Under the pieces are notes generated by a model that was not told where the DNA came from, did no database searches, and was given only the letters and a program-made list of their open reading frames with translations. This document shows, piece by piece, positions 1 through 64,000 of a stretch of DNA of 64,000 bases (positions are counted from its first letter, which is position 1; each line of letters starts with the position of its first letter). Both the position numbers and the translations under genes were made by a program. The DNA is taken from positions 149,359-213,358 of the forward strand of contig CAYZNW010000001.1 of NCBI GenBank assembly GCA_964480345.1, given 5' to 3'. The DNA comes from an uncultured Candidatus Saccharibacteria bacterium. GTDB lineage: Bacteria > Patescibacteriota > Dojkabacteria > SC72.

Positions 1-18
1 AAATTTATTTAAATAAAC

Positions 19-2139
19 ATGTTATTTAACGAGAAAAAATATGAGTTTGAGATAGAAGGACGAAAATGTACCTTCGAAACTGGAAAGTTGGCTCTAAAAT
101 CTCAGTCCTCTATTCTTGCAAGAATGGGAGACACAGTTATTACAGTAAATGTAAACAGCAAAGAAGCAACTGGAGAAATGGACTATTTCCCACTAACAGT
201 AGAGTACATAGAGAAATTCTATGCTTCAGGTAAAATAAGTGGATCTAGATTTGTAAAAAGAGAAAGATTTCCAAGTGATGATGCAATACTAAAAGCAAGG
301 ATGATAGACCGAGCTGTTAGACCTAGATTCCCACATGACTATAAAGATGAAGTAAGTGTAATTGTTACCGTTATGTCATACGACAATGAAAACGATCCAG
401 CACTTTTAGCAATCAATGCAGTGTCTTTAGCATTAATGAACTCAAGAGCACCATTTGAAGGACCTCTCGCAGCGGTTAGAGTAGGCCTTGATAAAGATGG
501 AAACATTGTAAATGTACTTAAATCTATGGATTTGACTTCAGAAGAAGAGAAAATGAACTACGTAGTAGCTGGAGATGGAAAAACATTTACAATGATAGAT
601 GCAGGAGCATATCAAGTAGAAGAAGAAAAAATATTTGAAGGTATGGAAAAATCTCTCTCATTAATGGAAGAGTGGATAAAAGCACAAAATGAGTTCTTAA
701 AATTAGTAGAACCAAACGAGAAAACATACACTTCATACTTGCTAGATGAAGAGGTTAGTAATGCTGTTTTAGAAATTCTAGGTGAGAAGACAATTACAGA
801 AAATTTGCAAAATGGAGTAGGAGATAGAAGTGTACATGAAGCAAGTAAAAAAGAATTGTATGAAAAATTAGAAGGGAAGTATTCCAAATTAGCAATGGAT
901 GAAGCGTATGATGCATTACAAAAGAAAGCTTTACGAAAACTAATATTAGAAAAAGATGTAAGAGCAGATGGAAGAAAAGTAGATGAGATTAGAGAGATGG
1001 CAACAGAAGTAGACCTATTACCTAGAGTTCACGGTTCAGCACTATTTACAAGAGGAGTAACTCAAACATTAACAGTAACGACATTAGGAAGTTTGAAAGA
1101 TGTTAGATTAGTTGATGATATGGAAGGTGAAAGAGAGCAAAGATATATGCATTTCTACAATGATCTACCATTTGCATATGGAGATGCTGATAGAGTCAAA
1201 CTCTCTCCTAGCAGAAGAGCTATCGGTCACGGTATGTTAGCAGAGAAAGCACTTTGGCCAGTAATTCCATCAGAAGAAGAATTCCCATATACCATGCTTG
1301 TCATGAGTGAAATACAAGGAGAGAACGGATCTAGCTCCATGGCATCAGCTTGTGGATCTACAATGTCTTTAATGGCAGCAGGAGTTCCACTAAAAAATGC
1401 AGTAGCAGGAGTAGCTTGTGGTTTAATCACAGGAGAGGATGGAACATTCAAAGTCTTAACAGATATGAGAGATGTTGAAGACTTCTATGGAGATATGGAT
1501 TTCAAAATCACAGGAACAGATAAAGGTGTAACAGCTGTACAGATGGATACCAAAACAAAAGGTTTAAGTATGGAAGTAGTAAAACAAACATTCAAACAAT
1601 CCAAAGACGCTAGATTGGCAATCTTAGGAAAAATGAAAGAAGCTATCTCAGAGCCTCGAACAGAAATGTCTCAGTATGCTCCAAGAGTCATTCAGATTAA
1701 AGTTCCTACAGACAAAATAGGGGAGATAATCGGCCCAGGAGGAAAAAATATACGAGAACTTTCTGAAAGAACAGGAGCGGAGATTGAAATTGATGAAGAT
1801 GGAACAGTAAACATCTATAGCTCTTCAAAGGAATCAATAGATGAAGCTTCTAAGATTATAGGAGGATACAATTTTGTACCACAAATAGGTGAAATATATG
1901 AAGGTAAAGTTGCTTCAATTATGCCTTACGGAGGATTTGTAGATTTAGCTCCAGGTGTTGCAGGATTACTTCATGTTTCAGAAATCTCTGATGAATTTGT
2001 TAAAGATGTCAGGAAATTCATAAACGAAGGCGATATTATTAAAGTAAAGATTGTTGGAGTAGATGGTCAGGGAAAGATAAAGCTATCAATGAAAGGTTTG
2101 AAATCTAAAGAATCTGATAAAAAGAAAGAGGAAAAGTAG
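19..2139 (+). CDS. pnp: polyribonucleotide nucleotidyltransferase (PNPase)
   Basis: 706 aa; duplicated RNase PH-like core, KH motif (IGPGGKNIREL) and C-terminal S1 domain in canonical PNPase order. Confidence 0.9.
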   Translation: MLFNEKKYEFEIEGRKCTFETGKLALKSQSSILARMGDTVITVNVNSKEATGEMDYFPLTVEYIEKFYASGKISGSRFVKRERFPSDDAILKARMIDRAVRPRFPHDYKDEVSVIVTVMSYDNENDPALLAINAVSLALMNSRAPFEGPLAAVRVGLDKDGNIVNVLKSMDLTSEEEKMNYVVAGDGKTFTMIDAGAYQVEEEKIFEGMEKSLSLMEEWIKAQNEFLKLVEPNEKTYTSYLLDEEVSNAVLEILGEKTITENLQNGVGDRSVHEASKKELYEKLEGKYSKLAMDEAYDALQKKALRKLILEKDVRADGRKVDEIREMATEVDLLPRVHGSALFTRGVTQTLTVTTLGSLKDVRLVDDMEGEREQRYMHFYNDLPFAYGDADRVKLSPSRRAIGHGMLAEKALWPVIPSEEEFPYTMLVMSEIQGENGSSSMASACGSTMSLMAAGVPLKNAVAGVACGLITGEDGTFKVLTDMRDVEDFYGDMDFKITGTDKGVTAVQMDTKTKGLSMEVVKQTFKQSKDARLAILGKMKEAISEPRTEMSQYAPRVIQIKVPTDKIGEIIGPGGKNIRELSERTGAEIEIDEDGTVNIYSSSKESIDEASKIIGGYNFVPQIGEIYEGKVASIMPYGGFVDLAPGVAGLLHVSEISDEFVKDVRKFINEGDIIKVKIVGVDGQGKIKLSMKGLKSKESDKKKEEK

Positions 2140-2163
2140 CTTTTATAATCATAGTTACTAGGT

Positions 2164-2182
2164 AGGTAGAGTGTATCTACCT
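2164..2182. terminator. short hairpin (AGGTAGA-gtgta-TCTACCT) between convergent pnp and methyltransferase genes; possible bidirectional terminator
   Basis: 7-bp inverted repeat read directly in the 52-bp gap between two convergent stop codons. Confidence 0.35.
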
Positions 2183-2191
2183 GTCTACAAC

Positions 2192-3220
2192 TTACTCCTT
2201 AAATATCTTTGCAATATAGAAGCCCATCATTTTAGCATTAGGAATTATTCTAATACTATTCACCACCTCAGAGTTATATGTATGACCACTCCATTTTCTA
2301 ATTCCTGGCTTAATATATTCTCTGTATACATTAAATTTCTCATCCTTTATCAACTCAATCTTCTCGACTCTTGCATTAGGAAATAGGTTCAAAAGATGAG
2401 ATACAACTCCCTCATTCTCCTCAGGCTCCAAAGTACATGTAGAGTAAACCATACTATTACCATGCTTCAATGTCTTAAATGCCGAAACTATTAACTCCTT
2501 CTGAACAAACACACTCCTCTTAACCTTATCCATACTCCAATACCTTAAAGGCCTAGGACCATTCATATATATTAAACCCTCACCGCTACACGGAGCATCA
2601 AGAAGCACATTATCAAAATAGATAGGATACTTCTTGCCAAAATCTCTACCATCACTCAATGTCACCTTAATACTCTTGTCTCCAAACTGATTAACCACAG
2701 ATTGTAAATCATCTACCCTTTTCATATCAGAATCATTTGCTAAAATCTGAGCTTTACCATTAGTTAAATCAGCTATATGTGTACTCTTACTCCCAGGAGC
2801 AGCACACATATCCAAAATTTTTTCATTCTCCTTAGGATCTAAAATCGTAGTAGCTAATATACTTGAAAGATTTTGAATATAATATTTACCATCATTGTAC
2901 TCCTCAGTTTGCGAAACTTCCGACTTATCCTTATTCAAAACAAAAAAAGTATTCCTAGCCCAACTAACCTCTTCTAAATCAAACCCTTTTCTAGCTAATA
3001 TATCCTTTGTTTCTTTAACATCACCCTTTAATGAATTTAATCGAATAGTAGTTATCGGCCTATGAGAAAAAACATTCCTAACCTTACCCTTTGATACCAT
3101 TAAAATACTTGCCATACGAGAGAAAAAAACATCATCTTTTGTATAGTATTTCTCAGGAATATTACGATTAGTAAACTTCTCTCTTGTTTGTTTGTAATTA
3201 CTTCTTTTTCTTTTCTTCAT
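2192..3220 (-). CDS. RNA cytosine-C5 methyltransferase, NOL1/NOP2/Sun (RsmB/RsmF-like) family
   Basis: 342 aa; SAM-binding motif CAAPGSKS and catalytic DAPCSGEG motif typical of Sun-family m5C methyltransferases; no NusB-like N-domain. Confidence 0.8.
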   Translation of the reverse strand: MKKRKRSNYKQTREKFTNRNIPEKYYTKDDVFFSRMASILMVSKGKVRNVFSHRPITTIRLNSLKGDVKETKDILARKGFDLEEVSWARNTFFVLNKDKSEVSQTEEYNDGKYYIQNLSSILATTILDPKENEKILDMCAAPGSKSTHIADLTNGKAQILANDSDMKRVDDLQSVVNQFGDKSIKVTLSDGRDFGKKYPIYFDNVLLDAPCSGEGLIYMNGPRPLRYWSMDKVKRSVFVQKELIVSAFKTLKHGNSMVYSTCTLEPEENEGVVSHLLNLFPNARVEKIELIKDEKFNVYREYIKPGIRKWSGHTYNSEVVNSIRIIPNAKMMGFYIAKIFKE

Positions 3221-3957
3221 TATATATCCCCCTTAATATATTTAATTATACTTCCAATAACTAAACCAGTACTCTCTGTACGCAGTATATTTCCTTTCAA
3301 TTTAACAAAAACAAAACCTAATCTTTTAAATACATCGATATCTGAGACATCCCATCCACCTTCAGGACCAATAGCTACATATACAGGTTTAGAGAAATCT
3401 AACACATTTACTAACTCACTTAAATATTTAGAACTATCCACCTCAGTAGCTAAACAAATCTTAACAGAGTCATTCCTCATAGCCAATTTGTTCAAATCAG
3501 ATATTTTAATCGGTTTATCAATAATTGTAGGAAAAATATTCCTTGATTGTTCTGTTGCATCCTTAACCAATTTATTCCAAAATCCTACGTCCTTCTCTGC
3601 CTTCTTTACACTTTTTAACGAATACTTTGATTCAATAGGGATAATCCTCTCAATTCCTAATTCAACACTTTTTTCGATAAAGTAATTAAACTTAGTATCA
3701 TTACTTAATGATTGGATAATAGTGATATCAGGAGTATATTCCGATTCCCTCTCTCCGAGATCCTCTACAATCTGAACCTCTACAGAATTCTTAGTAATAT
3801 CTGTAACCTGGGCAAGAAATCTCTTCTCGTATGTCTCAATTATCACCACATCTTCAATATCTACCAACTTCTGAGCAATAGAATTTCTGCTATCAGAATC
3901 AGAGAGATGAGCTATATCATCTACAGATAACTTATGTTTTATAAAATATTTTTGCAT
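3220..3957 (-). CDS. rsmE: 16S rRNA (uracil1498-N3)-methyltransferase RsmE-like
   Basis: 245 aa; C-terminal IGPEGGW ... LKGNILRTESTG motifs characteristic of the RsmE family; its stop overlaps the start of the downstream methyltransferase by 1 nt. Confidence 0.7.
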   Translation of the reverse strand: MQKYFIKHKLSVDDIAHLSDSDSRNSIAQKLVDIEDVVIIETYEKRFLAQVTDITKNSVEVQIVEDLGERESEYTPDITIIQSLSNDTKFNYFIEKSVELGIERIIPIESKYSLKSVKKAEKDVGFWNKLVKDATEQSRNIFPTIIDKPIKISDLNKLAMRNDSVKICLATEVDSSKYLSELVNVLDFSKPVYVAIGPEGGWDVSDIDVFKRLGFVFVKLKGNILRTESTGLVIGSIIKYIKGDI

Positions 3958-4128
3958 ACAGTATTATACTATACATAGGTTAAAGGTAGGTGAATTCTCT
4001 TACGGTATCTATCTTACCATCCTAAATTTCATAGATATTTAAGATTCTATAAGTCCGTATCTGAGTATTTAACTCTTGATATTAATACTCTGAACTAACG
4101 CATCGTTAATAACTTCCTTCTTCTAAAT

Positions 4129-5112
4129 GTGTATAGATATTTGAAATTAGAGCATATTTCATATACATTACTAAGAATGAAATCTGCCTCAAAAGAAAGC
4201 TCAACAAACTCTAAGCTACTATGTTTTGTAATGAGTATTTGGTGCATAGCTTTGTTGCTTACCGGACTATTAATGATCTCAAAAAATAGAGAAGAGAGGG
4301 AGGTGGTACAAAAACCTAATGTCGTAGCTCTAGAAAAACCAATTGTTTCAACGATAGAACATAGTCAAGAAGTAAAAGGAGTTGAAGTGGATTCTGAGTA
4401 CAGTATTCAATTCTGCTATATGGATTTCTGTAAACAACTCGAAAGTAAGAGATTCTTAGAAATGGTTGAAAACGGAAAAATATCTTCCAATTTACTAAAT
4501 ATATGGATACATACGGACTTAGAGAAGTATTTCCTTCCACTTTATTCTAAACAAGAACTAGTGAAAAATTCGAAAGGAGAATATCTGAGTAGAGTTTCTG
4601 AATATATTCCTAATTACTCTGCTATATATGAGATGTTAAATGACAGGTATGTAGCTGGTGAATATGATATTAAAATAAATATACCATCAATAATGACAGC
4701 TTCTACAGATGGTAAATTTGCATACAAATATATAGAAGTTGATAACACTCAGCAAAAACTGTATGTATGGATAGATGGTGTAGTTATTAAAGAGATATTT
4801 CTATCTGGAGCAAGAGAGGATTCTTCTGTTAAAGGTGTTTTTAATATTGTAGATAAAGGGTTGCAACCAATAGCGCCTGGAGATAAGTATATGCCTTACT
4901 GGATGGCATTTTACTATGAGCCAAGTAAGTCTACTTGGTACGGTTTGCACGGTTTGATATGGATACCAAAATCTGATGGTAGTAGATGGATTGAGCCAGT
5001 AAGTAATATAGGTAGAAGAATTAGTGGTGGGTGTATACGAATGAAGGTGGAGGATGCAAAGTATTTGTATGGGATTTTTGAAAAAGGAGAGTATGTGTTA
5101 GTACATGATTAG
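4129..5112 (+). CDS. L,D-transpeptidase (YkuD domain) with N-terminal membrane anchor
   Basis: C-terminal HGLIWIPKSDGSRWIEPVSNIGRRISGGCIRM = His/Cys catalytic signature of YkuD L,D-transpeptidases; N-terminal TM helix; true start probably ATG near 4177 (first 16 codons begin with GTG and overlap a repeat element). Confidence 0.7.
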   Translation: MYRYLKLEHISYTLLRMKSASKESSTNSKLLCFVMSIWCIALLLTGLLMISKNREEREVVQKPNVVALEKPIVSTIEHSQEVKGVEVDSEYSIQFCYMDFCKQLESKRFLEMVENGKISSNLLNIWIHTDLEKYFLPLYSKQELVKNSKGEYLSRVSEYIPNYSAIYEMLNDRYVAGEYDIKINIPSIMTASTDGKFAYKYIEVDNTQQKLYVWIDGVVIKEIFLSGAREDSSVKGVFNIVDKGLQPIAPGDKYMPYWMAFYYEPSKSTWYGLHGLIWIPKSDGSRWIEPVSNIGRRISGGCIRMKVEDAKYLYGIFEKGEYVLVHD

Positions 5113-5121
5113 TGTATAGGT

Positions 5122-5165
5122 TTGACATTTGTCTTTCTATTTAGTTATATATATGTAGATATAAT
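5122..5165 (+). promoter_or_regulatory. candidate sigma70-like promoter for the envelope operon (TTGACA-17-TTATAT, plus a second TATAAT)
   Basis: hexamers read directly upstream of 5182; no experimental support. Confidence 0.3.
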
Positions 5166-5181
5166 TTGACTGCCATATATT

Positions 5182-8100
5182 ATGGAAAATTGGGTAGGTG
5201 GAACTGTGTATACAGAGGGTGCAGATCCCCAGATAGTGGATAGTGGCAAGTACAAGGGAGAGAAAGCTAAGAGAATACTTAAGAAGGTATTTAAGGTGTT
5301 AGGCATACTGTTAGGTATAGCTTTGGTACTGTTTTTAGCCTTTCAACTTTTCCTATCAATATTCTTTAAACCTCACGATGTTAGATTAACAAATGTAACA
5401 GATACATCCTTCACAGTATCTTGGATGACTAACTATCCAATGAGAGGAGTGGTGTATTACAAAGAGAAGGATAATATATTACCAGGTCCTTTAAGTTGGA
5501 TAGGTTCTGATAAGGCATTTGACGATAGGGATATAGCAGTGGCGGAGAAAGGTTGCGTAGATAGTTTTAATAAAAAAGCAAAGGTAAGTGAAGACTTTGT
5601 AGTAGATACTAGCAACTATAACTGTGATAGTGTTAAGGTATGGAAGTTTGGTAAGTACTTTACTCACCATGTGACTTTAAAGAATTTGGATGCAAACAAG
5701 GAGTATTACTTTAGAGTAGGAGATGGATTAATAAGTTGGAAGATGGATATGAATAAGAGTGCTACTTTCTATACCTTAGATACAGAGGTAAAAACCCCAG
5801 CTCCAATATTTGGTAAGGTAGTAAGTGATGAGGGAGATTATGTAAATGATTCCATAGTGTATATCAAGTTTGTAAATGGATATTTGAATAAGGAGTCAAT
5901 GTATTACAGTAGTGCAACATCAGATAATGGAAGTTGGTATTTAGATGGTAATAACATCCGTACGATAGAGGGCGAACCAATATTAGTAGAGGTAGGTCAG
6001 GATATGATAAAGGCTTATGCCCAGTATGAGAATTACACATTGAGTGAGGGTTATGATTGGATTTATGGAGATAGTACGGTAGCTTATCCAGACTTAGTAG
6101 TAAGTGATAAGTGGGAGAAGGATTTGAGTATGGGAAGTAGTTATATTAATGATTCTTATGCAGCTCCTAGAGTAACTACAGGTGGAGATAATGAGGAGCT
6201 TAAACCACTAAGTATTAAATCTCCTAAAGCTAATTTAGTAGAAGCTACTGTTAGAGAAATGGATGCAGTCAAACAGTATAGACAAGATTTAGAAAAGGTT
6301 GAAGTAGCTAAGAAAAATACTGAGAAAGCCAAAGCAGAGTATATGGATGCTATTGCTAATAAAACAACAACTCCTGAAATACGTGTCCCTACTAATAATG
6401 AAAACGAAGGTGACAGAGAAGAACAAGTGGGCTCTACTCCGTCTCAATCTAATTATGTAGATTGTACTACCACTAATAGAAAGGATACTGTGAAATGTCC
6501 TGATCAAGCTTTGTTTGTAAGGAAAGATATCATAGGAGCAGGTTATGCCCAAAATAACCTTGTTTTAAGGCTTAAAGATAAGAATGCTAAAAAGGATGAG
6601 AATGATGTTCCGTATGTTACTGGTCCTAATGGAGAGAAAATTACAACTGAATTAGGTATATTAGAGGCAATGGGTTATTGTAACACAGCAGTAGCATGTG
6701 CAGGCAATCTCAATCTTTTAGATTCTGTTTCTCTTGAAGCTTCTGCTTTTATAGGAGAAGGGAAATTATTTAATGAAGATGGATCTAGAAATAAGGATAT
6801 TGTTAATTATGAGATAGTGACTGAGAACTCTGGTGGTAACAATGTTACAACGATTAAGTTTTTGACTGAAAGCTCAGATAACAAAAAATGTTCTTCTGTT
6901 GGGTTTGTTTTAATTAATGGACAGTGTCGTAAAGTAACTGATAATTGGGAATATTTGGGACAGAAAGAAAACCCTCAATCTTTCACACTTACTTATACTA
7001 TGAATGATTTAGGAACACTACCTTCGTATCTTAAAGGGTATGTAACAAAAAAAGATTTAGATTCAATAAAGTGTAATGAGAAATCTGCTCTATGTACAAT
7101 TAAAATGGATTATTACCCTGTAGAAGTGGATAGCTTGTTGGAAACATTGATTAAAGGGGGGGAGGCTCATAAGGAAGTTATAAAAGATTTAATTAATCTT
7201 ATTGGAGAAATGGAGAAAGAATCTTTTAAAGATTCTTCTACTATTGTTTTAAAAAACAGTATTGGTCAACAAGTAACAATAAATAAATCTTACGATGTGG
7301 AAAAATCTTCAGGAGTTGGTCAAAATGCAAGCTTTCCTGTTAGTGATCAGTTGAAGACGTTGTTTCCTTACTTAGTAGAATTAAAGTTAGAGAATATTAC
7401 ACTAGCACAAATAGAATACTATGCTTCGCTTAGACAAGAAAATATTGATAAGGGAAAAGGTCTATTAGATGTAAAGGTTGATACTACTAGTAGTACGAAG
7501 CTAGAAGAAAAAATACCAACAGAGGAAGAAGAGTTTAATTTTGAGAAAATGAAGGAGAACCTATGCAAAGGGAGTTCAAATTGTTTGGATGTTTTTTTAG
7601 AATACAATTGTGATGAGTATACAAAAAAAGGGTCATTTACTTTAAAACAAAATATCTCTTTTGGGCTAGATAGTGAGATATCCCAAGAACCATATGAGGA
7701 TTTTATAAAATATTTAGATAGTACAATTGGGCTAGAAATGCAAGACCTTTATGATAAGTATTACGCTGCTAAAGAGGAGGGAGATGACACCGGAAGATTT
7801 ATAGGAAGAATAAGTACTGCTGATGGAGTACTTCGAACAAGATTATCTGTTTGTGCTGAAAAAAGTGGCGAAGCTTTTGGAGAATGCATGTCCCAACCTT
7901 TACTAGAAAATAAAGTTCAAGGAGTATCAGATAATATTCTAGGTGTAGAAGATCAAGCTACCGAAACAAACACTCTAGGTAGTGGTTACATCACATATCT
8001 TCCAGAATACGGCTTCTATGATATGGAAGTGAATGGTCTTACAGAAAGTGAAAAAGTAGAAGGAGGAGATAATAATCTTCGTATCTTCTATGTAGAAATG

Positions 8101-8835
8101 AATGGTACACCAGGCCTACAATTCCCAGCAGATCCAGACAATCCTAAGGTAGGGGAAGACTATGTATTAAAATCAAATGCCTTAGATATCAAATACAAAA
8201 AGAGTGCAGATGTTATGACACTCAACCTTAAACAAGGTGTAAACCTAGTCTCATTTAATTACATCCCTAAACTAGATAACGATGAATACACAAAGGCCTC
8301 AAGTCTTCTAAAATGGTTGGTAAGTAAAGGAGCCCAAGTAGAACACTTCTCCTACTTTGCAGATGGTAGATGGAAAGGTATAGGATATGTTAATGGAGAA
8401 ACCACAGGAGAAGACTTTAGTGTAACTCCAGGACGAGGATACCTAGTATACAGTACCAATACAATGGATATTAGTATCCCAGGATACAAAATAACCAGTA
8501 GTGTACCAATGAATCTCAGTGCAGGTTGGAATCTAGTAGGAGTCCATGGCTATACACAGACATATTATACCGCTCGTAGCCTTCTTGATAGTATCAACAA
8601 AATAGAAGGACTTACTGCAAATAATATCTCATGGTGGCCAACATCTAAGGGTAGATATGAAGGCTTACAATTAAGTGAAGGTAAAGAATACGGTTTTGAT
8701 TTCCCAATCAGTCCAAGTAATGGTTACTTTATTCGAATCAACGAATTCAAACCAAAAGACAGCAATTGTGGCTCATTACTTTGGCATGAAGGAGGCACCC
8801 ATAACGGTGCATGTGGAAATAGCAAGAGTATGTAA
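5182..8835 (+). CDS. large membrane-anchored surface protein with N-terminal FN3/purple-acid-phosphatase-N-type domain; function unknown
   Basis: 1217 aa; cytoplasmic N-tail, one TM helix, then VRLTNVTDTSFTVSWMT...HHVTLKNLDANKEYYFRVGDG (PAP-N/FN3-like pattern), coiled-coil segment, Cys-containing C-terminus. Confidence 0.8.
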   Translation: MENWVGGTVYTEGADPQIVDSGKYKGEKAKRILKKVFKVLGILLGIALVLFLAFQLFLSIFFKPHDVRLTNVTDTSFTVSWMTNYPMRGVVYYKEKDNILPGPLSWIGSDKAFDDRDIAVAEKGCVDSFNKKAKVSEDFVVDTSNYNCDSVKVWKFGKYFTHHVTLKNLDANKEYYFRVGDGLISWKMDMNKSATFYTLDTEVKTPAPIFGKVVSDEGDYVNDSIVYIKFVNGYLNKESMYYSSATSDNGSWYLDGNNIRTIEGEPILVEVGQDMIKAYAQYENYTLSEGYDWIYGDSTVAYPDLVVSDKWEKDLSMGSSYINDSYAAPRVTTGGDNEELKPLSIKSPKANLVEATVREMDAVKQYRQDLEKVEVAKKNTEKAKAEYMDAIANKTTTPEIRVPTNNENEGDREEQVGSTPSQSNYVDCTTTNRKDTVKCPDQALFVRKDIIGAGYAQNNLVLRLKDKNAKKDENDVPYVTGPNGEKITTELGILEAMGYCNTAVACAGNLNLLDSVSLEASAFIGEGKLFNEDGSRNKDIVNYEIVTENSGGNNVTTIKFLTESSDNKKCSSVGFVLINGQCRKVTDNWEYLGQKENPQSFTLTYTMNDLGTLPSYLKGYVTKKDLDSIKCNEKSALCTIKMDYYPVEVDSLLETLIKGGEAHKEVIKDLINLIGEMEKESFKDSSTIVLKNSIGQQVTINKSYDVEKSSGVGQNASFPVSDQLKTLFPYLVELKLENITLAQIEYYASLRQENIDKGKGLLDVKVDTTSSTKLEEKIPTEEEEFNFEKMKENLCKGSSNCLDVFLEYNCDEYTKKGSFTLKQNISFGLDSEISQEPYEDFIKYLDSTIGLEMQDLYDKYYAAKEEGDDTGRFIGRISTADGVLRTRLSVCAEKSGEAFGECMSQPLLENKVQGVSDNILGVEDQATETNTLGSGYITYLPEYGFYDMEVNGLTESEKVEGGDNNLRIFYVEMNGTPGLQFPADPDNPKVGEDYVLKSNALDIKYKKSADVMTLNLKQGVNLVSFNYIPKLDNDEYTKASSLLKWLVSKGAQVEHFSYFADGRWKGIGYVNGETTGEDFSVTPGRGYLVYSTNTMDISIPGYKITSSVPMNLSAGWNLVGVHGYTQTYYTARSLLDSINKIEGLTANNISWWPTSKGRYEGLQLSEGKEYGFDFPISPSNGYFIRINEFKPKDSNCGSLLWHEGGTHNGACGNSKSM

Positions 8836-8856
8836 ATAATTTGTAAAACGAAAAAA

Positions 8857-9144
8857 ATGGAAACAATACCACCAGTATTCTGGATGATAGTCATAGCAAT
8901 ACTAACTGTAATGATATGCCTAGTCCTGTATTACCTAGCAATGCTACTAAAAGAAAGCAGAGATACTGTAGCTAAAACAGAACCAATAATTAAAGATCTA
9001 CAAACATCTGTATCATCTGTGACAGACACCTTAAATGAAGTAAACAACCTAGTAGTCAAACCAGTCAGAGGAATAGAAGCAGCCATATCCGTAGTAAATG
9101 GAATAATTACAGGAATAAAAGGTGACACAGAAGAAAAAAAATAA
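8857..9144 (+). CDS. small membrane protein, DUF948-like (N-terminal TM helix plus coiled coil)
   Basis: 95 aa; single N-terminal TM helix followed by helical segment resembling the DUF948 family. Confidence 0.5.
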   Translation: METIPPVFWMIVIAILTVMICLVLYYLAMLLKESRDTVAKTEPIIKDLQTSVSSVTDTLNEVNNLVVKPVRGIEAAISVVNGIITGIKGDTEEKK

Positions 9145-9194
9145 GAGTAGAACAATATTGTCACAAACTCCATTAAAAGGTATCATATTTCATA

Positions 9195-11093
9195 ATGAAA
9201 ATTGCTCAGCTTCCTAAAAGAAGAACAAACAACATAGTGTTGATAATCCTCATAGTAGGACTACCAATACTACTCTTTGCTACATACAAAGTAGTACAAG
9301 TAATAATCAACGCAGCAGCAGACACACAACCAAAAAATGTAGTAGTAAGTGATATAACTACAAATTCAATAAACATATCATGGGCAACAGACTCACCAGT
9401 AACAGGAGCAGTAATTGTATATCAAAATGGAACACAGAAATCACAAGTAGCTGATGCCAGAGGAGTAGGGAGGAAATTGACTCATTATGTATCAATAGAT
9501 AACCTAGAACAAGGAACAGCATACGACTTTACAATACTCTCTGGAACAGATAAATATGCATCTGAATCAGGAAAGAAATTTACATTTACAACCCCCTCGA
9601 TAACACCACAACAAGTAACTCCACACCCAATATTCGGATCTGTTACTACAAAAACAGGAGATAACGCAATAATATATGCAACACTAAGTGACAAATCAAC
9701 ATACCCTGTATCTGCTAGAGTAAAAGAAGAAGATGGCACCTGGTTAATAGACCTAGCTTCTCTCAGAAATATCTCAGATAAGAAACTTGTTACCATATCT
9801 AATATCTCTAATATATCAATAATAGTTGTAGCAGGAGTAAACAGGGGAGCTGTATTAGAAGGAAGCTACTCCTCACTTTTCAACAATGATGGGAAATTAG
9901 TAGCATCTAGCACATTAGCATTAGCTGAAAGAACAGATATGTACTCTTTCATACCAGATGGAGCAAAATTAGTAGCATATGACGAAGTCCCCCCTCCTGC
10001 ACCGACGCCAACTCCTACTCCAACACCCACGCCTAGACCAACTCCAACTCCAACTCCAACACCACCTCCTGCACCAATACCTGAACCTGAAGAAACCTTC
10101 ACAAGGAGATATAGAATCATACATCAATTAATTTGGGGTAATCTCTCATCGGAAGTAGCTTCATCACCTGTTACATCTTCTGTAACTGGAGAGAAAAGCA
10201 TCAAAGTAACAAACTTAACAGATACAGGATTTACTGTAGTATGGCTCTCTAAAGAGAAAGAGAAAGGATCTGTGAATTACGGAACAAGTAAATCAAATCT
10301 AAACAATACGGCTAGAGACACAAGAGATGGGTTAGTCTCACAAGGAGAATACTATGTACACAATATAGATGTATCAAAACTCCAACCTGAAACCACATAC
10401 TACTACGAAGTTCTCTCTGGTAAAAACACATATGACAACAGTGGAGCAAAATACAGTATAGATTCATTTGCAACATTAAGCTCACCTCCTGCATTTAAAA
10501 GTATAAAAGGAAAATTCAGCAGTATGCCATCTCATGGTGAGGGTATATTAATAGCAAGTATAGAAGATGCAGATGAAACAGGAACATTAGGAAAAAGTCT
10601 TCCAATCTCTTCTGTTATCGGAGATGCTGGGTTATTTACCTTGACTGTTTCAAATAGCTGGAGCACAGATGGTACAAAATATTTCGAATATACATCTCCT
10701 GATAAAATTAGCTTGGATGTAATGACAACATTTGATGTTAAGACTCAAACAACTACCATGAAAGATGTTGAAAGTATTGATATAGATGTTGATCTAAAAG
10801 ATATCTCATCTATACCCACTTCTACATCAGTAGGAAAAGTTCCAAGATTAACAAATTACGGAATATTAGGTGCGACAGATGGTTCTTCATTACCTGTAAG
10901 CAATCCTACAATTTCATCAACCTCTACGAACAGAATAACTACTACAAGTGGTTCTATTCCAAAAACAGGAATAGTAGAAGATATGATTTACGGTTTAGCA
11001 ATCTCGCTCTCTTTTATTCTCTTAGGAAGTATAATATACTTTAAGTCTGTTAAAAGGAAGAAATATAAAGGTAAAATGGTTACTAACTTATGA
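9195..11093 (+). CDS. cell-surface protein with two FN3/PAP-N-type domains, Pro/Thr linker and C-terminal LPXTG-like (IPKTG) sorting signal
   Basis: 632 aa; signal peptide with AAA-D cleavage-like site; two domains with ...SW(A/L)T...G.V.Y....YY(F/E)..SG pattern; PTPTPTPTPRPTPTPTP linker; C-terminus SIPKTG + hydrophobic stretch + KRKKYKGK tail. Confidence 0.8.
   Translation: MKIAQLPKRRTNNIVLIILIVGLPILLFATYKVVQVIINAAADTQPKNVVVSDITTNSINISWATDSPVTGAVIVYQNGTQKSQVADARGVGRKLTHYVSIDNLEQGTAYDFTILSGTDKYASESGKKFTFTTPSITPQQVTPHPIFGSVTTKTGDNAIIYATLSDKSTYPVSARVKEEDGTWLIDLASLRNISDKKLVTISNISNISIIVVAGVNRGAVLEGSYSSLFNNDGKLVASSTLALAERTDMYSFIPDGAKLVAYDEVPPPAPTPTPTPTPTPRPTPTPTPTPPPAPIPEPEETFTRRYRIIHQLIWGNLSSEVASSPVTSSVTGEKSIKVTNLTDTGFTVVWLSKEKEKGSVNYGTSKSNLNNTARDTRDGLVSQGEYYVHNIDVSKLQPETTYYYEVLSGKNTYDNSGAKYSIDSFATLSSPPAFKSIKGKFSSMPSHGEGILIASIEDADETGTLGKSLPISSVIGDAGLFTLTVSNSWSTDGTKYFEYTSPDKISLDVMTTFDVKTQTTTMKDVESIDIDVDLKDISSIPTSTSVGKVPRLTNYGILGATDGSSLPVSNPTISSTSTNRITTTSGSIPKTGIVEDMIYGLAISLSFILLGSIIYFKSVKRKKYKGKMVTNL
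9990..10090 (+). repeat. low-complexity Pro/Thr-coding tract (ACTCCA-type near-repeats)
   Basis: ccgacgccaactcctactccaacacccacgcctagaccaactccaactccaactccaaca read directly; encodes the PT linker. Confidence 0.6.
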
Positions 11094-12541
11094 TACAAAA
11101 AAGAAACAACAAAAAAGGCTTGTACTTCTTAACTCTATTAGGAGTATTTGCTTTTTTTGCTGTAAAAATTTCAAACAAAATACATGTTGAATCTAAAGCT
11201 ACTGAGATTAAAGTGGTGTCTACAGAAGAGTGTACAAATTGTGGAGGAGTAGAATCCAAGGTGACAGAGGAAAAAATATTACCTGAAGAACAGAACAGTA
11301 TTAAAGTGACAGTATTACCAGCATCTGAAACCGTAGATATTACTGATTCGGTCTTAGGTGTGTTAGATGTTGTGAGAGGAAAGACAGCTTGGTCATGTGA
11401 AGATTATAATGTAGCAAATCATGTAGCTTCAGATACGATACTTTGTTCTAATGGTACTGGAAGTATAAATTATGAAGGAGGTTCAGCTGAGAATGATGAG
11501 ATTAGAGTTGCTAAAGATGCTGAGATACAGCTTACAGAAGTGACATACCCATTAGCATATTGGCTTGGGAAGTATACATATGATAATAGTACAAAAACTA
11601 TTACAACAAGAACCTCTGAGTATAGATCTAGTGGTGAGCAAATTAATGAAGCATATCAAAGTAGAGCTCTTGCTCCTCAAGAAGCAGAAACGTTTCGTAA
11701 AAACATAGATGGTACTGTAAGGCAAAAATTCACAGTAGAGGGAACTGTCTCTGCAGATCCTGAAATTACCGAGATACATGAGGCAGGTAAATATGTAGTT
11801 AGAAATGCTAGTCACGATCCTAAATGTAATTGTGTGGATAAAGTCGCAGTATCTGATTTTAATGTCGGTAAAAGTAACTATATATCATCAGACAAAGATG
11901 ATGGGTTATATATGCGTCAGCAGATTCCTGGAGGAGATAAATATGATGAGAGTCCTGTAGATGGTTGTATAAAAGAGGGAGAAGATTTTAAATCTATTGA
12001 TTATGGTCTAAAACATGCCTGTTGGGATATTGTTGCAAAAATTAAGGGGATATTTAAAAATCCTTTTAGCAGAGCCCAATGGAATGCATGTAATGGGATT
12101 AAATGTGATGAAAATGATGAAGATTGCGAAGAAGGAGAACGTACAGATAATTGTATTAAGCCAGAAGATATTGGTGTGACAATGTCTTCTATTTTCGGAG
12201 ATCCATATGAATGTGAGACAGAAGGATGTGCTACAGCAGCGATGACATATGTACATAAAGCTACCCTCTCTCCTGAACAAGCAAGTAACAAGAAAATAGT
12301 ATCTGGCGAATCAGAAGAAAGTCTGATGCATTTTGTAGCTACACCTTGTAGAGCAATGGTAGTGGAGACAAGATTAGAAATAGATGTAAAATGTATTTGG
12401 GATGACTCACCAACAATGTTAAATTATTTTTTAAATAAGACAGATAGTGCTCCTGGTCAGGATTTCCCTAAGAATTTTGATACATATTGGTCTTCAACAG
12501 AAGAAGATATAAAGAAATCAGCGGAATATTATAAATTATAG
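11090..12541 (+). CDS. Cys-rich extracytoplasmic protein with N-terminal membrane anchor; hypothetical
   Basis: 483 aa; ATGA overlap with upstream gene; one N-terminal TM helix; >20 Cys in the predicted exported part. Confidence 0.7.
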   Translation: MIQKRNNKKGLYFLTLLGVFAFFAVKISNKIHVESKATEIKVVSTEECTNCGGVESKVTEEKILPEEQNSIKVTVLPASETVDITDSVLGVLDVVRGKTAWSCEDYNVANHVASDTILCSNGTGSINYEGGSAENDEIRVAKDAEIQLTEVTYPLAYWLGKYTYDNSTKTITTRTSEYRSSGEQINEAYQSRALAPQEAETFRKNIDGTVRQKFTVEGTVSADPEITEIHEAGKYVVRNASHDPKCNCVDKVAVSDFNVGKSNYISSDKDDGLYMRQQIPGGDKYDESPVDGCIKEGEDFKSIDYGLKHACWDIVAKIKGIFKNPFSRAQWNACNGIKCDENDEDCEEGERTDNCIKPEDIGVTMSSIFGDPYECETEGCATAAMTYVHKATLSPEQASNKKIVSGESEESLMHFVATPCRAMVVETRLEIDVKCIWDDSPTMLNYFLNKTDSAPGQDFPKNFDTYWSSTEEDIKKSAEYYKL

Positions 12542-12571
12542 AAAAATATAAATTATTATAAATAACAATAG

Positions 12572-13921
12572 ATGATTAAACTAAGAAAATTTATTACAAT
12601 TTCTTTATTATCATTCCTCTTACTAGGATCAGTGGTAGGAACAGCTTATGCGCAAGAATCACCCAAATTAGATACTAGGACAGGTTGGCAGAAATTAATT
12701 GAAAAAGTAGGAAAATTTACAGATAGTATAGGTGAGAATATTTCTCAATTCATAGGTAAGCAGATATATGGTGCTTTAGAAACCACTACAATGGAGGTAT
12801 GTCCTACATGTACTGTTGGAGGTGAACGAGTAATGAATGATCCAAATATCCCAGAAAGTGCGAAAATGGGTTTGTTAGAAACAAGTGAAAAAGCGGTATA
12901 TACAATGTTTAATAGCTTTCCTGATGTGGATGTTACTGATCATTTAGCAAGCCAGTGGGTTCCAGGATATGCAGATTCAAGCAGTACATATGCAGGTGGA
13001 TATGAGGATTTACGAACATCTAAAGTAGATGTTTTGTGGACTGCTACTAGAGATATAGCATATATTGGGTTTGTGTTAGTGATGATAGTTATTGGTTTTA
13101 TGATTATGTTTAGACATAAGATAGGTGGACAAATGATGGTCACAGTAGGTAATGCAATTCCTAAAGTTATAGTTGCATTAGTACTTGTTACTTTCAGCTT
13201 CGCTATCATAGGTCTAATTATAGATCTAGGAGGTTTTATAATGAGACTTGTAGAGGTCTTGTTGTATGGCGATGCAGGTGAAGGAATAAATGTTACAAAT
13301 CCTAAACAAATGATGAGTGGCTTCTTCGACAAAAATGCTGTTTTCAAATTAGGTGGACCTAGTGAAAATGTTGGGACTCTCGTCTTCTCTATATTAGCAA
13401 TTTTTGGAATTGGTGGAGTTATTGTTGTAGGAATAACTAGCTTGTTATTAACTTTAATAATAATTGGAATTCTGTTTGTTGGTATGGTTAAACTTTGGCT
13501 AACTTTATTAAAAGCATATCTTGGAATTATTATAAATGTTATAGTTGCTCCATTAGCGATATTTGCAGGAGCATTGCCAGGGAATGAGGCATCTACTATA
13601 AATATATTTAAATCAACATTGAGAAATGTATTAGTCTTTCCAATAGCATATACTATTGTCAATCTTCCTTATTATGCTGATTTCAAAGGATTATCTTTGA
13701 TGTTTCCTGCAACATTGACAGGTGAGGGAGCTGCAAATTTAGAAGTGGGTAATTTTATACTAGCAGTTGTTAAAATAGTTGCGATATATGCTGCTTCAAG
13801 TGCTCCTGCAATAGCAGCAACCTTAATACCTCCTACAGCATCTAAACAAGCAGGAGATGCGGCAACTTCTATAAAAGCAAGCTTGTCTGGAGTACCATTT
13901 ATAGGTGGAATGTTTAAATAG
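12572..13921 (+). CDS. polytopic membrane protein with signal peptide (VirB6/TrbL-like topology); hypothetical
   Basis: 449 aa; cleavable-type signal peptide (AYA-Q), ~130-aa exported domain, then 6-7 TM helices. Confidence 0.7.
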   Translation: MIKLRKFITISLLSFLLLGSVVGTAYAQESPKLDTRTGWQKLIEKVGKFTDSIGENISQFIGKQIYGALETTTMEVCPTCTVGGERVMNDPNIPESAKMGLLETSEKAVYTMFNSFPDVDVTDHLASQWVPGYADSSSTYAGGYEDLRTSKVDVLWTATRDIAYIGFVLVMIVIGFMIMFRHKIGGQMMVTVGNAIPKVIVALVLVTFSFAIIGLIIDLGGFIMRLVEVLLYGDAGEGINVTNPKQMMSGFFDKNAVFKLGGPSENVGTLVFSILAIFGIGGVIVVGITSLLLTLIIIGILFVGMVKLWLTLLKAYLGIIINVIVAPLAIFAGALPGNEASTINIFKSTLRNVLVFPIAYTIVNLPYYADFKGLSLMFPATLTGEGAANLEVGNFILAVVKIVAIYAASSAPAIAATLIPPTASKQAGDAATSIKASLSGVPFIGGMFK

Positions 13922-13938
13922 TCTAATTATAAATATAT

Positions 13939-16473
13939 ATGGCCAAGGAGAAACCGAAACAGTATGAAGATGCTTTGGGATCCATATACGACTTTATTTT
14001 TGCAGAAACAAAGAAGTCGCCTGTAAAAGTCAAGCCAGTTAAAGTTACTGGTATAGATGGTACTTCTGAGTTCGCAGATGCTCTGATAGCTACTCTTGAA
14101 AACCCACTTCTCTTTGTTAACAAATCGACGATGAGTGCATTTGAGGAGGTGATTAATTATGATTTACTAAGTTTTAGATACGGTACTGGAGAGAGAGATA
14201 AAGTCAAATTTAATGTAAAAGATATACCAAAAGCATTAAAAGATCCTACTGGCTTTTTAGATAAAGCATTTGCAAAATATGATGCAAATAGAAAAGTAAA
14301 CAAAGCATTATGGGCAGGTGATGCTATTCAGGGAGCATTGGGAGGAATATGGGCTAGAAAGCATGGATTAGACAGAGAGACTGTCTTGGCTATGTCACAA
14401 GTGCATAGAAGCTCAGATAGATTCAAGCAAACAGCAAATTTTGATCCTACAAAAGTAGCTGGAGTTGGAGAAAGAACAGGGCAGTTAATAGATAAACATT
14501 TAGTTAGTCCTACAAGATCGTATACCTTAGTAGATTTCAAAGAGAGATATGGTTCTGATGTTGTAGCAAAAAGAAAATTTGAAGAGTATAAAAAGATGCT
14601 AGCTAAAGCGACGACAGAGAAGGGTAGAAGATCATTAATATACGATAAGAATGCTTATGTTTTTCTTGAAGGACAAGATATACGAGATAAAGCTGAAGCA
14701 GCAGAACAATCTGGGGATATTTTGAAAGCAGAGAATTATTATAGAGCAAGAAGACAATTAGACTCTTCGTTATCAAAGGAGCAGAGAGAAATAAACGAAA
14801 GAAAAAATGATTTAGAGATAGAGAAATATAAAACTGCGATAAGAGGTTTAAGAGCAAGTAGTGATCCTGATAAAGATGATAAAATAGCTGAGTTAGAGAG
14901 GGAAATAAAATCTATACGTTCTGATAGAAGATTATCAGCAGTTATGAGAGCATCTGCTTTTTGGGGAAAAGCTGATGGCTTTATTTCTTCTCTTAAAGCA
15001 ACAGCCAATATTAACCTTGGGGATGTCTTTATAACAGGAGCTTTCTTTGACCCATCTAATAAAAGTTGGGCTAACCCTCTAGATATAGCATCTAGAAAAA
15101 CATTAAGTGAAGCTGGTGTTAGGGGTTTTAGCAAAATTAATGTTAATGGATCTGATATCGGGTTTAAAATAGCAAAAACTTCTGGATCTAGATATTCGCA
15201 AGCATATAACGATGCTATGCTTAAGATATACTACAATACGCCAGTAGCCCGTATTAAATCCCTGTTTAATGGAGAGCTGTATGCATACAAGGTGTATGAG
15301 AATATGAATAAATTTCAAAACAAGTTTGGAAATAGTATCACTGGTTTTGATATGTCAAAGCTAATAAATGATAAAGGAGAAGTAGATGATATCTATCTCG
15401 ATAGTATAATTTCAGTTGTTCCGGCAGAACAGGTAGAGGCTATTACGAAATTTCTTAAAAAAGATGAAAGATTAAGAAAAATAGCATATCGATTTAATAC
15501 TGTAAAGCGTTGGCAGGATAAAGTTTCAGGATACTTTGACTCGAAAATAGGTAAAAAAGCTAGAGAGAAAATAGCTAATCTGCTTCTTCAAAGTGAAGCA
15601 TTTAAGAAGTTCTCATCTGTGTTGTTGAAAGAATGGGTAGAGAAAGGTGGAGTTCAGGTGTTAGGGAAGGCTATAGGAACAGCTCTTAGTGGAGTTCTTG
15701 GTCCTCTAGGTATGGTTGTTGGTGATGCTATTGCAAGTGCTGCTATGAAGTTAGCTCAAAAAATTGCAAAACCAGTAATAAAACTAGGAATCCAGGGATT
15801 GCTATATTCTATAATCGGACTGATTGGTATTTTAGTCTTGTTTTTTTCGGTTGTCTTTAGAAGTTCAGCCTTTCTTTCAGTAAACTCAAATGTCGCTCCT
15901 GTTGAAGTAGTAAAATGTAATGGATCTAATAATTTAGATGGTGAAAGTGAAGTTGAAGGGGGAGACTTCAATTTTGTAGACCTCGGTGCTGATGTTCCGA
16001 TTTTCTCTGGATCTGTTATGGAAATATACAATAAAATGGCGGCAAGTATGGGACTTGGAACGCAGTTAGAGCTTGTCTCATGTCCTGGACATCGTATGTG
16101 TTCTAGTATTGATTGGGCATGGTGTTATAGTGCTGATAAAATTTACTGTAGAGGTGATAAATTAAGTGGCCAATCTAACGCAACTCTCTCGAAACTATTT
16201 GCTCATGAACTTTTACATCAAGTACAAGGAAGAAATATGGGAGGAGCTCCATCTGTAGTACGTGAATGGGGAGCAGATTTACTAGCAGGCAATGGTGGAG
16301 GATACAAATTCAAAGTAAATGGACAGTGTGTAACTGCAACTTCAACAAAATCATACTTCCTCTCTAGAGGTTGTTCAGAGGGGCAGCTCTCTGATTTAGC
16401 TCGAAATGTTCCAGGTGCTATATCAAGTTCATGTGGAAGCATGGTTGCATCTTCTATCAATTTTTGTAGATAA
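13939..16473 (+). CDS. large membrane protein: cytoplasmic coiled-coil region, TM hairpin, extracellular Cys-rich domain with HExxH zincin-like motif; hypothetical
   Basis: 844 aa; no N-terminal signal; long coiled coil (aa ~200-330); TM helices near aa 560-640; C-terminal FAHELLHQVQGRN...E and 12 Cys. Confidence 0.7.
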   Translation: MAKEKPKQYEDALGSIYDFIFAETKKSPVKVKPVKVTGIDGTSEFADALIATLENPLLFVNKSTMSAFEEVINYDLLSFRYGTGERDKVKFNVKDIPKALKDPTGFLDKAFAKYDANRKVNKALWAGDAIQGALGGIWARKHGLDRETVLAMSQVHRSSDRFKQTANFDPTKVAGVGERTGQLIDKHLVSPTRSYTLVDFKERYGSDVVAKRKFEEYKKMLAKATTEKGRRSLIYDKNAYVFLEGQDIRDKAEAAEQSGDILKAENYYRARRQLDSSLSKEQREINERKNDLEIEKYKTAIRGLRASSDPDKDDKIAELEREIKSIRSDRRLSAVMRASAFWGKADGFISSLKATANINLGDVFITGAFFDPSNKSWANPLDIASRKTLSEAGVRGFSKINVNGSDIGFKIAKTSGSRYSQAYNDAMLKIYYNTPVARIKSLFNGELYAYKVYENMNKFQNKFGNSITGFDMSKLINDKGEVDDIYLDSIISVVPAEQVEAITKFLKKDERLRKIAYRFNTVKRWQDKVSGYFDSKIGKKAREKIANLLLQSEAFKKFSSVLLKEWVEKGGVQVLGKAIGTALSGVLGPLGMVVGDAIASAAMKLAQKIAKPVIKLGIQGLLYSIIGLIGILVLFFSVVFRSSAFLSVNSNVAPVEVVKCNGSNNLDGESEVEGGDFNFVDLGADVPIFSGSVMEIYNKMAASMGLGTQLELVSCPGHRMCSSIDWAWCYSADKIYCRGDKLSGQSNATLSKLFAHELLHQVQGRNMGGAPSVVREWGADLLAGNGGGYKFKVNGQCVTATSTKSYFLSRGCSEGQLSDLARNVPGAISSSCGSMVASSINFCR

Positions 16474-16485
16474 TGTAAATATAAT

Positions 16486-17493
16486 ATGAAGGACTTTTTT
16501 GTGAAATATAAATGGTTTATTCTAATAGGAATAATTCTAGGAATAATTTTTGTTGTAGTATTTATTCTTACTAAACAAGAGAAAGAGCAAACTACTCCTT
16601 CTGTAGCTAATAATAAAGTATTTGTTGAGCCATTTGCACTCCAGAGTACATACAGTATCAAAACAGTACCATCTACACAATCACTTTTTGAAAGTGAATA
16701 TATTCCTGTATATACAATTCGAGCAAGAAGCACATCAATTGAAGATTTAGTTGCGAAGTTAAATCGAAATCTTACAAAAATTGCTGAGTCACAATATGCG
16801 ATTAGTTGGAGTTTCGGTACAATTCTAGTTGGGTACAATTACGATATGGGTCTTTTAAGTCTAACTTCTCAGGAGAAAACAGATTTAGGAATCAAGATTG
16901 TAGACGAGAACGATGTCATAGATTTTTTTAAAAGTTATCTCGATTATCAAGTTGATGGAATTAGCAAATCAAAAGATTTTGATGGGGGTTATATATATAC
17001 AGGAAAGTATAATATTGGACAGTTTAAGTTTGGTTCTCTTGAAATAGATTCAAATGCGTATAAACTTCGTGTAGATAGCTCAAACAATCTATATCAATTC
17101 GATATTTTTCTTTATGATGCATCATCAGCTATCGAATACTCTACATATCTTCCAATAAATCCCACTAACCTTGTAAATGCAAAGAGAATCTTTGGAAAAT
17201 ATATTAGTATGCATGAGAGCTATTATGGAAAAAATCCAATACAGCAATCCTCTATAGAAATAATTCAAGATGATCCTAATCAGCTTATTTCTACACATCT
17301 ATTCAGAAATTTCTCATACGGATATATATACCCTGTGTATATAATTAATTCAGATGTCAGGTTAAAAGATTTTGTAGGAAATGAGTATCTAGCTACTATC
17401 AACTACTATATCTGTGCTGTCTCAGAAGAGTACTTAGAGAGAAGTGGAGTTGAAGATGAAGGTAATCTTCCTGTCCCGTATTTAGAACAGTAA
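16486..17493 (+). CDS. membrane-anchored hypothetical protein (single N-terminal TM)
   Basis: 335 aa; N-terminal TM helix, remainder predicted extracytoplasmic; no recognisable motif. Confidence 0.65.
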   Translation: MKDFFVKYKWFILIGIILGIIFVVVFILTKQEKEQTTPSVANNKVFVEPFALQSTYSIKTVPSTQSLFESEYIPVYTIRARSTSIEDLVAKLNRNLTKIAESQYAISWSFGTILVGYNYDMGLLSLTSQEKTDLGIKIVDENDVIDFFKSYLDYQVDGISKSKDFDGGYIYTGKYNIGQFKFGSLEIDSNAYKLRVDSSNNLYQFDIFLYDASSAIEYSTYLPINPTNLVNAKRIFGKYISMHESYYGKNPIQQSSIEIIQDDPNQLISTHLFRNFSYGYIYPVYIINSDVRLKDFVGNEYLATINYYICAVSEEYLERSGVEDEGNLPVPYLEQ

Positions 17494-17541
17494 GAATTTA
17501 AAAATATCCCAAATCATCTAAATAGATGATACAATAAAAGA

Positions 17542-18717
17542 ATGAAAAAATTTCTATTGCCGATTTTCTTAGTAATAGTTGTGTTGTTACTTCCATCTAT
17601 GGTAGATGCTTTCTCCTTCTACTCTGTATCCTCTCAGAAATTTGATACATCTCTGTTAGACAGCTCTAATCAAACCTACTCAGAGCCAAATAAAATCCTC
17701 ATAACACCCGTGAATACAGTATCCCAATCACTATCAAGAGATCCTGCAAAATGGGTCAAATTCCTCTACTACTACTCAATTACAAGATTACACTTAATGG
17801 ATTTACCGTACACCTACCTTTTAGATGAAAGCGGATTAATCTATCAAGGAAAAACTGGATATGTAGGAGCAAATACTGGAATAGAAAATGCTGATGGTGC
17901 AATCCTAATAGGATACCTATCTAACAACCCAATAATGACAGTAAGAGCTCAATCCTCATTAAAAGAAATCGTAGATGATATCTCTTCAAAATGGAGCATA
18001 TCACAAATAGAAGCAGTTACTTTAGATATTAAGAAAAACGACAACGAAATATCCGCACTCTCATATAAACCCGCTACAGGAGAGTTCTTACTGTCTGTCA
18101 AAGAACTCTTTGGGAATTGGAAAGAAAGTAAAGGAAGTAATCTAACACCTAAAGCGAAAATAGAGAATCTACAGTATGTTAAAGATGTCGAAGTATTAAA
18201 AAGAACAAAAGTATCATTTACCCTCAAAAACATGAACGATTTTGTATGGTTTACTGATAGAAATCCAATTTATGTTGCTACTGCAAATGGAAAAAACAGT
18301 GGATTCGCAATCAATCAAGTTTGGGAAAGCTTTTCCAGACCAGTAAGTATTTCAGATAAAGTGATTCTACCTGGTGAGAGCATAGAAGTCTCTTTTGAAA
18401 TGGAAGCTAAAGTCAAAGTAGGTGAAGTAAAAGAATCTTTTGTACTACTTAAATTCAATGATCAACCATTTGAAGATTCCACTTTTGATGTTGTTTTAAA
18501 TATTGTAAAAGGAAATAGCCAATTGGTAGAAGTAGTATCTCCACAATACGGATTTGTAAATATTAGAGAGTGTCAATGGTATAGTTGTAAAATTCTTGAT
18601 ACAGTTGATAGCGGTACCGTCTTTATACTGTTAGAAGAGAAAGATGCTTGGTCTAGAGTAAAATTTGGTCTTGAAGCAGAAGGCTGGGTAGCCTCAAGAT
18701 TTTTAAGAAAAATTTAA
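17542..18717 (+). CDS. secreted protein with amidase_2/PGRP-like segment and C-terminal SH3b domain (putative peptidoglycan hydrolase or binding protein)
   Basis: 391 aa; signal peptide; YTYLLDESGLIYQGKTGYVGANTG...ADGAILIGYL resembles amidase_2 core (catalytic His not obvious); C-terminal GFVNIREC...GTVFILLEEKDAWSRVKF..GWVASRFL matches bacterial SH3 pattern. Confidence 0.55.
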   Translation: MKKFLLPIFLVIVVLLLPSMVDAFSFYSVSSQKFDTSLLDSSNQTYSEPNKILITPVNTVSQSLSRDPAKWVKFLYYYSITRLHLMDLPYTYLLDESGLIYQGKTGYVGANTGIENADGAILIGYLSNNPIMTVRAQSSLKEIVDDISSKWSISQIEAVTLDIKKNDNEISALSYKPATGEFLLSVKELFGNWKESKGSNLTPKAKIENLQYVKDVEVLKRTKVSFTLKNMNDFVWFTDRNPIYVATANGKNSGFAINQVWESFSRPVSISDKVILPGESIEVSFEMEAKVKVGEVKESFVLLKFNDQPFEDSTFDVVLNIVKGNSQLVEVVSPQYGFVNIRECQWYSCKILDTVDSGTVFILLEEKDAWSRVKFGLEAEGWVASRFLRKI

Positions 18718-18728
18718 AGAATATTTCA

Positions 18729-20732
18729 ATGAACATAGAAAATATATTAAAGGGATTAAATCCCGGACAAAAGAAAGCTGTTCTCTGTACTGAAGGACCA
18801 CTTCTTGTTTTTGCTGGAGCAGGATCTGGCAAAACAAGAGTCATTACTAACCGAATAGCGTATCTGATTACTGCAAAAGGAGTTAGTCCCAGAAATATCA
18901 TGGCAGTCACATTTACCAAAAAAGCAGCAGGAGAGATGCAAGAAAGAGTCACTACCTTACTTAAAGATTTAAATTCAGAGAATAAAGGCTTTCCTACAAT
19001 TGGTACATTTCATTCAATAGGAGCAATGATATTAAGAAGTAATGCCAAAGAAGTGGGATTAACTAACAATTTCTCTATATATGACTCTGATGACAGCGAA
19101 AATGTCATAAAAGAACTCCTATTAGAAAGAGATATAGATATAAAACAAATAAAACCTCAATCTATAGCCTATTTCATAGGAGCTGCAAAAAATGACATGA
19201 TTACTCCTGAACAATTTGGACACCACTATTCAGGATATATTGAAGATATAGTGGCAGAAATATATCCACAATATCAAAAACAACTCTTAGCACAAAATTC
19301 TGTAGATTTTAGTGATCTACTTTACTTAACAGTAAAACTTTTAGAAGAAAATCAAAAAATCAGAGAGAAATACCAAGAACAGTATAAATATATCCTTATA
19401 GATGAATATCAGGATACCAATAACGCTCAATACCGATTTGCTAAAATTCTTTCAGATAAATATAAAAATATTTGTGTAGTAGGAGATGACGATCAAGGAA
19501 TATATGCATGGAGAGGTGCTGATATTAAAAACATACAATCATTTGAAGATGACTTTGAAAATGTCTCTGTTATCAAATTAGAACAGAATTACCGCTCAAC
19601 AAAAAATGTCATAGAGGCTGCTGTCAGTGTCATAAAACAGAATAATAGAAGAGTAGATAAAGTTTTGTGGACTGATAATAACGAAGGAGAGAAGATATCA
19701 ATTTATCAAGCTACTAATCAAGAAGATGAATCTTCATATGTTGTAGATAAGGTCAGAAGTCTAGCTCAACAAATGATTCCACTCAAAAACATAGCTGTTT
19801 TATATAGAACGAACTATCAATCTCGAGCAATAGAGGAGGCGTTGTTGAAAAGTGGGTTGCCTTATAAGCTTGTAGGAGGTTTTCGATTCTACGAGAGGAA
19901 AGAAATTAAAGATATCATAAGTTACTTAAGATTCTGTTTTAATTTAAAAGATGAATTAAGTCTAGATAGAATTATAAATGTACCTAGTAGAAAAATAGGA
20001 CCTAAAGCAGTTGCAGATATTCACGGTATGGCTAAAGAATGCAACTTAACTGTAGGAGAGTTTCTAGTAGGCGCATATATTGTATTAAATAAAGAGTTTA
20101 GTGAAGAGCTTCCGTTTTCTGCTAGTAAAGTTTCTGCAATAGAAAGTATTGAAGATAGTTGGAGTAAATATGTCTCTTTAATAAATCTCTTTGGTCATTT
20201 ATATTTTATGTCCCGAAAACAAACTTTGATTGAGATAATAGATAGTATTATCGAAAATACTAAATATATTAAATCTTTTGATGATGGAACTGAGCAGGCG
20301 CAGATGCAGAAAGAGAATATTCAGGAGTTAAAGAATGTTGCTTCTTCATACTCTTCGAAACATGGGCTAAAGAGCTTGGAGATTTTTCTCAATGAAGTAA
20401 ATTTGATAGAACAGGAGCAGGATAAAAATCAGGATGGTTCGAATAACTATCTTAATTTGATGACACTTCACTCCTCGAAGGGCTTAGAGTTTGATTATGT
20501 ATTTATAATAGGGATGGAAGAAGGGTTGCTTCCACACTCGCGTGCTTTTGTTGATGAAAATGAGTTAGAAGAAGAAAGAAGGCTCTGCTATGTAGGGATT
20601 ACACGAGCTAAACAGAAATTATTTATGACATTTGCGGAAAATAGATTAACAAGAGAGGGGTACACTTCTCAAATACCTTCTAGATTTCTAGGAGAAATTC
20701 CACAAGAGATTTGTGAGTATTACAGCTTCTAG
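18729..20732 (+). CDS. uvrD: ATP-dependent DNA helicase, UvrD/PcrA/Rep family
   Basis: 667 aa; Walker A GAGSGKT, helicase motifs (DEYQDTN, VGDDDQ, YRS), C-terminal VGITRAK. Confidence 0.85.
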   Translation: MNIENILKGLNPGQKKAVLCTEGPLLVFAGAGSGKTRVITNRIAYLITAKGVSPRNIMAVTFTKKAAGEMQERVTTLLKDLNSENKGFPTIGTFHSIGAMILRSNAKEVGLTNNFSIYDSDDSENVIKELLLERDIDIKQIKPQSIAYFIGAAKNDMITPEQFGHHYSGYIEDIVAEIYPQYQKQLLAQNSVDFSDLLYLTVKLLEENQKIREKYQEQYKYILIDEYQDTNNAQYRFAKILSDKYKNICVVGDDDQGIYAWRGADIKNIQSFEDDFENVSVIKLEQNYRSTKNVIEAAVSVIKQNNRRVDKVLWTDNNEGEKISIYQATNQEDESSYVVDKVRSLAQQMIPLKNIAVLYRTNYQSRAIEEALLKSGLPYKLVGGFRFYERKEIKDIISYLRFCFNLKDELSLDRIINVPSRKIGPKAVADIHGMAKECNLTVGEFLVGAYIVLNKEFSEELPFSASKVSAIESIEDSWSKYVSLINLFGHLYFMSRKQTLIEIIDSIIENTKYIKSFDDGTEQAQMQKENIQELKNVASSYSSKHGLKSLEIFLNEVNLIEQEQDKNQDGSNNYLNLMTLHSSKGLEFDYVFIIGMEEGLLPHSRAFVDENELEEERRLCYVGITRAKQKLFMTFAENRLTREGYTSQIPSRFLGEIPQEICEYYSF

Positions 20733-20738
20733 TTGTTA

Positions 20739-23700
20739 TTATTTCTTACTCTGTAGTTTCTTTTTTGCTAGTACTGATACAAGTATACTTCCAACACTAT
20801 ACACAATTGGCCAAGACCAATATATTTGGCAATCTCCTTTTGTAAATAGATACCATGCACCACATGAGATTATGACGAAGAGTACAGTTATCAAATTATT
20901 TTGTGTGAGTAATATTATTATGAGTAATAATACTGCAATAATCGTTGGAGCTATAATAGAAGGTTTTTTGCAGGCTTCTGTAGTCTCATCACTCCTGTTG
21001 TTGTCTTCTCTTACTGTATCCGTAAGCTGTTTGTTTTCTGGCTTTATATCTTCCTTCTCTGCAGTTTCGCTTTTATCTTGCTCTTGTGGCTTTGGTGGAG
21101 CCATCAAAGTAAGTTCGTTTGTAGTTATATCTGTAATAACTGAGCCATCTCTAGATATTATCTCTACTTTTACATCATAAACTCCAAGTATCAATCCATT
21201 TTCTAAATTGGTGAGATCTAATTTCCATATATCTCCATCTGTTGTTAATTCTGGATTAATACCAAGAGTGTATTTTACATCATTTGTTAGAATAGAAAGT
21301 TGTAGAGAGTTCTTCGAATCGTATGTCCCTGTAATTACAGGTTTGTTTCCTATGAATTTTAATGTGTCTACAGTTGGAATATTAGCATCAGGTCTAAGGA
21401 TAGACAGTTCATTACTAGTAGGATCGTTTGTATAATTTCCTGCAGGATCGGTAAAAGAAACTATGACATCATAAATACTTGGTTTCAAATTTATGAGAGA
21501 ACCTTTTGCTAAAGTCCAAGTCTGATCTTTATTGTTTATCGCATTATATTTAACTCCATTTACTAAAACACTTATTTCCGCTGTTATATCATCCACAGTC
21601 CCACTTAACTCAGGGGAGGTATCTATACCATCTGGGATTGGATTAAGAGTACCTGTAGGGCTAATAGTGTCGATAGTTATTACTTTTTCTATTGCAGTAG
21701 TGGTTGTATTTCCTGCCAAATCAGAAGCAGTAACAGAGAAAGTATACTCATCATCTATAAGGGGTGGAGTAATGATTCCTGCTTGAAGAATCCAGGTACC
21801 ATTTCCATTATTCTTAGCTGAATATGTATTACCATTGATTGATACTTGTATGGTGGCCGTTTTATCATCAATAACTCCTTCTATTACAGGAGAAGAAGTA
21901 TTTCCATATTGCGTTGTGATGTCTATAACAGGAGGAGTTATGTCATAGGTTACTGTATTATCAGTACTACTACTTTTCTCATTTCCATTTCCTGCATTTC
22001 CAAAGATCTTGTTTTCTTCAATTTCAACTTTTGCGATGTCTCCATCAGTCATGTATGTAACTTCTATTTCATATGTAAGATTATCTATTTTAGTTAATCT
22101 TGTTACAGCCCCAGTTGTCCCAGAAAGGGTAATATCACTAGCATCAAATGTACTTTCATTAATAGGTTTAGAAAATATGATAGTAAATAGGGCAGAATTG
22201 ATATTTGTTGGGTCATTCTGCTCAGCTTTTTGATTAATAGTAACAGTTGGCTTGATAGTATCAATTTCTATTTCATTTGTAGTAGTATCGTATCCATTAT
22301 TGAGAGCTAAATCGGTAGCTTTTACAATAGCATCGTATTTGCCATCTATTAGTTTACTAATGGTGGAATGTGGAAGAATCCAAGTATCGTCACCATTGTT
22401 TGTTGCTGAGTACTCAATACCATTTATTGTAACTTTTATCGTTGCGTATTCATCATTTACTGTTCCTGTTAATTGCGGGGAGGTATTATTTGTAATTAAA
22501 TTATCTACTGTTACAGTAGGTGGCGTTATATCGTATGTTACATAAGCATTGCTTTCTGTACTTTCCTGATTTAAGTTACCATATATATTTTCTACTTTTC
22601 CAGCTGGTAACTCTGCTGTAATAGTATCTCCATCTGTCATTCCGTTTACTGTAACTTGCCATGTATCTTGCTTTAATTGTATGAAATTAGTAACCGATGC
22701 AGTTGTGCTTCCGATAATAGCAATATCATCTGAAGTAAAGGTTGAAGGAATAACATTTTGGCAAGAGAATGTAAATATGAAAATAACTTGATTGGTATTT
22801 GTTGGATTTGGTTGTGTATCTGGAATTGTGACTTCTACAGTAAGTAGAGTATCATCTATGATTAATTCTCCTGTCGATGTATCACTACCAACATTTCCAG
22901 CTTTATCAGTTGCAGAAGCTGATATGTCGTATGTTCCATTAGGAATATGGTCAGGAATGGTTAAACTCCATCGTCCAATAGCAGAGTGGTTAGCTGTATA
23001 TGTATTACTATTAACAGTTACTTTAATAATTGTATCGTCATCATCTATACTACCTCCAACAGTAGGTGTGTGTTTATTTGTTATGGTATTTGCTACGGTT
23101 ATTGTAGGAGCAACATTATCAATGGTTAATTCGTTATTTGAGGTATCTTGTCCGGTATTACCTACAGTATCTGTTGCTTTTGCAATTATATTATATGTAC
23201 CATCTGAGAGAGTGTTTATTATAGAAGCAGGTAGAGACCAAGTTCCATTAGTATTGTTAGTTGCGCTATATTCTATCCCTTCTACAGTAATCTTAATTAT
23301 TGCTGAGTTGTCATCTATAGTTCCAGTCAGTTCAGGAGATCTATTTTGAGTAAATAGTGTATTTATAGTAATGACTGGAGGAGTAGCGTCGTATGTAACT
23401 GTGTTATCGGTACTTGTGCTTGCAGTATTACTGTTCCCAGCTAAGTCAGTGAATTTCCCTGCTGATATACTTAAGGAAATAGTACTGACACTGTTCATAC
23501 CTGCAATTGTTACACTCCATTCAGTTGCACTTTCTCTTTGGAACCCTGTTATTGTTCCAGGACCACCAGCTATTGAGATAATTGATGGTGTAAATGACAC
23601 TTCATTTATTGGTTCAGAAAGTATAACAGTAAATTTAGCAGAGTTAATATTTGTAGGATCAGGCTGACCGACCATTTGATTTACTGTTACAGTTGGTTTT

Positions 23701-25889
23701 GTAATATCGTAAGTTACTTTATTATCTGTACTTGTACTAGCAGTATTACTATTGCCAGCAAGATCATTAATAACTCCAGATGGTATAGTAGCTACTACAG
23801 TATCTCCATCAGTCATACCAGTAACAGTAATATTCCAAGTAGTATTATTTGTCCCTACCTTAGAAAAACCAGTTACTGTTCCAGTAGTTCCTTCTAAAGT
23901 AATATCTGATGCAGAGAAAGTAGATTCGTTTATAGACTCAGAGAATACTACAGTAAATTGAATAGAGTTAATATTTGTAGGATCAGCCTGCCCAACTTTT
24001 TGATTAATAGTTACTGTTGGTTGAACAGTATCTATTGTTAGTTCATTTGTCGAAGAGTCTGTTCCGATATTTGTAGCAGTATCTGTTGCAGTAGCGGAGA
24101 TGTTGTATGTCCCATTTGATAATGCAACAACAGTTTGTACGGACCAAGTACCATCTCCTTCGTTTACACCATTATATTGAAGGCCATTTACTGTGATTTT
24201 AATAGTTGCTAAAGAATCATCGATATTTCCTGTTAGAAGAGGAGAAGTAACATTTGTTGTTAATGGATTAATTGTAATTATTGGTGGTGTATGGTCCCAA
24301 GTTATACTGTTATCTGTACTTGTGCTTGCTAGATTTGTATTTCCTGCTAGATCTTCAACTTTGTCTTCAAGCAGGGAGAGTTTTAATGTCATATCAGTTG
24401 TCATGCCAGTAACAGTCGCTGTCCATTGTGTAGATGTATTTTGTGCTAAGTTTGTAACTTGAGCCGTTCCTGCAATAAGGCTTAAATCGTCAGTCGTAAA
24501 TGTTGAGGCATTAATAGGTTCTGAAAAAACAATAGTAAAAAGAAGATTTAATCCATTTGTTGGATCTGCTTGTCCTGAAGCTTGATTGACTGTAACAGTT
24601 GGTCTAGTTATATCATATGTGATTTGATTATCTGTACTTGTACTTGCAGTGTTGTTATTTCCAGCGAGATCAGTAATTTTTGATGATGCAAGTGAAAGAG
24701 TAGTTGTTGTATTGGTGGCCATTCCACTTAGTTCTGCACTCCATGTTGTATCGTCAACTTTTGTAAGGTTTGAAACAGTTGCAGTGCTTCCTGAAATAGT
24801 GAAATCTGATGGTTGCAGTGTGGTTTCATTTATTTTTTCACTAAATACAATAGTATATGTCATAGGTGAAGTGTTTGAAGGATCTTTTTGAGTAGTAGCT
24901 TGGTTAATTGTAAGGGTCGGAGAAGTAGTATCTATCGTTAATTCGTTTACAGTATTATCGGATGAACTATTCATAGCTGGATCTGTCACTGTCGCCTCTA
25001 TATTGTATACACCCTCTGCAAGTTGAGTAGGAATAGTAAATGTCCAGGTGTCGTTGGTATTGTTAGTTGCAATATAGCTAACACTATTTACAATCAGACG
25101 GATAGTAGCAGTACTATCATCAGTTGTTCCTGTAATAGTAGGTGTTGTATCATTTGTAATTATTGGGTTGATGGTTACTGTAGGGATTGTGATATCGTAA
25201 GTTATCTGATTATCTGTACTTGTACTTGCTAGATTTGTATTGCCAATCAAATCTTCTATAACATCGGCTGGGATAGTTGCACTTACTGTCTCTCCATCAC
25301 TCATACCAGTAACCGTGATATTCCAAGTTGTATTCTCTGCCCCTACCTTAGTAAAATCAGTAATAGTTCCAGTATTACCAGATATGAGAATATCAGATAA
25401 GGTAAAAGTGAGTTCATTGATAGGTTTTGAAAATATTACAGTGAATTGAGCAGAGTTAACATTAGTCGGATCAGCTTGTCCAGCTTTCTGATTGATTGTT
25501 ATTGACGGTTTCGTACTATCAATAGTTAGTTCATTTATAGAATTATCATTAGAGGTGCCGTCAACAGGATCTATTGCAGTAGCGACAATATCATAAACGC
25601 CATCGTTTAGTGCTGAAGTTATCTCTGCAGACCAAGTTCCATTTTGATTATTTATTGCAGAGTAACTGTTCTCGGATATTGTAATAGAAATAGTACTTGT
25701 TGTTGTACTTATTGTTCCTGTGATTGTAGGGGTAGAATCATTTGTGATTAGTGTGTTAATAGTAATGACAGGAGGAGCTGCTTTTGTCACAAACTTCCTA
25801 GCGAAAATGAAAAGACTTAACAAGACAAACGGAAATATTAGTATTAATAGGACTTTCTTGGAATTACTCTTCTTCATTCCTGTGGGCAA
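20739..25889 (-). CDS. giant surface adhesin-like protein with ~8 tandem units of two alternating bacterial Ig-like domain types and C-terminal TM anchors
   Basis: 1716 aa; N-terminal signal/anchor; repeats of ...TNDTTPTITGT.DD..ATI...VNG..Y.ATNN.NGTW... alternating with ...PTVTINQK.GQ.DPTN.NS..FTV.FSE.INE.TF..SDI...GTTGTVT...TVTGMTDG...DLAGN.N.ASTSTDN.VTYDIT; Glu/Lys-rich stalk and 2-3 TM helices at C-terminus. Confidence 0.85.
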   Translation of the reverse strand: MPTGMKKSNSKKVLLILIFPFVLLSLFIFARKFVTKAAPPVITINTLITNDSTPTITGTISTTTSTISITISENSYSAINNQNGTWSAEITSALNDGVYDIVATAIDPVDGTSNDNSINELTIDSTKPSITINQKAGQADPTNVNSAQFTVIFSKPINELTFTLSDILISGNTGTITDFTKVGAENTTWNITVTGMSDGETVSATIPADVIEDLIGNTNLASTSTDNQITYDITIPTVTINPIITNDTTPTITGTTDDSTATIRLIVNSVSYIATNNTNDTWTFTIPTQLAEGVYNIEATVTDPAMNSSSDNTVNELTIDTTSPTLTINQATTQKDPSNTSPMTYTIVFSEKINETTLQPSDFTISGSTATVSNLTKVDDTTWSAELSGMATNTTTTLSLASSKITDLAGNNNTASTSTDNQITYDITRPTVTVNQASGQADPTNGLNLLFTIVFSEPINASTFTTDDLSLIAGTAQVTNLAQNTSTQWTATVTGMTTDMTLKLSLLEDKVEDLAGNTNLASTSTDNSITWDHTPPIITINPLTTNVTSPLLTGNIDDSLATIKITVNGLQYNGVNEGDGTWSVQTVVALSNGTYNISATATDTATNIGTDSSTNELTIDTVQPTVTINQKVGQADPTNINSIQFTVVFSESINESTFSASDITLEGTTGTVTGFSKVGTNNTTWNITVTGMTDGDTVVATIPSGVINDLAGNSNTASTSTDNKVTYDITKPTVTVNQMVGQPDPTNINSAKFTVILSEPINEVSFTPSIISIAGGPGTITGFQRESATEWSVTIAGMNSVSTISLSISAGKFTDLAGNSNTASTSTDNTVTYDATPPVITINTLFTQNRSPELTGTIDDNSAIIKITVEGIEYSATNNTNGTWSLPASIINTLSDGTYNIIAKATDTVGNTGQDTSNNELTIDNVAPTITVANTITNKHTPTVGGSIDDDDTIIKVTVNSNTYTANHSAIGRWSLTIPDHIPNGTYDISASATDKAGNVGSDTSTGELIIDDTLLTVEVTIPDTQPNPTNTNQVIFIFTFSCQNVIPSTFTSDDIAIIGSTTASVTNFIQLKQDTWQVTVNGMTDGDTITAELPAGKVENIYGNLNQESTESNAYVTYDITPPTVTVDNLITNNTSPQLTGTVNDEYATIKVTINGIEYSATNNGDDTWILPHSTISKLIDGKYDAIVKATDLALNNGYDTTTNEIEIDTIKPTVTINQKAEQNDPTNINSALFTIIFSKPINESTFDASDITLSGTTGAVTRLTKIDNLTYEIEVTYMTDGDIAKVEIEENKIFGNAGNGNEKSSSTDNTVTYDITPPVIDITTQYGNTSSPVIEGVIDDKTATIQVSINGNTYSAKNNGNGTWILQAGIITPPLIDDEYTFSVTASDLAGNTTTTAIEKVITIDTISPTGTLNPIPDGIDTSPELSGTVDDITAEISVLVNGVKYNAINNKDQTWTLAKGSLINLKPSIYDVIVSFTDPAGNYTNDPTSNELSILRPDANIPTVDTLKFIGNKPVITGTYDSKNSLQLSILTNDVKYTLGINPELTTDGDIWKLDLTNLENGLILGVYDVKVEIISRDGSVITDITTNELTLMAPPKPQEQDKSETAEKEDIKPENKQLTDTVREDNNRSDETTEACKKPSIIAPTIIAVLLLIIILLTQNNLITVLFVIISCGAWYLFTKGDCQIYWSWPIVYSVGSILVSVLAKKKLQSKK
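21390..25770. repeat. coding tandem repeats (~570-nt unit, ~8 copies, diverged) encoding alternating Ig-like domains
   Basis: periodicity read from the protein translation; the + strand of this region is full of short spurious ORFs. Confidence 0.6.
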
Positions 25890-26241
25890 TTATTTGATTA
25901 GTACTTTCTCTGTAAATAAAGCGTGTTTCGTTTCTAGGGAAAATAATTATTAAATCACCATTTTCTGCAGCTTTGAGAAACTCATCATTCTCATTTTTTG
26001 TTTTGTCTACAACAGTTGCAATTACAGGAGTTTCATCTGTAGGCATTTCTATTAGCTTTGAAGCTTTCTCTACAATATCTTTATCTCTTTGTGATAACCC
26101 AGCAGTTACCACAGTAGGGTTTGAAACCTCCTGATTGTCACGCTTCTTTTGTTTACGATTTATGAAAATAAGTATAAAGACCAAACAGATCACAATAGAT
26201 ATTATCAATATATATCTAATTATTTTTTTGCTTGATTTCAT
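25864..26241 (-). CDS. small membrane protein, hypothetical (N-terminal TM)
   Basis: 125 aa; immediately upstream of and overlapping (26 nt) the giant adhesin gene on the same strand. Confidence 0.5.
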   Translation of the reverse strand: MKSSKKIIRYILIISIVICLVFILIFINRKQKKRDNQEVSNPTVVTAGLSQRDKDIVEKASKLIEMPTDETPVIATVVDKTKNENDEFLKAAENGDLIIIFPRNETRFIYRESTNQIIAHRNEEE

Positions 26242-26310
26242 ATAATCATTATAAGTAAGTAAAGAGATAAAGTAAACAATAGGGATAAAGAAAAATTGTG
26301 AAATAAATGG

Positions 26311-27231
26311 TTATTGTAACCAACTTAATTCGCCATAGGTTGCTACATATTTTTTATACACTGCCGGCCACATATTTTTTGGATTTGCTCCAGCCCTAAC
26401 CTTATCTATAGTTCTTTGAATTTGCTTCCCTCCATCAAAAATATTGTCATTTGGGTATTGTGTGTACCAAAGACATGGGTCCCATTGGAAAAGACCTTTG
26501 TAATATGCTTTATTATTCTCAGCATTACATCCAGATTCCCATCTCATGGTAAATTTTAGCCACTGCTTCTCTTCCTCTGATGCTGAAATATTATCAATAT
26601 ATGCTTCCCAAAAAGCACAGTTGTATCCTCTTTGAGGAACGGAATCTGGAGTGTCATCAGGTCCTTTAATTATTATAATCTGAGGTCTAGGATCGCGAAG
26701 TGTAGTCTCTTCTACTATCTCTTCAGCAATTAGCTCCTCTCCTTTGTATGTTCTCTTGATTTTTTGTGACATTAAACCGAGAACACCAGCTTGTGCGACC
26801 TCTTGTCTTTGTAATTTTGAACATAGCACTGAACCTTGAACTTCTGAAGTAAATGGGATTTCTAATGTAAGCTCATCAATAGTAGAGGTATATGATTGTA
26901 CATTAATAAAGGTATTGTTATATAAAGAATTGATAGGAGAAGTAGAGATCAGCAAATTCCTATTGCTTAAAGGATAATCCAGGTCTAACAATGCAATAAC
27001 AGGAGATGGCTTGTTGGTAAGGAAAGTATCTACTTCACCATCATAGTTGATTGTTACCAACCTGAGACGAGGAGAACTCTTAATTTCCTCAGCTTTTACT
27101 TTATACAAATTTTCTAAAAGCGAATAATAGTTGCTATCAGTATCTAAATGCTTAATTACAGCGTAACCTGAAAGTCCTAGTCCCAGAGCGAAAGCAGCTA
27201 CTACTAATAAAAAAAACAAAAACTTCTTCAT
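26311..27231 (-). CDS. secreted protein with C-terminal Rpf/transglycosylase-like domain (putative cell-wall muralytic enzyme)
   Basis: 306 aa; signal peptide; C-terminal WESGCNAENNKAYYKGLFQWDPCLW resembles the resuscitation-promoting-factor transglycosylase-like motif (ESG...GLxQ...W). Confidence 0.5.
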   Translation of the reverse strand: MKKFLFFLLVVAAFALGLGLSGYAVIKHLDTDSNYYSLLENLYKVKAEEIKSSPRLRLVTINYDGEVDTFLTNKPSPVIALLDLDYPLSNRNLLISTSPINSLYNNTFINVQSYTSTIDELTLEIPFTSEVQGSVLCSKLQRQEVAQAGVLGLMSQKIKRTYKGEELIAEEIVEETTLRDPRPQIIIIKGPDDTPDSVPQRGYNCAFWEAYIDNISASEEEKQWLKFTMRWESGCNAENNKAYYKGLFQWDPCLWYTQYPNDNIFDGGKQIQRTIDKVRAGANPKNMWPAVYKKYVATYGELSWLQ

Positions 27232-27299
27232 AATAATGTAAGATTATTCTACCATATGTCTAATAAGCAGCAAGCCACTAGTTTCGAAATTTATGATTT

Positions 27300-28778
27300 G
27301 TGATAAACTGTATGTGTATGAAAGAGTTGATGAAAAAGAGATTAAAGATTTGGGGTCCAATATTGCTTCTTTTATGTGTTTTGGTAGGTTTGTTTGTATG
27401 GTGGTGGTTAAGTAGACGAGTGACTCAGGAACAGCGGGATGATTATGGTGTGAAAATTAGTGAAGCTGAAAATAGTTTTGAGTCTAAAGAGTATACAGCC
27501 TCTATAAATAAGTATTACGATGCAACGAAGATAATCCCTACTGACATTGTGGCCTATGAGGGCATTATCAAAATTTTGTTGTTAAAAAACCATGTACTTG
27601 ATGCTTTAGGAATAGTTGATAAGGCTGCAAATGCACTGTCTGTCACGGATAAATCACGATTGTATGTGATGGTTGGTAACTATTACTACAATAATAAAGA
27701 ATTTGAAAAGGCCAAAGATATATATCAAAAAGGTATAGGTTTGGGAGTTCAGAATATGAATGCTGATTTAATGCTTGGTAAATCCCTCCTTAATATAGGT
27801 AAAATAGATGAGGCTAAAAGACAGTTTGAACTAAATGGGTATGATGGTGAGGATTTGATTGAGGCAACTCTATTAAAATCGTACATATACTCTTTATCCG
27901 ATTTCACAAAAGCGGAAGAGGCGCTAAAGAGTGTAACGCCTACTGAAAAACTTAAACTGTATTACGAAGAGTTTGATAAAGTTTTAAAATCTTTAGATAC
28001 AGATACTAAGTACAATTCTGCAAAACTAGCTCGTATATTTTTGAATAATGGGTATCCATTTCTTGCAGTGAATATACTAGAAACACGAAAGGATGAGATT
28101 ACCGAATATGTAGAGGGCTTGTACTATTTAGGTAGAGGTTATGTGGAATCAGGACAGGTTGATAATGGGTTAGATACTTTAGAGAAATCTTTAACTTTAG
28201 GTCATATGCAGACGGAGATATCATGGACTATGGCAAGAGGATATGCTCGAAAAAATGATTTGGATGGTGCTATGCGGCATTACTCTAATGCAGTCGCTTA
28301 TGCAGGTAAAAATGTTACTAAAGAGTTGGCAAATGAATATATCCTATTTCTTTTGAAAAATAAGCAGTATTTGAAAGCAACGGAGAGTGTGACGAGTATG
28401 CTTACTGCTTCTCAAATACCTTCATTGTATTTACTAGGTATACGAAGTAATTATGAGCTAAACGAATTGAATAAGATTGATTACTATTTGGAACAATTAA
28501 GAAAGATTGCATTGACAGACGAGGAGAAGAAGGAGTACTTATATTGGAATGCCAAGGTATATTTGAAGAAAGAGAACTTAGATGCAGTAAATACTGTTCT
28601 TAATGAACTCATTACTTTAGATAAATATAATGCTAATTACTATCTTCTGCTTGGGAGATATAACATTGAAAAGGGAGATTCTCAAGAAGCTAAAAATGCT
28701 TTAGAGAAATCAATAGAGTACGACTTAAATAACTCTATAACAGATGAAGCATTGAAATTGTTGTCTAATATCAATTAG
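27300..28778 (+). CDS. membrane-anchored TPR-repeat protein
   Basis: 492 aa; N-terminal TM helix then multiple 34-residue TPR-like repeats (W/L-G-Y-A-F-P pattern); start may be a downstream ATG (27318-27330). Confidence 0.7.
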   Translation: MINCMCMKELMKKRLKIWGPILLLLCVLVGLFVWWWLSRRVTQEQRDDYGVKISEAENSFESKEYTASINKYYDATKIIPTDIVAYEGIIKILLLKNHVLDALGIVDKAANALSVTDKSRLYVMVGNYYYNNKEFEKAKDIYQKGIGLGVQNMNADLMLGKSLLNIGKIDEAKRQFELNGYDGEDLIEATLLKSYIYSLSDFTKAEEALKSVTPTEKLKLYYEEFDKVLKSLDTDTKYNSAKLARIFLNNGYPFLAVNILETRKDEITEYVEGLYYLGRGYVESGQVDNGLDTLEKSLTLGHMQTEISWTMARGYARKNDLDGAMRHYSNAVAYAGKNVTKELANEYILFLLKNKQYLKATESVTSMLTASQIPSLYLLGIRSNYELNELNKIDYYLEQLRKIALTDEEKKEYLYWNAKVYLKKENLDAVNTVLNELITLDKYNANYYLLLGRYNIEKGDSQEAKNALEKSIEYDLNNSITDEALKLLSNIN

Positions 28779-28828
28779 TTCTGTATAATCGCAACTGTCC
28801 CTTTTTGTTAATTTATGTAGAGAATTTT

Positions 28829-30931
28829 ATGGATAAAAGTACGTATAATGTAAAAATGCCTTTGGATAAGGTAAGAAACATCGGTATTATCGCTCATATT
28901 GATGCTGGTAAAACTACTACTACCGAAAGATTACTTTATTTCACAGGTCAGGTACATAAGATTGGAGAAACTCATGAGGGAGCTGCTACAACAGACTTCA
29001 TGGAACAGGAACAAGAGAGAGGTATTACAATTATGTCCGCAGCAGTAACATGTTTCTGGGATCATGATGGAAATAGATACAGAATCAATATTATAGATAC
29101 TCCAGGACACGTAGATTTCACCGCAGAAGTAGAAAGGTCATTAAGAGTATTAGATGGAGCTGTTGTTATCTTTGATGGTCGAAAAGGTGTAGAACCTCAA
29201 TCAGAAACAGTTTGGAGACAAGCAAACAAGTATAAAGTTCCTAGAATCTGTTTTATGAATAAAATTAATCTAATAGGAGGAAGTTTTGAACATAGCTTTG
29301 AAACTATCAAAAGTAGATTAAGTAATAAAGCAGTTGCAGTTACATATCCAATCGGAAAAGAACAAGAACTTCACGGCTATGTAGATTTAGTGAAAATGAA
29401 AGCATATGAATACAAAGGTACAGATACTCCTGATTTAATAGAGTGTCCAATTCCAGAGGATATCAAAACTCAGGTAGATGAATTAAGAAATATTTTGGTA
29501 GAAGCATTAGCAGAACAAGATGATGCTTTAATGGAGAAATATTTTGCAGGAGATGAATTAAAAGAGGAAGAGCTATATGCAGCTTTAAGAAAAGGCACTT
29601 TAGAGGGAAAGATCTTCCCTGTTCTTGGTGGGGATTCTCGAACTGCTATGTCAAAAACCTTACTTGATTACATTACTATATGTTTGCCATCTCCTCTTGA
29701 TAAAGAGGCAGTAAAAGGAGTAAATCCAAAAACAAATGAAGAAGAAGAGAGAAAAGCTGAAGAAAGTGAGCCTTTCTCCGGTTTAGTATTTAAGATAGTA
29801 AATGATCCTCATATTGGTAATCTTTCATACTTCAGAATTTACTCTGGAAAGATAAATTCTGGATCATATGTATTAAACTCGACTAAAGGAATTAAAGAAA
29901 GAGCAAGTAGATTAATATTGATGCATGCGGATGATAGAGAAGAGGTTGATTCTCTTCGAGTTGGAGATATAGGTGCAATTGTAGGACTTAAAGATTCTAT
30001 AACAGGAGATACTCTTTGCGATGAGTCTCATCCTATTATTTTAGAAAAGATAGACTTTGCTGAGCCTGTTGTATCAGAAGCTATTGAACCAGCTACAAAA
30101 TCAGACGAAGAAAAGATGTCCGAGGCATTAGCTAGATTAACAAAAGAGGATCCTACATTTACTGTTAAATCTGATATGGAAACAGGGCAGACAATAATAT
30201 CAGGAATGGGTGAGCTTCACTTAGATATCATTGTAGATAGATTAAAAAGAGAATTTAATGTCGCAACAAATGTTGGTAAACCACAGGTAGCATACAAAGA
30301 AACTATTAAGAATGTAGTCGAACAATCTGAAGGAAGATATATCAAACAATCAGGAGGTAAAGGTCAGTATGGACACTGTTGGTTGAAATTGGAACCAAAT
30401 GAGAAAGGTAAAGGTTTTGAATTTGTAAATGAAGTTAAAGGAGGTTCAATTCCTAGAGAATTTATCCCTGCTATTCAGAAAGGAGTAGAAGAATCTATGA
30501 AATCTGGTGTAGTTGCAGGATATCCAGTAGTAGATATTAAAGTCTCTGTTTATGATGGTTCTTATCACGATGTTGACTCATCTGAGGCAGCATTTAAAAT
30601 TGCAGGATCTATGGCATTTAAAGAAGGATGTAAAATGGGTAGCCCAATACTTCTAGAACCTATTATGAAAGTAGATGTTGATACACCAGACAACCACATG
30701 GGAGATGTTACTGGGTCTCTAAGTAGCAAACGAGGACAGATACAAGGAACAGAGAGTCTAGGTAGTGGAGTTAGTAGAATAACTGCAATGGTACCACTTT
30801 CTGAGCTATTTGGTTATACAAGTGAACTACGATCTATTACTAGTGGAAGAGGTAGTGCTACTATGGAACCTTCTCATTATGCTGAAGTACCAAGAAATGT
30901 AGCAGAAGAGATTGCAGGGAAGAAAGTTTAG
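28829..30931 (+). CDS. fusA: translation elongation factor G (non-canonical G4 motif NKIN)
   Basis: full-length alignment to EF-G (AHIDAGKTT, RGITI, DTPGH, five domains); ORF opens at TTG 28805, ATG candidates 28829/28856. Confidence 0.9.
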   Translation: MDKSTYNVKMPLDKVRNIGIIAHIDAGKTTTTERLLYFTGQVHKIGETHEGAATTDFMEQEQERGITIMSAAVTCFWDHDGNRYRINIIDTPGHVDFTAEVERSLRVLDGAVVIFDGRKGVEPQSETVWRQANKYKVPRICFMNKINLIGGSFEHSFETIKSRLSNKAVAVTYPIGKEQELHGYVDLVKMKAYEYKGTDTPDLIECPIPEDIKTQVDELRNILVEALAEQDDALMEKYFAGDELKEEELYAALRKGTLEGKIFPVLGGDSRTAMSKTLLDYITICLPSPLDKEAVKGVNPKTNEEEERKAEESEPFSGLVFKIVNDPHIGNLSYFRIYSGKINSGSYVLNSTKGIKERASRLILMHADDREEVDSLRVGDIGAIVGLKDSITGDTLCDESHPIILEKIDFAEPVVSEAIEPATKSDEEKMSEALARLTKEDPTFTVKSDMETGQTIISGMGELHLDIIVDRLKREFNVATNVGKPQVAYKETIKNVVEQSEGRYIKQSGGKGQYGHCWLKLEPNEKGKGFEFVNEVKGGSIPREFIPAIQKGVEESMKSGVVAGYPVVDIKVSVYDGSYHDVDSSEAAFKIAGSMAFKEGCKMGSPILLEPIMKVDVDTPDNHMGDVTGSLSSKRGQIQGTESLGSGVSRITAMVPLSELFGYTSELRSITSGRGSATMEPSHYAEVPRNVAEEIAGKKV

Positions 30932-31072
30932 TATTTCTTTGGGGAATATCAAAAGAAGCTACTAAAGGTCTTGCATTAGCTCGAACTTTTTGATAGTATT
31001 CATCGCAGGTTCTGTAAAGAGGACTTTGCAATATATAAATAATATTGTATTTAATTTTTAATAAATATATTC

Positions 31073-32248
31073 ATGGCAGATTTTAATAGAACAAAGCCAC
31101 ACATGAATATCGGAACTTTGGGTCATATCGATCACGGTAAGACAACATTTGTTCGTGGTATTCTTAGAACATTCACAGCAGATGCTGGTGATGCAGATAA
31201 GATGATTGATAAACTGGATAAAGATCCAGAGGCAAGAGCAAAAGCTATTACAATAGCAGTTGCACACGTTGAATTTGAAACTGAAAACAGACACTATGCA
31301 TTAGTAGACTGTCCAGGTCACAAAGACTACATCAAAAATATGATCACAGGAGCAGCACAGATGGACGGAGCAATTTTGGTTGTTTCTTCTAGCGATGGTG
31401 CTATGCCTCAGACAAAGGAGCATATCTTACTTGCAAAGCAGGTTGGAGTTCCTAAGATTGTAGTATTCATAAACACATTTGGAACACCTGATCCTGAGAT
31501 TTTGGAATTAATCAAATCTGATGTCCAAGATCTATTAAAGAAATACGGATATGATCCAGATTGTCCAATGATTGTCGGAGATGCATTGAAAGCATTTAAA
31601 GGTGAGGAAGAGGGTGCAGCTACTATGAAAGAAGTTATGAAAGCAGTTGATGAATATATTCCTCTACCAGAGAGAGATACAGACAAGCCATTCTTGATGC
31701 CTGTTGAAGATATCTTCTCAATTGAAGGAAGAGGAACAGTTGTTACAGGTAGAATCGAGAGAGGAATTATCAAAGTTGGAGAAGAAGTTGAAGTGTTAGG
31801 TCTTGGTAGAAAAGCACAGAAAACTGCAGTCATTGGAGTTGAAATGTTCAACAAGACATTAAATGAAGGACAAGCAGGAGATAATGTAGGTATTTTGTTA
31901 AGAGGATTAAAGAGAGAGGATGTTCAGAGAGGACAGATCTTGACAGTCCCTGGTAGTATCTCTACTCATACCGATTTCAAAGCAGAGGTTTATGTATTAA
32001 GTAAAGAAGAAGGTGGTAGACATACCCCATTTGTATCTGGATACAAGCCTCAGTTCTACATCAGAACTGCAGATGTAACAGGTGAAGTTATATTGAACGA
32101 AGGAACCGAAATGGTTGCTCCTGGAGACAACACAGAATTTACTGTTAAGTTGATGGCTCCTGTTGCAATTGAGAAAGGTGTATCTTTCGCAATCAGAGAA
32201 GGAGGTCAAACAGTAGGACAAGGAATAGTAACAGAGATCTTGAAATAA
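31073..32248 (+). CDS. tuf: translation elongation factor Tu (non-canonical G4 motif NTFG)
   Basis: 391 aa; [14 protein letters not shown], domains 2-3 highly conserved ([13 protein letters not shown]...); canonical position before rpsJ. Confidence 0.9.
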
Positions 32249-32258
32249 GTGAGTAAGA

Positions 32259-32282
32259 CAGAGGGTAGTAATCTACCCTCTG
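32259..32282 (+). terminator. rho-independent terminator after tuf
   Basis: perfect 10-bp stem CAGAGGGTAG-taat-CTACCCTCTG followed by T-rich run, read directly. Confidence 0.6.
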
Positions 32283-32317
32283 TTACTTAATAATTTAATT
32301 TAGCTCTTTTAAATAGA

Positions 32318-32629
32318 ATGGCAAATTTAACTGCAAAAATTAGAGTAAAATTGAAAGGATATGATTCAGTAGTTGTAGATAAGTCAGCTAAAAGTATCAT
32401 TGAAACAGCAATTAGTACAGGTGCTAAGGTTGCTGGCCCTATTCCTCTTCCAACTAAGAGAAGGAAAATAGCAGTTGATAGATCACCATTTATTTACAAG
32501 AGCTCAATGGAACATTTTGAGATAAATACTCATAAAAGGATAATTGATATTATAGATCCAACACCGAAGACCATAGATTCTCTCCAGAGACTTGAAATGC
32601 CTGCTGGTGTAGATATCGGTATTCAATAA
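32318..32629 (+). CDS. rpsJ: 30S ribosomal protein S10
   Basis: 103 aa, full-length S10 homology. Confidence 0.95.
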
Positions 32630-32637
32630 TAAAAAAT

Positions 32638-33222
32638 ATGAAAGCATTGATAGGAATAAAAAAAGGAATGACAAGAGTTTTCAAGGACAACAAAGTTGTT
32701 CCTGTTACTGTTGTTGATGTGGGAAGCTGTATCCTTTCTTTTGTAGAAAAAGAGGGATTTGAGTTAGGAATAGGAGCAAAGAGGAAACCTACAAAAGCTA
32801 TGCTTGGAAGATACAAGGTAGCTAAGAAAGTTCCTATGAGAACAGGATATTTTACTGGTTCATTAAATAACGAAATACAGATAGGAGATGAAGTGAAATC
32901 AGATATCTTCACAATTGGAGATAAAGTTGTTGTAAAAGGAGTATCAAAAGGTAAAGGCTTTGCAGGAGTTGTAAAGAGATGGGGATTTGCAGGAGGTCCT
33001 AAGACCCATGGTCAATCTGATAGACATAGAGCTCCAGGTTCAATAGGTGCAGGTACCGATCCAGGTAGAGTCTTGAAAGGAAAGAAAATGGCAGGAAGAA
33101 AAGGTGGCGACACTATTACACTACTAAATAAAGAAATTATAGATATTAAAGATAACTATGTATTACTCTCTGGACCAGTTCCAGGAGCAAATGGTTCTTT
33201 AGTAGCAATATATTCAGAATAA
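32638..33222 (+). CDS. rplC: 50S ribosomal protein L3
   Basis: [31 protein letters not shown] signature. Confidence 0.95.
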
Positions 33223-33223
33223 T

Positions 33224-33844
33224 ATGGAAACAAAAGTAACTAAAAAAACAAAAAAAGTAGAAAAGAAAGCAGAGAAGAAACTCAACCCAGTAGTTTGGGA
33301 TGTCCCTTACAATGCTGATTTGTTAGCTCAAGTTCTCTATGTATATAGAAACAATGAAAGAAAAGCTACAGCAAATGTTAAATCAAGAGGAGAAGTTTCA
33401 GGAGGTGGTAAGAAACCTTGGAAACAGAAAGGTACTGGAAGAGCAAGACATGGTTCATCTAGATCACCACTTTGGGTAGGAGGAGGAGTGACTTTTGGAA
33501 ATGTATCAGAGAAAAACTACAGTAGAAAATTAAACAAAAAGATGGCAAGAAAAGCAGTATGTATTATGCTTTCTGAAAGATTAAGAAAAGAACAACTTCA
33601 GTTTGTTAGTGCAGATGTAGAATCAGCAAACAAGATTAGAAAAGAAGCCAAAGGTACTGCATCTAAAAAAATATTGATGATTTGCAACAATACAGAATTA
33701 AGTAAAAAACTAAGAAATTCAGATAAAACAAAAGTCATAACTGCAGAGAAAGTAAATGCTAAACATTTAATAGCTTCAAACCTAGTATATGTTGACAACG
33801 AAATAGTAGATATTTTAGAAAAAAGATTAACAAATGGAAAATAA
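33224..33844 (+). CDS. rplD: 50S ribosomal protein L4
   Basis: [19 protein letters not shown] signature. Confidence 0.95.
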
Positions 33845-34127
33845 GAAAATTACAATAAAACCAGTGATATCAGAGAAAACCTATGCTATGGCAAATGCAG
33901 ATAATAAATATGTATTTGCTGTTGCAAGAGGATATAACAAAATAGAGGTGAAAAAAGCTGTTGAGGCCAAATACAAAGTTAAAGTAGTAGATGTAAATAG
34001 TGTAGTTAAACCTGGAAAAATGAAAAGAGATTTGAAGACATACAAACAGAGAAGAATAACAGACAAAGTTAAAATGATACTGACCCTTAAAAAAGGAGAT
34101 AAGATTGATGAGTTTTTGAAAGGATAA
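33834..34127 (+). CDS. rplW: 50S ribosomal protein L23
   Basis: 97 aa, operon position and L23 homology. Confidence 0.9.
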
Positions 34128-34130
34128 CAT

Positions 34131-34982
34131 ATGGCAATAAGAAAATTTAAACCTACAACTTCGTCAAGAAGAAAAACAAGATTAGAAGATAGAAGATTAT
34201 TAAAGAAAGACTCAGGTCCTAAATCTTTAACTATACCTAAGAAGAAAAATGCTGGTAGAAATAATCAAGGAAGAATAACAGTAAGACATAGAGGTGGTGG
34301 TTTTAAGAGAAGAATCAGAATAGTAGACTTTAAGAGAAATAAATTTGATATCCCAGCAAAAGTTAGCGGATTGTACTTTGATCCTAACAGAACAGCTTAT
34401 TTAGCTCTTTTAACATATGCAGATGGTGAAAAAAGATATATTATTGCACCTAGAGATTTAGAAGAGGGTAAAACAGTAGTCTCAGGAGAAAAAGTAGATA
34501 TCCTTCCTGGAAATGCAATGAGAATTAAAAATATACCTTCTGGAACATATGTACATTGTGTAGAAAACATGCCTGGAAGAGGAGCAGTATTTGCAAGATC
34601 AGCAGGACAAACAGTAGTAGTTCAAGGTGCTGACCCTACAGGAAAATATGTCCAGATTAAAATGCCATCAGGAGAGATCAGACTTGTCTTTGCAGATTGT
34701 ATGGCTACTGTAGGACAGATAGGAAATGAAGAGAAATTAAATGTCAAATTAGGAAAAGCAGGAAGAAAGAGAAATCTAGGATGGAGACCAGAAGTAAGAG
34801 GTATGGCAATGCATCCAGCAGAGCACCCACACGGTGGAGGTGAAGGTAAAGGACAAACAGGAGGTAAAGCTAAAGATATTTGGGGTCATAGAATTGGTAC
34901 TAGAACTAGAAAGAATGCTAAGACAGAGAAATTCATTATAAAGAGAAGAAGAACTAAAACTAGACCATTTGCAAAAAAATAA
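34131..34982 (+). CDS. rplB: 50S ribosomal protein L2
   Basis: 283 aa; RHRGGGFKRR and C-terminal HPHGGGEGK motifs. Confidence 0.95.
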   Translation: MAIRKFKPTTSSRRKTRLEDRRLLKKDSGPKSLTIPKKKNAGRNNQGRITVRHRGGGFKRRIRIVDFKRNKFDIPAKVSGLYFDPNRTAYLALLTYADGEKRYIIAPRDLEEGKTVVSGEKVDILPGNAMRIKNIPSGTYVHCVENMPGRGAVFARSAGQTVVVQGADPTGKYVQIKMPSGEIRLVFADCMATVGQIGNEEKLNVKLGKAGRKRNLGWRPEVRGMAMHPAEHPHGGGEGKGQTGGKAKDIWGHRIGTRTRKNAKTEKFIIKRRRTKTRPFAKK

Positions 34983-34999
34983 ATTATATTAACTAAAAT

Positions 35000-35305
35000 A
35001 TGTCGAGATCATTAAAGAAAGGACCACATACAGACGAGAAATTGATGAAGAAAGTCACAAATGCTAGAGAAAGTGGCAATATGTCACCAATTAAAACATG
35101 GGCTAGATCATCAACAATCACACCAGAAATGGTAGGTCTGAAGTTCTTAGTACATAATGGAAAGAAATTTGAAGAAGTATTAGTAGCAGAATCAATGATA
35201 AACCATAGATTAGGAGAGTTTTCTCCAACTAGAAAATTTAAAGGACATGCTAAGAAAGGTAAACTATCTAAAGTATATGGAAGTAGTGGTAGATTTGAAG
35301 AGTAA
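35000..35305 (+). CDS. rpsS: 30S ribosomal protein S19
   Basis: [10 protein letters not shown]...N-terminus typical of S19. Confidence 0.95.
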
Positions 35306-35322
35306 ATATAAATAAAAATATT

Positions 35323-35664
35323 ATGGAAGAAAAAACAGTAAAAATCACAATAAAAAATATAGCAGAATCTCCACTAAAGTTGAGATTACTTGTAGATATG
35401 GTAAGAGGAAAAGAAGTAGAGAAAGCCTTAAATATCTTAGAACTAGTAAATAAGAAGGGAGCTTCAACTGTAAAGAAAGCTATCCTATCTGCAACTGCTA
35501 GTGCAAGAGATATTCATGGAGTAGATAAAGACAGCTTAGTTATAAAAAGTATAACAGTAGATGATGCAAGAATATTGAAAAGAACGAGATTTGCTTCAAG
35601 AGGTAGAGTATCTCGAATTAGTAAACGAAGATCACATATTAATTTAGAGTTAAAAGTAAAGTAA
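35323..35664 (+). CDS. rplV: 50S ribosomal protein L22
   Basis: 113 aa, L22 homology. Confidence 0.9.
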   Translation: MEEKTVKITIKNIAESPLKLRLLVDMVRGKEVEKALNILELVNKKGASTVKKAILSATASARDIHGVDKDSLVIKSITVDDARILKRTRFASRGRVSRISKRRSHINLELKVK

Positions 35665-35666
35665 GT

Positions 35667-36314
35667 ATGGGAAGAAAAGTACATCCAAAAGCTATAAGAA
35701 TGGGAATTAACAGAACATGGGACTCTGTATGGTATGCACATAAAAGAGAGTATCCTGAGCTGTTAAAAGAAGATTTGATGATAAAAAAGAGAGTTACAGA
35801 AGTTATGAGAAATGCAGGACTTGATGCTATTAAAATCAATAGATTTATGGGCAAGATAGAAGTCTTAGCATATGTAGCAAAACCTGGTGTAGCAATAGGA
35901 AGAGGTGGAGAAGGAATTGATCTATTACAGAAAGAACTATCAAAGAAATTAAAAACAAATATAGAATTAAAAGTAAGAGAAGTTAGAAAATCAGATCTCT
36001 CTGCAAGAATAATTGCAAGAACAATAGCCGATGGAATAGAAAGAAGACAACCATCAAAATTACTTATGGCAAGTGCAAAAGAGAAAATTATGGGAGCAGG
36101 AGCAAAAGGATTAAAAATATGGGTCTCAGGAAGAATAAATAATGCAAGTCAAGCTAGAACTATAAAAGTAACAGCAGGATCTGTTCCAGCACAAACATTA
36201 AGAGCAGATGTAGATTATGCATTTGAAGTAGCACAAACAATAGATGCGGGACTTATGGGAGTAAAGGTTTGGATATACAAGGGAGAAAAAAATAATATAG
36301 ATTATGAAGAATAA
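35667..36314 (+). CDS. rpsC: 30S ribosomal protein S3
   Basis: MGRKVHP..RMGINRTWDS N-terminus and KH domain. Confidence 0.95.
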   Translation: MGRKVHPKAIRMGINRTWDSVWYAHKREYPELLKEDLMIKKRVTEVMRNAGLDAIKINRFMGKIEVLAYVAKPGVAIGRGGEGIDLLQKELSKKLKTNIELKVREVRKSDLSARIIARTIADGIERRQPSKLLMASAKEKIMGAGAKGLKIWVSGRINNASQARTIKVTAGSVPAQTLRADVDYAFEVAQTIDAGLMGVKVWIYKGEKNNIDYEE

Positions 36315-36331
36315 AATTTTAAGTAATAAAT

Positions 36332-36745
36332 ATGTTACAGCCTAAAAGAAGAAAACATCCAAAAGAATTTAGAGGAAAAATGGGAGGAGTGGCTACTGTA
36401 AATAACAAAGTCACTTTTGGAGAGTATGGACTAAAATCGATTGAAAACGGTTGGGTTTATGCAAGAGAGATAGAGGCTGCAAGAAGAGCTGTTTCAAACT
36501 ATACAAAGAGAAAAGGTAAAGTATGGATTAAGATATTCCCACACAAATCATATACACAGAGAGCAATTAATAGCAAAATGTTAGGTGGTAAAGGATCTGT
36601 AGAGGGATATGTAGCAGTTGTTCTACCAGGAACAGTAATGATTGAAATTGGAGGACTAGACGAAGCTACTTCTAAAGAAGCATTGAAACTAGCAGGACAT
36701 AAATTATCAGTTAAGACAAAATTCGTATCAAGACAAGAGATTTAG
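36332..36745 (+). CDS. rplP: 50S ribosomal protein L16
   Basis: MLQPKRRKHPKEFRGKMGG N-terminus. Confidence 0.95.
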   Translation: MLQPKRRKHPKEFRGKMGGVATVNNKVTFGEYGLKSIENGWVYAREIEAARRAVSNYTKRKGKVWIKIFPHKSYTQRAINSKMLGGKGSVEGYVAVVLPGTVMIEIGGLDEATSKEALKLAGHKLSVKTKFVSRQEI

Positions 36746-36793
36746 CTTGTGAATAATATAAATAATTGATAGAATACAAACCGTTATAAAAAT

Positions 36794-37051
36794 ATGGAAA
36801 AAGATACCAAAAAGAAAGGAAACAAAAGAATAATTGAAGGAGTAGTTATAGGAAATCAAATGACTAATACTGTTAAAGTAAGAGTCGATAGATTAGAGGA
36901 GCATCCTGTATATAAAAAAGTTATTAAAAGAAAGAAAGTATTCTTTGCAAGAACAACAGAAGAGTTAAACATTGGAGATAAGGTATCTATTAAAGAAAGT
37001 AGACCTTTATCAAAAAAAATAAGATGGATAGTCATAAAGAAAGAAGAATAG
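36794..37051 (+). CDS. rpsQ: 30S ribosomal protein S17
   Basis: 85 aa; follows L16 directly (no L29 gene in the 48-nt gap). Confidence 0.9.
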
Positions 37052-37052
37052 T

Positions 37053-37424
37053 ATGGTACAGAAAGAAACAGTATTTAAAGTAGCAGATAATAGTGGAGCA
37101 AGAGAAGCCAAACTGATAGGTATTCCAGGATATTCTAAAAGAAGATATGCGGGAATAGGTGATGTGGTAACTGTTTCTATTCAAAAATCTATACCACATG
37201 CAGAAATTAAAGATCATGAAGTACACAAAGCAGTAATAGTTAGAACAAGTAAAGAACAAAGAAGAAAAGATGGAACATATATAAGATTTGATGATAATGC
37301 AGTAGTTTTGATAGATGCAAAAAATAAAGTACCAAAGGGAAGTCGTATATTTGGTCCAGTAGCTAGAGAGTTAAAAGAAAGAGGATTTGATAAGATAGTA
37401 TCTTTAGCTCCAGAAGTATTATAA
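37053..37424 (+). CDS. rplN: 50S ribosomal protein L14
   Basis: [10 protein letters not shown] motif. Confidence 0.95.
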
Positions 37425-37437
37425 ATAAAAGAAAATT

Positions 37438-37788
37438 ATGAAGATTAAAAAAGGAGATACAGTAAAAATATTATACGGTAAAGAGTCAGGGAAAAGAGGA
37501 GTCGTTGCTGCTCTTAATCCTAAAAAAAGATCTTTAGTAGTAGAAGGTTTAAACCTATACAAAAGACATCTTAAAGGAGACGGAAGAACAAGAACATCTG
37601 AAGTTTTGACAATAGAAAAACCATTCCCTATCTCTAAAGTGATGTTTGTTTGTCCACTATGTGACAAAGCATCAAAAATAGGAATTAGAAAAGAAGGAAA
37701 AGAAATCGTTAGAGTATGTAGAAAGTGTGGCAAAGACATAGTAACAGTTAAAAAAGAAACAAAGAAGAAAAAAGAAAGTAAAAAATAA
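37438..37788 (+). CDS. rplX: 50S ribosomal protein L24 (variant with Cys4 zinc-ribbon-like CPLC...CRKC)
   Basis: N-terminal KOW (KKGDTVKILYGKESGKRG), VEGLNLYKRH; C-terminal region carries CxxC-x17-CxxC. Confidence 0.9.
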   Translation: MKIKKGDTVKILYGKESGKRGVVAALNPKKRSLVVEGLNLYKRHLKGDGRTRTSEVLTIEKPFPISKVMFVCPLCDKASKIGIRKEGKEIVRVCRKCGKDIVTVKKETKKKKESKK

Positions 37789-37790
37789 AA

Positions 37791-38345
37791 ATGACAAGAC
37801 TATTAGACGAATACAATAAAAGAATTAAGAAAGAGCTAATGGATGAGAATAAATATCAAACCGTTATGCAGGTACCTACACTAAAGAAAATCGTTATAAA
37901 TGTAGGAGCAGGAGAGAGTATTGTAAACAAATCAGCAATGGATGAAATTGTTGAAATGCTTACAAAAATCTCTGGGCAGAAACCAGTTGTTAATAAAGCA
38001 AAAAAAGCAGTCTCCGCATTTAAAATAAGAGAAGGAATGGAAATAGGAGTCTCTGTTACTCTACGAGGACATAGAATGTGGGAGTTCCTTGATAAATTGG
38101 TAAATGTAGTACTACCAAGAACAAAAGACTTTAGAGGATTAAGTGCTAAATCATTTGATGGTAGTGGAAACTATACCGTTGGCATAGAAGACCACACAGT
38201 GTTTGTTGAAATAGATCCTAACAATGTTACAAAAATAAGAAGCTTAGAAGTTACCCTTGTTACAACTGCAAAAAATGATAAAGATGCAAAACTATTTTTA
38301 GATAAATTTGGATTCCCTTTCAGAAAAGATGTCAACAAAAGCTAA
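37791..38345 (+). CDS. rplE: 50S ribosomal protein L5
   Basis: 184 aa, L5 homology. Confidence 0.95.
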
Positions 38346-38523
38346 AGAATACAAAGCAAAAGCATTAAAGAAAAAGTCTAAATTTAGCACTAGGGTGTAT
38401 AATAGATGCGAAATTTGTGGCAGAGCAAGAGGATATATTAGACATTACGGAATTTGTAGAATTTGTTTTAAACAATTAGCCAGCGAAGGAAAAGTACCTG
38501 GAGTAAAGAAATCTATTTGGTAA
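38329..38523 (+). CDS. rpsZ: 30S ribosomal protein S14 type Z (zinc-binding)
   Basis: [39 protein letters not shown]; start taken at internal ATG (MSTKAK) overlapping rplE end by 17 nt. Confidence 0.9.
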
Positions 38524-38539
38524 TTTAATAAAAATAAAA

Positions 38540-38917
38540 ATGAACGATTTAATAGCAGATTTACTAGCAAGAATACAAAATGGAATAATGAGAAAGAAAG
38601 ATACAGTTCTCGTTGTTAATACCAATATGAATAAAGCCATACTTGAAGTATTGAAAAATGAGAAAATGATAGGAGAGTATGAAGATATGGGAGAGACCAT
38701 AGAAGTCGAGCTACTTTACGAAAACAACGAATCAGTATTAACAAAATTAACAAGAGTAAGTAAACCTGGACAACGAATATATGTATCAAAAAAAGAGATC
38801 AAACCAATTATGAACGGTCGAGGAATCTCAATAATAAGCACATCTGAAGGTCTCATGTCTGGAGCATTAGCAAAAAGCAGAAACCTCGGTGGAGAATTAA
38901 TATGTGAAGTCTGGTAA
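38540..38917 (+). CDS. rpsH: 30S ribosomal protein S8
   Basis: 125 aa, S8 homology. Confidence 0.95.
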   Translation: MNDLIADLLARIQNGIMRKKDTVLVVNTNMNKAILEVLKNEKMIGEYEDMGETIEVELLYENNESVLTKLTRVSKPGQRIYVSKKEIKPIMNGRGISIISTSEGLMSGALAKSRNLGGELICEVW

Positions 38918-38925
38918 TACATTTT

Positions 38926-39465
38926 ATGTCAAGAATAGGATTAGAACCAATAAAAATAGAAGAAGGAGTAGAAGTAGTAGTAGTAAAAAATGAAGTGACC
39001 GTAACCGGCCCTTTAGGAGAACTTCATTTTGTATTACCTGAGGGAGTAACCTGTATTGTTGAAAATGGAGAAGTTAAAATAGAAAGAGCAAATGATTTGA
39101 AACAATCAAAATCAAATCACGGAACATATAGAATGATCATAAAAAATGCAGTTTACGGTGTTAAAAACGGTTTTGAGAGAAAATTGGAATTAGTAGGAGT
39201 TGGATATAGAGCAAGAATGGAAGGACAAACATTAGTGATGAGCCTAGGTTGGAACCATCCAGTAAAGATAGAACCAACAGAAGGAATCACAATAGAAGTA
39301 CCCGAAGAAACTAAAATTGTAATAAAAGGATACAACAAACAGAAAGTAGGAGAATTTGCAGCAGCAATAAGAGAAATAAGGAAACCAGAACCATACAAGG
39401 GAAAAGGTATCAGATACGAAGGAGAGTATGTTCGAAGAAAGAGTTCTAAATCAAGTGTTAAGTAA
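38926..39465 (+). CDS. rplF: 50S ribosomal protein L6
   Basis: 179 aa, L6 homology. Confidence 0.95.
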   Translation: MSRIGLEPIKIEEGVEVVVVKNEVTVTGPLGELHFVLPEGVTCIVENGEVKIERANDLKQSKSNHGTYRMIIKNAVYGVKNGFERKLELVGVGYRARMEGQTLVMSLGWNHPVKIEPTEGITIEVPEETKIVIKGYNKQKVGEFAAAIREIRKPEPYKGKGIRYEGEYVRRKSSKSSVK

Positions 39466-39487
39466 GATAAAAATATAACAAATAGAA

Positions 39488-39814
39488 ATGTCAAAATTAA
39501 CAAAAAGAGAAAAAAGAATAAGAAGAAAAGCTCACATTAGAAAAAATCTAAGTGGGACAACAGAGAAACCAAGAGTATTTGTGTTTAAAAGCAATAGATA
39601 TTTCTATGCAGGAATCGCAGATGATGATAAAAATGTAGTAGTAAAATCATTTATGTGCAAGAAAAATGGAAAAGACATATTAGAAATGACAAAACAATTT
39701 GGCAAAGAAGCAAAGAAATATAAAGCTTTAGTCTTCGATAGAAGTGGATACAAATACCATGGACTAATACAAGAATTTGTAGAAGAATTAAGAAAACAAG
39801 ATATTAAAATTTAG
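39488..39814 (+). CDS. rplR: 50S ribosomal protein L18
   Basis: 108 aa; FDRSGYKYHG motif. Confidence 0.9.
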   Translation: MSKLTKREKRIRRKAHIRKNLSGTTEKPRVFVFKSNRYFYAGIADDDKNVVVKSFMCKKNGKDILEMTKQFGKEAKKYKALVFDRSGYKYHGLIQEFVEELRKQDIKI

Positions 39815-39823
39815 AACAAAAAT

Positions 39824-40465
39824 ATGGACGAAAAGATTAGAAGAAACCACAAAGAAAGAAAGATGTTTGATAAGAAATCATTACCAATAAGAAGAGTTGC
39901 AAAAGTAACTAAAGGTGGTAAGAGATTACGATTTAGCACAGTTGTAGTAGTAGGAGACAGACATGGAACTGTAGGAGTAGCACTTGGAAGAGGAGCGGAT
40001 GTTAGAGGAGCAGTAGAACAAGGAGAAAGATTAGCATCTAAAAATGCTACTAAAATACAACTCGTTGGAGATACAATCCCTCATGAAATTAAAATGAAAT
40101 ATGGAGCTTCTAAAGTCCTACTCAGACCTGCTAGACCAGGTACTGGAGTAATTGCAGGATCATCAGTAAGAACAGTATTAGAAATGGCAGGAGTAGATAA
40201 TGTATACGGTAAAATCCTAGGAAGCCCAGATGCAAATGGAAACGCTTACTGCACATACAGAGCACTCAAATCATTACGAAATGAAAGAGTACTAAGTAGA
40301 ATGACCAAAATGAGAAATAGAATAGAACTAAAAGAAGCATCAGACAAAGAAAAGAAAGCAAAAGAAGAGAAAAAGAGAAAATTACACAAAAAAGAACACT
40401 CATCTAGAAAAGATAAATTTCAAAAAAGATCAGATAAGAAAGTTAAAGTAAATAGGAAAAAATAA
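39824..40465 (+). CDS. rpsE: 30S ribosomal protein S5 with Lys/Glu-rich C-terminal extension
   Basis: 213 aa; dsRBD and S5 C-domain; ~50-aa basic tail. Confidence 0.95.
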   Translation: MDEKIRRNHKERKMFDKKSLPIRRVAKVTKGGKRLRFSTVVVVGDRHGTVGVALGRGADVRGAVEQGERLASKNATKIQLVGDTIPHEIKMKYGASKVLLRPARPGTGVIAGSSVRTVLEMAGVDNVYGKILGSPDANGNAYCTYRALKSLRNERVLSRMTKMRNRIELKEASDKEKKAKEEKKRKLHKKEHSSRKDKFQKRSDKKVKVNRKK

Positions 40466-40908
40466 TGAACCTCGAAAACATACCAGAAAGAAAAAACAGA
40501 ATAAAGAAATCCAAAAGACTTGGCAGAGGCTACGGATCAGGAGTAGGAGGACACACAGTTGGAAGAGGAACAAAAGGACAGAAATCACGAGCAGGACACA
40601 AATCCTTACAATTCTTCGAAGGAGGAAATGTACCCTTCTTTAGAAGAATGCCTAAGTACAAAGGCTTTAATAGAAAATTCAAACTAGAAGCCAGTGCAGT
40701 CAATGTCGGCACTTTGGAGAAATACTTTGAAACAGGAGAAGTTGTAAATATGGACAATTTGAAAGCAAAAGGAATTGTTAAGAAAAACTCTAAGAAAGTG
40801 AAAATACTTGGCAATGGAGAACTAAAGAAAAAGCTAACTATCGAGGGAATAGAAGTATCTACTACTGCCATAGAAAAAATAAAGAAATCTGGCGGGGTTA
40901 TCAAATAA
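40465..40908 (+). CDS. rplO: 50S ribosomal protein L15 (follows S5 directly; no L30 gene)
   Basis: GRGYGSGVGGHTVGRGTKGQKSR motif; ATG overlaps S5 stop. Confidence 0.95.
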   Translation: MNLENIPERKNRIKKSKRLGRGYGSGVGGHTVGRGTKGQKSRAGHKSLQFFEGGNVPFFRRMPKYKGFNRKFKLEASAVNVGTLEKYFETGEVVNMDNLKAKGIVKKNSKKVKILGNGELKKKLTIEGIEVSTTAIEKIKKSGGVIK

Positions 40909-40919
40909 TCTCAAAGAAA

Positions 40920-42185
40920 ATGAACAAATTCATAGAAAAATTGAAGTCCATCTGGAAAACAGAGGAGATTAGAAAAAAAATACTCTTTTCACTAATCATT
41001 ATGATAGTGTATAGAGTACTCTCTGCCATACCTGTATCAGGAATCCCAGCTGAAGCCATCAAACAACTATTTGAAGGAACTGGAGTAGGAGAAGTCCTAT
41101 CTACAGTCTCAGGCGGAGTATTAGAAACAGCATCAATCGTAGCAATAGGATTAACACCATACATCAATGCTTCAATCATCTTCCAATTACTTGGTACAGT
41201 AATTCCAAAACTAGAAGAATTACAAAAAGAGGGACAAGAAGGAAGAAGAAAAATATCTATGTACACCAGAATCGCTACAGTACCACTAGCAATCTTACAA
41301 TCATTTGTGATTTACTCCTCACTCTTAGCCATGGGACTAATCCCACAACTTGGAGCATTAGAACTAATTGCAATGTCAGCAACCCTATCAGCAGGCTCAA
41401 TGGTAATGATGTGGTTTGGAGAACTAGTCTCCGAAAGTGGAGTCGGTGGAGGATCCTCATATTTAATCATGTTAGGAATACTCTCAGGAATACCTGGCAC
41501 TATGAGAACCAATTTCTTAACGATGGACGACACGCAGAAAATAATATTTACAATATTCTCATTACTACTGATCATATCAGTTATCTTTGTAACTCAAGCG
41601 GAAAGACGAGTGAAAGTACAATATTCTCGAAGAGTACGAACTGGAGGAGCTATGGAAAGCTATATCCCAATAAAACCAACACAATCAGGAGTTATGCCAG
41701 TAATATTCGCTATGGCATTCATATCCTTCCCACAACTAATAGGCAAATTCTTAATAAGTAAAAATTACAATCAGGGATTAACAGATTTCTTGCAAAGATT
41801 ATTAGATTGGTTAAACAACCCATATATATACAATTCATTAATTTTCGTACTAGTCATAGCTTTCTCATTCTTCTATCTAACAGTCGTTTTTAAAACGGAT
41901 GAATTAGCAGAGAATTTGCAAAAGCAAGGAGCGTTTATACAAGGTATAAGACCTGGAGATAACACATCTGATTATTTGCGAAAAGTCAGTTATAGATTAG
42001 CTGTAATAGGAGCTATATTCTTAGCAGTACTATCTATCTTACCTGATATAACAGTCCAACTTGGCTTAATACCAAGAGCTGTATTCTCTGGTACAGGATT
42101 ACTAATTGTCGTAGGTGTAGTTCTCGAAATCAAAAGACAAATAGAATCAATGATGACCGTAAGAAGTTATAACAGATACCTTTAA
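40920..42185 (+). CDS. secY: preprotein translocase subunit SecY
   Basis: 421 aa, 10 TM helices, position after L15. Confidence 0.9.
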   Translation: MNKFIEKLKSIWKTEEIRKKILFSLIIMIVYRVLSAIPVSGIPAEAIKQLFEGTGVGEVLSTVSGGVLETASIVAIGLTPYINASIIFQLLGTVIPKLEELQKEGQEGRRKISMYTRIATVPLAILQSFVIYSSLLAMGLIPQLGALELIAMSATLSAGSMVMMWFGELVSESGVGGGSSYLIMLGILSGIPGTMRTNFLTMDDTQKIIFTIFSLLLIISVIFVTQAERRVKVQYSRRVRTGGAMESYIPIKPTQSGVMPVIFAMAFISFPQLIGKFLISKNYNQGLTDFLQRLLDWLNNPYIYNSLIFVLVIAFSFFYLTVVFKTDELAENLQKQGAFIQGIRPGDNTSDYLRKVSYRLAVIGAIFLAVLSILPDITVQLGLIPRAVFSGTGLLIVVGVVLEIKRQIESMMTVRSYNRYL

Positions 42186-42238
42186 GGTCTTTGATTCTCT
42201 TGGATATATTAAGGTTTTTACTACCTATTTCATAATTA

Positions 42239-42810
42239 TTTAAGATTCTATAGGATCTTAACGCTTAGATTAATCCATTTTAAGGGCAAGAACCAAACGA
42301 TAGTAGTTAATAAGAGTGTCATTTTCCTTGAGGATAAATAACGTATTTTGGTCTAATTCTTGAGGATTTTCATTAATATATTTTACTATCTTTTCAAAAT
42401 AAACAATATCGGTAATCTTCTTTTTCTTATACCGCCCTTGAAATAAATGACCAACAACACCATATCTCCTATTTATGTACTTAGTATAAACAGCAGAAAT
42501 AGTTTGTATCGCTTTCTCTGTCTTCTGAGAACCGTTCCTTACAATTAAAATGTGAAAGTGATTCGGCATGATACATAAAGAAATAATGCTAAAAAACCTA
42601 CGATCAAAATACTTATAAAATAACGAAAGAAATTTATAATAATCCTTTTTTGAGAAACAAATCTTTTGCTTTCTGTTTCCTCTATTGTATATATGATAAA
42701 TCGACCCTTTTTCTAAAGATATCCTCATTTAAAAGTTATATCTAATAATTATTAAAATTAAGTTAAATTGGCATTAGTTGCGAAGAATTAACCAATAGTA
42801 TCTTATAAAA
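42239..42810 (-). mobile_element. IS200/IS605-family (RAYT-like, tnpA-only) element inserted between secY and adk, flanked by inverted copies of a REP-like motif
   Basis: HUH Y1 transposase gene flanked by TTTAAGATTCTATAGG (42239-42254) and a degenerate inverted copy CCAATAGTATCTTATAAA (42792-42809); secY-adk gap is ~700 bp instead of the usual few nt. Confidence 0.5.
42270..42728 (-). CDS. tnpA: IS200-like / REP-associated tyrosine transposase (HUH Y1 family)
   Basis: 152 aa; YHIYNRGNRKQKIF...CIMPNHFHILI (HuH motif)...VGHLFQGRY (catalytic Tyr) matches Y1_Tnp/PF01797 pattern. Confidence 0.8.
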   Translation of the reverse strand: MRISLEKGSIYHIYNRGNRKQKICFSKKDYYKFLSLFYKYFDRRFFSIISLCIMPNHFHILIVRNGSQKTEKAIQTISAVYTKYINRRYGVVGHLFQGRYKKKKITDIVYFEKIVKYINENPQELDQNTLFILKENDTLINYYRLVLALKMD

Positions 42811-42894
42811 TTATTAAATTTCTCGATATTTCTCTTTTGTGGTAAGATGATTCAACAGCCTTAAACGTACGTACGTAATTTTATACAAAATCAT

Positions 42895-43539
42895 ATGACA
42901 ATTCTTTTTCATGGCCCTTCGGGTTGCGGTAAGGATACTCAAGTGGAGCTTTTAGTTGAACAGTACAACTTTGAAAGTATTGGAACAGGAGAAATGCTAA
43001 GAAAGATGTTTGCAGAGAGCGATCCAGATGCTATAGAAGCAAATAAATACATGACTCAAGGTAAGTTTGTACCAAATGAAATTGTATATAGAATGCTCCC
43101 AAAATGGTTAGATAAATACGATCAATCTAAGAATTGGGCATTTGTATCTGTTGTTAGAGAAGTAGGTCAAATCCCTCTTTTTGACGAGCTATTAGAGAAA
43201 AAAGGAAGAGTGCTAGATAAATTCGTCCACTTTAAGTTAAGTGAGGAAACTGCAATAGAGAGAATGTCGCTCAGATGGTATTGTCCAAAATGTGGAGCTA
43301 CATATCATGATAAATATAAACCTGAAGAGAAAAAAGGATACTGCACAAAGTGTTCTACTAAATTAGTGAAAAGAGATGATGATCAACCAGAGAAGATTAA
43401 AGAAAGATTGCGAGAATACAACAGAACTATTCAACCGATACTAGATGAATATGAAAAAAGAGGTATTTTAATTGAAATAGATGCGGCACCTTCAATTGAA
43501 GAAATACATCAAAATATTCTTCAATCTTTAAACTTGTAA
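42895..43539 (+). CDS. adk: adenylate kinase (zinc-lid type)
   Basis: GPSGCGKDTQ P-loop; LID with CPKCG...CTKC. Confidence 0.9.
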   Translation: MTILFHGPSGCGKDTQVELLVEQYNFESIGTGEMLRKMFAESDPDAIEANKYMTQGKFVPNEIVYRMLPKWLDKYDQSKNWAFVSVVREVGQIPLFDELLEKKGRVLDKFVHFKLSEETAIERMSLRWYCPKCGATYHDKYKPEEKKGYCTKCSTKLVKRDDDQPEKIKERLREYNRTIQPILDEYEKRGILIEIDAAPSIEEIHQNILQSLNL

Positions 43540-43612
43540 ATACTTCTGTTATTTGGTATTCTTACCATGTTTCTTTGGAGTACGAAACAAAGGCCAATTC
43601 TAATGCTTTTTG

Positions 43613-43641
43613 TTGAATTAGTAGTCTTCTTTTGATATAAT
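43613..43641 (+). promoter_or_regulatory. near-consensus sigma70-type promoter upstream of infA (TTGAAT-17-TATAAT)
   Basis: hexamers and 17-nt spacer read directly; 38 nt upstream of infA ATG. Confidence 0.45.
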
Positions 43642-43679
43642 CCGAAAGATTCTAAATAAAGGAGGCATTAAACGAAAAT

Positions 43680-43907
43680 ATGAACGATAGTAAAAAAGTA
43701 TTCGAATTTGATGGTGTTGTGAAAGAAAGCCTTCCTAACACTCAATTTGTTGTAGAGATCGAAGTTAATGGATCTAAACACCAAGTTGTTGGCTATCTAT
43801 CTGGCAAAATGAGAATGCACTACATTCGAATTTTAGAAGGAGATAAAGTTAGAATTGAAATGACTCCTTATGATAAAGAAAGAGGGAGAATAACATATAG
43901 ACTTTAA
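43680..43907 (+). CDS. infA: translation initiation factor IF-1
   Basis: 75 aa; S1-like fold sequence [26 protein letters not shown]. Confidence 0.95.
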
Positions 43908-43912
43908 TAATA

Positions 43913-44029
43913 ATGAAAGTTAGAGCTTCTGTAAAAAAAAGATGTCCGGATTGTTATGTAGTCAAAAGAAAGGCTAGAGTGTATGTGTATTGTAAAAAGA
44001 ACCCTAAGCATAAACAGAGACAGGGTTAA
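43913..44029 (+). CDS. rpmJ: 50S ribosomal protein L36 (not in the ORF track; 38 aa)
   Basis: hand translation [38 protein letters not shown] with C..C...C...H zinc ribbon; located between infA and rpsM as expected. Confidence 0.85.
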
Positions 44030-44054
44030 TTTTAATTAATTTACTTACTTTAAT

Positions 44055-44438
44055 ATGGCAAGAGTCGCAGGAATTGAAATACCAAATGATAAGAGACTGT
44101 GGGTCTCATTAATGAGCATATACGGTATAGGAGAAGTAAGTGCAAAAAAGATTTGTGAGAAGAGTAAGTTAGATAAGAATATTTTTGTAAAAGATTTATC
44201 TGAAGAGGAATTAGAGAAAGTAAGAAAAAATATAGAAGCTGATTTAGTTGTAGAAGGAGAATTGAGACAGAACATCTTTAGAAATATTAAAAGGTTGAAA
44301 GATATCAGAGCTCATAGAGGAATAAGACATAAACTTGGTCTTCCTGTTAGGGGACAGAGAACAAGACATAATGCTAGAACTAGAAAAGGTAAGAGCAGAC
44401 CTGTCGGTGGTTTAAAGAGAACTTTAGATAAAACATAG
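44055..44438 (+). CDS. rpsM: 30S ribosomal protein S13
   Basis: MARVAGIEIPNDKR N-terminus. Confidence 0.95.
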   Translation: MARVAGIEIPNDKRLWVSLMSIYGIGEVSAKKICEKSKLDKNIFVKDLSEEELEKVRKNIEADLVVEGELRQNIFRNIKRLKDIRAHRGIRHKLGLPVRGQRTRHNARTRKGKSRPVGGLKRTLDKT

Positions 44439-44452
44439 AATAATATAAAAAC

Positions 44453-44848
44453 ATGGCAGATACAGAAAAAACAAAGAAAAGTAAGAGTGCTAAGAGAAAT
44501 GTACAAAGTGGTATTGCTACAGTACAATCTACTTTTAACAATACGATAATCAGTTTAACTGATGAAAACGGTGAAGTATTAGGACAAGGCAGTCCATCAA
44601 GAATAGGTTTTAAAGGAGCTAAGAGAAGTACAGCATACGCTGCTACAAAAGCTGCTCTTGATGTTGCTGAGAAAGTTATTAAGAAATACGGATTAAGAGA
44701 AGTTAAAGTATTTTTGAAAGGACCTGGAGCAGGTAGAAATGCAGCAGTTAAAGGTTTAGATTCAGCAGGTTTGAAAGTGACTATGTTGGTAGATAGGACT
44801 CCTATCCCACATAATGGTTGTAGAGCAAGAAAAGCTCCTAGAAAGTAA
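44453..44848 (+). CDS. rpsK: 30S ribosomal protein S11
   Basis: 131 aa, S11 homology. Confidence 0.95.
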   Translation: MADTEKTKKSKSAKRNVQSGIATVQSTFNNTIISLTDENGEVLGQGSPSRIGFKGAKRSTAYAATKAALDVAEKVIKKYGLREVKVFLKGPGAGRNAAVKGLDSAGLKVTMLVDRTPIPHNGCRARKAPRK

Positions 44849-44877
44849 TTAATATATTTACAGATTTTAAATAAGAA

Positions 44878-45489
44878 ATGGGAAGATATACTGGACCAAA
44901 AGAGAAATTAAGTAGAAGAGAAGGTGTAAATCTTCATTTAAAAGGAGCTAGATCTTTTTCTGATAAAAACGGTTTACAAAGAAAACCCTTCGCACCAGGA
45001 CAGCACGGTAATAAGAAAAGAGCTAGACTATCTAACTACGGTTTTCAGTTAAGAGAGAAACAGAAAGTTAAAAGAACTTACGGATTACGAGAGAAGAAAA
45101 TGCACTCTGTATATAAAGAAGCAGATAGAAGATCAAAAGTTGCAAATACAGATAAAGGTTTGGAGCTTTTGAGACTTTTAGAATTGAGATTAGATAATGT
45201 ATTGTATCTTGCTGGACTTGCTCCATCGAGAGCTGCTGCTAGACAGTATGTCACTCATGGTCATGTCAAAGTAAATGGAAAGAAACTTTCAGTTCCATCA
45301 TATGAACTCACAGAGAAAGATTCAGTAGAATTAGTAAAAGCTAAGTTAGCTCCTACTGAGAAATTCTTTGAAACTCCTACATGGATAGAAAGAAAAGGTG
45401 AGTCATGTAAAGTAGCAAGATTACCAATCAGAGATGAAATTGATGAAGGAATTAAAGAGAACTTAATAATTGAGTTTTACTCTAGATAA
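44878..45489 (+). CDS. rpsD: 30S ribosomal protein S4
   Basis: 203 aa; N-terminal domain and S4 RNA-binding domain; no Cys zinc finger. Confidence 0.95.
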   Translation: MGRYTGPKEKLSRREGVNLHLKGARSFSDKNGLQRKPFAPGQHGNKKRARLSNYGFQLREKQKVKRTYGLREKKMHSVYKEADRRSKVANTDKGLELLRLLELRLDNVLYLAGLAPSRAAARQYVTHGHVKVNGKKLSVPSYELTEKDSVELVKAKLAPTEKFFETPTWIERKGESCKVARLPIRDEIDEGIKENLIIEFYSR

Positions 45490-45507
45490 TTTTTATTACT
45501 AATATTA

Positions 45508-46476
45508 ATGGAAGCATTTAAGGATATTAAAGTTACCATAAAAGATGAAAAAGAGAATTACTCTCTCTTTGAAATTTCTCCTTTACCAAGAGGATATGGT
45601 CATACTTTAGGTAATTCATTAAGAAGAATACTTTACTCAAGTTTAAGAGGTACTGGCATTACATCTGTTAGCATAAAAGGAATAGATCATGAATATACAA
45701 CAGTAGATGGCGTTAAAGAGAATATGGTTGATATCATAATGAATCTTAAACAGATAAAGTTTAAAACAGCATTGGATGAAGTATTTGTATGTAAGCTATC
45801 AGTAAAAGGAAAGAAAGATGTAAAAGCAGGAGATATAGAAGTAAAAGGAGATCTTGAAGTAGTAAACAAAGATTTACACATTGCTACATTAACAGAAGCT
45901 TCAGCATCATTGGAAATAGAAATGACTGTAGAGTCTGGAGTAGGTTACAAAACAGTAGATGAATCTGAAAGAAAAGAAGTAGGATTAATTCCACTAGATT
46001 GTGATTTCTCTCCAATAGAAAGAGTTAGCTTAAGTGTAGAACAGGCTAGAAAAGGACAAGAAACAGACTTAGACGCAGTATTACTTGGAGTTACAACTGA
46101 CGGAAGTATTACTCCAAAAGATTCTCTTTTAGAATCTGCAAAGATTTTACAAGAGTTCTCAGGAAAAGTTATGATTGCAATGGGCATGGCACAAAAAGAA
46201 GTTATCGCATTAGAAGAAGAAGCTAATACAGTTGAAGTAGAAGTTACAGAAGAATTAGCAACAGAAAACGATGAGATAGGTAGTTGGAAGATAGAAGAGT
46301 TACCAGTATCTAAGAGATCAAAAACAGGATTACTAGCAGGTGGTTTCAAAACAGTAGCAGATCTAAGAAACACAACAGCTACTGAACTTTTAAACCTACC
46401 TGGATTTGGAAACAAATCACTTAATGAAATTTTAGAATTACTATCAGATTACGGTATTAATATTAAAGGTAAATAG
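45508..46476 (+). CDS. rpoA: DNA-directed RNA polymerase alpha subunit
   Basis: 322 aa; N-terminal dimerisation domain and alpha-CTD. Confidence 0.9.
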   Translation: MEAFKDIKVTIKDEKENYSLFEISPLPRGYGHTLGNSLRRILYSSLRGTGITSVSIKGIDHEYTTVDGVKENMVDIIMNLKQIKFKTALDEVFVCKLSVKGKKDVKAGDIEVKGDLEVVNKDLHIATLTEASASLEIEMTVESGVGYKTVDESERKEVGLIPLDCDFSPIERVSLSVEQARKGQETDLDAVLLGVTTDGSITPKDSLLESAKILQEFSGKVMIAMGMAQKEVIALEEEANTVEVEVTEELATENDEIGSWKIEELPVSKRSKTGLLAGGFKTVADLRNTTATELLNLPGFGNKSLNEILELLSDYGINIKGK

Positions 46477-46477
46477 A

Positions 46478-46981
46478 ATGTACAAGAGAGTCAAACGAGC
46501 AAAATTAGGTAGAAAGCAGTCACATAGAAATTCTCTAAGAAGGAACTTACTTAGATCTTTGTTTAAGAACAGTAACATAGTAACTACTTCCCAAAAAGCA
46601 AAAGTCTTAAAACAAGATGCTAGCTCTCTAATTAGTAAAGGAGTATCAAAGAAAGGCTCATTAGAATTTAGAAGAAAGCTAGAAGAGGTATTTGGAGATA
46701 AAGAATTAATTAAGAAATTTAATGAATATATCGTTAAAGAGGATATAGGAGTTAAATTAGTAAAAGTAGGTTTTAGATCAGGTGACAATGCAGAGAAATC
46801 AAGAGTAGTCCTAAAAGGAACTGAGAAGAAAAAGAAAGTAGTAAAGAAAGAGAAAGAAGAGGAGAAGAAAGAAAAAGTAAGTGAAACTAAAAATGTTAGT
46901 AGCTTTGAGAGAGAGAAGAGAGTAGATAAAACAGCTGTCATAAAGAAGACAGGAAGATCTAATACAAGATCTGGACTTTAA
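46478..46981 (+). CDS. rplQ: 50S ribosomal protein L17 with Lys/Glu-rich C-terminal extension
   Basis: MYKRVKRAKLGRKQSHRNSLRRNL N-terminus; ~60-aa basic/acidic tail. Confidence 0.9.
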   Translation: MYKRVKRAKLGRKQSHRNSLRRNLLRSLFKNSNIVTTSQKAKVLKQDASSLISKGVSKKGSLEFRRKLEEVFGDKELIKKFNEYIVKEDIGVKLVKVGFRSGDNAEKSRVVLKGTEKKKKVVKKEKEEEKKEKVSETKNVSSFEREKRVDKTAVIKKTGRSNTRSGL

Positions 46982-46997
46982 TTAAATCGAAATATTA

Positions 46998-47432
46998 ATG
47001 AAATACAAAACAGTTTGGACAAAAAAAGAAGAAATTGAAAGAAAGTGGTATGTGATTGATGTTAAAGATCAGATACTTGGAAGAAGTGCTACTAAAATAG
47101 CTTCATTACTCATAGGAAAAGAGAAACCAGAAATAGTTCCTGGTGTTGATTGTGGCGATTATGTAGTTGTTACAAACAGTGATGCTGTTAAGCTTACACG
47201 AGGTAAAGAATTAAAAAAGACATATTTTAGACACTCAGGATATGCTGGAGCAGCAAAATTTACTAGATTTGATGAGCAAATCAATAAAGATTCTAGAAAA
47301 GTAATAGTAGACGCAGTGAAGAATATGTTACCAAACAATAAACTACGAGATCAAAGACTCGCCAGATTATTTGTTTACAAAAACTCAGAACATAAACATA
47401 CGGCTCAAAAGCCTATTGATATTAAATTGTAA
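46998..47432 (+). CDS. rplM: 50S ribosomal protein L13
   Basis: 144 aa, L13 homology (KWYVIDVKDQILGR). Confidence 0.95.
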   Translation: MKYKTVWTKKEEIERKWYVIDVKDQILGRSATKIASLLIGKEKPEIVPGVDCGDYVVVTNSDAVKLTRGKELKKTYFRHSGYAGAAKFTRFDEQINKDSRKVIVDAVKNMLPNNKLRDQRLARLFVYKNSEHKHTAQKPIDIKL

Positions 47433-47443
47433 TATTTTAAATA

Positions 47444-47830
47444 GTGGAGAAATATTTTGAAGGAATAGGAAGAAGAAAAAGATCAACTGCAAGAGTTAGA
47501 TTGTATAAAGGAGATAAAGCTTCTACAGTTGAAGGAAAAAGCATAGAAGATTACTTCAATAAGGGAGTTGATTTACTACTCAACAGACCTCTCATAGTAG
47601 TTGGGCTTGAGAAAAAATATTACTTTACAGCAAAAGTAAATGGTGGTGGTGTAAAAGGACAAATAGATGCTATCAAATTAGGCCTTTCAAGAGCATTGTA
47701 TCTAATGGATGAAAGCTTGAAACCTGTATTAAGGAAAAATAGACTTGTTACTAGAGATCCAAGAGAAGTTGAGCGAAAGAAATATGCTCATGTAAAAGCA
47801 AGAAAGAAACCACAGTTCTCAAAGAGATAG
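47444..47830 (+). CDS. rpsI: 30S ribosomal protein S9
   Basis: 128 aa; GIGRRKRSTARV N-terminal motif, C-terminal ...KKPQFSKR. Confidence 0.95.
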   Translation: MEKYFEGIGRRKRSTARVRLYKGDKASTVEGKSIEDYFNKGVDLLLNRPLIVVGLEKKYYFTAKVNGGGVKGQIDAIKLGLSRALYLMDESLKPVLRKNRLVTRDPREVERKKYAHVKARKKPQFSKR

Positions 47831-47912
47831 TTTCTTCTACAATCATTTTCAATCTTGTTTAAGTTTTCTAAAGTATGTATATTTACATATACATAAATTC
47901 TTCAGTAAATAT

Positions 47913-48836
47913 ATGAAAAATAAAAGAAAACTCCTCATTATTGTCATATCTGTGCTATTGTTAGGACTACTGTTTATTGTAGGAGTAATGCTTCTAGGAA
48001 GATCCCTATTTTCAGTAACATCATACGATTCTAGCAATGATATAGTGAGCTACGAGCCTGACAGAAGCTATGACAGCTCTGAATATCTTATGAGTACAAT
48101 AACCTCAAGTAGCCCTGCTAGTGAGAAATTTAAATCTAACACAGGATCTACAAATGAATTTTCTAATACTTCACTAGACAAGAATATTGTCAAAATAGGT
48201 TTACTTAATATATATGTTGATGATATTGATAAAAGCGAGGCGAGTGTGAGAGCAGCTATAAATAAATTTAATGCTGAAATAGTACAGTCGTATGATAACG
48301 GAAAAGGTATAAGTAGAAAAGTAGGGTTAGAGATAAAAGTGGAAGTAAGTAAATTTGAAGAGCTGTATTTAGAGCTCAAAAATTTAGATGGCGAGGTAAG
48401 AAGCTCCAGCATTGATACTGAAGATATAACTAATCAAGTTGTAGACTTAGAAGCAAGGTTGAAAACATATAGAAATACAGAAACTCAACTAATGGAGGTA
48501 TTAAAAAGTGCAAGTAATGTTACAGATACTATGGCAGTTCATAAAGAACTAAGGGAAATTAGAACAAATATAGAAATTCTAGAATCTCAATTAAAGGAGT
48601 ACGCAAATAAATCTGATTACTCAACTATTAAGATTGTATTAATGCAAAGTAGTTCAGGATCAGCTTTAGAAGATTCTAAATGGGATCCTTACGGTGTATT
48701 TAAAGATGCGATTAGAGCATTTGTGGCTTTTGTGAAAGGTATAGGTACTGTTGCAATATGGGCTTTTGTATTTGGAATCCCAATCCTATTACTTTATGTA
48801 TTGGCGAGGAAGGTTATAAAAAGGCGTCAGAAATAG
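47913..48836 (+). CDS. DUF4349-like membrane protein (N-terminal TM, coiled coil, C-terminal TM)
   Basis: 307 aa; DITNQVVDLEARLKTYRN...KELREIRTNIEILESQLK...YSTIKIVL pattern typical of DUF4349. Confidence 0.55.
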   Translation: MKNKRKLLIIVISVLLLGLLFIVGVMLLGRSLFSVTSYDSSNDIVSYEPDRSYDSSEYLMSTITSSSPASEKFKSNTGSTNEFSNTSLDKNIVKIGLLNIYVDDIDKSEASVRAAINKFNAEIVQSYDNGKGISRKVGLEIKVEVSKFEELYLELKNLDGEVRSSSIDTEDITNQVVDLEARLKTYRNTETQLMEVLKSASNVTDTMAVHKELREIRTNIEILESQLKEYANKSDYSTIKIVLMQSSSGSALEDSKWDPYGVFKDAIRAFVAFVKGIGTVAIWAFVFGIPILLLYVLARKVIKRRQK

Positions 48837-48845
48837 TATAATATA

Positions 48846-49150
48846 GATGTGCAAGTACACTAGATGGTTGCATCTGCTTTAGTAGATGAGGAAAGTCCGG
48901 ACTTCACGTCGATCTTGAACATATCAAGAGGAGTGCCAACGCGAGTTGGAAGGGAGTGATCTTTTGGAGAAAAGGGCAACAGAAAGTTATACCGCCTACT
49001 TGTAGGTAAGGGTGAAATGGTAGTGTAAGAGACTACCGGGTATTGTAGTAATACAGTATTGCGTGGTAACCCCCACTCGAAGCAAGGTTTTACCGCTTAG
49101 ATAGATAACCATCGTTATACAGAATTCGGCTTACTGTGTGCTTGCACATA
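48846..49150 (+). ncRNA. rnpB: RNase P RNA, bacterial type A, compact (~300 nt)
   Basis: conserved blocks read directly: GGAAAGTCCGG (P4 5' strand), AAGGGTGAAATGGTAGTGTAAGAGACTACC (CR-II/III), ACAGAATTCGGCTTAC (P4 3' strand); P1 pairing GTGCAAG...CTTGCAC. Confidence 0.75.
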
Positions 49151-49170
49151 TAAAAAAAGAGTGAAAGGAA

Positions 49171-50127
49171 CTAAATATTCTTACCTAACCCATTTAAAAA
49201 ATCCTTCTCGCTCATCTTGTTCTTCCCCTCTATCTGCAACTCTTTAACTCTTAAACATATATGAGGATCAATTGTAGAAAAGAGTAACATACCGTTATCC
49301 GAAAACAGAGAACCAGCATCCTTACCATTATGATTCTCTATTAGTTCTGCATCATAAATCTTCATTACCTTCCCATCTAAATTCTTGTTCACACTACTAT
49401 TAATCTTACACCAAGCAATAGGCCAAGGTATAAAAGCTCTAACCATCCTTTCAATATATTCAGGAGAAGTCTCACTCCATTTAATCTCTGCCTTCTCTTT
49501 TGAAATATCCTTCTGCCAACAATACGTAGCTTTGCTATCATCTTGCATAACAGGTTCAATCTCACCATTAACCCATCTCTCTAAAATATCTCCCAGAATT
49601 AAAGCACTCCTTTCTACTAATCTTTTTCTTAGTGAGAGATTACTATCTGCTTCTAAGATATCTTCCTTCTCAATATGCAATATATCTCCCTCATCAAGCC
49701 CTTCAGACATCAACATTATGGATATACCAGTTTCTTTCTCACCATCCAAAATAGCTTTCTGAATAGGGACTGCTCCTCTGTACTTAGGAAGAATAGAGAA
49801 ATGAACATTAATACATCCATACCTAGGATAATCAAGAAACACCTTAGGCACTATCTCACCAAAAGCCTTACACACAACCATCTCAGGTTTAAACTTTTCT
49901 AAAGCTTTTACATACCTATCAACATTACTCTCAGTGTGGAAAACAGGAATATCATTCTTCAAACAGTATACCTTCACATCCGAAGGAGTAGATACCTGCT
50001 TTCTCCCAACTAATTTGTCGACAGTAGTAATAGTCCCTACGATTTCAAATCGAGAATCCTCATGAAGAGCCTTCAAAGTCTCGACAGATTCCCATCCTGT
50101 TCCTAAAAATAGTGTTTTAATAGCCAT
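49171..50127 (-). CDS. fmt: methionyl-tRNA formyltransferase
   Basis: formyltransferase N-domain with ...NVHFSILPKYRGAVPIQKAILDGEKETGISIM; start set at internal ATG (MAIKTLFLGTG); ORF extends to 50142. Confidence 0.85.
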   Translation of the reverse strand: MAIKTLFLGTGWESVETLKALHEDSRFEIVGTITTVDKLVGRKQVSTPSDVKVYCLKNDIPVFHTESNVDRYVKALEKFKPEMVVCKAFGEIVPKVFLDYPRYGCINVHFSILPKYRGAVPIQKAILDGEKETGISIMLMSEGLDEGDILHIEKEDILEADSNLSLRKRLVERSALILGDILERWVNGEIEPVMQDDSKATYCWQKDISKEKAEIKWSETSPEYIERMVRAFIPWPIAWCKINSSVNKNLDGKVMKIYDAELIENHNGKDAGSLFSDNGMLLFSTIDPHICLRVKELQIEGKNKMSEKDFLNGLGKNI

Positions 50128-50336
50128 AGCAAATAATAACATTTAAGGAGGTTGTATGCATAGATGGTGTCTGCTTTACTCTTTGTTTTTAATAAATATT
50201 TCAGACACTATGAGTTCCTAATTCGGAGAAGATATTAATATCTTCTTCCTTCTCCGAATTTCTCATTTAATTGTGAAAGGTGTATAACTCTTCAAAACAC
50301 TAGGTTTAATGCATATGTAGATGGTAAAATACAACG

Positions 50337-51362
50337 ATGAAAATATCAGAGTACTCATACAATTTAACACAAAAGAATATAGCAATTTTTCCTCCTAAGA
50401 AAAGAGGAACATCGAAACTATTACTACTAAATCGAAATAATAACGAATTAGAAGATGCAATATACTCAGACATACCAAAGTATATTGAAAAAGGAGATGT
50501 CATCGTCTTAAATGAAACAAAAGTAGAACGCAGACGAACATACTTCAAAAGTAACAGAGGAAAAGAAGTAGAAGTCCTATTCTTAAATAGAACCGAAGAT
50601 GGAAGATGGTACTGCTTAATAAAAGGAGCAAGATATATCAAACCTACTGAAATTCTTTCATCAGTAGAAAACAAAGAAATTACAATAGAGATAACAGAAA
50701 GAAAAGGAGATGGTTTCCTAATCAAACCTGTAAATATAGAAGCAGAAGAAATCTTTAAACAAATAGGACATACCCCAATCCCACCATATATGAAAAGAGA
50801 TGATACTGAACAAGACTATGAAAGATATAACACAGTGTTTGCAAAACTAGAAGGCTCTGTAGCAGCTCCTACAGCAAGTTTAAACCTCACAGCAGAGATT
50901 CTTAAAAGTATAGAAGCAAAAGGTGCTAGGAAAGCATACATAGAGCTACAAGTTGGATGGGGGACTTTCTCTCCAATCAGAGAGGAAAACATCGAAGATC
51001 ATAAAATACATAAAGAAAAAATATCCATTCCTAAAGAAACAGTTGAAATTGTAAATAGTGCAAAGAAAAACGGTAAAAAAGTTTGGGCATTCGGTACCAC
51101 TGTTGCTAGGACATTAGAAAGTGTTGCCGATGATAACGGCTTCATTTCAGAATATTCAGGAGAAAGTAATCTATATATATACCCTGGATACAAATGGAAA
51201 TGTGTTGATCATTTAATAACTAATTTCCACATACCAGACTCAACCTTAATACTATTAGTCTCTTCTTTCGCAGGAAAAAATTTAATTCACAAAGCATACA
51301 ACCATGCCTTAGAAAACAATTACAAATTTCTAAGCTACGGTGATAGTATGTTAATAATCTAA
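50337..51362 (+). CDS. queA: S-adenosylmethionine:tRNA ribosyltransferase-isomerase
   Basis: 341 aa, full-length QueA-like (N-terminal DFxYxLP..IAxxP, ELQVGWGTFSPIR). Confidence 0.85.
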   Translation: MKISEYSYNLTQKNIAIFPPKKRGTSKLLLLNRNNNELEDAIYSDIPKYIEKGDVIVLNETKVERRRTYFKSNRGKEVEVLFLNRTEDGRWYCLIKGARYIKPTEILSSVENKEITIEITERKGDGFLIKPVNIEAEEIFKQIGHTPIPPYMKRDDTEQDYERYNTVFAKLEGSVAAPTASLNLTAEILKSIEAKGARKAYIELQVGWGTFSPIREENIEDHKIHKEKISIPKETVEIVNSAKKNGKKVWAFGTTVARTLESVADDNGFISEYSGESNLYIYPGYKWKCVDHLITNFHIPDSTLILLVSSFAGKNLIHKAYNHALENNYKFLSYGDSMLII

Positions 51363-51366
51363 AAAC

Positions 51367-52404
51367 ATGCAGATAAACGATTTTGGTAAAAACTACATAT
51401 TTATGCCTGATGCAACAAGAGGAGCAGTTAGATACTTAACGACAGAACAGTTGAGGGATACAGGAACAGAAGCAATAGTAACAAACACCTTACATCTACT
51501 CATGACTTTCGGTATTGAGAAATTAAAGAACTTAGGAGGTATTAAGAATCTAATGAAGTGGGATGGAATTGTATTAACAGATTCAGGTGGTTTTCAAGTA
51601 TTCTCTCTAATTCATTCTAAAAAATGGAAAGGGAAAGTACATGAAAACGGAGCTACTTTCAAATCTCCTACAACAGGAGACACATACGAATTAACTCCTG
51701 AAAGCTCTATTGATATTCAAATGGCAATAAATTCAGATATCTTAGTTACATTAGATGATTGTAGAAATACTGGACTTAGTAGAAAAGAAGCAGAAATCTC
51801 AGTAGAAAGAACAATATCTTGGGCAAAAAGATGCAAAGAGCATTTTGAAAAAGAATATGGTGGAACAAAGAAAACAGGTAAGCTGTTAAGTTGTGTAGTC
51901 CAGGGAGCCAACTATTTAGATTTAAGAAAGAAATGTGCAAACGAATTAAGTAATATCGGATTTGATGGATATAATTTTGGAGGTTTTGTAGTAGATAGTG
52001 AAGGGAAGTTAGTAGTAGATGAAATGATAGCAGTGGTAGAAAATACTCCAAGCGATAAATTTAAATATGCAATGGGAGTTGGAAAACCGGAAGATATTAG
52101 AGAGTGTGCGAAATTAGGATACAAAGTATTTGATACAGTCCTAGTTACTCGAAATGCTAGGCACGGTACTCTTTACTCCTCTGATATTGAAAATGAAGTT
52201 CTTAAAATCAAAAATTCAGAATACTCCTTAGATGAGAAGCCAATTGATTCTAAATGTGATTGCTATACATGTAGAAATTTTAGTAGAGCGTATGTACACC
52301 ATATGCTTCGAATTGGAGAAGCTACAGGTATGACTTTAGCAACCATACATAATTTAAGATACTATCAGAGAATAATTGAAGAGTTGAATAATATTAAAGA
52401 ATAA
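51367..52404 (+). CDS. tgt: queuine tRNA-ribosyltransferase
   Basis: LTDSGGFQVFSL catalytic region and CDCYTC...H zinc site. Confidence 0.9.
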   Translation: MQINDFGKNYIFMPDATRGAVRYLTTEQLRDTGTEAIVTNTLHLLMTFGIEKLKNLGGIKNLMKWDGIVLTDSGGFQVFSLIHSKKWKGKVHENGATFKSPTTGDTYELTPESSIDIQMAINSDILVTLDDCRNTGLSRKEAEISVERTISWAKRCKEHFEKEYGGTKKTGKLLSCVVQGANYLDLRKKCANELSNIGFDGYNFGGFVVDSEGKLVVDEMIAVVENTPSDKFKYAMGVGKPEDIRECAKLGYKVFDTVLVTRNARHGTLYSSDIENEVLKIKNSEYSLDEKPIDSKCDCYTCRNFSRAYVHHMLRIGEATGMTLATIHNLRYYQRIIEELNNIKE

Positions 52405-52452
52405 GGGAGAATTATAACCACACTATTTAATTAAATTTGAATAAAAGATTAT

Positions 52453-53091
52453 ATGAAGATAGAAAAGAACAAAACATTTATGCTAATGCTTTGTGGAGGA
52501 ATTCTACTTGCATTGGCCATAGTAACAGTATTGATAATATCTTTCTTTACAAAAAGAGAAGATGGTGTAGATAAAATAATTGTAGAAGCTGATTCTGTAA
52601 GATTTTCAAAAGAGTATCCAGCAGTACCAAAAGAAAATATGTTTGTTTACAAAAGCTTAGAAGAATCGGTAAAGATCTTGAAAAGTGGAAAAGGTTTAGT
52701 ATATCTAGGTTTCCCTGAGTGTAGATGGTGTCAGGCATATGTTAAATATTTGTATGAAGTTGCGAAAGATGAAAATTTAGAAGAGATATACTACACAAAT
52801 ATTTTAGAGGATAGAAAAAATAGTACAGAAATATATAAAGAAGCAGTTGCTATACTTGAAAAAGAGCTATTAAAAGATAATGAAGGAAATCCTAGAATCT
52901 ATGTTCCTGATATAACTGTTGTAAATAGTGGAGAGATATTAGGACATGACAATGAAACATCAGTTGTAAGCGAAGAAGATGGTACACCAGAGGAGTATTG
53001 GACTGAGCAGAGAATCATTGATTTGAAAGCTAGATTAAAAGAGATGATTGATAAATTACAATCAAATACATGTAGTAGCTGCGAAATTTAA
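52453..53091 (+). CDS. membrane-anchored thioredoxin-like protein (CxxC), putative extracytoplasmic thiol-disulfide oxidoreductase
   Basis: 212 aa; N-terminal TM; GLVYLGFPECRWCQAYVKYL resembles thioredoxin-fold beta1-CxxC-alpha1. Confidence 0.45.
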   Translation: MKIEKNKTFMLMLCGGILLALAIVTVLIISFFTKREDGVDKIIVEADSVRFSKEYPAVPKENMFVYKSLEESVKILKSGKGLVYLGFPECRWCQAYVKYLYEVAKDENLEEIYYTNILEDRKNSTEIYKEAVAILEKELLKDNEGNPRIYVPDITVVNSGEILGHDNETSVVSEEDGTPEEYWTEQRIIDLKARLKEMIDKLQSNTCSSCEI

Positions 53092-53332
53092 TAAGCTTAA
53101 ACATTAGATTTCGTTTCTCTTCTTCTATTCTTTTTATAAACATGGTATCATTACAAAGTCCTACTATTAAACATTTTTAGACTATTAAAAGATATTGTGT
53201 ATAAATTAATTTTGTTGAAAATATATTTAGTTAGAGTTGTTCAATCATTAATATCACAAAGCGGTTCTTCAGCCGTATCTTTTCATTTAATTGTTTAATA
53301 GGAGAATCTATTAAATTTAAATAATAAATAAC

Positions 53333-54856
53333 ATGGAGATAGTAATAGCATCGCTTATTACTGCTGTAGTAAGCGTAGGAGGCACTATTGCTCTACTTAG
53401 GTATGTGTTTAAATGGGTAAATGTACATAACATTCCTACAGAAGAAGTAGAGGCAGCTGCCAAGAAGATAATGAGTAAGAGATTTAGTGATGCAGAGGAA
53501 GAGATCGCAGACCTTAGAGAAAGGGAAGAGAGAAGGTTGAAAGATATTAGAAAAGAAAATGCAGAACATGAATCCATTCTCATAGAGAGAGAAAAAACTT
53601 TAAATAAGAGATCGAAGATTTTAGATGATAAGAGTGACGAGCTAGAGAGTAAGGAGAAAGGTTTGAAAGAGATGAACGAGAAGATTGAGGAGACAAGAAC
53701 TCAGCTTAAAGGTGAATTGGAAAGAATATCTGGATTATCTAGAGAAGAAGCTACAGAGAAATTAAAGAGTGAAATTGATGAAGATTTGAAAGGATATGAA
53801 GCTCAAAAAATTCGACAGGCAGAGAAAGATATAGAAGCTACTGCTGACGAGAAAGCTCAGAAAATACTTGTAGAGTCTATGCAGAGAGTAGCTACTGATT
53901 ATGTAGGGGAGACTACAACTAAAGTTATCAAAGTAGATGATGAAAAAGTTAAAGGACGAATAATTGGTAAAGAGGGAAGAAATATTAGAGCATTTGAACA
54001 GTTAACAGGAGTAGATGTAATTGTAGATGAATCTCCAAATGCAATTGCCCTATCTTCCTTTGATCCTTTAAGACGAGAGATAGCGTATGTTGCTATGAAT
54101 AAGTTGATTGGTGATGGAAGAATTCATCCTAGCTCTATTGAAGAGGCTGTAAGGAAAGCTAAAAATGATATATCTCAGGAGATTAAGAAAAATGGACAGA
54201 TACTTGCTGATGAAGCAGGTTGGCCTGATATGGATATTGGTTTAATGAAATTAGTTGGAAAGATGAAATATAGAAGTAGTTATGGGCAATCTCTCATGTC
54301 TCACACAATTGAAGTAATTAGAATAGCAGAAGTACTATCTACAGAATTGGGTACAGATACTGCCTTAATAAAGAGAGCTGCTCTTTTACATGATGTAGGA
54401 AAAGTATTAACACATAAAGTTGATAGTCCTCACCATCATATCTCTGGACAGATAGCTAGAAAATATATGCTTGACGAAAGATTGGTTAATGCAATTGAAG
54501 CACATCACTTAGATATTGAACCTCAAGGCTCTGAAGCTGTAATAATCTATTTAGCAGATGCTATCTCTGGTTCTAGACCAGGAGCACGAAAAGATAGCTA
54601 CGAGCAGTATGTTCAGAGAATAGAGGGTATTGAAAGTGCAGCTAAAGATATAGGTGGAGATAGGATAGAAGAGGTGTTCGCAATAAAAGCTGGAAGAGAA
54701 GTAAGAATAATTGTTAAACCTAAACTTGTATCAGATGATGAGGCAGTGGTGATGGCTAAGGACATAGCACAAGAAATTGAGAAGAAGCAGAACTATCCTG
54801 GCAATGTAGAGGTTACTGTTATTCGAGAAACAAGGGCAATAGAGGTCGCAAGATAG
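53333..54856 (+). CDS. rny: ribonuclease Y
   Basis: 507 aa; N-terminal TM, coiled coil, KH domain (GRIIGKEGRNIR), HD domain (LLHDVGK). Confidence 0.9.
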   Translation: MEIVIASLITAVVSVGGTIALLRYVFKWVNVHNIPTEEVEAAAKKIMSKRFSDAEEEIADLREREERRLKDIRKENAEHESILIEREKTLNKRSKILDDKSDELESKEKGLKEMNEKIEETRTQLKGELERISGLSREEATEKLKSEIDEDLKGYEAQKIRQAEKDIEATADEKAQKILVESMQRVATDYVGETTTKVIKVDDEKVKGRIIGKEGRNIRAFEQLTGVDVIVDESPNAIALSSFDPLRREIAYVAMNKLIGDGRIHPSSIEEAVRKAKNDISQEIKKNGQILADEAGWPDMDIGLMKLVGKMKYRSSYGQSLMSHTIEVIRIAEVLSTELGTDTALIKRAALLHDVGKVLTHKVDSPHHHISGQIARKYMLDERLVNAIEAHHLDIEPQGSEAVIIYLADAISGSRPGARKDSYEQYVQRIEGIESAAKDIGGDRIEEVFAIKAGREVRIIVKPKLVSDDEAVVMAKDIAQEIEKKQNYPGNVEVTVIRETRAIEVAR

Positions 54857-54893
54857 CTTTTAGAAATTGGCTTCTAGTAATATATGCTATAGG

Positions 54894-54917
54894 GGGAGTA
54901 CATAAATGAGTACTCCC
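54894..54917 (+). terminator. rho-independent terminator after rny
   Basis: GGGAGTAC-ataaatga-GTACTCCC perfect 8-bp stem followed by TTTGTTTGTTT. Confidence 0.5.
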
Positions 54918-55237
54918 TTTGTTTGTTTAAAGCGGAAGAGCTTTTTTGTGTGTCTATTAAGTATAAATATCGACATCACTCTAAACAGTCTGCCAATAAG
55001 GTTTTCTTACTGTATAGGACAATATGCATATAAATATTAAAAAATTATGAATATTAAATATGTTCAAATATCCTTATACATAAAAGATTTCCTGAAAAGG
55101 ATATGAATACCCCATAATATTGTTCTACCTTGACGATTGCCTTTCTTTTTCATATTTTATGAGTGGATATACTAACAAATCTTCTTAATAAAAGATGTTT
55201 ATGTATATATCACTTAAGAAAGGAGGTTATACACAAA

Positions 55238-55507
55238 ATGTTAAAGAAAGATTTAGTAGACAGAATTGCATCAGTTGGATTAACAAAGAAGCAGGCAGCT
55301 GCAGCTTTGGATGCAACATTGGAAGCAATTGCTGACTCTTTGAAGAGTGGTGAACCTGTACTTCTTACTGGTTTCGGTAAATTCGAAGTCAGAACAAGAG
55401 CTGCAAGAACAGGAATCAATCCTAAGACTCTCGCAAAGATCAAGCTTCCAGCAACAAAGGTTCCTGCATTTAAAGCAGGTAAAGCTTTGAGAGCTGTTGT
55501 TAAGTAA
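55238..55507 (+). CDS. hup: DNA-binding protein HU
   Basis: 90 aa from internal ATG preceded by AGGAGG; GFGKFEVRTRAARTGINPKT arm motif. Confidence 0.85.
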   Translation: MLKKDLVDRIASVGLTKKQAAAALDATLEAIADSLKSGEPVLLTGFGKFEVRTRAARTGINPKTLAKIKLPATKVPAFKAGKALRAVVK

Positions 55508-55515
55508 TTGCCGGT

Positions 55516-55575
55516 ATTTCTTTGTAGACAAAGAAATTGCAAAGAGAAGGACTCAAAAGGGTCCTTCTCTGTTTT
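55516..55575 (+). terminator. tandem hairpins after hup (ATTTCTTTG-taga-CAAAGAAAT and AGAGAAGGAC-tcaaaagg-GTCCTTCTCT + T-run)
   Basis: two perfect 9-10 bp stems read directly; the second is followed by TGTTTT. Confidence 0.55.
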
Positions 55576-55644
55576 AATATAGACGCTTACTTCACAACAT
55601 CATCTTGCGTAGAAGCTCTTGATGACATAAACTATAGTATTGCT

Positions 55645-57054
55645 ATGATAAAAAACTGTCTAATTCCAAACAAGAATAATTCATATAAACCGTATCTGCT
55701 TAGAAAGATAGCTATTGTTGCTTACTCTCTCATATTGGTTTTTGTTAACAGCTTTGGAGGCATATTAGGCATACAAGAAGCTACAGCAAGCTCAATAACC
55801 CCACAAAACATTATTTCATTAACCAATAAGGAGAGAACCAAACTAGGTCTTCAAGAGTTAAGTAATAATTCAAGATTAGCCTCTGCTGCATTAGCCAAAG
55901 CAAACGATATGCTTGAGAAACAGTACTGGGATCATTTTGGACCCAATGGAGAAACTCCGTGGCAATTCATAAGAGCAGCGGGCTATGTATACATATATGC
56001 TGGAGAGAACCTTGCAAAGGGTTTTAAGACCTCAGAGGGCGTTGTAGAGGCTTGGATGGCTAGTCCTACACATAAGGCCAACATTGTTAGTGCTAACTAT
56101 AGAGACATAGGAGTAGCTGTTGTTAATGGAGTGCTACTTGGCAAAGAAACTACTTTAGTCGTGCAAATGTTTGGTACTCTCGCAGGACAGGTAGAAAGTG
56201 CAAAAACAACCACTCCTGTACCTGCTACAGTAACACCTCCACCGCCACCTACTACGACAAAGATTCCAACTAAAACAGCTACAGTTTCAAAGGTCGAAGA
56301 ACAGATAAAAAGCATTAGTATAACAGCACCTGCGAACGGTATAACCTACAATGATCCCAATATAGAAGTATCTGGAAAAGTTGAAAATATAAATAATGAG
56401 TATACCGTTGAGGTAATAGAAGGAGAAAGTGTAATAGGAGGAACCACTTCTTCGACACCTGATTGGAGTGTCAAGAAAGATTCCGATTGGTCAGAGGGAG
56501 ACCATACCATTAAAGCAAACATAAAAGGAACTACTATCAATTCTCAAACAGTAACATTTAATATAGATTCCACTCCTCCCCAAGTAGATGTTGATTCTGT
56601 AGAAGTAGTGGAAGATGATGAGGGATATGTACTCTCATTTTCAATATCTGAAGAGTTTGAGAGTGTAGAGGTAATATCAGGATCTAAAATTATTCCTGTA
56701 GAAGTAACAACACCAGATAACATAACTGTAGCCCTTCAAAAAGAAGAGGTAGGAGATAGAGTGCTAATTCGTCTCTCTGATAAACATGAAAATGATTCTG
56801 AATTAGATATTTCTGACTACTTCAAAAAAGAAGAACCTAAAAAATCTCCTATACCTGTTGTTTCTCTATCTGTAGGTAATGGTATTAGCCTTGGAATAGT
56901 ACTCTTTGTCTTCGTTCTACTATGTATCGAAATATTTGTATATGTGAAAAAAGGTATGTTTAAAAATGCAGTAAGTGATATTTTGACTCTTGGGATATGG
57001 TGGTCAATATTAGCTATAGCTATATTTTCAGGATTCTCAGGTAAGATTAGTTAA
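55645..57054 (+). CDS. surface protein with CAP/SCP (PR-1/YkwD-like) domain, Pro/Thr linker, Ig-like region and C-terminal TM helices
   Basis: CAP motifs GENLAKGF...VVEAWMASPTHKANIV...YRDIGVAVV; start moved to internal ATG (MIKNC...) because the first 36 codons of the track ORF (55537) are the hup terminator hairpins. Confidence 0.7.
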   Translation: MIKNCLIPNKNNSYKPYLLRKIAIVAYSLILVFVNSFGGILGIQEATASSITPQNIISLTNKERTKLGLQELSNNSRLASAALAKANDMLEKQYWDHFGPNGETPWQFIRAAGYVYIYAGENLAKGFKTSEGVVEAWMASPTHKANIVSANYRDIGVAVVNGVLLGKETTLVVQMFGTLAGQVESAKTTTPVPATVTPPPPPTTTKIPTKTATVSKVEEQIKSISITAPANGITYNDPNIEVSGKVENINNEYTVEVIEGESVIGGTTSSTPDWSVKKDSDWSEGDHTIKANIKGTTINSQTVTFNIDSTPPQVDVDSVEVVEDDEGYVLSFSISEEFESVEVISGSKIIPVEVTTPDNITVALQKEEVGDRVLIRLSDKHENDSELDISDYFKKEEPKKSPIPVVSLSVGNGISLGIVLFVFVLLCIEIFVYVKKGMFKNAVSDILTLGIWWSILAIAIFSGFSGKIS

Positions 57055-57061
57055 TACATAA

Positions 57062-57859
57062 ATGTCTATTACAAAGTTAAAGTTTAAAAATGAAATTCTG
57101 TATACAGCTTTCTTGCTTCTTGTAACAGTAATGTTCAATTACTTTGTATTACGAACATCATTTAAATACCTTTTAATATTAGGTGTATTAGCTCTTCTCA
57201 TCTTAGAATTTTGGTTCATACAGACATTCATTCTTTATTCTAAAAAGAAAATATCAAAATACAGTGATGTAGTAATGAAAATTTCACTCAAAAGAAGATT
57301 CTTTCAATACTTTATACTACCTGCAGTATTCTATATCTCGCTTCTGCTCTTTTTGTATTTTAATAGAAACATTGTCTTAGGCTATCTTGTATCATCTGTT
57401 TGTTTAGGATTTATCCTCTTGCTATTTCTAAATGTTAAAAGTTCTTTAAACAAATATTACTCTATTGCTTTAGCTACAAGAACTATCTTTGATTTCATAT
57501 GTATTACTACTCTTTATCTTCTATTAAACTCATATTTGCGTATAGGCTTCTCTATGTGGGAATTCATAGGTCTTAGCTTCGTATCATCTTTTGTTCTTCT
57601 GATATCTATCTTGAAGATACATGATAGGTTTGGAGGTTTTGAGTTTCTGATTGCTTTTTGTAGTTCAGTTATCGTTGCTTTGTCTATGCTGTTAGTTTGG
57701 AACAACAATATTTTAGTGATACCATCAGTAGGTGCTTTAGCTTTCTATCTAATAACTTCATTTTGGAATTTGAGATTTGCTGGTAAAACTAAACTATCAG
57801 ATTATCTTTATCCTGTTGTATATGTTGGTTTAGCACTAGCTTTAATTTTGACTGTTTAG
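57062..57859 (+). CDS. polytopic integral membrane protein, hypothetical
   Basis: 265 aa, ~7 predicted TM helices, no recognisable motif. Confidence 0.6.
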   Translation: MSITKLKFKNEILYTAFLLLVTVMFNYFVLRTSFKYLLILGVLALLILEFWFIQTFILYSKKKISKYSDVVMKISLKRRFFQYFILPAVFYISLLLFLYFNRNIVLGYLVSSVCLGFILLLFLNVKSSLNKYYSIALATRTIFDFICITTLYLLLNSYLRIGFSMWEFIGLSFVSSFVLLISILKIHDRFGGFEFLIAFCSSVIVALSMLLVWNNNILVIPSVGALAFYLITSFWNLRFAGKTKLSDYLYPVVYVGLALALILTV

Positions 57860-57861
57860 TA

Positions 57862-58569
57862 ATGGTAGAGAAACAAATTATTCTAAAAATAGGGGGATCA
57901 GTGTTGTATGATAGGAGTTTGAATATTAATTTTGCTTTATTGGAGAAAGTTAAGCAGTGGTATTACCGAACAAAAGATGAGTATACTAGGAGAGTTATTG
58001 TTGTAGGTGGTGGATATCTTTCAAGGGATTTACAAAGTCGAGTATCTTCTGGAATTAGTAATCAAGATGATTTACACAGTATTGCTATGTCTATTACTCA
58101 AACAAGCGCAGAGCTTGTAAAAGCATATATTGCTGATGAGAGTATATATGTTCCTAAAAAACTTGGAGATGCATATGAGTATGTAATGGTTAATGAAAGA
58201 TTTTCTGTTGTAAGTGGTGGTTTAAGAACAGGATGGAGTACTGATATGGATTCTGCTGTGTTTGCTGATATTATTTCTGCCGACAGAGTTTTGAAGATTT
58301 CAAATATTGATTATCTGTATGATGAAGATCCTGTTAAGAACAGTAATGCAAGAATAATTAAAGATATTTCTTGGAACGATTATTTTACTCTATTTGGTAT
58401 ATCGGAGGATGATATTCATGAAGCAAATACAAATATACCTGTAGATAAAGAGTGTTCTAGATTCTGTGCAACAAAAAATCTGTCCTTCTTCATATGTGGT
58501 GGAAAAAATATTGTAGAGAAAGATAGCTTAGAAGATATACTCTCAGATGGAACACTAATTCATCCTTAA
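57862..58569 (+). CDS. pyrH: amino-acid-kinase-family protein, UMP kinase (archaeal-type PyrH-like)
   Basis: 235 aa; ILKIGGSVL, VVGGG, GWSTDMDSAVFADIISADRVLKISNIDYLYDEDP match uridylate kinase motifs. Confidence 0.55.
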   Translation: MVEKQIILKIGGSVLYDRSLNINFALLEKVKQWYYRTKDEYTRRVIVVGGGYLSRDLQSRVSSGISNQDDLHSIAMSITQTSAELVKAYIADESIYVPKKLGDAYEYVMVNERFSVVSGGLRTGWSTDMDSAVFADIISADRVLKISNIDYLYDEDPVKNSNARIIKDISWNDYFTLFGISEDDIHEANTNIPVDKECSRFCATKNLSFFICGGKNIVEKDSLEDILSDGTLIHP

Positions 58570-58570
58570 G

Positions 58571-59032
58571 TTACTCAATTCCCTCTATTTTGTATTTCTT
58601 TATTCCTGCAGGTGTTTCTATTTTGACCTCTTCTCCAGTTTTCTTATGCATAACAGACTTACCTATTGGTGAGAGGTGAGAGACTTTGCCTTCTAAAGGG
58701 TTTGATTCCTCTTCACTTACAATCTCATACTTCAATTTCTTTTCTCCTTTGAGTATGACTGTATCACCAATTCCTACTTTGTTCTTATTCTTATCTTTTA
58801 CTACCTTTGCATTCTTTATCTTCTCTTTTAATTCTAAGATTCTTTCTTCGTTGATGTTTTGCTCCTCTATAGCCATAGAGTAGCCATCATTTTCTCTTAG
58901 ATCGCCTTGGCTTCTCATTTCATTTAAAACATTTGCGATCTTGACTCTAAGATTTTTTTCTCTATCTTTGAGTTCTTTTACTAATTTTTCCAAACCAGAT
59001 TTCGTGGTTTGGTATACATTGTTCTCATCCAT
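58571..59032 (-). CDS. greA: transcription elongation factor GreA
   Basis: N-terminal coiled coil and C-terminal FKBP-like domain (GIGDTVIL...EGKVSHLSPIGKSVMHKKTGEEVKIETPAG); start at internal ATG (MDENNVYQ); ORF extends to 59092. Confidence 0.85.
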   Translation of the reverse strand: MDENNVYQTTKSGLEKLVKELKDREKNLRVKIANVLNEMRSQGDLRENDGYSMAIEEQNINEERILELKEKIKNAKVVKDKNKNKVGIGDTVILKGEKKLKYEIVSEEESNPLEGKVSHLSPIGKSVMHKKTGEEVKIETPAGIKKYKIEGIE

Positions 59033-59160
59033 TTTTGCCAAACCTATAAATTTAAATCGACAGATATTATATCCTGAGGGGTAGGAAGTCAAATAAATAC
59101 GGTCCTGTAGTAACTATACTCAAATAGTGGTTAATATGTTAAAATCTGTCTCGAATATAT

Positions 59161-59235
59161 GCCGCTATCGTCTAACGGTTAGGACACAGGATTCTCAATC
59201 CTGCAATCGGGGTTCGATTCCCCGTAGCGGTACCA
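59161..59235 (+). tRNA. tRNA-Glu (anticodon CUC), CCA encoded
   Basis: manual cloverleaf: acceptor GCCGCTA/TAGCGGT, D-arm TCGTCTAACGGTTAGGACA, anticodon stem CAGGA/TCCTG with loop TTCTCAA, T-arm CGGGG-TTCGATT-CCCCG, 3' ACCA. Confidence 0.8.
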
Positions 59236-59244
59236 ATGTTAAAA

Positions 59245-59514
59245 ATGAACGACAAAGTATACAGATTCACAGCAGTAATAAAGAAGGTACCTGATATGGA
59301 TGCTGCATATATTGAATTCCCATATGATGTAATGAAAGAGTTTGGGAATGGTCGAGTGAAGGTATTAGCTACATTTGATGGTGAGCTGTATCAGGGTAGT
59401 TTAGTAAGAATGGGGACGGAGTGTCATATTATTGGAATTAGGAAGGATATTAGGAAGAGAATCTCAAAACAGGCGGGAGACAGTGTAACTGTGACTATTA
59501 AGGAGAGGAAATAG
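59245..59514 (+). CDS. DUF1905-family small protein
   Basis: ~89 aa; [35 protein letters not shown]...GDSVTVTI matches DUF1905 pattern; track ORF begins at 59236 abutting the tRNA CCA end. Confidence 0.6.
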
Positions 59515-59578
59515 TCTCTTTTATTGACCTATTAGTGGTATACTAAACATATTCTATAAATAGTAATTCATAAATATA

Positions 59579-60229
59579 ATGATCAGATTCGATATCATCA
59601 CAATATTTCCCAAAGTAGTAGAAGAGTACATAAATGTTGGAATAATTAACAATGCTAGAAAAAACAATCTAGTTGAAATTAATATACACGACCTCCGAAA
59701 ATGGACAACAGATAAACATAAAACTGTAGATGACACCCCATACGGAGGAGGCCCAGGAATGATAATGAAAATAGAACCAATATTCAAAGCAATCGAAGAA
59801 TTAAAAGAAGAAAATAGCATAGTAGCAATAACTACTCCAAAAGGAGAGAAATTAGTACAAGATAAACTGAAAGAATTCTCACTAGAAGAAAACTTACACA
59901 TGATAATTCTATGTGGTAGATATGAAGGATTTGATCAAAGAATACATGACTATCTTGTAGATTATGAATTCTCAATAGGAGATTATGTACTCTCAGGAGG
60001 AGAAATACCAGCATTAGCTCTTGTTGATGGTATTACTAGATTAATTCCAGGTGTATTAGGTAATGATTTATCTTTAGAAGAAGAGACATTTGAAAATGGT
60101 ACTTTAGAGTATCCTCAGTATACAAAACCAGAAGAATTCAATGGATGGAAAGTTCCTAATATACTTCTATCTGGAAATCATGGAGAAATAAAAAAGTATA
60201 GAGATGGAGGCAAAAAAGAAATATCTTAA
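59579..60229 (+). CDS. trmD: tRNA (guanine37-N1)-methyltransferase
   Basis: 216 aa; MIRFDIITIFP...YGGGPGMIMK SPOUT-knot motifs. Confidence 0.9.
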   Translation: MIRFDIITIFPKVVEEYINVGIINNARKNNLVEINIHDLRKWTTDKHKTVDDTPYGGGPGMIMKIEPIFKAIEELKEENSIVAITTPKGEKLVQDKLKEFSLEENLHMIILCGRYEGFDQRIHDYLVDYEFSIGDYVLSGGEIPALALVDGITRLIPGVLGNDLSLEEETFENGTLEYPQYTKPEEFNGWKVPNILLSGNHGEIKKYRDGGKKEIS

Positions 60230-61518
60230 CTTAGTATCTCATCCAAATCTTCTATCTTAACTCTTTTTTGTTCCATCGTATCTCTATCTCTGACTGTAAC
60301 AGTATCATTTTCTAAACTCTCATAATCAACAGTAATACAGAAAGGAGTACCAATCTCATCCTGGTATCTATACCTCTTACCAATATTTCCTCTACCATCC
60401 CAAACAACGCTATATCTATCTGCTAACCTAGCAAAAATATCTCTCCCTTTCTTAACTATATCCTCTTTGTTTCCTACTAATGGGAATATAGCGGCTCTAT
60501 ATGCAGCTATATCCTTATGTATCTTCAAAACAGTTCTACTATTACCATTCCCAAGATCCTCCTCCTCATATGCATCAAAAAGCATCATCAAAAATGTTCT
60601 ATCAACACCACCAGAAGTTTCAACAATCCATGGAATATATTTCTCTCCTGTAATTGGATCAGTATACGAAAGATCTTGACCAGAAAATTTACTATGTTGA
60701 GTCAAATCGTAATCACTTCTCCAATGAATACCTTCATTCTCAGCCCAACCCCAAGGAGCTAAATACTCAATATCGTAAGCATCATTGGCATAGAAAACCA
60801 AATGCTCCTTATCATGCTGTTTAAATCTTAAATTCTCATGCTTTCTATACAAACTCTTGAAGAAATTCATTCTTTCCTCCTTCCAGTATTCAAACCATTT
60901 ACTCATCTCATCTGGATGTACGAAGAATTGCATATCCCACTGCTCAAATTCTCTAGATCTAAAAGTTAATTTCCCTGGAGTAATTTCATTTCTAAAAGCT
61001 TTACCGATTTGAGCTATACCGAAAGGTATCTGCATTCTAGTGCTGTCGACCACATTTTTAAAATCAAGGTAAATTGTTTGGCAAGCTTCTCCTCTAAGAT
61101 ACGACTTCATTTTCGCACCTTCTAGTACACCAACCTCTGTTTCAAAAAGAAGATTGTATTTTCTAGGTTCTGTAAAATCATTGCTGCCACATGTAGGACA
61201 TTTACCCTCTATATCTTCAGGTCTAAATCTCTGATGGCATTTCTTACACTCTATTACCTCATCTCCAAAATTTTGTATATGACCTGATGCTTCCCATACT
61301 TTAGGATGTGTGATTATTGTTCCATCAATACCTACAACATTCTCCCGTCTTGTTACCATGTTTCTCCACCAATACTGTTTGAGATTGTTTTTCATCTCTA
61401 CACCAACTGGGCCATAATCATAGAAACCTGCTATACCTCCATATATTTCAGAGTTTGGATAAATGATGCCTCTTCTTTTACATAATGCGACTACTGAGTC
61501 TAATTGTGCGTTCAACAT
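60226..61518 (-). CDS. glyQS: glycine--tRNA ligase (dimeric class II GlyQS type)
   Basis: VVALCKRRGIIYPNSEIYGGIAGFYDYGPVGVEMKNNLKQYWW N-terminal signature; start among three in-frame ATGs (ORF to 61563). Confidence 0.85.
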   Translation of the reverse strand: MLNAQLDSVVALCKRRGIIYPNSEIYGGIAGFYDYGPVGVEMKNNLKQYWWRNMVTRRENVVGIDGTIITHPKVWEASGHIQNFGDEVIECKKCHQRFRPEDIEGKCPTCGSNDFTEPRKYNLLFETEVGVLEGAKMKSYLRGEACQTIYLDFKNVVDSTRMQIPFGIAQIGKAFRNEITPGKLTFRSREFEQWDMQFFVHPDEMSKWFEYWKEERMNFFKSLYRKHENLRFKQHDKEHLVFYANDAYDIEYLAPWGWAENEGIHWRSDYDLTQHSKFSGQDLSYTDPITGEKYIPWIVETSGGVDRTFLMMLFDAYEEEDLGNGNSRTVLKIHKDIAAYRAAIFPLVGNKEDIVKKGRDIFARLADRYSVVWDGRGNIGKRYRYQDEIGTPFCITVDYESLENDTVTVRDRDTMEQKRVKIEDLDEILS

Positions 61519-61796
61519 AATCAGATTATATCTCATGAAAAGAAGTTTGGATAGCTTTGTCATATATATTTAAGATTCTATGGGGTAGTTCTGTTATATA
61601 AATACATATTTAGTATTCTTTTTTGATTTTACACAGGTAATTTAAAAAGATATGACATGTGGATAAGTAAAATTAATAGGAATAACAATATCTATACTTT
61701 AATTTTATCCTATATTATCTTAATAAATTATTAAAAAAGTACAGCTAAACCCCCTGCAGACTACCAATTTATCTAACTTAAAGGTATACTCCATAT

Positions 61797-63326
61797 ATGG
61801 AAAATTTAAAAAGCAATTTAGTTGGGCAGAGAGGGATTAGATTGGAAAAATTAAAGAGGATTCAATCTTTAGGAATCAATCCTTTTCCTGCAAGGTCAAA
61901 TAAGCAGTATGATAACGGAGAGATAGTTGAGAACTTTGAGAAGTATGATGGCAAGAATGCTATTTTAGCTGGCCGAATTACTGCTTGGAGGGAGCACGGA
62001 AAGTTAATATTTGTCGTTATTAAAGATCAATCAGGTGAGATTCAGGTGATGATAAGGAAGGATTCTCTTGTAGATGATGTTGGAAAGGGCTTTATTGGCT
62101 GGGACAATTTGGAATTGTTGGACGTTTCTGATTTTATCGAAGTAGAGGGAGTTATTGGTAAGACTAAAACTGGACAGATCTCGATAATGGCAGATAAGGT
62201 TAGACTTCTAGCTAAAGCTCTGCGTCCTCTTCCAACAAAGCTAAAGGATAAGGAGCAGAAGTTTAGACGAAGATATCTTGATTTGAATATAGATTCTGAG
62301 AGGATGGAGATGTTTAGAAGGAAGGCTTCTTTCTGGCAGGTACAGAGAGATTTTTTGAATAGTCGTGGTTTTATGGAGGTTGAAGTTCCTATATTGGAGT
62401 TGGTAACTGGTGGTGCTGATGCAGCTCCTTTTGTAACTCATCATAATGCTTTGCACCAGGATTTGTATCTTCGAATTTCTACAGAGTTGTTTCAGAAGAG
62501 GTTGATTGGTGGAGGTTATGAGAAGATTTATACTCTTGGTCCTAATTTTAGAAATGAGGGGATGGATGATGAGCACTTGCAGGAGTACTATCAGTTGGAG
62601 TGGTATTGGGCTTATGCTGATTTTAAAGATAATATGAGTTTGGTTAAGGAGATGTTTGTTGAAATAGCAAATAAGGTGTATGGGAGGAGTAAGTTTACAA
62701 CTAGGGGTCATACTTTTGATTTAGCTGATAATTGGGAAGAGATAGATTATGCAGAAATTTTGAAGGAAAGGTTTGGTGTAGATATATTCAATGATTCAGA
62801 AGATAGATTGCTTGAGGTTATTGAAGAGAATAAATTGGAAATGGGTGGTAAGGTAAATAGAAATAGGATGATAGATACTTTATGGAAGGCTGTTAGAGCA
62901 ACTATTTCTGGTCCTGCTTTTCTTGTTAATCAACCTACTTTTCTTTCTCCATTGGCAAAGGTTCATGAGGATAGACCAGAGGTTACTGAAAGGTTCCAGG
63001 TTATCATTGCAGGTAGTGAGCTAGGTAATGGGTATTCTGAGATTAATGATCCTATAAATCAGTTAGATAGATTCTTGGAACAGCAGGAATTGAGAGATAG
63101 TGGGGACTCTGAGGCACATATGTTGGATATTGATTTTGTTGAGATGCTTGAGTATGGTATGCCTCCTACTAGTGGATACGGTCAGAGTGAAAGGATTTTC
63201 TGGTTTTTTGAAGATGTTACCGGAAGGGAAGGGACTTTCTTTCCTCAGATGAAGCCTGAGATAGAGAATAGTACAAAGGAGATATATATGGATAAAATAA
63301 ACTTTGATTCTAAAAAGAAAAAGTAA
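61797..63326 (+). CDS. lysS: lysine--tRNA ligase (class II)
   Basis: 509 aa; N-terminal OB anticodon-binding domain and class II motifs (FRNEGMD, GGGYEK..). Confidence 0.9.
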   Translation: MENLKSNLVGQRGIRLEKLKRIQSLGINPFPARSNKQYDNGEIVENFEKYDGKNAILAGRITAWREHGKLIFVVIKDQSGEIQVMIRKDSLVDDVGKGFIGWDNLELLDVSDFIEVEGVIGKTKTGQISIMADKVRLLAKALRPLPTKLKDKEQKFRRRYLDLNIDSERMEMFRRKASFWQVQRDFLNSRGFMEVEVPILELVTGGADAAPFVTHHNALHQDLYLRISTELFQKRLIGGGYEKIYTLGPNFRNEGMDDEHLQEYYQLEWYWAYADFKDNMSLVKEMFVEIANKVYGRSKFTTRGHTFDLADNWEEIDYAEILKERFGVDIFNDSEDRLLEVIEENKLEMGGKVNRNRMIDTLWKAVRATISGPAFLVNQPTFLSPLAKVHEDRPEVTERFQVIIAGSELGNGYSEINDPINQLDRFLEQQELRDSGDSEAHMLDIDFVEMLEYGMPPTSGYGQSERIFWFFEDVTGREGTFFPQMKPEIENSTKEIYMDKINFDSKKKK

Positions 63327-63360
63327 TCAAAGTATATTTACACAATGGTATACTTGTAGT

Positions 63361-63726
63361 ATGGATAGTATTAAAGATATTCTTTCTGAAATAAAAAAAA
63401 CTCCCCAACCTACGAAGAGTGTAGAAGGTCAGACTCAGCTTTTTGATGTTAATGAGTTAGAAACTAATCCAAAGAGGGTGTTTGGTGATAAGCATAAGTA
63501 TATTTCAAAAGAGTATCAATTGTATGGGTTGAGAATAGCTGGGAAGCTTGATGATAGAAAGAGAGCTACTATGTATATTAAATGGGCAAAGGAGAAGCCT
63601 CGAGCAGTTCTTGAGCAAGCTATGAGTTTTACTTCTGATTATCCAAATGCCAAGGATAAATCTCGAATATTTATGTGGAAAGTCAAGGAGCTAGAGAAAG
63701 AGTATAAGTTGAAGAAAAAGGTATAA
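63361..63726 (+). CDS. hypothetical basic protein
   Basis: ~121 aa from internal ATG (MDSIKDIL); the track ORF (63304) overlaps the lysS 3' end. Confidence 0.4.
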   Translation: MDSIKDILSEIKKTPQPTKSVEGQTQLFDVNELETNPKRVFGDKHKYISKEYQLYGLRIAGKLDDRKRATMYIKWAKEKPRAVLEQAMSFTSDYPNAKDKSRIFMWKVKELEKEYKLKKKV

Positions 63727-63764
63727 ATTGAATTTGTTAAATATTCTTAAAAAAGAGATAGGTA

Positions 63765-64000
63765 TGTGTTTCTCAAAAGAGTTTGTATACAAGAATCAAC
63801 TATTTGGATGGATTGTTGCAGATATTATTAAGATTACAACTCTTTGTTTTGTTTGGAGTGCTGTATCAACGAGTAGTGAGAGTATTTCAACTGGTTATGT
63901 TGTTACTTATTACTTACTTCTTATGCTAGTTAGTAAATTGACTTCTGATTATACGATTGAGAGTGGTGTTAGAGATATGGTGAGTGGAAGATTCTCTAAC
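63765..64000 (+). CDS. partial (5' end only) hydrophobic hypothetical protein, runs off window
   Basis: open frame from ATG 63765 to window end (MCFSKEFVYKNQLFGWIVADIIKITTLCFVW...). Confidence 0.3.

Follow-up and report, generated by a model that had tools for sequence, protein, structure and literature searches.

A conserved envelope gene cluster of Candidatus Dojkabacteria with a VirB6-like protein and its possible origin from a T4SS

What do eight adjacent genes for membrane-bound and secreted proteins build in the envelope of Candidatus Dojkabacteria (WS6, Patescibacteria/CPR), a group of uncultured, ultra-small bacteria, and from which known machinery, if any, do they derive? The cluster (P2-P9) occupies positions 5182-18717 on the plus strand of the 64-kb stretch of DNA analyzed here (the window), whose remaining genes were assigned from their translations to EF-G, EF-Tu, SecY, queA, tgt, RNase Y, and tRNA synthetases. 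The cluster and the genes adjoining it are as follows:

4129-5112, plus strand: L,D-transpeptidase gene (YkuD; PF03734, 44.3 bits, cut-off 23.4)
5182-8835, plus strand: P2, 1217-aa surface protein (Pur_ac_phosph_N, E 8.7e-10; TM 31-65)
8857-9144, plus strand: P3, 95-aa protein (DUF948, E 2.2e-4, under the Pfam cut-off)
9195-11093, plus strand: P4, 632-aa surface protein (PAP_N, E 4.9e-18; fn3, E 9.2e-11)
11090-12541, plus strand: P5, 483-aa disulfide-rich exoprotein (N-terminal signal/anchor; 16 Cys)
12572-13921, plus strand: P6, 449-aa polytopic membrane protein (several TM segments)
13939-16473, plus strand: P7, 844-aa bitopic protein (single strong TM 613-649)
16486-17493, plus strand: P8, 335-aa bitopic protein (TM 3-33; ectodomain ~300 aa)
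17542-18717, plus strand: P9, 391-aa secreted protein (SH3_3, E 2.3e-7; PGRP-SD, E 5e-5)
18729-20732, plus strand: pcrA/uvrD-type helicase gene (TIGR01073, E 1e-227, with a score under the equivalog cut-off; UvrD-helicase and UvrD_C in Pfam)

The ORF calls agree exactly with an earlier note on this DNA, which had described eight packed genes on one strand: the intergenic gaps range from -4 to 50 nt, the successive distances from the L,D-transpeptidase gene through P9 being 69, 21, 50, -4, 30, 17, 12, and 48 nt, and the overlap of P4 and P5 is the reported ATGA (11090-11093). A further 11 nt separate P9 from pcrA. Hydropathy likewise agrees with the view that all eight products are membrane proteins or secreted, with a hydrophobic N-terminal segment in P2, P3, P4, P5, P6, P8, and P9 and TM segments in P6 and P7. 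The G+C content of the cluster (0.34-0.36) equals that of the remainder of the window. Tight packing by itself is ordinary for a compact genome. In consensus scans, shuffled sequence had at least as many promoter-like and terminator-like sites, and these scans therefore neither back nor rule out a single transcript. The above-chance evidence is synteny.

The order P3-P4-P5-P6-P7-P8-P9-pcrA is retained in ~60 species-level genomes at one chromosomal site, between rsmE and pcrA. Among the 81 related loci compared, P6 and P7 are adjacent in 71 (paralogous pairs counted in), P5-P6-P7 are retained in 57, P5-P8 in 45, P3-P9 in 31, and the full P2-P9 order in 27, most loci without the full order being interrupted by contig ends. 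This synteny, which the earlier note had proposed to examine in relatives, excludes a chance juxtaposition of the cluster genes. Much as the note envisaged for a CPR-like organism, the cluster is an envelope apparatus specific to its lineage, and it is conserved across Dojkabacteria. The conserved core is P5-P6-P7-P8. Deep-branching relatives possess a minimal P5-P8 unit in other housekeeping surroundings, between queA and tgt, and a paralogous module encoding a Cys-containing protein (P5'), P6', and P7' lies downstream of dnaA, yidC, and jag; T4SS genes of Patescibacteria are located near dnaA as well (PMC12102498).

The two genes flanking the cluster differ in their ties to it. The helicase gene pcrA directly follows P9 in all 41 loci (with a gap of at most 36 nt in 37 of them), so the unit probably reaches past 18717, with pcrA as its final gene. 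The gene counted as a housekeeping flank on the downstream side is in this way a constant neighbor of the cluster. A functional link between the two is putative. The L,D-transpeptidase is correctly identified as a YkuD protein, but no relative other than the closest one (L005) has it in this place, and it is therefore excluded from the conserved unit.

A pointer to the nature of the cluster comes from P6, in which a signal peptide is combined with an outer domain of ~120 aa and a bundle of TM helices with invariant R/K/Q/N/D residues. In Foldseek, its top four matches were all TrwI/VirB6 (probability 1.00, versus <0.1 for the next families), and the only long structural matches, which are also the best ones, were to the T4SS subunits VirB6 and DotA. 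P6 has no match to TrbL/VirB6 (PF04610) above the gathering threshold and no PDB sequence-profile match; TrbL/VirB6 is, at sub-threshold level, the Pfam match recurring most often in distant relatives (4/60, best E 5.4e-4). Distant P6 homologs (tblastn 1e-30 level) adjoin arrays of PF18895 VirB2-like pilins at loci L077, L078, L080, L082, and L083; PrgI/VirB3 genes are present at L082 and L081, and large proteins with terminal SLT_3 or M23 domains are also encoded at such loci. Fold and genomic context, not sequence-family membership, support P6 as a divergent VirB6/DotA-like subunit, and hence the presence of a VirB6-type polytopic inner-membrane subunit in the cluster. The earlier label "VirB6/TrbL-like" holds in this sense but not as an assignment to PF04610.

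The P6 family comprises 4288 clusters at 50% identity, none of which has a Pfam domain. By profile search, VirB6 was found to be "scarce or absent" in Microgenomatia, for which the authors blame divergence (PMC12102498). From this remark and the absent Pfam and NCBIfam matches we infer that published HMM surveys missed this large unannotated family as VirB6, and it may represent the "missing" VirB6 of Microgenomatia-type lineages.

P7 couples an N-terminal domain of ~570-600 aa, which is conserved, largely helical, and predicted to be cytoplasmic, to an exchangeable ectodomain. In the window the latter is Cys-rich and contains the HExxH motif attributed to it before (AHELLHQV). Orthologs carry Peptidase_M23 (10/28) or CHAP (2/28) in this place, and a profile of the family finds M23 structures, ShyA among them (E 6e-7). 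The window protein and its orthologs at L005 and L011 have HExxH where the remaining orthologs show an SHxxxxAID...HLHLE block; the M23 zinc motifs HxxxD and HxH are absent from the window P7, which has no Pfam match. The HExxH ectodomain is a lineage-specific replacement of the M23 (LytM) domain found in most orthologs. The AF2 model of P7 is helical, of low confidence (pLDDT 54), and without a fold match, and no Walker A motif was found in the P7' paralogs or on reading the translation of the window P7. Through the M23 and CHAP domains of P7 orthologs, the cluster family includes a VirB1-like membrane-anchored wall hydrolase, and VirB1-like proteins with M23 domains are known from Patescibacteria T4SS (PMC12102498). 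Together with the VirB6-like P6, these orthologs bear out the resemblance to Gram-positive conjugation modules that had been noticed before.

A wall-cutting ectodomain would also suit a complex for cell-wall remodeling or morphogenesis instead of secretion, in which P7 would be a membrane-tethered peptidoglycan endopeptidase whose coiled-coil domain lets the cytoplasm control it, similar in concept to FtsEX-EnvC or PcsB, with P9 as its wall-binding partner, P6 as a transporter or scaffold, and P2 and P4 as wall-associated proteins. Such a complex is possible though rather unlikely. It would account for the M23, CHAP, or HExxH domain of P7, the PGRP-like and SH3b domains of P9, the L,D-transpeptidase adjoining the cluster in this genome, the transporter-like invariant charged residues in the TM helices of P6, and the absence of an ATPase, a pilin, and a relaxase. 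The core-genome behavior of the cluster points the same way: its universal, vertical conservation at a single site in a fixed place among housekeeping genes fits a role in the wall or in growth equally well as a T4SS origin. Against remodeling stand the confinement of the best and only long P6 matches to VirB6 and DotA, the location of distant P6 homologs within pilin/PrgI loci and not in division or wall-synthesis clusters, and the lack of conservation of the L,D-transpeptidase with the cluster; moreover, the free swapping of the P7 enzyme domain between lineages suits generic hole-punching better than a specific step of wall growth.

P9 is the best-conserved protein of the cluster (mean column identity 52%) and consists of a PGRP/Amidase_2-like N-domain, a middle domain, and a C-terminal SH3b. 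Among PDB structures, its family profile matches numerous PGRPs, PGRP-SD included (E 5e-5), and also an SH3b domain from an autolytic lysozyme (E 5e-6). Since outside the SH3b no alignment column has His or Cys conserved to 40%, P9 is likelier a wall-binding module than an enzyme, and probably serves as a PGRP-like, non-catalytic, peptidoglycan-binding anchor. The proposed "amidase-like/SH3b" protein thus retains its SH3b and its PGRP-like similarity, but not the amidase, as the conserved His and Cys are all missing.

The two remaining core proteins have fixed positions. P5, the first core gene product, is encoded always immediately upstream of P6, just as the paralogous P6' is preceded by a short Cys-containing secreted protein. 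Its 16 Cys justify its earlier description as a Cys-rich exoprotein; among 27 orthologs, five Cys are invariant and a further five nearly so. The number of Cys in orthologs ranges from 9 to 17. P5 had no match in Pfam, PHROG, NCBIfam, or the PDB. P8, the last member of the core, evolves fast: a gene for a protein of ~330 aa always lies between P7 and P9, with a mean column identity of 28%, and the P8 HMM also detects a counterpart in deep-branching loci; Pfam and PDB profiles gave no match. Its position and architecture are compatible with a VirB8/TcpC-like scaffold, a candidate role: in size and topology P8 agrees with the bitopic VirB8/TcpC-like proteins of monoderm T4SS, which have NTF2-like domains. 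No link to any T4SS component was found for P5, P8, or the N-terminal domain of P7.

Upstream of the core lie the genes for P2, P3, and P4, of which P2 and P4 are, as had been claimed, FN3/PAP_N surface proteins by their Pfam matches. In P2, a TM segment near the N-terminus serves as anchor, and the protein also has a PAP_N/FN3 domain and a long ectodomain with Cys residues. Most related loci encode P2, but it is missing from some (for instance L001 and L010) and duplicated in L016 and L022; it is a variable accessory part of the cluster. P4 combines an N-terminal TM/signal segment with two FN3/PAP_N domains, which a Pro/Thr linker connects, and a Ser/Thr stalk; the LPXTG-like signal recognized earlier is IPKTG at its C-terminus, with a TM helix and a basic tail behind it as in sortase-type sorting signals. 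P3, encoded at a conserved position directly upstream of P4, consists of an N-terminal TM helix and an amphipathic coiled segment (a DUF948/YtxH-like design), so that its description as DUF948-like agrees with a weak match below the Pfam threshold. It matches T4SS_pilin only at E 0.03 in Pfam. In the CPR T4SS locus L082, a gene for a small YtxH-family protein immediately precedes the P6-like gene; the P3 HMM does not match this protein, and the likeness is no more than an analogy.

With two such surface proteins, the locus might be thought to exist for P2 and P4 themselves, as sortase-dependent adhesins or surface fibrils that the other gene products help to export and anchor. The wall-binding P9 would suit this explanation, as would the long-form P4 orthologs, of which 26 of 33 end in a (T/I)PxTG motif with a hydrophobic run and a basic tail. 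The explanation nevertheless appears very improbable: no sorting signal is present in the 19 short-form P4 orthologs, several genomes dispense with P2, the sortase signature TLxTC occurs in no window ORF of at least 100 aa, and both the minimal P5-P8 unit and the paralogous P5'-P6'-P7' module do without P2 and P4.

Neither the cluster and the rest of the 64-kb window nor the related Dojkabacteria loci, out to 10 kb, revealed a VirB4, VirD4/T4CP, PrgI/VirB3, VirB2-like pilin, or relaxase, the ATPase check of the window and flanks consisting of motif scans and reading of translations, and that of the cluster proteins of profile scans. The earlier note had already pointed to the missing VirB4/VirD4-type ATPase; a VirB4-family ATPase is not encoded with the system, and P2-P9 include no P-loop protein according to Pfam and NCBIfam. 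When searched with PrgI and with an HMM of the L082 pilins, the window and the Dojkabacteria loci gave nothing but weak P6 matches. In a supplementary genome table, two Dojkabacteria entries end in "Yes," which would be a VirB4 flag (PMC12102498). Such a VirB4 gene would lie outside the cluster, and the module would use ATPases in trans or none.

The cluster could in principle be a decayed integrated conjugative element (ICE) of the Gram-positive type without present function, as the VirB6-like P6, the lytic P7, and the LPXTG-type adhesin recall the mating-pair-formation (MPF) modules of ICEs and plasmids. This explanation is close to refuted by the retention of one site and one order over ~60 species with intact ORFs, the strong conservation of P6 and P9, and a composition equal to that of the flanks; in addition, no relaxase, coupling protein, or integrase was detected among the Pfam and NCBIfam matches of the cluster proteins or on reading the flank translations, nor were repeats noticed.

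We therefore favor, with a probability of roughly 55%, the interpretation of the cluster as an envelope-spanning module that Dojkabacteria carry on the chromosome and inherit vertically, and whose origin is the monoderm-type T4SS of Patescibacteria. It would be a repurposed part of that machinery that annotation has overlooked. P6 would form the membrane platform as a divergent VirB6/DotA-type polytopic subunit, with P5 seated on its outer face, as VirB5 on VirB6 or IcmX on DotA. P7 would cross the membrane once, with its helical domain inside and its M23, CHAP, or HExxH peptidase domain outside, where the peptidase could cut the wall locally and let the complex through, in the role of VirB1 or PrgK. 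P8 may act as a bitopic extracytoplasmic scaffold, P9 may fix the assembly to peptidoglycan through its catalytically dead PGRP-like domain and SH3b, and P3 would be a small coiled protein anchored in the membrane. The FN3-type P2 and the often sortase-anchored P4 could mediate contact, and the cluster may serve attachment to a host or partner. The energizing ATPases would be encoded in trans, the module docking to them, or the module would be independent of ATPases.

A bolder version, in which P5-P8 are an autonomous VirB6/DotA-type protochannel uncoupled from the T4SS ATPases, a core and possibly essential envelope conduit that became fixed throughout a class of ultra-small bacteria and was duplicated near the replication origin, is unlikely. 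Such a conduit might move, for example, host-derived nutrients or nucleic acids, or build a contact site with a partner cell, and the PcrA helicase could then be its functional partner.

Patescibacteria make up a large part of bacterial diversity, and in the sole species examined the T4SS is required for growth on the host. That a VirB6-like subunit travels with the fixed partners P5, P7, and P8 even apart from VirB4, pilins, and VirB3 yields a testable hypothesis on which proteins make up the part of the machine that crosses the envelope in monoderm CPR bacteria, and on whether a VirB6-type platform could function without its ATPases.

Among known systems, PGRP/Amidase_2 (T7-lysozyme-like) proteins with SH3b resemble P9 in the structures matched (PGRP, E 5e-5; SH3b, E 5e-6). 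Catalytic amidases need zinc ligands (His, His, Cys/Asp), which P9 lacks, and it is thus nearer to the recognition PGRPs. PrgK (pCF10), TraG (pIP501), and CwlT (ICEBs1) are the VirB1-like hydrolases of Gram-positive conjugation, which open the wall for the channel. They are membrane-anchored and have modular LytM(M23), CHAP, or lysozyme ectodomains, as do the P7 orthologs with M23 or CHAP; the helical N-terminal domain of P7 (~570-600 aa), however, has no counterpart in them, and the window P7 carries HExxH instead of M23. The TrwI/VirB6-TrwJ/VirB5 stalk of R388 and the DotA-IcmX protochannel of the Legionella Dot/Icm system share 13-18% identity with P6, with no profile match, and neither VirB5 nor IcmX is detectably similar to the Cys-rich P5 (483 aa); unlike these systems, the cluster belongs to a monoderm, and ATPase hexamers are not encoded alongside.

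The MPF_FATA-related T4SS of Patescibacteria (Wang et al., 2023, PMC10633639; Quinonero-Coronel et al., 2025, PMC12102498) differ from the Dojkabacteria cluster in that no VirB4, TrsD, PrgI/VirB3, or array of VirB2-like pilins lies within 10 kb of the latter, which has in addition FN3 adhesins, a disulfide-rich exoprotein, a PGRP-like/SH3b protein, and an attached pcrA. Both, however, are monoderm-type, chromosomal, and vertically inherited, and both comprise a polytopic VirB6-type subunit and large membrane proteins with an M23 or lysozyme domain at the end, without a relaxase. The Patescibacteria T4SS often lie near dnaA, as does the paralogous copy of the cluster, and homologs of P6 reside inside Patescibacteria-type T4SS loci of other CPR lineages.

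All nine plus-strand ORFs of the earlier note were found at exactly the positions it gave, namely an L,D-transpeptidase gene and the eight co-directional envelope genes P2 to P9. These and the other genes of the window that bear on them are:

4129-5112, plus strand: YkuD L,D-transpeptidase gene
5182-18717, plus strand: P2 to P9, in this order
18729-20732, plus strand: pcrA/uvrD helicase gene
20739-25889, minus strand: gene for a 1716-aa repetitive surface protein
26311-27231: conserved gene for a ~306-aa protein
50337-52404, plus strand: queA and tgt, adjoining each other
55537-57054, plus strand: ~505-aa ORF downstream of an RNase Y-like gene

Spacing from P2 to P9 ranges from -4 nt (an ATGA overlap at 11090-11093) to 50 nt; 69 nt separate the L,D-transpeptidase gene from P2, and 11 nt separate P9 from the helicase gene. 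The view that all products are membrane-bound or secreted is borne out by an N-terminal hydrophobic segment in each, in place of which P7 has one strong transmembrane (TM) helix (residues 613-649), and P6 is polytopic according to its hydropathy. Housekeeping genes flank the cluster on both sides, as had also been claimed: PNPase, rsmB, and rsmE upstream, and, downstream, pcrA and then EF-G, EF-Tu, and ribosomal genes. The composition of the cluster is the same as that of the remaining window, and scans for consensus promoters and terminators were uninformative. Pfam recognized YkuD in the L,D-transpeptidase gene, PAP_N/FN3 in P2 and P4, SH3_3 in P9, and, below threshold, DUF948 in P3. P5, P6, P7, and P8 had no match in Pfam, NCBIfam, or PHROGs, nor by sequence in the PDB.

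None of the P6 homologs is a named protein, and most of them come from Candidatus Dojkabacteria (WS6), a Patescibacteria/CPR class. A scan with one genome per species yielded 341 relatives, from which 79 loci were retained, and the window proteins were placed on the ORFs of these loci by BLASTP and HMM. Many Dojkabacteria-like contigs bear a "Saccharibacteria" label, probably through mis-binning or mislabelling of the records. Approximately 60 genomes share the arrangement rsmB and rsmE on the minus strand, followed on the plus strand by P2 (where present), P3, P4, P5, P6, P7, P8, P9, and pcrA, and beyond these by a minus-strand ~307-aa gene, a TPR gene, and EF-G. Random juxtaposition of the genes, a possibility raised in the earlier note, is excluded by this common order. 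Among 81 loci, most of those without the full order being interrupted by contig ends, P6-P7 are kept together in 71, P5-P6-P7 in 57, P5-P8 in 45, P3-P9 in 31, and the complete series P2-P9 in 27. P2 is variable, missing from some genomes and duplicated in others.

In 41 of 41 loci, the gene directly after P9 is pcrA, mostly 9-36 nt away; the unit therefore very probably extends through it, and pcrA is probably co-transcribed with the envelope genes. PcrA is the helicase of Gram-positive ICEs and rolling-circle plasmids. That the cluster is a decayed ICE is unlikely. No relaxase is encoded in it, nor any VirB4, VirD4, PrgI, or pilin. The L,D-transpeptidase, previously counted as part of the island, has to be placed outside the unit, since no relative but the closest (locus L005) has it at this site; a homolog lies elsewhere within locus L025. 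Between pcrA and the conserved ~306-aa gene, the window contains the gene of the 1716-aa protein, which has an N-terminal signal or anchor, many Thr-rich Ig-like repeats, and a C-terminal TM helix. Relatives have no such gene here, and it looks like a lineage-specific insertion.

The minimal form of the cluster is found in the deep-branching loci L065, L067, and L068, which contain only P5-P6-P7-P8, located between queA and tgt. As these two genes are adjacent in the window, the P5-P8 module has shifted from one housekeeping site to another as the class evolved. The ~505-aa ORF of the window occupies the position of a protein with a CAP (cysteine-rich secretory protein) domain and an Ig-like domain in L068. 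Many Dojkabacteria additionally possess a paralogous second module (L066, L070, L071, and L073-L076), for example:

L071, 8998-13818: paralogous module
L076, 5822-13232: paralogous module

Its members are a short Cys-containing secreted protein (~235 aa), one or two P6' genes (545-900 aa), and P7' (630-770 aa), which corresponds to P7 without its ectodomain. With dnaA, yidC, jag, and a Wzy_C gene upstream of it, the module lies near the replication origin. A VirB4 gene was sought beside P6'-P7', but the flanks (dnaA, yidC, jag, Wzy_C, an FtsA-like gene, RNase J, and LeuRS) contain no ATPase. The sequence of a disulfide-rich exoprotein, then P6, then P7, and usually then P8 is retained both in the minimal loci and in the paralogous module and is thus an invariant association.

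P6 belongs to a large, unannotated family with 4288 representatives at 50% identity in an exhaustive profile search, 1348 of them below 1e-30. Its TM region is highly conserved and contains invariant Arg, Lys, Gln, Asn, and Asp residues. Sequence and profile searches of the PDB gave no match. An AF2 model of moderate quality (pLDDT 65, pTM 0.49) was compared to the PDB with Foldseek, and the first four matches were TrwI/VirB6 chains of the R388 type IV secretion system (T4SS; E 0.034-0.18, probability 0.94-1.00), the families that followed having probabilities below 0.1. The sequence itself gives no more than a hint: among sub-threshold Pfam matches of 60 distant P6 relatives, TrbL/VirB6 was the commonest (four, best E 5.4e-4), followed by TrbC/VirB2 (three). 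Distant P6 homologs from other Patescibacteria-type genomes, one labelled Woesebacteria and several implausibly labelled, are located in T4SS-type loci. These encode arrays of PF18895 VirB2-like pilins (L077, L078, L080, L082, and L083), PrgI/VirB3 (L082 and L081), a YtxH-type small protein, and large proteins with terminal SLT_3 lysozyme-like or M23 domains, in agreement with the published composition of Patescibacteria T4SS (PMC12102498; PMC10633639). The initial description of P6 as VirB6/TrbL-like therefore gains support from the fold matches and the loci of its distant homologs, its basis being a moderate-confidence model and genomic context rather than sequence-family membership. When HMMs of P2-P9 were run against the non-Dojkabacteria T4SS-type loci, P6 alone was found; the large M23 proteins there are at most putative homologs of P7. 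Several MAG contigs with a Patescibacteria-type P6-like gene carry the labels Pseudomonadales, Gammaproteobacteria, Caldisericales, or Lysobacteraceae (L039, L077, L079-L082; protein P0109) and are probably mis-binned or mislabelled.

Pilin and PrgI queries against the Dojkabacteria loci retrieved nothing save P6 itself, which matched weakly in its first TM hairpin. The VirB2-like pilin HMM from L082 matches several Dojkabacteria P6 proteins weakly (E 1e-5 to 4e-3; for example, the L062, L063, and L046 orthologs), probably at a stretch corresponding to residues ~150-235 (window 13020-13280, coordinates inferred). Of the three distant relatives with sub-threshold TrbC/VirB2 matches, the two inspected have these at ~170-240 of 600-aa proteins. 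This likeness may reflect shared ancestry with a pilin hairpin or hydrophobic composition alone. P3 was considered as a VirB2-like pilin and rejected (single TM helix, T4SS_pilin E 0.03).

The N-terminal 570-600 residues of P7 are conserved and predicted to be helical with a coiled-coil stretch, in line with the earlier note. Because this domain lacks a signal peptide and is followed by a Lys-rich loop ahead of the TM helix, it is most likely cytoplasmic, with the C-terminal domain outside. The ectodomain is exchangeable: the Cys-rich HExxH domain described earlier was found in the window, L005, and L011, whereas 10 of 28 orthologs have M23/LytM and two of 28 CHAP. The P7 family profile matched ShyA (E 6e-7) through the M23 ectodomain alone, and a single-sequence PDB search gave no match. 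Long orthologs (1040-1170 aa versus ~850) occur at L020:5142-8651, L024:3174-6341, L030:11346-14834, and L065:11119-14241, and domain gain and exchange seem to be concentrated in the ectodomain. A homolog search for modelling gave 10 proteins, and the resulting AF2 model was poor (pLDDT 54) and without fold match. P7 and P7' as degenerate VirB4/TrsD proteins are not supported, as there is no Walker A motif and the helical model lacks a fold match.

For P9, the family profile matched SH3b domains (E 5e-6) and PGRP/Amidase_2 structures (E 5e-5, and many weaker), which agrees with its amidase-like/SH3b architecture; since neither His nor Cys is conserved in its PGRP-like domain, however, it is probably a wall-binding module rather than an amidase. 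P5 has at least 10 conserved Cys and no PDB match in profile searches either. P8 is bitopic and fast-evolving; its homolog search gave six proteins, PDB sequence and profile searches found nothing, and Pfam returned only noise on 32 orthologs. The LPXTG-like signal noted on a surface protein recurs in P4 as (T/I)PxTG plus TM helix and basic tail in 26 of 33 long orthologs and is missing from 19 shorter ones; the window has no sortase signature. That the cluster is purely an adhesin locus is unlikely.

We consider the cluster a T4SS-derived, vertically inherited envelope module, with a probability of roughly 0.55. P6 would form a VirB6/DotA-type membrane platform, P5, going by its place in the cluster and the analogy with VirB5 or IcmX, its extracellular partner, and P7 a VirB1/PrgK-like wall-opening protein with an extra cytoplasmic domain; P8 might serve as bitopic scaffold, P9 as wall anchor, and P2 and P4 as adhesins. 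As the earlier note stated, VirB4/VirD4-type ATPases are absent, the only P-loop proteins of the window being translation factors and PcrA. This absence, the hydrolase and wall-binding domains, and the core-genome behaviour would fit a wall-remodelling or morphogenesis complex without relation to secretion, the main rival but a distinctly less probable explanation that does not account for the VirB6/DotA fold match of P6 or the T4SS context of its family. A VirB6-type conduit that works without ATPases and has become fixed as a core function is likewise rather improbable. For the T4SS-derived module, an ATPase could be encoded elsewhere: the Dojkabacteria entries examined in the supplementary genome table of PMC12102498 end in "Yes", presumably the VirB4 flag, and the preprint version includes Dojkabacteria among lineages with T4SS. 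If "Yes" is a VirB4 flag, Dojkabacteria genomes have a VirB4-type ATPase outside the cluster.

T4SS of Patescibacteria have already been described and are essential for growth on the host in one Saccharibacterium. The Dojkabacteria cluster differs from them in that its VirB6-like subunit stands apart from VirB4, VirB3, and pilins. The literature searched contains no description of such a class-wide cluster or of its linkage to FN3 adhesins, a disulfide-rich exoprotein, a dead PGRP/SH3b protein, and pcrA. Nor does it describe the fixed P5-P6-P7(-P8) association with a paralog near oriC or the domain-swapping ectodomain of P7.

Follow-up and report, generated by a model that had tools for sequence, protein, structure and literature searches.

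A predicted Ig-repeat surface rod with a three-helix C-terminal tail and an overlapping partner gene in a Dojkabacteria genome

Results

A long minus-strand gene encodes sixteen Ig-like domains

The window, a 64,000-nt stretch of DNA, carries a long ORF on the minus strand (Table 1). Its source belongs with Candidatus Dojkabacteria, the names borne by the 90% cluster of its EF-Tu. The 1716 aa of the original prediction hold for a single ORF read from TTG, and it is a genuine gene. The ATG at 25877 is the likelier start codon, giving a product of 1712 aa with the N-terminus MKKSNSKK..., in agreement with the N-termini of orthologues. Differences between this gene and its orthologue at locus L001 amount to 15.4, 10.1 and 38.9% at codon positions 1, 2 and 3, respectively. 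All domains exhibit dN/dS values of 0.05–0.25 (0.05–0.19 in the core), indicative of purifying selection. A hypervariable target of the DGR type is ruled out by these uniformly low values and by the lack of a C-type-lectin-like end.

Table 1. Features of the locus, in window coordinates
Feature	Position	Strand	Remarks
uvrD helicase, convergent	18729..20732	+	Pfam UvrD-helicase (E 4e-93) and UvrD_C
Fifteen antisense ORFs, 69–185 aa	20713..25953	+	Not genes
Long ORF (Ig-repeat rod gene)	20739..25889	-
Stop codon of Ig-repeat gene	20739-20741	-
Predicted three-helix membrane tail	20742..20969	-	Helices ~aa 1642–1657, 1661–1679, 1688–1711
Acidic stalk, poorly conserved	20970..21098	-	aa 1594–1636, ends in conserved Cys
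Conserved ten-domain core, B4-B5-A4-A5-B6-A6-B7-A7-A8-A9	21099..24023	-
A9	21099-21380	-
A8	21381-21662	-
A7	21663-21935	-
End point of independent short-read (Logan) contigs, same organism	21931..21962	.	Boundary of domains B7 and A7
B7	21936-22253	-
A6	22254-22523	-
B6	22524-22847	-
A5	22848-23111	-
A4	23112-23381	-
B5	23382-23699	-
B4	23700-24023	-
Expansion zone, B1-A2-B2-B3-A3	24024..25511	-	Extra vs 11-domain orthologue
A3	24024-24287	-
B3	24288-24605	-
B2	24606-24923	-
A2	24924-25187	-
B1	25188-25511	-
A1 (Big_13/Ca_tandemer type), putative distal tip	25512..25775	-	Orthologous in all relatives
Predicted N-terminal Sec-type signal peptide or signal anchor	25776..25877	-	aa 1–34, MKKSNSKKVLLILIFPFVLLSLFIFARKFVTKAA
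Partner gene, 125 aa	25864..26241	-	One TM helix + small conserved alpha/beta domain
Upstream gene, 306 aa	26311..27231	-	Weak G5-domain match (Pfam G5 23.3 bits, cutoff 23)

From N to C terminus, the protein comprises a Sec-type signal, 16 adjoining Ig-like domains, an acidic disordered stalk and three TM helices. The Ig-like domains cover aa 35–1593 without gaps. Nine are of one type (A, Big_13/Ca_tandemer) and seven of another (B, Big_12), in the order A-B-A-B-B-A-B-B-A-A-B-A-B-A-A-A. Pfam Big_13 (PF19077; 228.8 bits, cutoff 27) and NCBIfam Ca_tandemer (NF033510; 210.1 bits, cutoff 50) each match eight stretches of the protein, and Pfam Big_12 (PF19078; 104.1 bits, cutoff 27) matches seven. 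The ninth A copy, A9, was picked up by a self-built HMM only; its structure model is all-beta (pLDDT 80–90). These matches bear out the two Ig-like domain types predicted earlier, but not their arrangement in eight strict two-domain units. The first domain, A1, shares 66–70% identity with the leading domain of both the L001 and the L004 protein.

Searches of the PDB by sequence matched the A domains to SiiE BIg50-52 (2yn3, E 5e-11), MpAFP RII (4p99) and the RTX-adhesin 5irb, with the DxAGN motif and a Trp aligned, in line with the prediction of an adhesin-like protein with Ig-like domains of the RTX/Bap-family type. The D-x-x-G/x-N motif, the Trp and several acidic positions (TND.TP, DD, NELTID) are present in A1–A8 and degenerate in A9. 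Equivalent residues bind Ca2+ and have a stiffening role in SiiE-type domains (PMC6272769). Pfam and NCBIfam domain searches found no ligand-binding, lectin or enzymatic domain in the rod protein, and hence the adhesin label is by analogy only. The protein is of an ordinary Ig-repeat adhesin-like type, with an unusual anchor.

A predicted three-helix tail stands in place of a sortase signal

Behind the last Ig-like domain lies the stalk, with 13 D+E and 8 K+R in 44 residues. It was modeled as disordered (pLDDT <50) and is 29–41% identical between orthologues. Hydropathy and AF2 agree on three C-terminal helices, modeled with pLDDT 52–66 from a 3-sequence alignment. The charged stalk and C-terminal TM helices of the original prediction were thus recovered by composition, hydropathy and AF2. 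The tail has a conserved motif, IS[CI]xAWYLxTKxxCxIxWxWPIxY, and ends in KKK.

A regular-expression search of the window protein found no L[PA]xTG motif, and TIGR01167 (LPXTG_anchor) gave no match in its last 140 aa. In each of five relatives from other CPR bacteria (L015–L018 and L020), the C-terminus consists of LAxTG followed by a hydrophobic stretch and then a basic tail. With TIGR01167 (cutoff 15.9), L015 scored 16.4 bits, three others scored below the cutoff (13.5–15.7) and L018 gave no match. As judged from these sequences, the predicted three-TM tail occupies the place of the LAxTG sortase signal of the other CPR relatives, which is a new finding. Literature searches on adhesins and sortase in Dojkabacteria/CPR turned up no work specifically on this family.

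The tail has a narrow distribution, likewise a new finding. Among 1.84 billion representatives, a profile search with it found one 50%-identity cluster only, and a JGI scan found one locus; both belong to the P0004 lineage. When the 77-aa tail by itself was the query of a word-indexed homology search, no match was scored, and the known orthologues were missed as well. When all six frames of the window and of the fetched loci were searched with a tail HMM, no second protein bearing the tail was found, so the tail does not serve this part of the genome as a general sorting signal.

A small partner gene overlaps the start of the rod gene

In the window, the last 14 nt of the partner gene overlap the rod-gene start. 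An overlap of 11–14 nt is kept at all four orthologous loci (window, L001, L004 and L011), which represent three different neighborhoods. This overlapping partner gene is a new finding. Its product was modeled by AF2 with a pLDDT of 85.6 and has no fold match in the PDB. The match to Pfam DUF6568 (23.7 bits) is below the cutoff of 27.1 and lies mainly over the TM region. Genes of the partner family adjoin a >1000-aa gene on the same strand in 7 of the 9 contexts examined. More distant homologues are not always found beside giant genes, so the pairing could be lineage-specific synteny. No confirmed relative came from a genome-contig scan with the partner alignment, and no partner gene was detected beside the LAxTG relatives.

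The 306-aa upstream gene, present in syntenic L001 and absent in L004, may belong to the same transcription unit as the rod gene. Between it and the partner gene lies a promoter-like site (26276–26248), a consensus match only; the promoter scan did no better than shuffles. At the other end of the locus, the junction sequence confirms that the rod gene converges on uvrD with 6 nt between the stops, as had been noted. The L001 counterparts of these genes overlap by 4 nt. A scan for a terminator between the convergent stops found none.

Domain number varies between orthologues at one zone behind the tip

Variation in repeat number between related genomes, which the original prediction proposed to check, is evident: orthologues have 11, 13, 16 and 30 domains, all around the same collinear core. 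Those that differ in domain count are 58–78% identical, i.e. at species level or beyond. Alignment of the core with L001, L004 and L014 is collinear and nearly free of gaps over 1092 codons. Changes in count are confined to one zone behind the N-terminal domain, where the five expansion-zone domains are without a one-to-one orthologue in the orthology map. The L014 contig (CAZCCQ010000003.1) stops at ...DCELSPI, such that the 3' end of the 30-domain gene is missing. The syntenic L001 orthologue has an in-frame TAG, seen in at least 3 samples, suggesting that the protein may be dispensable.

Within the gene, repeat spacings are 582–591 nt (A+B), and also 318–324 and 858–906 nt. Domain pairs are 59–78% identical in DNA and 24–70% in protein, with the non-adjacent pair B1/B4 the most similar (70% aa, 78% DNA) and adjacent same-type domains 33–56% identical. 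The longest exact repeat measures 23 nt, versus a mean of 13.5 and a maximum of 17 in codon shuffles. TRF found no repeats at 20000–26500, a result that is uninformative for the 588-nt unit because periods up to 500 nt were covered. Judging from this divergence, the repeats are old. Recombination-driven instability and assembly collapse, for which repeats of ~570 nt had been proposed as substrates, are therefore unlikely here.

Could the gene nonetheless be a contingency gene of the Periscope type, in which near-identical tandem repeats recombine often, strains differ in their count, and the array becomes collapsed in short-read assemblies? The range of orthologue counts would fit, as would a recent duplicate in L014 (protein identity 90%, with 127 nt repeated exactly and 89% DNA identity within one domain pair), a pair of B domains in L001 with 81% protein identity, and the fact that the study of Periscope proteins (PMC8201768) defined Big_13. 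Two Logan assemblies also break within the gene at a domain boundary. Yet no domain pair in the gene goes above 70% identity in protein or 78% in DNA, whereas the screen in that study demanded ≥80% between tandem repeats; the longest exact repeat is 23 nt, and TRF reported none. Moreover, L008, L009 and L010, Logan contigs of independent origin, match the window at 100% identity on either side of the one junction where they stop, and the orthologues are collinear across it. We regard this explanation as quite unlikely. The same break bears on whether the gene is a product of assembly, in which repeat-bearing fragments were collapsed or joined into a chimera, since the contigs overlap there by just 30–32 nt (~31 nt). 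But their identity to the window extends over 13.2 kb on one side and 9.2 kb on the other, and the junction 32-mer occurs once in the window. In the L001, L004 and L014 organisms, the B7–A7 junction is collinear and the gene order the same, each within a single contig. In addition, the frame is intact over 1712 aa, with purifying selection throughout. An assembly artefact is thus extremely improbable.

Antisense ORFs are by-products of the domain repeats

Fifteen plus-strand ORFs overlap the rod gene. Of the 14 inside the gene, 11 share one antisense frame, which contains only 31 stops, recurring at equivalent domain positions. The 185-aa antisense ORF is interrupted by four stops in L004, and substitutions are concentrated at third positions of the minus-strand frame. 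Together, these observations rule out that the antisense ORFs are coding. Their dismissal as spurious in the original prediction was correct; they are artefacts of the repeated domain architecture. For annotation, the lesson is that such an architecture yields a regular series of false antisense ORFs, and that a protein can be repetitive without its gene being unstable or wrongly assembled.

Discussion

A probable surface rod with a likely role in adhesion or spacing

The prevailing view is that CPR/Patescibacteria live in attachment to other cells, and their means of attachment are little known. The reading that we consider probable is that this gene specifies a Sec-exported Ig-rod on the Dojkabacteria cell surface, with a three-helix membrane tail, a coupled partner, a length tuned over evolution, and a role in adhesion or spacing. 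The N-terminal signal would direct export and probably be cleaved. Once outside the cell, the sixteen Ig-like domains would fold and form an extended array of roughly 55–80 nm; in SiiE and MpIBP, each domain spans ~3.5–5 nm. The nine A domains would keep the SiiE-type Ca2+-site residues (D-x-x-G-N, Trp, acidic), and conservation of these motifs suggests that they bind Ca2+ and that the rod is probably Ca2+-rigidified. The polytopic three-helix tail would fix the C-terminal end in the cytoplasmic membrane, its basic terminus lying in the cytoplasm and the flexible acidic stalk preceding it. Anchoring at this end would make the conserved N-terminal A1 the distal tip. In this lineage, covalent wall anchoring (LAxTG in other CPR) would have been swapped for membrane anchoring. 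The small single-pass partner, apparently translationally coupled to the rod gene, probably aids export or anchoring. Reach of the rod would be tuned over evolution as B(-B) and A-B-B modules are duplicated or lost in the one zone behind the tip. By analogy with related proteins, the rod would most likely mediate adhesion to a host cell or surface, or spacing relative to it.

Two other readings concern what the rod does and how it is held. It could be a structural envelope or S-layer-like spacer with no specific ligand, rather than an adhesin. There is no recognizable ligand-binding head, all 16 domains are generic Ig-like, and purifying selection is uniform, with no fast-evolving tip; neighboring genes encode envelope-type proteins with G5, SH3, YkuD and fn3 domains. 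But the product of this single-copy gene appears to be a monomeric rod tethered to the membrane, in which no domain for self-assembly or of SLH type was detected, and the nearest characterized relatives of its A domains are adhesins (SiiE, MpIBP, RTX adhesins). SiiE itself binds glycans via its BIg domains and has no separate head (PMC6272769). We therefore consider a pure spacer unlikely. As for tethering, the original prediction called the N-terminal segment an anchor. A hydrophobic segment is indeed there (Kyte-Doolittle window aa 4–31), with a long h-region of ~20 residues that is strongly hydrophobic (KD 2.7). If uncleaved, it would fix the protein at both ends and turn it into a loop on the membrane. 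Orthologues, however, have an n/h/c layout in common, ending ..V[TS][KR]AAPP, and the sequence V-[TS]-[KR]-A-A after the h-region is found in all of them, whereas the rest of the segment is 41–44% identical. The segment thus looks more like a cleavable Sec signal, with the cut between the two alanines. A stiff 16-domain rod fixed at both ends would also be sterically awkward. Hence, an uncleaved signal anchor seems improbable, and we favor a rod tethered at its C-terminal end.

A more far-reaching version of the C-terminally tethered rod can be offered as speculation. The locus might exemplify a previously undescribed two-gene surface-display module of CPR bacteria, in which a family of small single-pass membrane proteins accompanies giant secreted proteins. 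In one Dojkabacteria clade, the partner would be translationally coupled to the Ig-rod, and the three-helix tail would replace the sortase signal. Together, tail and partner helix would make up a four-helix complex dedicated to membrane anchoring or export, and repeated duplications at a single hot spot behind the tip would tune the length of the rod. Taken as a whole, this proposal is rather doubtful.

At the least, this clearly bounded locus is a concrete candidate for the surface tether of a CPR bacterium. Covalent wall anchoring (the LAxTG relatives) and membrane anchoring (this Dojkabacteria clade) can here be compared within a single natural protein family, and the locus adds a small conserved partner protein as a possible accessory factor for giant surface proteins. 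Otherwise, the rod protein is one more among thousands of Ig-repeat surface proteins.

Comparison with known systems

The rod protein resembles SiiE, the giant adhesin of Salmonella SPI-4, and the MpIBP/MpAFP (region II), LapA and Bap-like T1SS adhesins in its long array of bacterial Ig-like domains with Ca2+-site motifs, recognized here by sequence. Like SiiE, it is without a separate ligand-binding head. Unlike SiiE and other T1SS adhesins, it carries a Sec-type N-terminal signal rather than a C-terminal T1SS signal. HemolysinCabind (PF00353) RTX repeats gave no match at E<=1 in the protein, and no ABC/MFP/TolC-like transporter genes were seen in the 27 neighboring ORFs scanned, a set outside the ribosomal-protein block at 32–48 kb. 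The protein also differs from these adhesins in interleaving a second domain type (Big_12), in being tethered by its own predicted C-terminal TM helices, and in its host, a CPR bacterium.

Periscope Proteins (SasG, Rib, Sgo_0707) have tandem repeats of >50 aa with ≥80% identity, in arrays that vary between strains through intragenic recombination (PMC8201768, Whelan et al. 2021). As in those proteins, a tandem-domain rod would project its N-terminal end from a C-terminal anchor, and the count differs between related genomes. Here, however, the domains are 24–70% identical and of two interleaved types, and the variation is between species-level relatives only. For Acinetobacter Bap, PMC4647330 describes a polymorphic giant surface protein with arrays of 80–110-aa Ig-like modules of several types. 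Our protein is similar by description, being a giant surface protein of several Ig-like module types. Bap is a T1SS-secreted protein of Gram-negative bacteria, and its repeats are far more alike than those here.

The LAxTG proteins of other CPR MAGs (L015–L018 and L020) draw on the same repertoire of domains as the rod protein, and their last, A9-like domain is homologous to its own, with 39–47% identity over A7–A9. Like these and other LAxTG/LPXTG Ig-repeat proteins of CPR and Gram-positive bacteria, the rod protein has its signal at the N terminus and its anchor at the C terminus. Unlike the LAxTG relatives, it ends in an acidic stalk and a conserved, predicted three-helix tail.

Domain organization of the rod gene

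Segmentation of the rod protein by hand, verified using HMMs made from the segments, gave a gapless tiling (see table). The protein matched Pfam Big_13 (229 bits, 8 stretches), Pfam Big_12 (104 bits, 7 stretches) and NCBIfam Ca_tandemer (210 bits, 8 stretches). The original prediction of eight two-domain units has the right total of 16 domains, but A (Big_13/Ca_tandemer-type) and B (Big_12-type) domains do not strictly alternate. One A+B unit measures 196 aa or 588 nt, consistent with repeat spacings of 582–591 nt; further spacings are 318–324 and 858–906 nt. By sequence, the A domains match the solved structures of SiiE BIg50-52 (2yn3, E 5e-11), MpAFP region II (4p99) and an RTX adhesin (5irb), with a D-x-A-G-N motif and a conserved Trp lining up. 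In SiiE, the aligned D-x-A-G-N/Trp positions link the Ca2+ sites to which the rod owes its straightness (PMC6272769). Acidic positions equivalent to those of SiiE are retained in A1–A8 and lost in A9. The protein as a whole is strongly acidic (D+E 190 versus K+R 78).

Features of the window and of related loci
Feature	Position	Strand	Description
Rod ORF	20739..25889	-	single ORF, 1716 aa counted from TTG
Rod N-terminus			34 aa, hydrophobic
Rod Ig array			sixteen domains, A-B-A-B-B-A-B-B-A-A-B-A-B-A-A-A
Rod domain sizes			A, Big_13-like, 88-94 aa; B, Big_12-like, 106-108 aa
Rod stalk			44 aa, acidic
Rod tail			76 aa, hydrophobic
Partner gene	25864..26241	-	125-aa ORF, overlaps rod ATG by 14 nt
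uvrD	18729..20732	+	Pfam UvrD-helicase, E 4e-93; convergent with rod gene
Seven-gene run	5182-18717	+	consecutive; 1217, 632, 483, 449, 844, 335, 391 aa
DUF4349 protein	47913-48836		307 aa
CAP-domain protein	55537-57054		505 aa, cysteine-rich secretory protein domain
RCC1/WD40-like repeat protein	L004:7412-12472		1686 aa
Giant secreted protein	L012:1543-7926
Giant secreted protein	L091:1-4443
Giant secreted protein	L092:1-3294

The rod ORF is a real gene. Its differences from the syntenic orthologue (L001) amount to 15.4, 10.1 and 38.9% at codon positions 1, 2 and 3 (1092 aligned codons), and dN/dS is 0.05–0.25 in each domain, tail included. A second candidate start, ATG 25877, lies twelve nt downstream of the TTG and opens the product MKKSNSKK.... 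Because every orthologue begins with an equivalent Met-Lys/Gln-rich n-region, a product of 1712 aa appears likelier than one of 1716 aa. The predicted convergence on uvrD is exact, with six nucleotides between the stops in the junction sequence. G+C content of the gene (∼34–35%) is similar to that in the remainder of the window, which comes from a 230-kb NCBI contig and whose EF-Tu falls within a 90%-identity cluster with Candidatus Dojkabacteria MAGs as its named members.

Fifteen plus-strand ORFs of 69–185 aa overlap the rod gene, and 11 of the 14 that lie within it share one antisense frame. This frame holds 31 stops, versus 43 ± 4.6 in codon shuffles. The stops recur at equivalent domain positions, namely the Gln of ..INQ.. 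(B position 8), the Tyr of ..VTYD.. (B positions 100–105) and a Tyr at A positions 37–38; the frame is thereby left with 13 stretches open for 70 codons or more, versus 7.2 ± 1.6 in shuffles (observed value reached by 1 in 1000). Antisense stops are mostly unconserved between orthologues, and the 185-aa ORF has four interruptions in the L004 orthologue. The ORFs are by-products of composition and repeated architecture, in line with their earlier dismissal as artifacts of a repetitive gene.

Repeat divergence and assembly

Rod domain pairs are 24–70% identical in protein and 59–78% in DNA. The most similar pair, B1/B4, is non-adjacent, and no exact repeat exceeds 23 nt. TRF reported no tandem repeat in the rod gene, a result whose weight is restricted by its period limit of 500 nt. 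Divergence of this order is usual in multidomain proteins.

The ∼570-nt DNA repeats had been expected to invite assembly collapse, an expectation that the low repeat identity and the Logan assemblies do not support. Logan assemblies of two runs yield contigs from the same organism that match the window at 100% identity, along 13.2 kb in L008 and L009 and along 9.2 kb in L010. These contigs meet at 21931–21962, exactly the B7/A7 boundary, overlapping by 30–32 nt only, and both independent assemblies end contigs there. The junction 32-mer is unique within the window, the rod gene contains no repeats of ≥31 nt, and the L001, L004 and L014 orthologues run collinearly through this point, each inside a single contig. 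Given the identity of the flanking contigs, the unique junction and the collinear orthologues, a collapsed or chimeric assembly is very unlikely. A co-occurring structural variant or a drop in coverage is a possible cause of the reproducible break.

Length variation among orthologues

Variation in repeat number between related genomes, a suggested check, was found. The orthologues have 11 domains (P0004 of L004, 58% identical to the window's), 13 (L001, 78% identical across the core), 16 (window) and 30 (L011/L014, with a 174-aa insert; 3222 aa, truncated where its contig stops, just as the tail begins). Common to all four are A1 and a core of ten collinear domains (B-B-A-A-B-A-B-A-A-A), and the differences in number are all confined between the two. 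The first core B domain is duplicated, with copy identities of 70% in the window, 81% in L001 and 90% in L014, where the duplicate includes a 127-nt exact repeat. These duplications recur independently in the three loci. As a family, these genes resemble a periscope that evolves slowly, the copy in the window being diverged and stable.

The insert (L014 protein aa 1329–1502, nt ∼5891–6412; PPNTPFITVKIWDTF...) matches neither domain type and breaks up the A-B-B series. At L001:7980–7982, an in-frame TAG replaces a conserved TGG, equivalent to window ∼25320, the Trp of ..NTTWNITVTG.. in B1. It splits the orthologue into products of 184 and 1240 aa, the 1240 codons remaining open, and is present in contigs of at least three samples (SRR35948887, SRR35948651, SRR35948677). 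Recent inactivation could explain this TAG, as could an 'off' allele at the population level.

C-terminal tail

Hydropathy and an AF2 model give the rod C-terminus three helices, ending KKKLQSKK; pLDDT is 80–90 for A9, below 50 for the stalk and 52–66 for the helices. Conservation is strong in helices 2 and 3 and the loop between them (IS[CI]xAWYLxTKxxCxIxWxWPIxY). Five CPR MAG relatives (L015–L018, L020; G+C 47–52%) have the last, A9-like domain in common with the window rod, and all five have a C-terminus made up of LAxTG, then a hydrophobic stretch, then a basic tail. Four of these score against TIGR01167: L015 exceeds the cutoff of 15.9 with 16.4 bits, and three fall just short of it (13.5–15.7 bits); L018 gave no match. 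The three-helix tail thus sits where these relatives have a sortase signal. A tail profile run against 1.84 billion representatives found one 50%-identity cluster; it also found one locus in JGI metagenomes, and no further protein carrying the tail in the window or the fetched loci. On these searches, the tail is clade-specific.

Distant homologues P0002, P0007, P0090, P0103 and P0118 combine Big_12 arrays and a Sortase domain (PF04203) within one predicted protein.

Partner gene and other neighbors

The partner gene encodes a membrane protein. L001, L004 and L011 each have a 58–74% identical homologue of it that overlaps the rod gene likewise, by 14 or 11 nt. Surroundings of the pair differ: uvrD/G5 in L001, epimerases/L10 in L004 and GluRS in L011. 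At E ≤ 1e-3, the partner family comprises 29 proteins, among them one of a Berkelbacteria genome; all have a single TM helix and a conserved ∼70-aa domain. A PDB fold search with the AF2 model of the partner (pLDDT 85.6) gave no match. In seven of nine contexts examined, a same-strand gene of >1000 aa directly adjoins the family member; no partner gene was found beside the LAxTG relatives. A functional link between partner and rod is plausible.

In three other CPR contigs (L012, L091, L092), a partner-family gene lies directly downstream of giant secreted proteins of another kind. These are at least 1097 to 2127 aa long and Thr/Gly/Ser-rich, with no Pfam match and no TM or LPXTG anchor, and have similar C-termini (..F.TPY/H...PxVNA......GFT/FTV..........F.W.A..). 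In family alignment A4, P0146, P0149, P0150, P0152, P0153, P0160 and P0161 bear an extra C-terminal domain of ∼70 aa (..V.V.NG......A..LA..LGG.VG.LP.GE..P..A.IVV..), which we take to resemble a LytR_C-type envelope domain. One member is named 'cytoskeletal protein RodZ' in its JGI record.

Elsewhere in the window, the seven-gene run possibly forms a further cluster of surface or envelope genes. Its Pfam matches are sparse (fn3/Pur_ac_phosph_N in the first two genes, SH3_3 in the last), and its last four genes have counterparts in L001, which ends inside the fourth. The CAP-domain and DUF4349 proteins are candidate secreted or envelope proteins. Near the 11-domain orthologue, the RCC1/WD40-like repeat protein adjoins L10/L12 ribosomal genes.

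Comparison with known systems

Three class assignments were ruled out. The window rod protein has no L[PA]xTG motif and matched no NCBIfam sorting-signal model, and so is not a sortase substrate. It differs from T1SS/RTX adhesins by its Sec signal and absence of RTX repeats, and no transporter genes were found among the neighboring ORFs scanned, which excludes that identity too. Periscope Proteins are defined by repeats of at least 80% identity (PMC8201768), a level that the rod domains do not reach in protein (≤70%) or DNA (≤78%).

The rod finding is largely ordinary. The protein fits best as a variant within the class of Ig-repeat surface adhesins; it comes from a CPR bacterium, has a polytopic membrane tail specific to its clade, and is coupled to a small partner. 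By analogy, we infer a role in adhesion, and the protein would work like a Ca2+-stiffened Ig rod of the SiiE/MpIBP type.

Follow-up and report, generated by a model that had tools for sequence, protein, structure and literature searches.

The window, a 64,000-nucleotide stretch of DNA, encodes an EF-G and an EF-Tu that both lack the Asp of the G4 NKxD motif, which raises the question of whether these are working elongation factors and, if so, how they recognize their nucleotide. The EF-G scores 1008 bits against TIGR00484 (the EFG I equivalog, cutoff 659), has the full architecture with five Pfam domains matched, and is 100% identical over 700 aa to one homolog in our collection (P0271). Likewise, the EF-Tu scores 609 bits against the equivalog TIGR00485 (cutoff 522) and has the full three-domain architecture of PF00009, PF03144 and PF03143 (GTP_EFTU, D2 and D3). 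Downstream of tuf, rpsJ starts at 32318, and the gene order fusA-tuf-rpsJ (str/S10 operons) seen in the window is kept in relatives, including those with EF-G and EF-Tu homologs on long contigs; one of the loci (L101) is colinear with the window. The fusA and tuf genes of the window are the operon-encoded primary factors, and neither the window nor the tuf flanks contain a further P-loop GTPase. Exact look-ups with proteins from the window edges, aimed at infB and additional GTPases of this genome, added nothing: PNPase had no record, and AspRS and RsmB led to short Logan contigs without new content. The positions of both genes and of their nucleotide-binding motifs are collected in Table 1.

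Table 1. The two elongation factor genes and their nucleotide-binding motifs, in window positions
Feature	Position	Strand	Remark
fusA, elongation factor G	28829..30931	+	700 aa from ATG 28829; mechanical ORF start TTG 28805
EF-G G1 P-loop AHIDAGKTT	28892..28918	+	canonical
EF-G G2/switch I RGITI	29018..29032	+	canonical
EF-G G3 DTPGH, incl. catalytic His	29096..29110	+	canonical
EF-G G4 NKIN	29258..29269	+	Asp to Asn; alignment to 1dar_A
EF-G G5 GGDSRT	29627..29644	+	Ser to Asp, one-residue deletion, KNKG lost
tuf, elongation factor Tu	31073..32248	+	391 aa
EF-Tu G1 P-loop GHIDHGKTT	31121..31147	+	canonical
EF-Tu switch I AKAITI	31238..31255	+	RGITI to AKAITI; Mg-binding Thr (Thr61) retained
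EF-Tu G3 DCPGH, incl. catalytic His84	31307..31321	+	canonical
EF-Tu G4 NTFG	31472..31483	+	Lys136 to Thr, Asp138 to Gly
EF-Tu G5 GDALKA	31577..31594	+	Ser173 to Asp; Ala-Leu retained

When the two proteins were aligned with canonical factors, the G4 and G5 segments of EF-G fell opposite NKMD and GSALKNKG of Thermus thermophilus EF-G (1dar_A), those of EF-Tu fell opposite NKCD and GSALKA of the EF-Tu structure 6i8r_A, and E. coli alignments gave the same residue correspondence for both factors. The original prediction, made from the DNA sequence, had placed NKIN and NTFG at positions that prove exact to the base, and the new Asp that it described in G5 of both factors is borne out, at the first G5 position, by each of these alignments. 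Its statement that G1 and G3 are intact and the proteins full length agrees with the motif coordinates and the complete domain sets. The window proteins are approximately 58-63% identical to canonical EF-Tu and EF-G (e.g., E. coli EF-Tu, 1EFC/6I8R-like; T. thermophilus EF-G, 1DAR) and match them in domain set and operon position, as well as in G1, G3 and the catalytic His; the Asn of G4 and the Ala(-Leu) of G5 are likewise conserved. They differ in lacking the G4 Asp (Gly in EF-Tu, Asn in EF-G) and in carrying an Asp at G5 position 1. G4 NKxD and G5 gSAx are reported to be conserved in EFG I and II (PMC3150367), and the window EF-G departs from the EFG I signature at both motifs with NKIN and GGDSR. 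The window EF-Tu departs further from the canonical protein: Lys136 is missing, G4 position 3 is Phe, switch I reads AKAITI instead of RGITI, and helix D is altered, with changes at otherwise invariant residues (E150K, E152D and R154Q). The switch I changes, which the original prediction had not noted, affect E55, R58 and G59, the otherwise invariant Arg58-Gly59 pair being replaced by Lys-Ala/Ser, and one residue is deleted after G4. In an AF2 model, G4 and G5 adopt the canonical strand-loop-helix arrangement with a pLDDT of 87-94; the model rests on an alignment only 29 sequences deep, has a mean pLDDT of 53 and is confident only at residues ~130-200.

These motif states are shared by the whole clade. 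Asp occupies the G4 column in 0 of 128 Dojkabacteria EF-Tu versus 66 of 66 EF-Tu from other bacteria. All 128 read N-x-F-[G/K/P] at G4 with an invariant Phe at position 3, and the Lys136 position varies among K, T, L, V and R; the G4 Asn and the G5 x-Ala-Leu are invariant. As with EF-Tu, the G4 Asp is missing from every Dojkabacteria EF-G (120/120 read NK[IVM]N, with Asn at the Asp column), and G5 reads GDSR[TSA] in 119 of the 120 homologs. The dN/dS values for these genes among relatives are 0.03-0.11, indicating purifying selection, and this, together with the clade-wide absence of the G4 Asp from both factors, sustains the earlier claim that the change is coordinated and non-random rather than decay. 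NKxD, regarded as a fingerprint of translational GTPases, is missing from both elongation factors of a whole class of tiny uncultured bacteria, and motif-based GTPase prediction or annotation would mark these essential factors as defective.

Could the unusual motifs reflect sequencing or assembly error, or decaying fusA/tuf paralogues beside a canonical pair? The sequence covered amounts to ~64 kb of the window genome and ~10-20 kb flanks in relatives, and a second fusA/tuf copy could lie beyond it. Against this, the same motif states recur in at least 240 independent assemblies (NCBI, JGI, ENA and Logan), and a single tuf match is reported on the 645-kb contig of locus L002. Sequencing error was rejected on the grounds that the states are clade-wide and that related genomes carry synonymous differences in the motif codons. 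A pseudogene or decaying paralogue was rejected on the low dN/dS, equivalog HMM scores far above their cutoffs and the conserved operon position; nor is there damage to G1, G3, the catalytic His or the Mg-binding Thr. An artefact or decay is therefore extremely improbable and effectively already refuted. A GTDB scan with EF-Tu, swamped by generic peptide patterns, yielded only 7 Dojkabacteria-like loci among 80, and the remainder served as canonical controls. Representatives at 50% identity consisted largely of fragments, fusion proteins and degenerate EF-Tu-like paralogues without catalytic motifs (e.g., P0217, P0222 and P0250), and they were uninformative on Dojkabacteria-type EF-Tu outside the clade.

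The loss at G4 and the gain at G5 are tightly coupled. Among the EF-G proteins of 57 genomes, G5 position 1 is Asp in 15 of the 15 that lack the G4 Asp versus 0 of the 42 that have NKxD (Fisher p = 4.5e-14, with kinship ignored). The 15 swapped proteins are scattered over a neighbor-joining (NJ) tree, falling in Dojkabacteria, in the CPR-like lineage L011, in two Saccharibacteria (L013 and L020) and in a large clade of gut "Bacilli bacterium" MAGs (L012, L040, L048, L049, L056, L074 and L079; the clade also includes P0391-P0510), all with the swap in the str-operon EF-G, so the G4-to-G5 swap arose repeatedly in EF-G. Nested inside the Bacilli clade, the L065 EF-G has NKMD with ATAL and is a reversal, as judged from its sequence and position in the tree. 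Motifs were readable in 119 of 120 gut Bacilli MAG EF-G, where NKM[E/G/C] pairs with DAL in 114, NKMD with TAL in 3 and NKME with AAL in 2, such that at least one acid is always present at one of the G4/G5 positions. Likewise, in Dojkabacteria EF-Tu, N[K/T/L/V/R]F[G/K] pairs with DAL and NDFG pairs with SAL or NAL; exactly one Asp is found in 126 of the 128 proteins, at either G5 position 1 or G4 position 2. The other two, L006 (NKFP with SAL) and P0094 (NKFG with NAL), lack Asp at all three positions, and a carboxylate is therefore not absolutely required. This covariation matches the expectation if one carboxylate must remain at the guanine N1/N2 edge, and points to compensation rather than a new specificity; the strictness of the either/or pattern argues that recognition of N1-H/N2-H is still selected.

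The known contacts of the base suggest how a relocated acid might work. In E. coli EF-Tu, guanine is hydrogen bonded by Asn135, Asp138, Ser173, Ala174 and Leu175, with Lys136 stacking (PMC6144822), and in many GTPases O6 is bound by the main chains of the G4 Lys and the G5 Ala (PMC11594714). From these contacts it follows that G5 position 1 and G4 position 2 both flank the O6/N1 edge. NKxD is absent from 43% of the GTP-protein complexes in the PDB, and in many complexes a different Asp or Glu contacts N1/N2 (PMC11594714). Our best explanation, to which we assign a probability of roughly 0.55 taken as a whole, is that fusA and tuf are the single working elongation factor genes of a Candidatus Dojkabacteria (WS6, Patescibacteria/CPR) genome, and that the guanine-reading carboxylate of their products has probably been relocated, with GTP use retained and affinity perhaps altered. 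The Watson-Crick-edge carboxylate would have moved from G4 position 4, the NKxD Asp, to G5 position 1, where the predicted geometry would let it contact guanine N1-H/N2-H. The retained 6-oxopurine pocket would consist of the G4 Asn and the G5 x-Ala-Leu, with backbone amides directed to O6. Since this remainder of the pocket is kept, GTP binding and ribosomal hydrolysis most likely persist; that is, Dojkabacteria EF-Tu and EF-G would still bind and hydrolyze GTP on the ribosome. The N2 amino group is probably read less strictly, and nucleotide affinity has probably changed. The invariant Phe at G4 position 3 of EF-Tu may have assumed base stacking, which would make Lys136 dispensable, and in one EF-Tu subclade the Asp appears to have moved again, to G4 position 2, with G5 back to Ser. 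On sequence evidence, a compensated rewiring of the GTP pocket is more likely than decay or a switch to another nucleotide. If so, it would be a natural example of a functional residue migrating inside an active site that ranks among the most conserved. There are counterpoints. The accompanying loss of Lys136 and changes in switch I and helix D make the EF-Tu case more than a simple swap. In principle, moreover, adenine could donate a hydrogen bond from its N6 amino group to an Asp at G5 position 1.

A rival reading, possible if rather doubtful, is one in which specificity is relaxed or switched and both factors use ATP, ITP or XTP besides or instead of GTP. The bidentate, guanine-specific Asp is indeed missing from both factors, EF-Tu lacks the stacking Lys too, and in two EF-Tu sequences Asp is absent altogether. 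A D138N substitution alone turns EF-Tu to XTP use, and the window EF-G carries the same Asp-to-Asn change as the engineered NKxD mutants that use XTP (EF-Tu D138N; Ras, Ypt1, Ran and FtsY). Unlike those mutants, however, the natural EF-G always carries the extra G5 Asp, and EF-Tu has Gly; XTP is moreover scarce as a cellular nucleotide. NxxE in YchF accompanies ATP use, and NKME of the Bacilli EF-G resembles it. SpoIVA is a descendant of a TRAFAC GTPase that turned into an ATPase (PMC7952092), and in the G domain of V. cholerae NFeoB, also of the TRAFAC class, the interplay of G5 residues and the G4 Asp sets GTP-only versus promiscuous NTP use (PMC11406355). FeoB is no translation factor and keeps its G4 Asp, modulated by G5, whereas here the G5 Asp would replace the G4 Asp. 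The lineages with the swap are all uncultured MAGs, and their CPR members have reduced genomes with fewer GTPases (PMC12641178); a nucleotide-salvaging episymbiont could in this way be adapting to unbalanced NTP pools.

Several results speak against such a departure from GTP. The strict either/or covariation of the acids is one, and the invariance of the N7/O6-reading G4 Asn and G5 x-Ala-Leu is another. IF-2 is canonical in the clade, 19 of 19 Dojkabacteria sequences retaining NKxD (SKSD in one) and S[GA]K, which indicates that GTP remains in use in the clade; for IF-2, the comparison with other GTPases proposed in the original prediction thus speaks against a change across the genome. EF-Tu is also canonical in the other lineages that bear a swapped EF-G, Dojkabacteria alone showing the change in both factors, so a specificity change there would need two nucleotides at one ribosomal GTPase center. 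A genome-wide abandonment of GTP was rejected, given the canonical IF-2 and the need of transcription for GTP in any case. Of the original prediction's proposal of remodeled base recognition, the coordinated pocket change therefore stands; as to specificity, the evidence favors compensation over a new one, since loss of the G4 Asp tracks with an Asp at G5 or at G4 position 2. It is unlikely that the pocket has ceased to be strictly guanine-selective, so that ITP, XTP or even ATP could power EF-Tu and EF-G in Dojkabacteria and translocation in some Saccharibacteria and gut Bacilli. If this were true, the loosened pocket would be an adaptive trait of episymbionts that salvage nucleotides, and the first case in nature of core elongation running on something other than GTP. 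The locus bears in either case on how guanine specificity is encoded, and on the question of whether translation has become less demanding of its nucleotide in symbionts with reduced genomes.

Quite unlikely as the main explanation, though able to coexist with the carboxylate relocation, is that the changes, Asp relocation included, tune affinity: GDP binding would be weakened, EF-Tu would exchange nucleotide spontaneously, and EF-Ts would be lost or rewired. Helix D of EF-Tu is the EF-Ts contact surface, and mutants of K136 bind GDP weakly; the helix D and switch I changes described above, the variable Lys136 position, the lost Asp138 and the deletion after G4 are all consistent with this idea. 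A regex for the N-terminal signature of EF-Ts gave no match in any of the collected Dojkabacteria loci, which make up a small part of each genome. EF-G, however, needs no exchange factor and has the same swap in several lineages, and a divergent EF-Ts co-evolving with EF-Tu could explain the helix D changes just as well.

The preferred reading, relocation of the carboxylate with GTP use retained, can also be set beside other systems. The original prediction knew of no precedent in an essential translation factor, which is too strong in view of the swapped EF-G of some Saccharibacteria, the CPR-like lineage and the gut Bacilli MAG clade; literature searches on Dojkabacteria or Patescibacteria EF-Tu, EF-G and EF-Ts, and on G4/G5 compensation, turned up no account of the swap. 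YchF/OLA1, with NxxE, has likewise lost the NKxD Asp within a conserved G domain. The same is true of SpoIVA (PMC7952092). Both stand outside the classical GTPase cycle, unlike the factors described here, which retain every catalytic and ribosome-interaction motif. To our knowledge, neither has a compensating acid beside the base edge. The window factors have NKIN and NTFG rather than the NxxE of YchF at G4, together with EF-G/EF-Tu architecture. NKME is seen in gut Bacilli EF-G only, in which G4 position 4 is Glu, Gly or Cys and, unlike in Dojkabacteria, a KNKG-like G5 tail is kept.

The products of the two modified genes are orthologues of EF-Tu and EF-G by every whole-protein criterion, and they fail only the motif criteria for G4 and, formally, G5 (see the table). 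The genome is that of a Candidatus Dojkabacteria (WS6, Patescibacteria/CPR) with a GC content of approximately 34% in the window, and the nearest relatives of both proteins, at 81-100% identity, are labelled Dojkabacteria or WS6 (NCBI, JGI). Directly after tuf lie rpsJ, rplC and the remainder of the S10/spc/alpha operons. HMMER aligns EF-Tu NTFG/GDALKA opposite NKCD/GSALKA of the solved structure 6i8r_A and EF-G NKIN/GGDSRT opposite NKMD/GSALKNKG of T. thermophilus EF-G (1dar_A), and MAFFT alignments to E. coli give the same placement for both factors. The original prediction called these motifs exactly, the G4 coordinates included, and was right that G1 and G3 are intact in both proteins, as are the catalytic His and the Mg-binding switch I Thr.

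Features of the window and of three related loci (L-numbers; coordinates on the locus named)
Feature	Position	Strand	Remarks
fn3/purple-acid-phosphatase-N-domain proteins	5182-8835, 9195-11093	+	two, large
Ig-like protein	20739-25889	-	1716 aa; many bacterial Ig-like domains (Big_13, Big_12, Big_3_3)
TPR protein	27300-28778	+	492 aa
EF-G ORF	28805/28829..30931	+	TIGR00484, 1008 bits (cutoff 659); five Pfam domains
EF-G G4	29258-29269	+	NKIN
EF-G G5	29627-29644	+	GGDSRT
EF-Tu ORF	31073..32248	+	TIGR00485, 609 bits (cutoff 522); three domains
EF-Tu switch I	31238-31255		AKAITI
EF-Tu G4	31472-31483	+	NTFG
EF-Tu helix D	~31510-31545
EF-Tu G5	31577-31594	+	GDALKA
S5, L15 and SecY	39824-42185
IS200-like Y1 transposase	42270-42728	-	PF01797
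Amino-acid-kinase family protein	57862-58569	+	TIGR02076 (archaeal-type UMP kinase) 95 bits, bacterial model 47; below both cutoffs
EF-Tu, L006	3274-4554		UBA9296, Patescibacteria; no Asp at G4 position 2, G4 position 4 or G5 position 1
infB, L101	7998-9542		short form
UvrD, L162	4597-6758		NCBI MAG contig DAOOVT010000007.1; split, ORFs of 260 and 426 aa

Both changes extend throughout the clade. The G4 Asp is absent from all 128 Dojkabacteria EF-Tu sequences (the best 120 homologs plus 8 loci), which read N-x-F-[G/K/P] with invariant Asn and Phe, and is present at the same column in 66/66 sequences from other phyla. Likewise, NK[I/V/M]N occurs in 120/120 EF-G homologs and G-D-S-R-[T/S/A] at G5 in 119/120. 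Compared pairwise with its relatives, the window has a dN/dS of 0.04-0.11 in tuf and 0.03-0.11 in fusA, synonymous variants occur at the motif codons (Gly GGA/GGT/GGC/GGG; Asn AAT/AAC; Asp GAT/GAC), and the fusA-tuf neighbourhood is syntenic in every Dojkabacteria locus fetched, in none of which did we see a second fusA or tuf copy, a possibility raised by the original prediction. Sequencing error, a pseudogene and a decaying paralogue are therefore effectively excluded, artefact or decay being a very remote explanation, and the claim of a non-random, functional change is borne out by the conservation and the low dN/dS.

The change in EF-Tu was found only in Dojkabacteria, where remodelling exceeds that in EF-G. 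N[K/T/L/V/R]F[G/K] at G4 pairs with D-A-L at G5, and NDFG, which has Asp at G4 position 2, pairs with S-A-L (31 sequences) or N-A-L; 126 of the 128 proteins have one and only one such Asp, the exceptions being L006 (NKFP with SAL) and the protein cluster P0094 (NKFG with NAL). The EF-G of L006 has the usual NKVN with GGDGR. According to the EF-Tu tree, NKFG with DAL is the basal state and Lys was lost later; NDFG with SAL is a single nested clade, and cluster P0007 (NDFG with NAL) arises separately. Lys136 is dispensable, Phe is invariant at G4 position 3, and one residue is deleted after G4. Switch I reads [A/S]K[S/A]ITI clade-wide, where RGITI is invariant in 66 other bacterial EF-Tu. Otherwise invariant residues are replaced in switch I (E55 to S/A, R58 to K, G59 to S/A), in helix D (E150 to K, E152 to D, R154 to Q) and elsewhere (Y69 to F, H78 to L, V140 to A, several domain-3 positions). 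EF-Ts docks mainly on helix D (residues ~144-156) and EF-Tu K136 mutants bind GDP weakly, so nucleotide affinity and exchange have possibly been retuned; judging from the switch I and helix D sequences, the interaction with EF-Ts may be altered or absent. The 50%-identity cluster representatives also include divergent EF-Tu-like proteins in which switch I, G3 or G4 has degenerated (e.g. NGSH, NKWR, NDTS) and of which some are fused to long N-terminal regions (P0217, P0222 and P0250 are examples); these three look like non-catalytic paralogues unrelated to the Dojkabacteria case.

In EF-G, loss of the G4 Asp covaries with the new Asp at G5. Among 57 operon-encoded sequences from loci returned by a GTDB scan, Asp occupies G5 position 1 in 15/15 that lack Asp at G4 position 4 and in 0/42 with NKxD (Fisher p = 4.5e-14, uncorrected for phylogeny). 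These 15 swapped EF-Gs represent several lineages, not one: Dojkabacteria (NK[ILV]N with GGD[SG]R), a separate lineage, L011 (NKLN with GGDNR), Saccharibacteria L013 and L020 (NKIN with GGDGR; other Saccharibacteria EF-Gs, n=6, are canonical), and a gut/animal-associated 'Bacilli' MAG clade (NKM[G/E/C] with C[A/S/G]DAL). When a neighbor-joining tree is computed without the motif columns, the CPR swapped EF-Gs intermingle with canonical WWE3 and Microgenomates sequences, and L065, nested in the Bacilli clade, is back to NKMD with Thr instead of Asp in G5. Such parallel swaps in L011, Saccharibacteria and Bacilli contradict the assertion that the change has no precedent; so far, no lineage but Dojkabacteria has been found to carry the change in both elongation factors.

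Starting from one Bacilli EF-G, a search returned 120 close relatives, 119 with readable motifs: NKME with [A/S]DAL (78/119), NKMG with DAL (22/119), NKMC with DAL (14/119), NKMD with TAL (3/119) and NKME with AAL (2/119). All 119 have at least one acidic residue at G4 position 4 or G5 position 1. The clade is large (L012, L040, L048, L049, L056, L074, L079 and P0391-P0510); its EF-G is encoded in the str operon and carries the swap in all but a few members, and one cluster occurs on 422 contigs; EF-Tu is canonical in Bacilli loci carrying the swap.

The window encodes no other P-loop GTPase. A metagenome scan seeded with the window PNPase returned 19 Dojkabacteria-like loci with infB immediately upstream of pnp, encoding IF-2 proteins that score 421-430 bits with TIGR00487, around its 424-bit cutoff. 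All keep canonical G4 NK[C/V/T/I]D (one exception, SKSD, in L096) and G5 S[G/A]K, and the elongation factor change, which the original prediction had proposed looking for in IF-2 as well, is absent. This infB is a short form of ~515-545 aa (L101 and 18 loci, L082-L100) and in the window's lineage would sit just beyond the window's first base; L101 is colinear with window positions 1-11946 at ~70-73% nucleotide identity. The L101 contig, at 185,770 bp, matches exactly the longest contig recorded for the EF-G P0273 (NKIN, 90% identical to the window EF-G), from which we infer that a single contig very probably carries both the canonical IF-2 and the modified EF-G. EF-Tu has canonical NKxD/SAL in every non-Dojkabacteria lineage with swapped EF-G. 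With IF-2 canonical in the clade and EF-Tu canonical in these lineages, guanine nucleotides have thus not been abandoned across the genome.

Five residues of E. coli EF-Tu (Asn135, Asp138, Ser173, Ala174 and Leu175) form hydrogen bonds to the guanine, and Lys136 stacks on its ring (PMC6144822); across GTPases, two main-chain NH groups, one from the G4 Lys and one from the G5 Ala, bind O6 (PMC11594714). Therefore, G5 position 1 and G4 position 2 both flank the O6/N1 edge; if the side chain at G4 position 4 is removed, a carboxylate in one of these places could act as acceptor for the N1-H hydrogen bond. A PDB survey found NKxD absent from 43% of GTP complexes, many of which use other Asp/Glu residues for N1/N2 (PMC11594714). 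The elements reading the 6-oxopurine, G4 Asn and G5 x-Ala-Leu, are invariant in the clade. An AF2 model, ligand-free and with a mean pLDDT of 53 overall (shallow alignment), has the canonical strand-G4-helix D-strand-G5-helix layout in residues 130-200 (pLDDT 87-94). Together, the published contacts, invariant residues and AF2 layout make relocation of the Asp structurally plausible.

Most likely, the base-recognition site of these essential translational GTPases has been rewired repeatedly, with compensation. Our main reading, to which we assign a probability of roughly 0.55, is that G5 has taken over the guanine-reading carboxylate from G4, that one EF-Tu subclade has since shifted it to G4 position 2, and that GTP use is preserved; the N2 amino group would possibly be read more loosely, and affinity possibly changed. 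The original prediction favored altered or relaxed nucleotide specificity in both factors. Relaxed or switched specificity is possible but unlikely, and is not the most parsimonious account, since the Asp was relocated rather than lost (one Asp in 126/128 EF-Tu). It would fit the lack of any such Asp in two EF-Tu sequences, and the fact that the lineages involved are uncultured and apparently have reduced genomes. YchF, which has NxxE, and EF-Tu D138N, linked to XTP, offer possible analogies. Further analogies may be drawn with promiscuous FeoB, in which interplay between the G4 Asp and G5 sets nucleotide specificity (PMC11406355), and with SpoIVA (PMC7952092). Affinity tuning or EF-Ts independence, toward which the helix D replacements might point, is improbable as the explanation and is compatible with relocation of the carboxylate. 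In a 2011 survey, the subfamilies EFG I and EFG II both retained NKxD and gSAx (PMC3150367), and no description of this variant, in Dojkabacteria, Patescibacteria or elsewhere, turned up in our literature searches.

The TPR gene lies immediately upstream of fusA in place of the usual rpsL-rpsG, an arrangement kept in all Dojkabacteria loci seen. The Y1 transposase gene lies between secY and adk, among the ribosomal-protein genes; the relatives L162-L164 instead have a Y1_Tnp gene upstream of the TPR gene that adjoins fusA. L15 and SecY directly follow S5 with no L30 gene between them (assigned by size and comparison with the Pfam-annotated relatives L162/L163), and a missing L30 is a known CPR trait. 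The amino-acid-kinase family gene does not adjoin tsf or frr. The Ig-like protein and the two fn3 proteins near it probably serve an episymbiont at its surface or in adhesion. The window and L163/L164 encode an intact UvrD of 667-668 aa, and its split in the L162 MAG is probably a frameshift or assembly error.

Follow-up and report, generated by a model that had tools for sequence, protein, structure and literature searches.

The window, a 64,000-nucleotide stretch of DNA that was analysed in full, is an AT-rich (~33% GC) portion of a Candidatus Dojkabacteria (CPR) genome that includes the ribosomal superoperon. Within this superoperon secY and adk are separated by 709 nt, and the only ORF inside that spacing runs antisense to the superoperon. 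The genes at the locus are:

40920-42185, secY, ending at 42185
42270-42728, minus strand, putative Y1/HUH tyrosine nuclease gene of 152 aa, class 2 (Y...NP), subclass-2.1/TIRYT-like, with HUH residues H57-F-H59 and predicted catalytic tyrosine Y117
42895-43539, adk, starting at 42895

A Y1 transposase of 152 aa on the opposite strand of the gap had been proposed from the DNA letters alone (hereafter the sequence-only reading), and this identification holds, with a Pfam match of the ORF to Y1_Tnp ('Transposase IS200 like') at an E value of 1.4e-11 (45 bits against a cut-off of 23). The same Pfam search found no second domain in the 152-aa protein. The exact protein is on record at the secY-adk locus alone, with one copy in the 64 kb window.

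The HUH motif PNHFHILI is present as proposed. An alignment of 32 homologues shows as invariant an N-terminal H-x-YNRG (the YHIYNRG motif), N56-H57-x-H59 (HUH) and Y117. The last of these corrects the earlier placement of the catalytic tyrosine in GHLFQGRY, where the Tyr is replaced by F in some of the 32 homologues; Y117 lies within KYINENP and aligns with the YIYINP tyrosine of E. coli TnpA_REP (PDB 4ER8), and the homologue consensus around it is YIxxNP or YIHxNP. The signature NHFH, FQ (GHLFQG) and Y-x-x-x-N-P (YINENP), compared by eye rather than with the authors' HMMs, corresponds to the subclass 2.1 row in Table 1 of Quentin et al. (2018, PMC6006769). Those authors equate TnpA_Y1 subclass 2.1 with Bertels' Group 1 RAYT (PMC5581495) and with Di Nocera's TIRYT (PMC3733652), and list Y-x-x-x-Q (Y[IV]ENQ) as the tyrosine motif of the IS200/IS605 TnpA proteins, subclass 1.1.

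Single-sequence searches of PDB and PHROGs with the Y1 protein returned no matches. A profile of the 32-homologue alignment matched TnpA_REP (4ER8) with an E value of 7e-9 vs 0.07 for the IS200-type ISDra2 TnpA. The AlphaFold (AF2) model of the protein has a pLDDT of 93.6 and retrieved only Y1 transposases from among PDB structures; 4ER8 gave the best superposition (TM 0.65, rmsd 2.7 Å) vs ~0.55 and 6-8 Å for IS608 and ISDra2. The score against the NCBIfam equivalog REP_Tyr_transpos (NF047646), at 43.7 bits, falls below its cut-off of 80. Missing from the 152-aa protein is the C-terminal tail kept in CPR homologues of 200-230 aa, and the model shows one extra strand and helix past the core; subclass 2.1 proteins have a median length of 238 aa and typically carry a C-terminal SS/HTH-like extension (PMC6006769). 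Judged by its residues and modelled fold, the ORF encodes an intact predicted ssDNA nuclease/ligase of the Y1 HUH superfamily, and the predicted protein is a class-2 Y1 enzyme of the RAYT/TIRYT type with E. coli TnpA_REP as its closest solved structure.

Orthologues of the gene occupy the identical site, in the same orientation, in four other Dojkabacteria lineages (L004, L010, L016 and L104), sharing 70, 56, 46 and 46% identity with the window's Y1 protein, respectively, alongside SecY identities of 91, 82, 73 and 78%. Y1 has diverged in step with SecY, Adk and the ribosomal proteins, with a dN/dS of ~0.08 and dS saturated even between the two closest genomes. Relatives without the gene have secY and adk 24-48 nt apart, as the sequence-only reading supposed when it took the two genes to be normally adjacent: the spacer measures 48 nt in L105, and 24 and 29 nt in L103 and L112. 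A neighbour-joining tree of six concatenated operon proteins (1239 aligned residues) places L105 as the outgroup and puts L103 inside the group that carries Y1, where it is sister to the window plus L004, with L103 and L112 as sisters. Because empty sites occur both in the outgroup and in the nested L103/L112 clade, the simplest history implies one old gain of the Y1 cassette and one later clean loss.

The proposal of a transposase element inserted between secY and adk thus stands as regards the filled gap and the empty sites in relatives; it does not stand for a recent event, since orthologues share the site. On the same grounds the Y1 gene is old, vertically inherited and domesticated, and not a fresh insertion. 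Searches of plasmid and phage collections returned only remote relatives (<38% identity), and none of 80 metagenomic cousins (29-48% identity) is adjacent to secY or adk; these cousins were obtained by scanning metagenomes with the Y1 alignment, a yield that contained no close relatives.

Inverted copies of a motif that recurs elsewhere lie on either side of the gene. Recurrence of a 13-mer, TTTAAGATTCTAT, had been pointed out from the sequence and is well above chance, with three exact copies (4038, 42239 and 61569, all on the plus strand) vs 0.03 expected and none of 100 shuffles reaching three. Allowing up to two mismatches there is no enrichment (16 found vs 10.8 expected); the repeat signal resides in a longer AT-rich unit of ~32 nt (family D14). 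Scoring the 64 kb window with a weight matrix gives six motif copies and no more, with scores of 25-41, no score between 9 and 25 and a Markov-simulated maximum of 14.6. The six copies are:

4024-4055, plus strand, dispersed single (c1), between divergently transcribed genes for an RNA methyltransferase and a YkuD-domain protein
42225-42256, plus strand, stop-proximal arm (c2), 14-16 nt past the Y1 stop codon, CTATTTCATAATTATTTAAGATTCTATAGGAT, found in the same place in L004 and L010
42790-42821, minus strand, start-proximal arm (c4), ~64 nt upstream of the Y1 start codon, 82% complementary to c2 over 28 nt and conserved in L004 and L010
50185-50216, plus strand, a more diverged dispersed single (c6), in the divergent fmt/queA intergenic region, scoring 25.4 though outside the training set
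61555-61586, plus strand, first arm (c3) of a motif-only doublet between the divergent glyS-like gene and lysS
61707-61738, minus strand, second arm (c5) of the same doublet

The inverted copy previously noted beyond the Y1 start is borne out, 42227-42254 pairing with 42792-42819, and inverted pairing of motif copies, which had been suggested for follow-up, is seen both in c2/c4 around Y1 and in the c3/c5 doublet. A second matrix was built solely from copies that do not flank Y1 genes (null 99th percentile 7.9 for a 700-nt region). With this matrix the two arms are the top two matches in the secY-adk gap, and are inverted, in each of the window (38.2 for c2 and 23.7 for c4), L004 (30.4 and 8.0) and L010 (25.3 and 14.3), showing that c2 and c4 belong to the same family as the dispersed copies. 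Both arms are conserved in L004 and L010 despite saturated synonymous sites; the most conserved core of the motif is CTATnG with an adjacent TTAAG. One arm is detectable in L104. The arms in L016 have shrunk to an 11-nt core pair, CTnATAGTAAT, and the gene is retained; a search of 34 kb of that genome for dispersed copies of this core gave nothing convincing. Same-locus orthologues lacking flanking repeats had been named as what would count against the sequence-only reading; orthologues do occupy the site, and the flanking repeats are retained.

Folded as ssDNA, none of ten motif copies was better than its shuffled counterparts (z from -1.3 to +1.5), so the motif consists of inverted repeats and not of palindromic REP hairpins. 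An imperfect palindrome in the stop-proximal arm, AAGATTCTATAGGATCTT, does exist at 42242-42259 as the sequence-only reading stated; at -2.8 kcal/mol (z -1.3) its fold is no more stable than those of shuffled sequence, and relatives do not conserve it. With no significant hairpin in any copy and six copies in 64 kb, the term 'REP-like' does not apply in the strict sense. No target-site duplications were seen by eye at the arm boundaries, and the arms in the window lack GGGGWSAS, the published TIRYT consensus.

Away from the gene, the arms of the glyS-lysS doublet face each other in an X...rc(X) layout, as do those around Y1. The L004 genome has an orthologous doublet (L019, 4870-4901 and 5024-5055); it was exposed by one of only four matches to the exact pattern TCATANNTATTTAAGATTCTAT in a scan of a genome contig collection that does not contain the source genome. 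A shorter version occurs in the more basal L102. Comparison of glyS-lysS spacers showed that the doublet is absent in L106, L113 and L101, the spacer contracting from ~230 nt to ~50 nt in L106 and L113, while other intergenic lengths in this doublet-less clade are unchanged. L106 and L113 come from other assemblies than the Y1-less L103 and L112; they were matched to these by adjacent accessions and by their positions in the tree. Because the doublet-less and Y1-less lineages correspond and the other spacers are unchanged, we infer that the cassette and the doublet vanished on the same branch, a single event in lineages matched across assemblies. The L016 genome keeps the Y1 gene and has no doublet. 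Since this genome lacks both the doublet and, over 34 kb, dispersed copies, a Y1 gene can persist without an obvious repeat family.

Among other CPR and Dojkabacteria loci, 531 kb in all, only L102 and L104 contain the motif. Wherever copies could be compared, their positions are conserved. An Rfam search found only RNase P RNA and one tRNA, and no T-box or other leader RNA that would account for the glyS-lysS spacer or for a motif copy. The possibility that the doublet is a deletion derivative of the Y1 cassette was rejected, the arms alone being similar and the interiors unrelated.

Flanking repeats are a trait of this family of Y1 genes. Of 72 CPR cousins that could be evaluated, all from unrelated genomic contexts, roughly half carry strong inverted or palindromic repeats directly at both gene ends. 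GGGGWSAS (PMC3733652) occurs in the repeats of several cousins (L045, L053, L059 and L031), some cousin repeats recur elsewhere in their own locus, and some of the palindromic ones bear a GTAG/CTAC tag. The L016 genome also carries a second, unrelated Y1 gene with GC-rich flanking repeats of its own.

Clear promoters in the window's genome are of the extended -10 type, TGnTAnnAT (tRNA-Glu, infA, adk and the RNA methyltransferase gene). Promoter elements relevant to the insertion are:

42735-42740, minus strand, probable proximal -10 hexamer of Y1, TATAAC, 6 nt before the ATG, as read from the sequence
42838-42848, plus strand, extended -10 promoter of adk, TGTGGTAAGAT, in a block conserved in L004, L010, L016 and L104
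43613-43641, promoter of infA, TTGAAT-17-TATAAT with TG

The near-consensus infA promoter had been recognised in the sequence-only reading, which also anticipated that transcription would have to read through the insertion or re-initiate. Re-initiation is the probable course: adk transcription probably starts anew downstream of the antisense Y1 gene, because a TGnTAA(G/C)AT box lies upstream of adk in every Y1-bearing lineage and the Y1-less lineages have no space for a promoter. The secY-adk gap showed no terminator-like site, so read-through yielding antisense Y1 RNA is possible. In glyS, lysS and Y1 alike a -10 hexamer sits ~6 nt ahead of the ATG, a leaderless-type geometry, and the motif copies are not needed as promoters of these genes since each has its own proximal -10. 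Neither orientation of the motif contains a hexamer pair at the 16-18 nt spacing of sigma-70 -35/-10 elements. A likeness of CTATAGG to T7-type promoters was judged coincidental, as positions -1 to -4 vary among copies.

Taken together, the locus is best described as a domesticated TIRtron, in which TIRs flank a tyrosine nuclease that has a small family of cognate repeats, a reading to which we assign a probability of roughly 0.6. This reading builds on the fold and catalytic residues of the protein, synteny, selection, the pattern of gain and loss, and the common family of arms and dispersed copies. In the history it proposes, the Y1 gene and its two ~30-nt AT-rich arms would have entered the secY-adk spacer once, in the ancestor of one Dojkabacteria subclade, and would then have been inherited vertically under purifying selection, antisense to the superoperon, with adk gaining its own extended -10 promoter and the cassette being deleted once, in the L103/L112 clade.

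The TnpA_REP, IS608 and ISDra2 enzymes have an established biochemistry of ssDNA cleavage and rejoining. By analogy, the predicted protein would cleave and rejoin ssDNA via a 5'-phosphotyrosine at Y117, with the HUH histidines holding a metal ion, and the arms together with the few other motif copies would most likely be its cognate DNA sites. We infer that this motif, with its core CTATnG / TTAAG, is what the protein binds or nicks, and that its copies are dependent on the enzyme; the dispersed copies would be products or clients of the enzyme's activity, and the TIR family would represent a non-palindromic analogue of RAYTs with their REP/REPIN sequences.

TIRYTs and TIRtrons were described by Di Nocera, De Gregorio & Rocco (2013, PMC3733652) as class-2 Y1 genes bounded by non-hairpin TIRs, with TIR singles and dimers elsewhere; GGGGWSAS is the majority-type TIR motif, and TIRs without it were also described. 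The present locus shares the motifs NH[YF]H, FQ and Y-x-x-x-N-P (Y[IV]HLNP in TIRYTs), terminal inverted repeats rather than stem-loops around the gene, a TIR family of low to moderate copy number that includes singles (c1, c6) and a dimer (c3/c5), a low gene copy number and, in its CPR cousins, the published GGGGWSAS. It differs in that the arms in the window are AT-rich and free of GGGGWSAS, in that the protein has 152 aa vs the subclass median of 238 and no C-terminal SS/HTH-like tail, and in its one fixed site in the ribosomal superoperon across an entire subclade of a CPR lineage, outside the scope of those surveys. The arrangement is already known; the bacterial group is new and the location unusual.

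Several of these observations also fit a different reading, in which the motif has nothing to do with Y1 catalysis and is instead a promoter or operator family specific to the clade, or a small regulon signal, and the Y1 gene is a domesticated or relic passenger between two signals. Divergent intergenic regions contain five of the six copies; the window has six such regions, four of them with a copy. The AT-rich motif holds -10-like hexamers on both strands (TAAGAT on one, TAGnAT on the other), variation among orthologues keeps TAnnAT (TAAGAT, TAACAT and TAATAT; TAGAAT and TAGTAT), and TAAGAT serves as the -10 in bona fide promoters here (adk and the RNA methyltransferase gene). The copies are, moreover, conserved at orthologous positions and not scattered. 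Arms without GGGGWSAS, a protein without the C-terminal domain, and an L016 genome that keeps the gene with no doublet or dispersed copies in 34 kb all count against a TIRtron, as does the fact that the co-loss of gene and doublet is a single event in lineages matched across assemblies.

We nevertheless consider the promoter or operator interpretation, although the leading alternative, rather unlikely. Every clear promoter in this genome has the TGn extension that the motif lacks, and glyS, lysS and Y1 already own proximal -10 hexamers. The stop-proximal arm c2 lies between convergent gene ends, where a promoter in either orientation would yield antisense RNA only, yet it is the best-conserved copy. 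The facing arms of the doublet, the absence of the motif from the glyS-lysS spacer of the inferred Y1-less sister clade and its restriction to L102 and L104 among 531 kb of other loci are further points against promoter function, as is the fact that Y1 genes of this family commonly have flanking inverted repeats in unrelated genomic settings too.

A classical RAYT with cognate REP/REPIN sequences, in which the enzyme mobilises palindromic, hairpin-forming, high-copy extragenic repeats, appears improbable, although the likeness to E. coli TnpA_REP (YafM, 4ER8) is considerable. The enzyme is of class 2 (Y...NP) and TnpA_REP is its nearest solved structure by both profile and geometry; like RAYTs the gene is domesticated, single-copy and vertically inherited; the repeat that flanks it in inverted orientation also forms an inverted doublet elsewhere; and many CPR cousins have palindromic flanking repeats, some with the GTAG/CTAC tag. 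That the doublet is missing where the gene was inferred to be lost recalls the decay of REPINs after loss of a RAYT. The repeats in the window, in contrast, are non-palindromic and non-folding (none of ten copies better than shuffled ssDNA), have ATAG/CTAT as their core and no GTAG tag, and number six within the 64 kb of the window; the doublet arms stand ~120 nt apart with unrelated sequence between them, and the protein scores well below the REP_Tyr_transpos equivalog cut-off. Of the two options offered by the sequence-only reading, RAYT or IS200, the first survives as an enzyme of the RAYT branch of Y1/HUH proteins and the second falls.

An active or recently inserted IS200/IS605-type element with subterminal hairpins is refuted for practical purposes: despite the shared Y1 HUH fold with one catalytic Tyr, a 152-aa protein in a unit of ~600-700 bp that resembles IS200 in size, and the Pfam match to 'Transposase IS200 like', none of the features that belong to IS200, IS608 and ISDra2 (Y...Q, subterminal hairpins, multiple near-identical copies and patchy locations) is seen here, the tyrosine motif being Y...NP, the match to the IS200-type structure weak, ssDNA folds of both flanks devoid of terminal hairpins, plasmids and phages without close relatives, and the gene, with one copy in 64 kb and its exact protein on record at one locus only, occupying the same site in five lineages although dS is saturated and SecY identity falls as low as 73%.

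Returning to the domesticated TIRtron, a broader and more tentative proposal, which we regard as possible rather than probable, is that Dojkabacteria harbour an AT-rich, non-palindromic partnership resembling that of RAYTs and REPINs, in which a truncated TIRYT, long resident antisense in the ribosomal superoperon, would maintain a small family of TIRs, single or in doublets, close to divergent promoters of housekeeping genes, and loss of the gene would let the repeats decay. If true, CPR/Patescibacteria would have their first documented system of such a gene with its repeats. Its fixed seat beside secY and adk would then be a hint of some host role, such as ssDNA processing at transcribed or replicating promoter regions, as opposed to selfish transposition.

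The example bears on the host roles of domesticated Y1 nucleases, both RAYTs and TIRYTs. In a streamlined genome of ~1 Mb with very few repeats, a family that numbers only a handful is tractable, and the sister lineages with clean gene loss are natural knock-outs, offering a direct test of whether the repeats depend on the nuclease. The most conserved operon of bacteria has here tolerated an antisense gene until synonymous sites became saturated, with a compensating promoter at adk. For annotation, the label 'IS200-like transposase' on CPR genes of this kind is misleading.

Many of the more distant Y1 (HUH tyrosine nuclease) genes of this family in CPR genomes (loci L021-L100) have, close to each end, palindromes of 25-41 nt that are perfect or nearly so, as in L030 (3890-3950 and 4608-4650). 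Some of these palindromes have several copies in a stretch of a few kb; in L044, four copies lie in 5 kb (at 1336, 2516, 3215 and 4194). CPR genomes therefore do contain REP-like families, although subclass 2.1, the TnpA_Y1 subclass to which the window gene was assigned, has been reported to lack REPs. The L016 genome, one of those carrying Y1 in the secY-adk gap, has an additional Y1 gene between tgt and rny (L101 848-1279, 143 aa), flanked by its own GC-rich repeats of the GGACAGACCTAGGACAGATC type; it shares 31% identity with the secY-adk copy and is unrelated to it. The corresponding place in the window (52453-53091) holds a 212-aa ORF that has no match in Pfam.

The adk-infA junction of the superoperon is also variable across Dojkabacteria, and in none of the lineages examined does it contain a map gene. 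The insertions at this junction are:
L004 3165-4946, glmS-like gene (593 aa)
L104 4178-6415, Abhydrolase_2 gene and a gene for a 504-aa protein

At four genes of the window the start codon lies just ~6 nt downstream of the -10 hexamer:
61525-61530, minus strand, glyS-like -10 hexamer (ATG at 61518)
61785-61790, plus strand, lysS -10 hexamer (ATG at 61797)
42735-42740, minus strand, probable Y1 -10 hexamer (ATG at 42728)
50322-50330, plus strand, queA -10 element (ATG at 50337)
This spacing, together with the absence of a Shine-Dalgarno sequence at these four window starts, suggests that the mRNAs are leaderless or near-leaderless, and the close geometry is also kept in relatives (L019, L102 and L106). 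The conserved start of the glyS-like gene is 61518, and its longest-ORF start at 61563 is probably wrong.

In the divergent fmt-queA spacer, copy c6 of the AT-rich repeat is immediately followed by a strong hairpin, nested and capable of alternative pairings (50220-50260; AATTCGGAGAAG ... CTTCTCCGAATT, inner palindrome ATATTAATAT). A small ORF ahead of the hairpin has its ATG at 50157 and a perfect AAGGAGG ribosome-binding site. The region 50157-50260 matched no Rfam family.

RNA genes in the window and the promoter element of one of them, with the RNase P RNA starting only 15 nt past the upstream DUF4349 gene:
48852-49148, class A RNase P RNA (153 bits)
59161-59235, tRNA-Glu(CUC)
59137-59145, extended -10 element of tRNA-Glu(CUC), TGTTAAAAT

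Two ORFs carry internal repeats. A 1716-aa ORF (20739-25889, minus strand) is made of diverged ~300-nt repeats (families D1-D9), and elsewhere CCNACN repeats of 12-18 nt (9990-10097) form a run that probably encodes a Pro/Thr-rich linker within a 632-aa ORF at 9195-11093.
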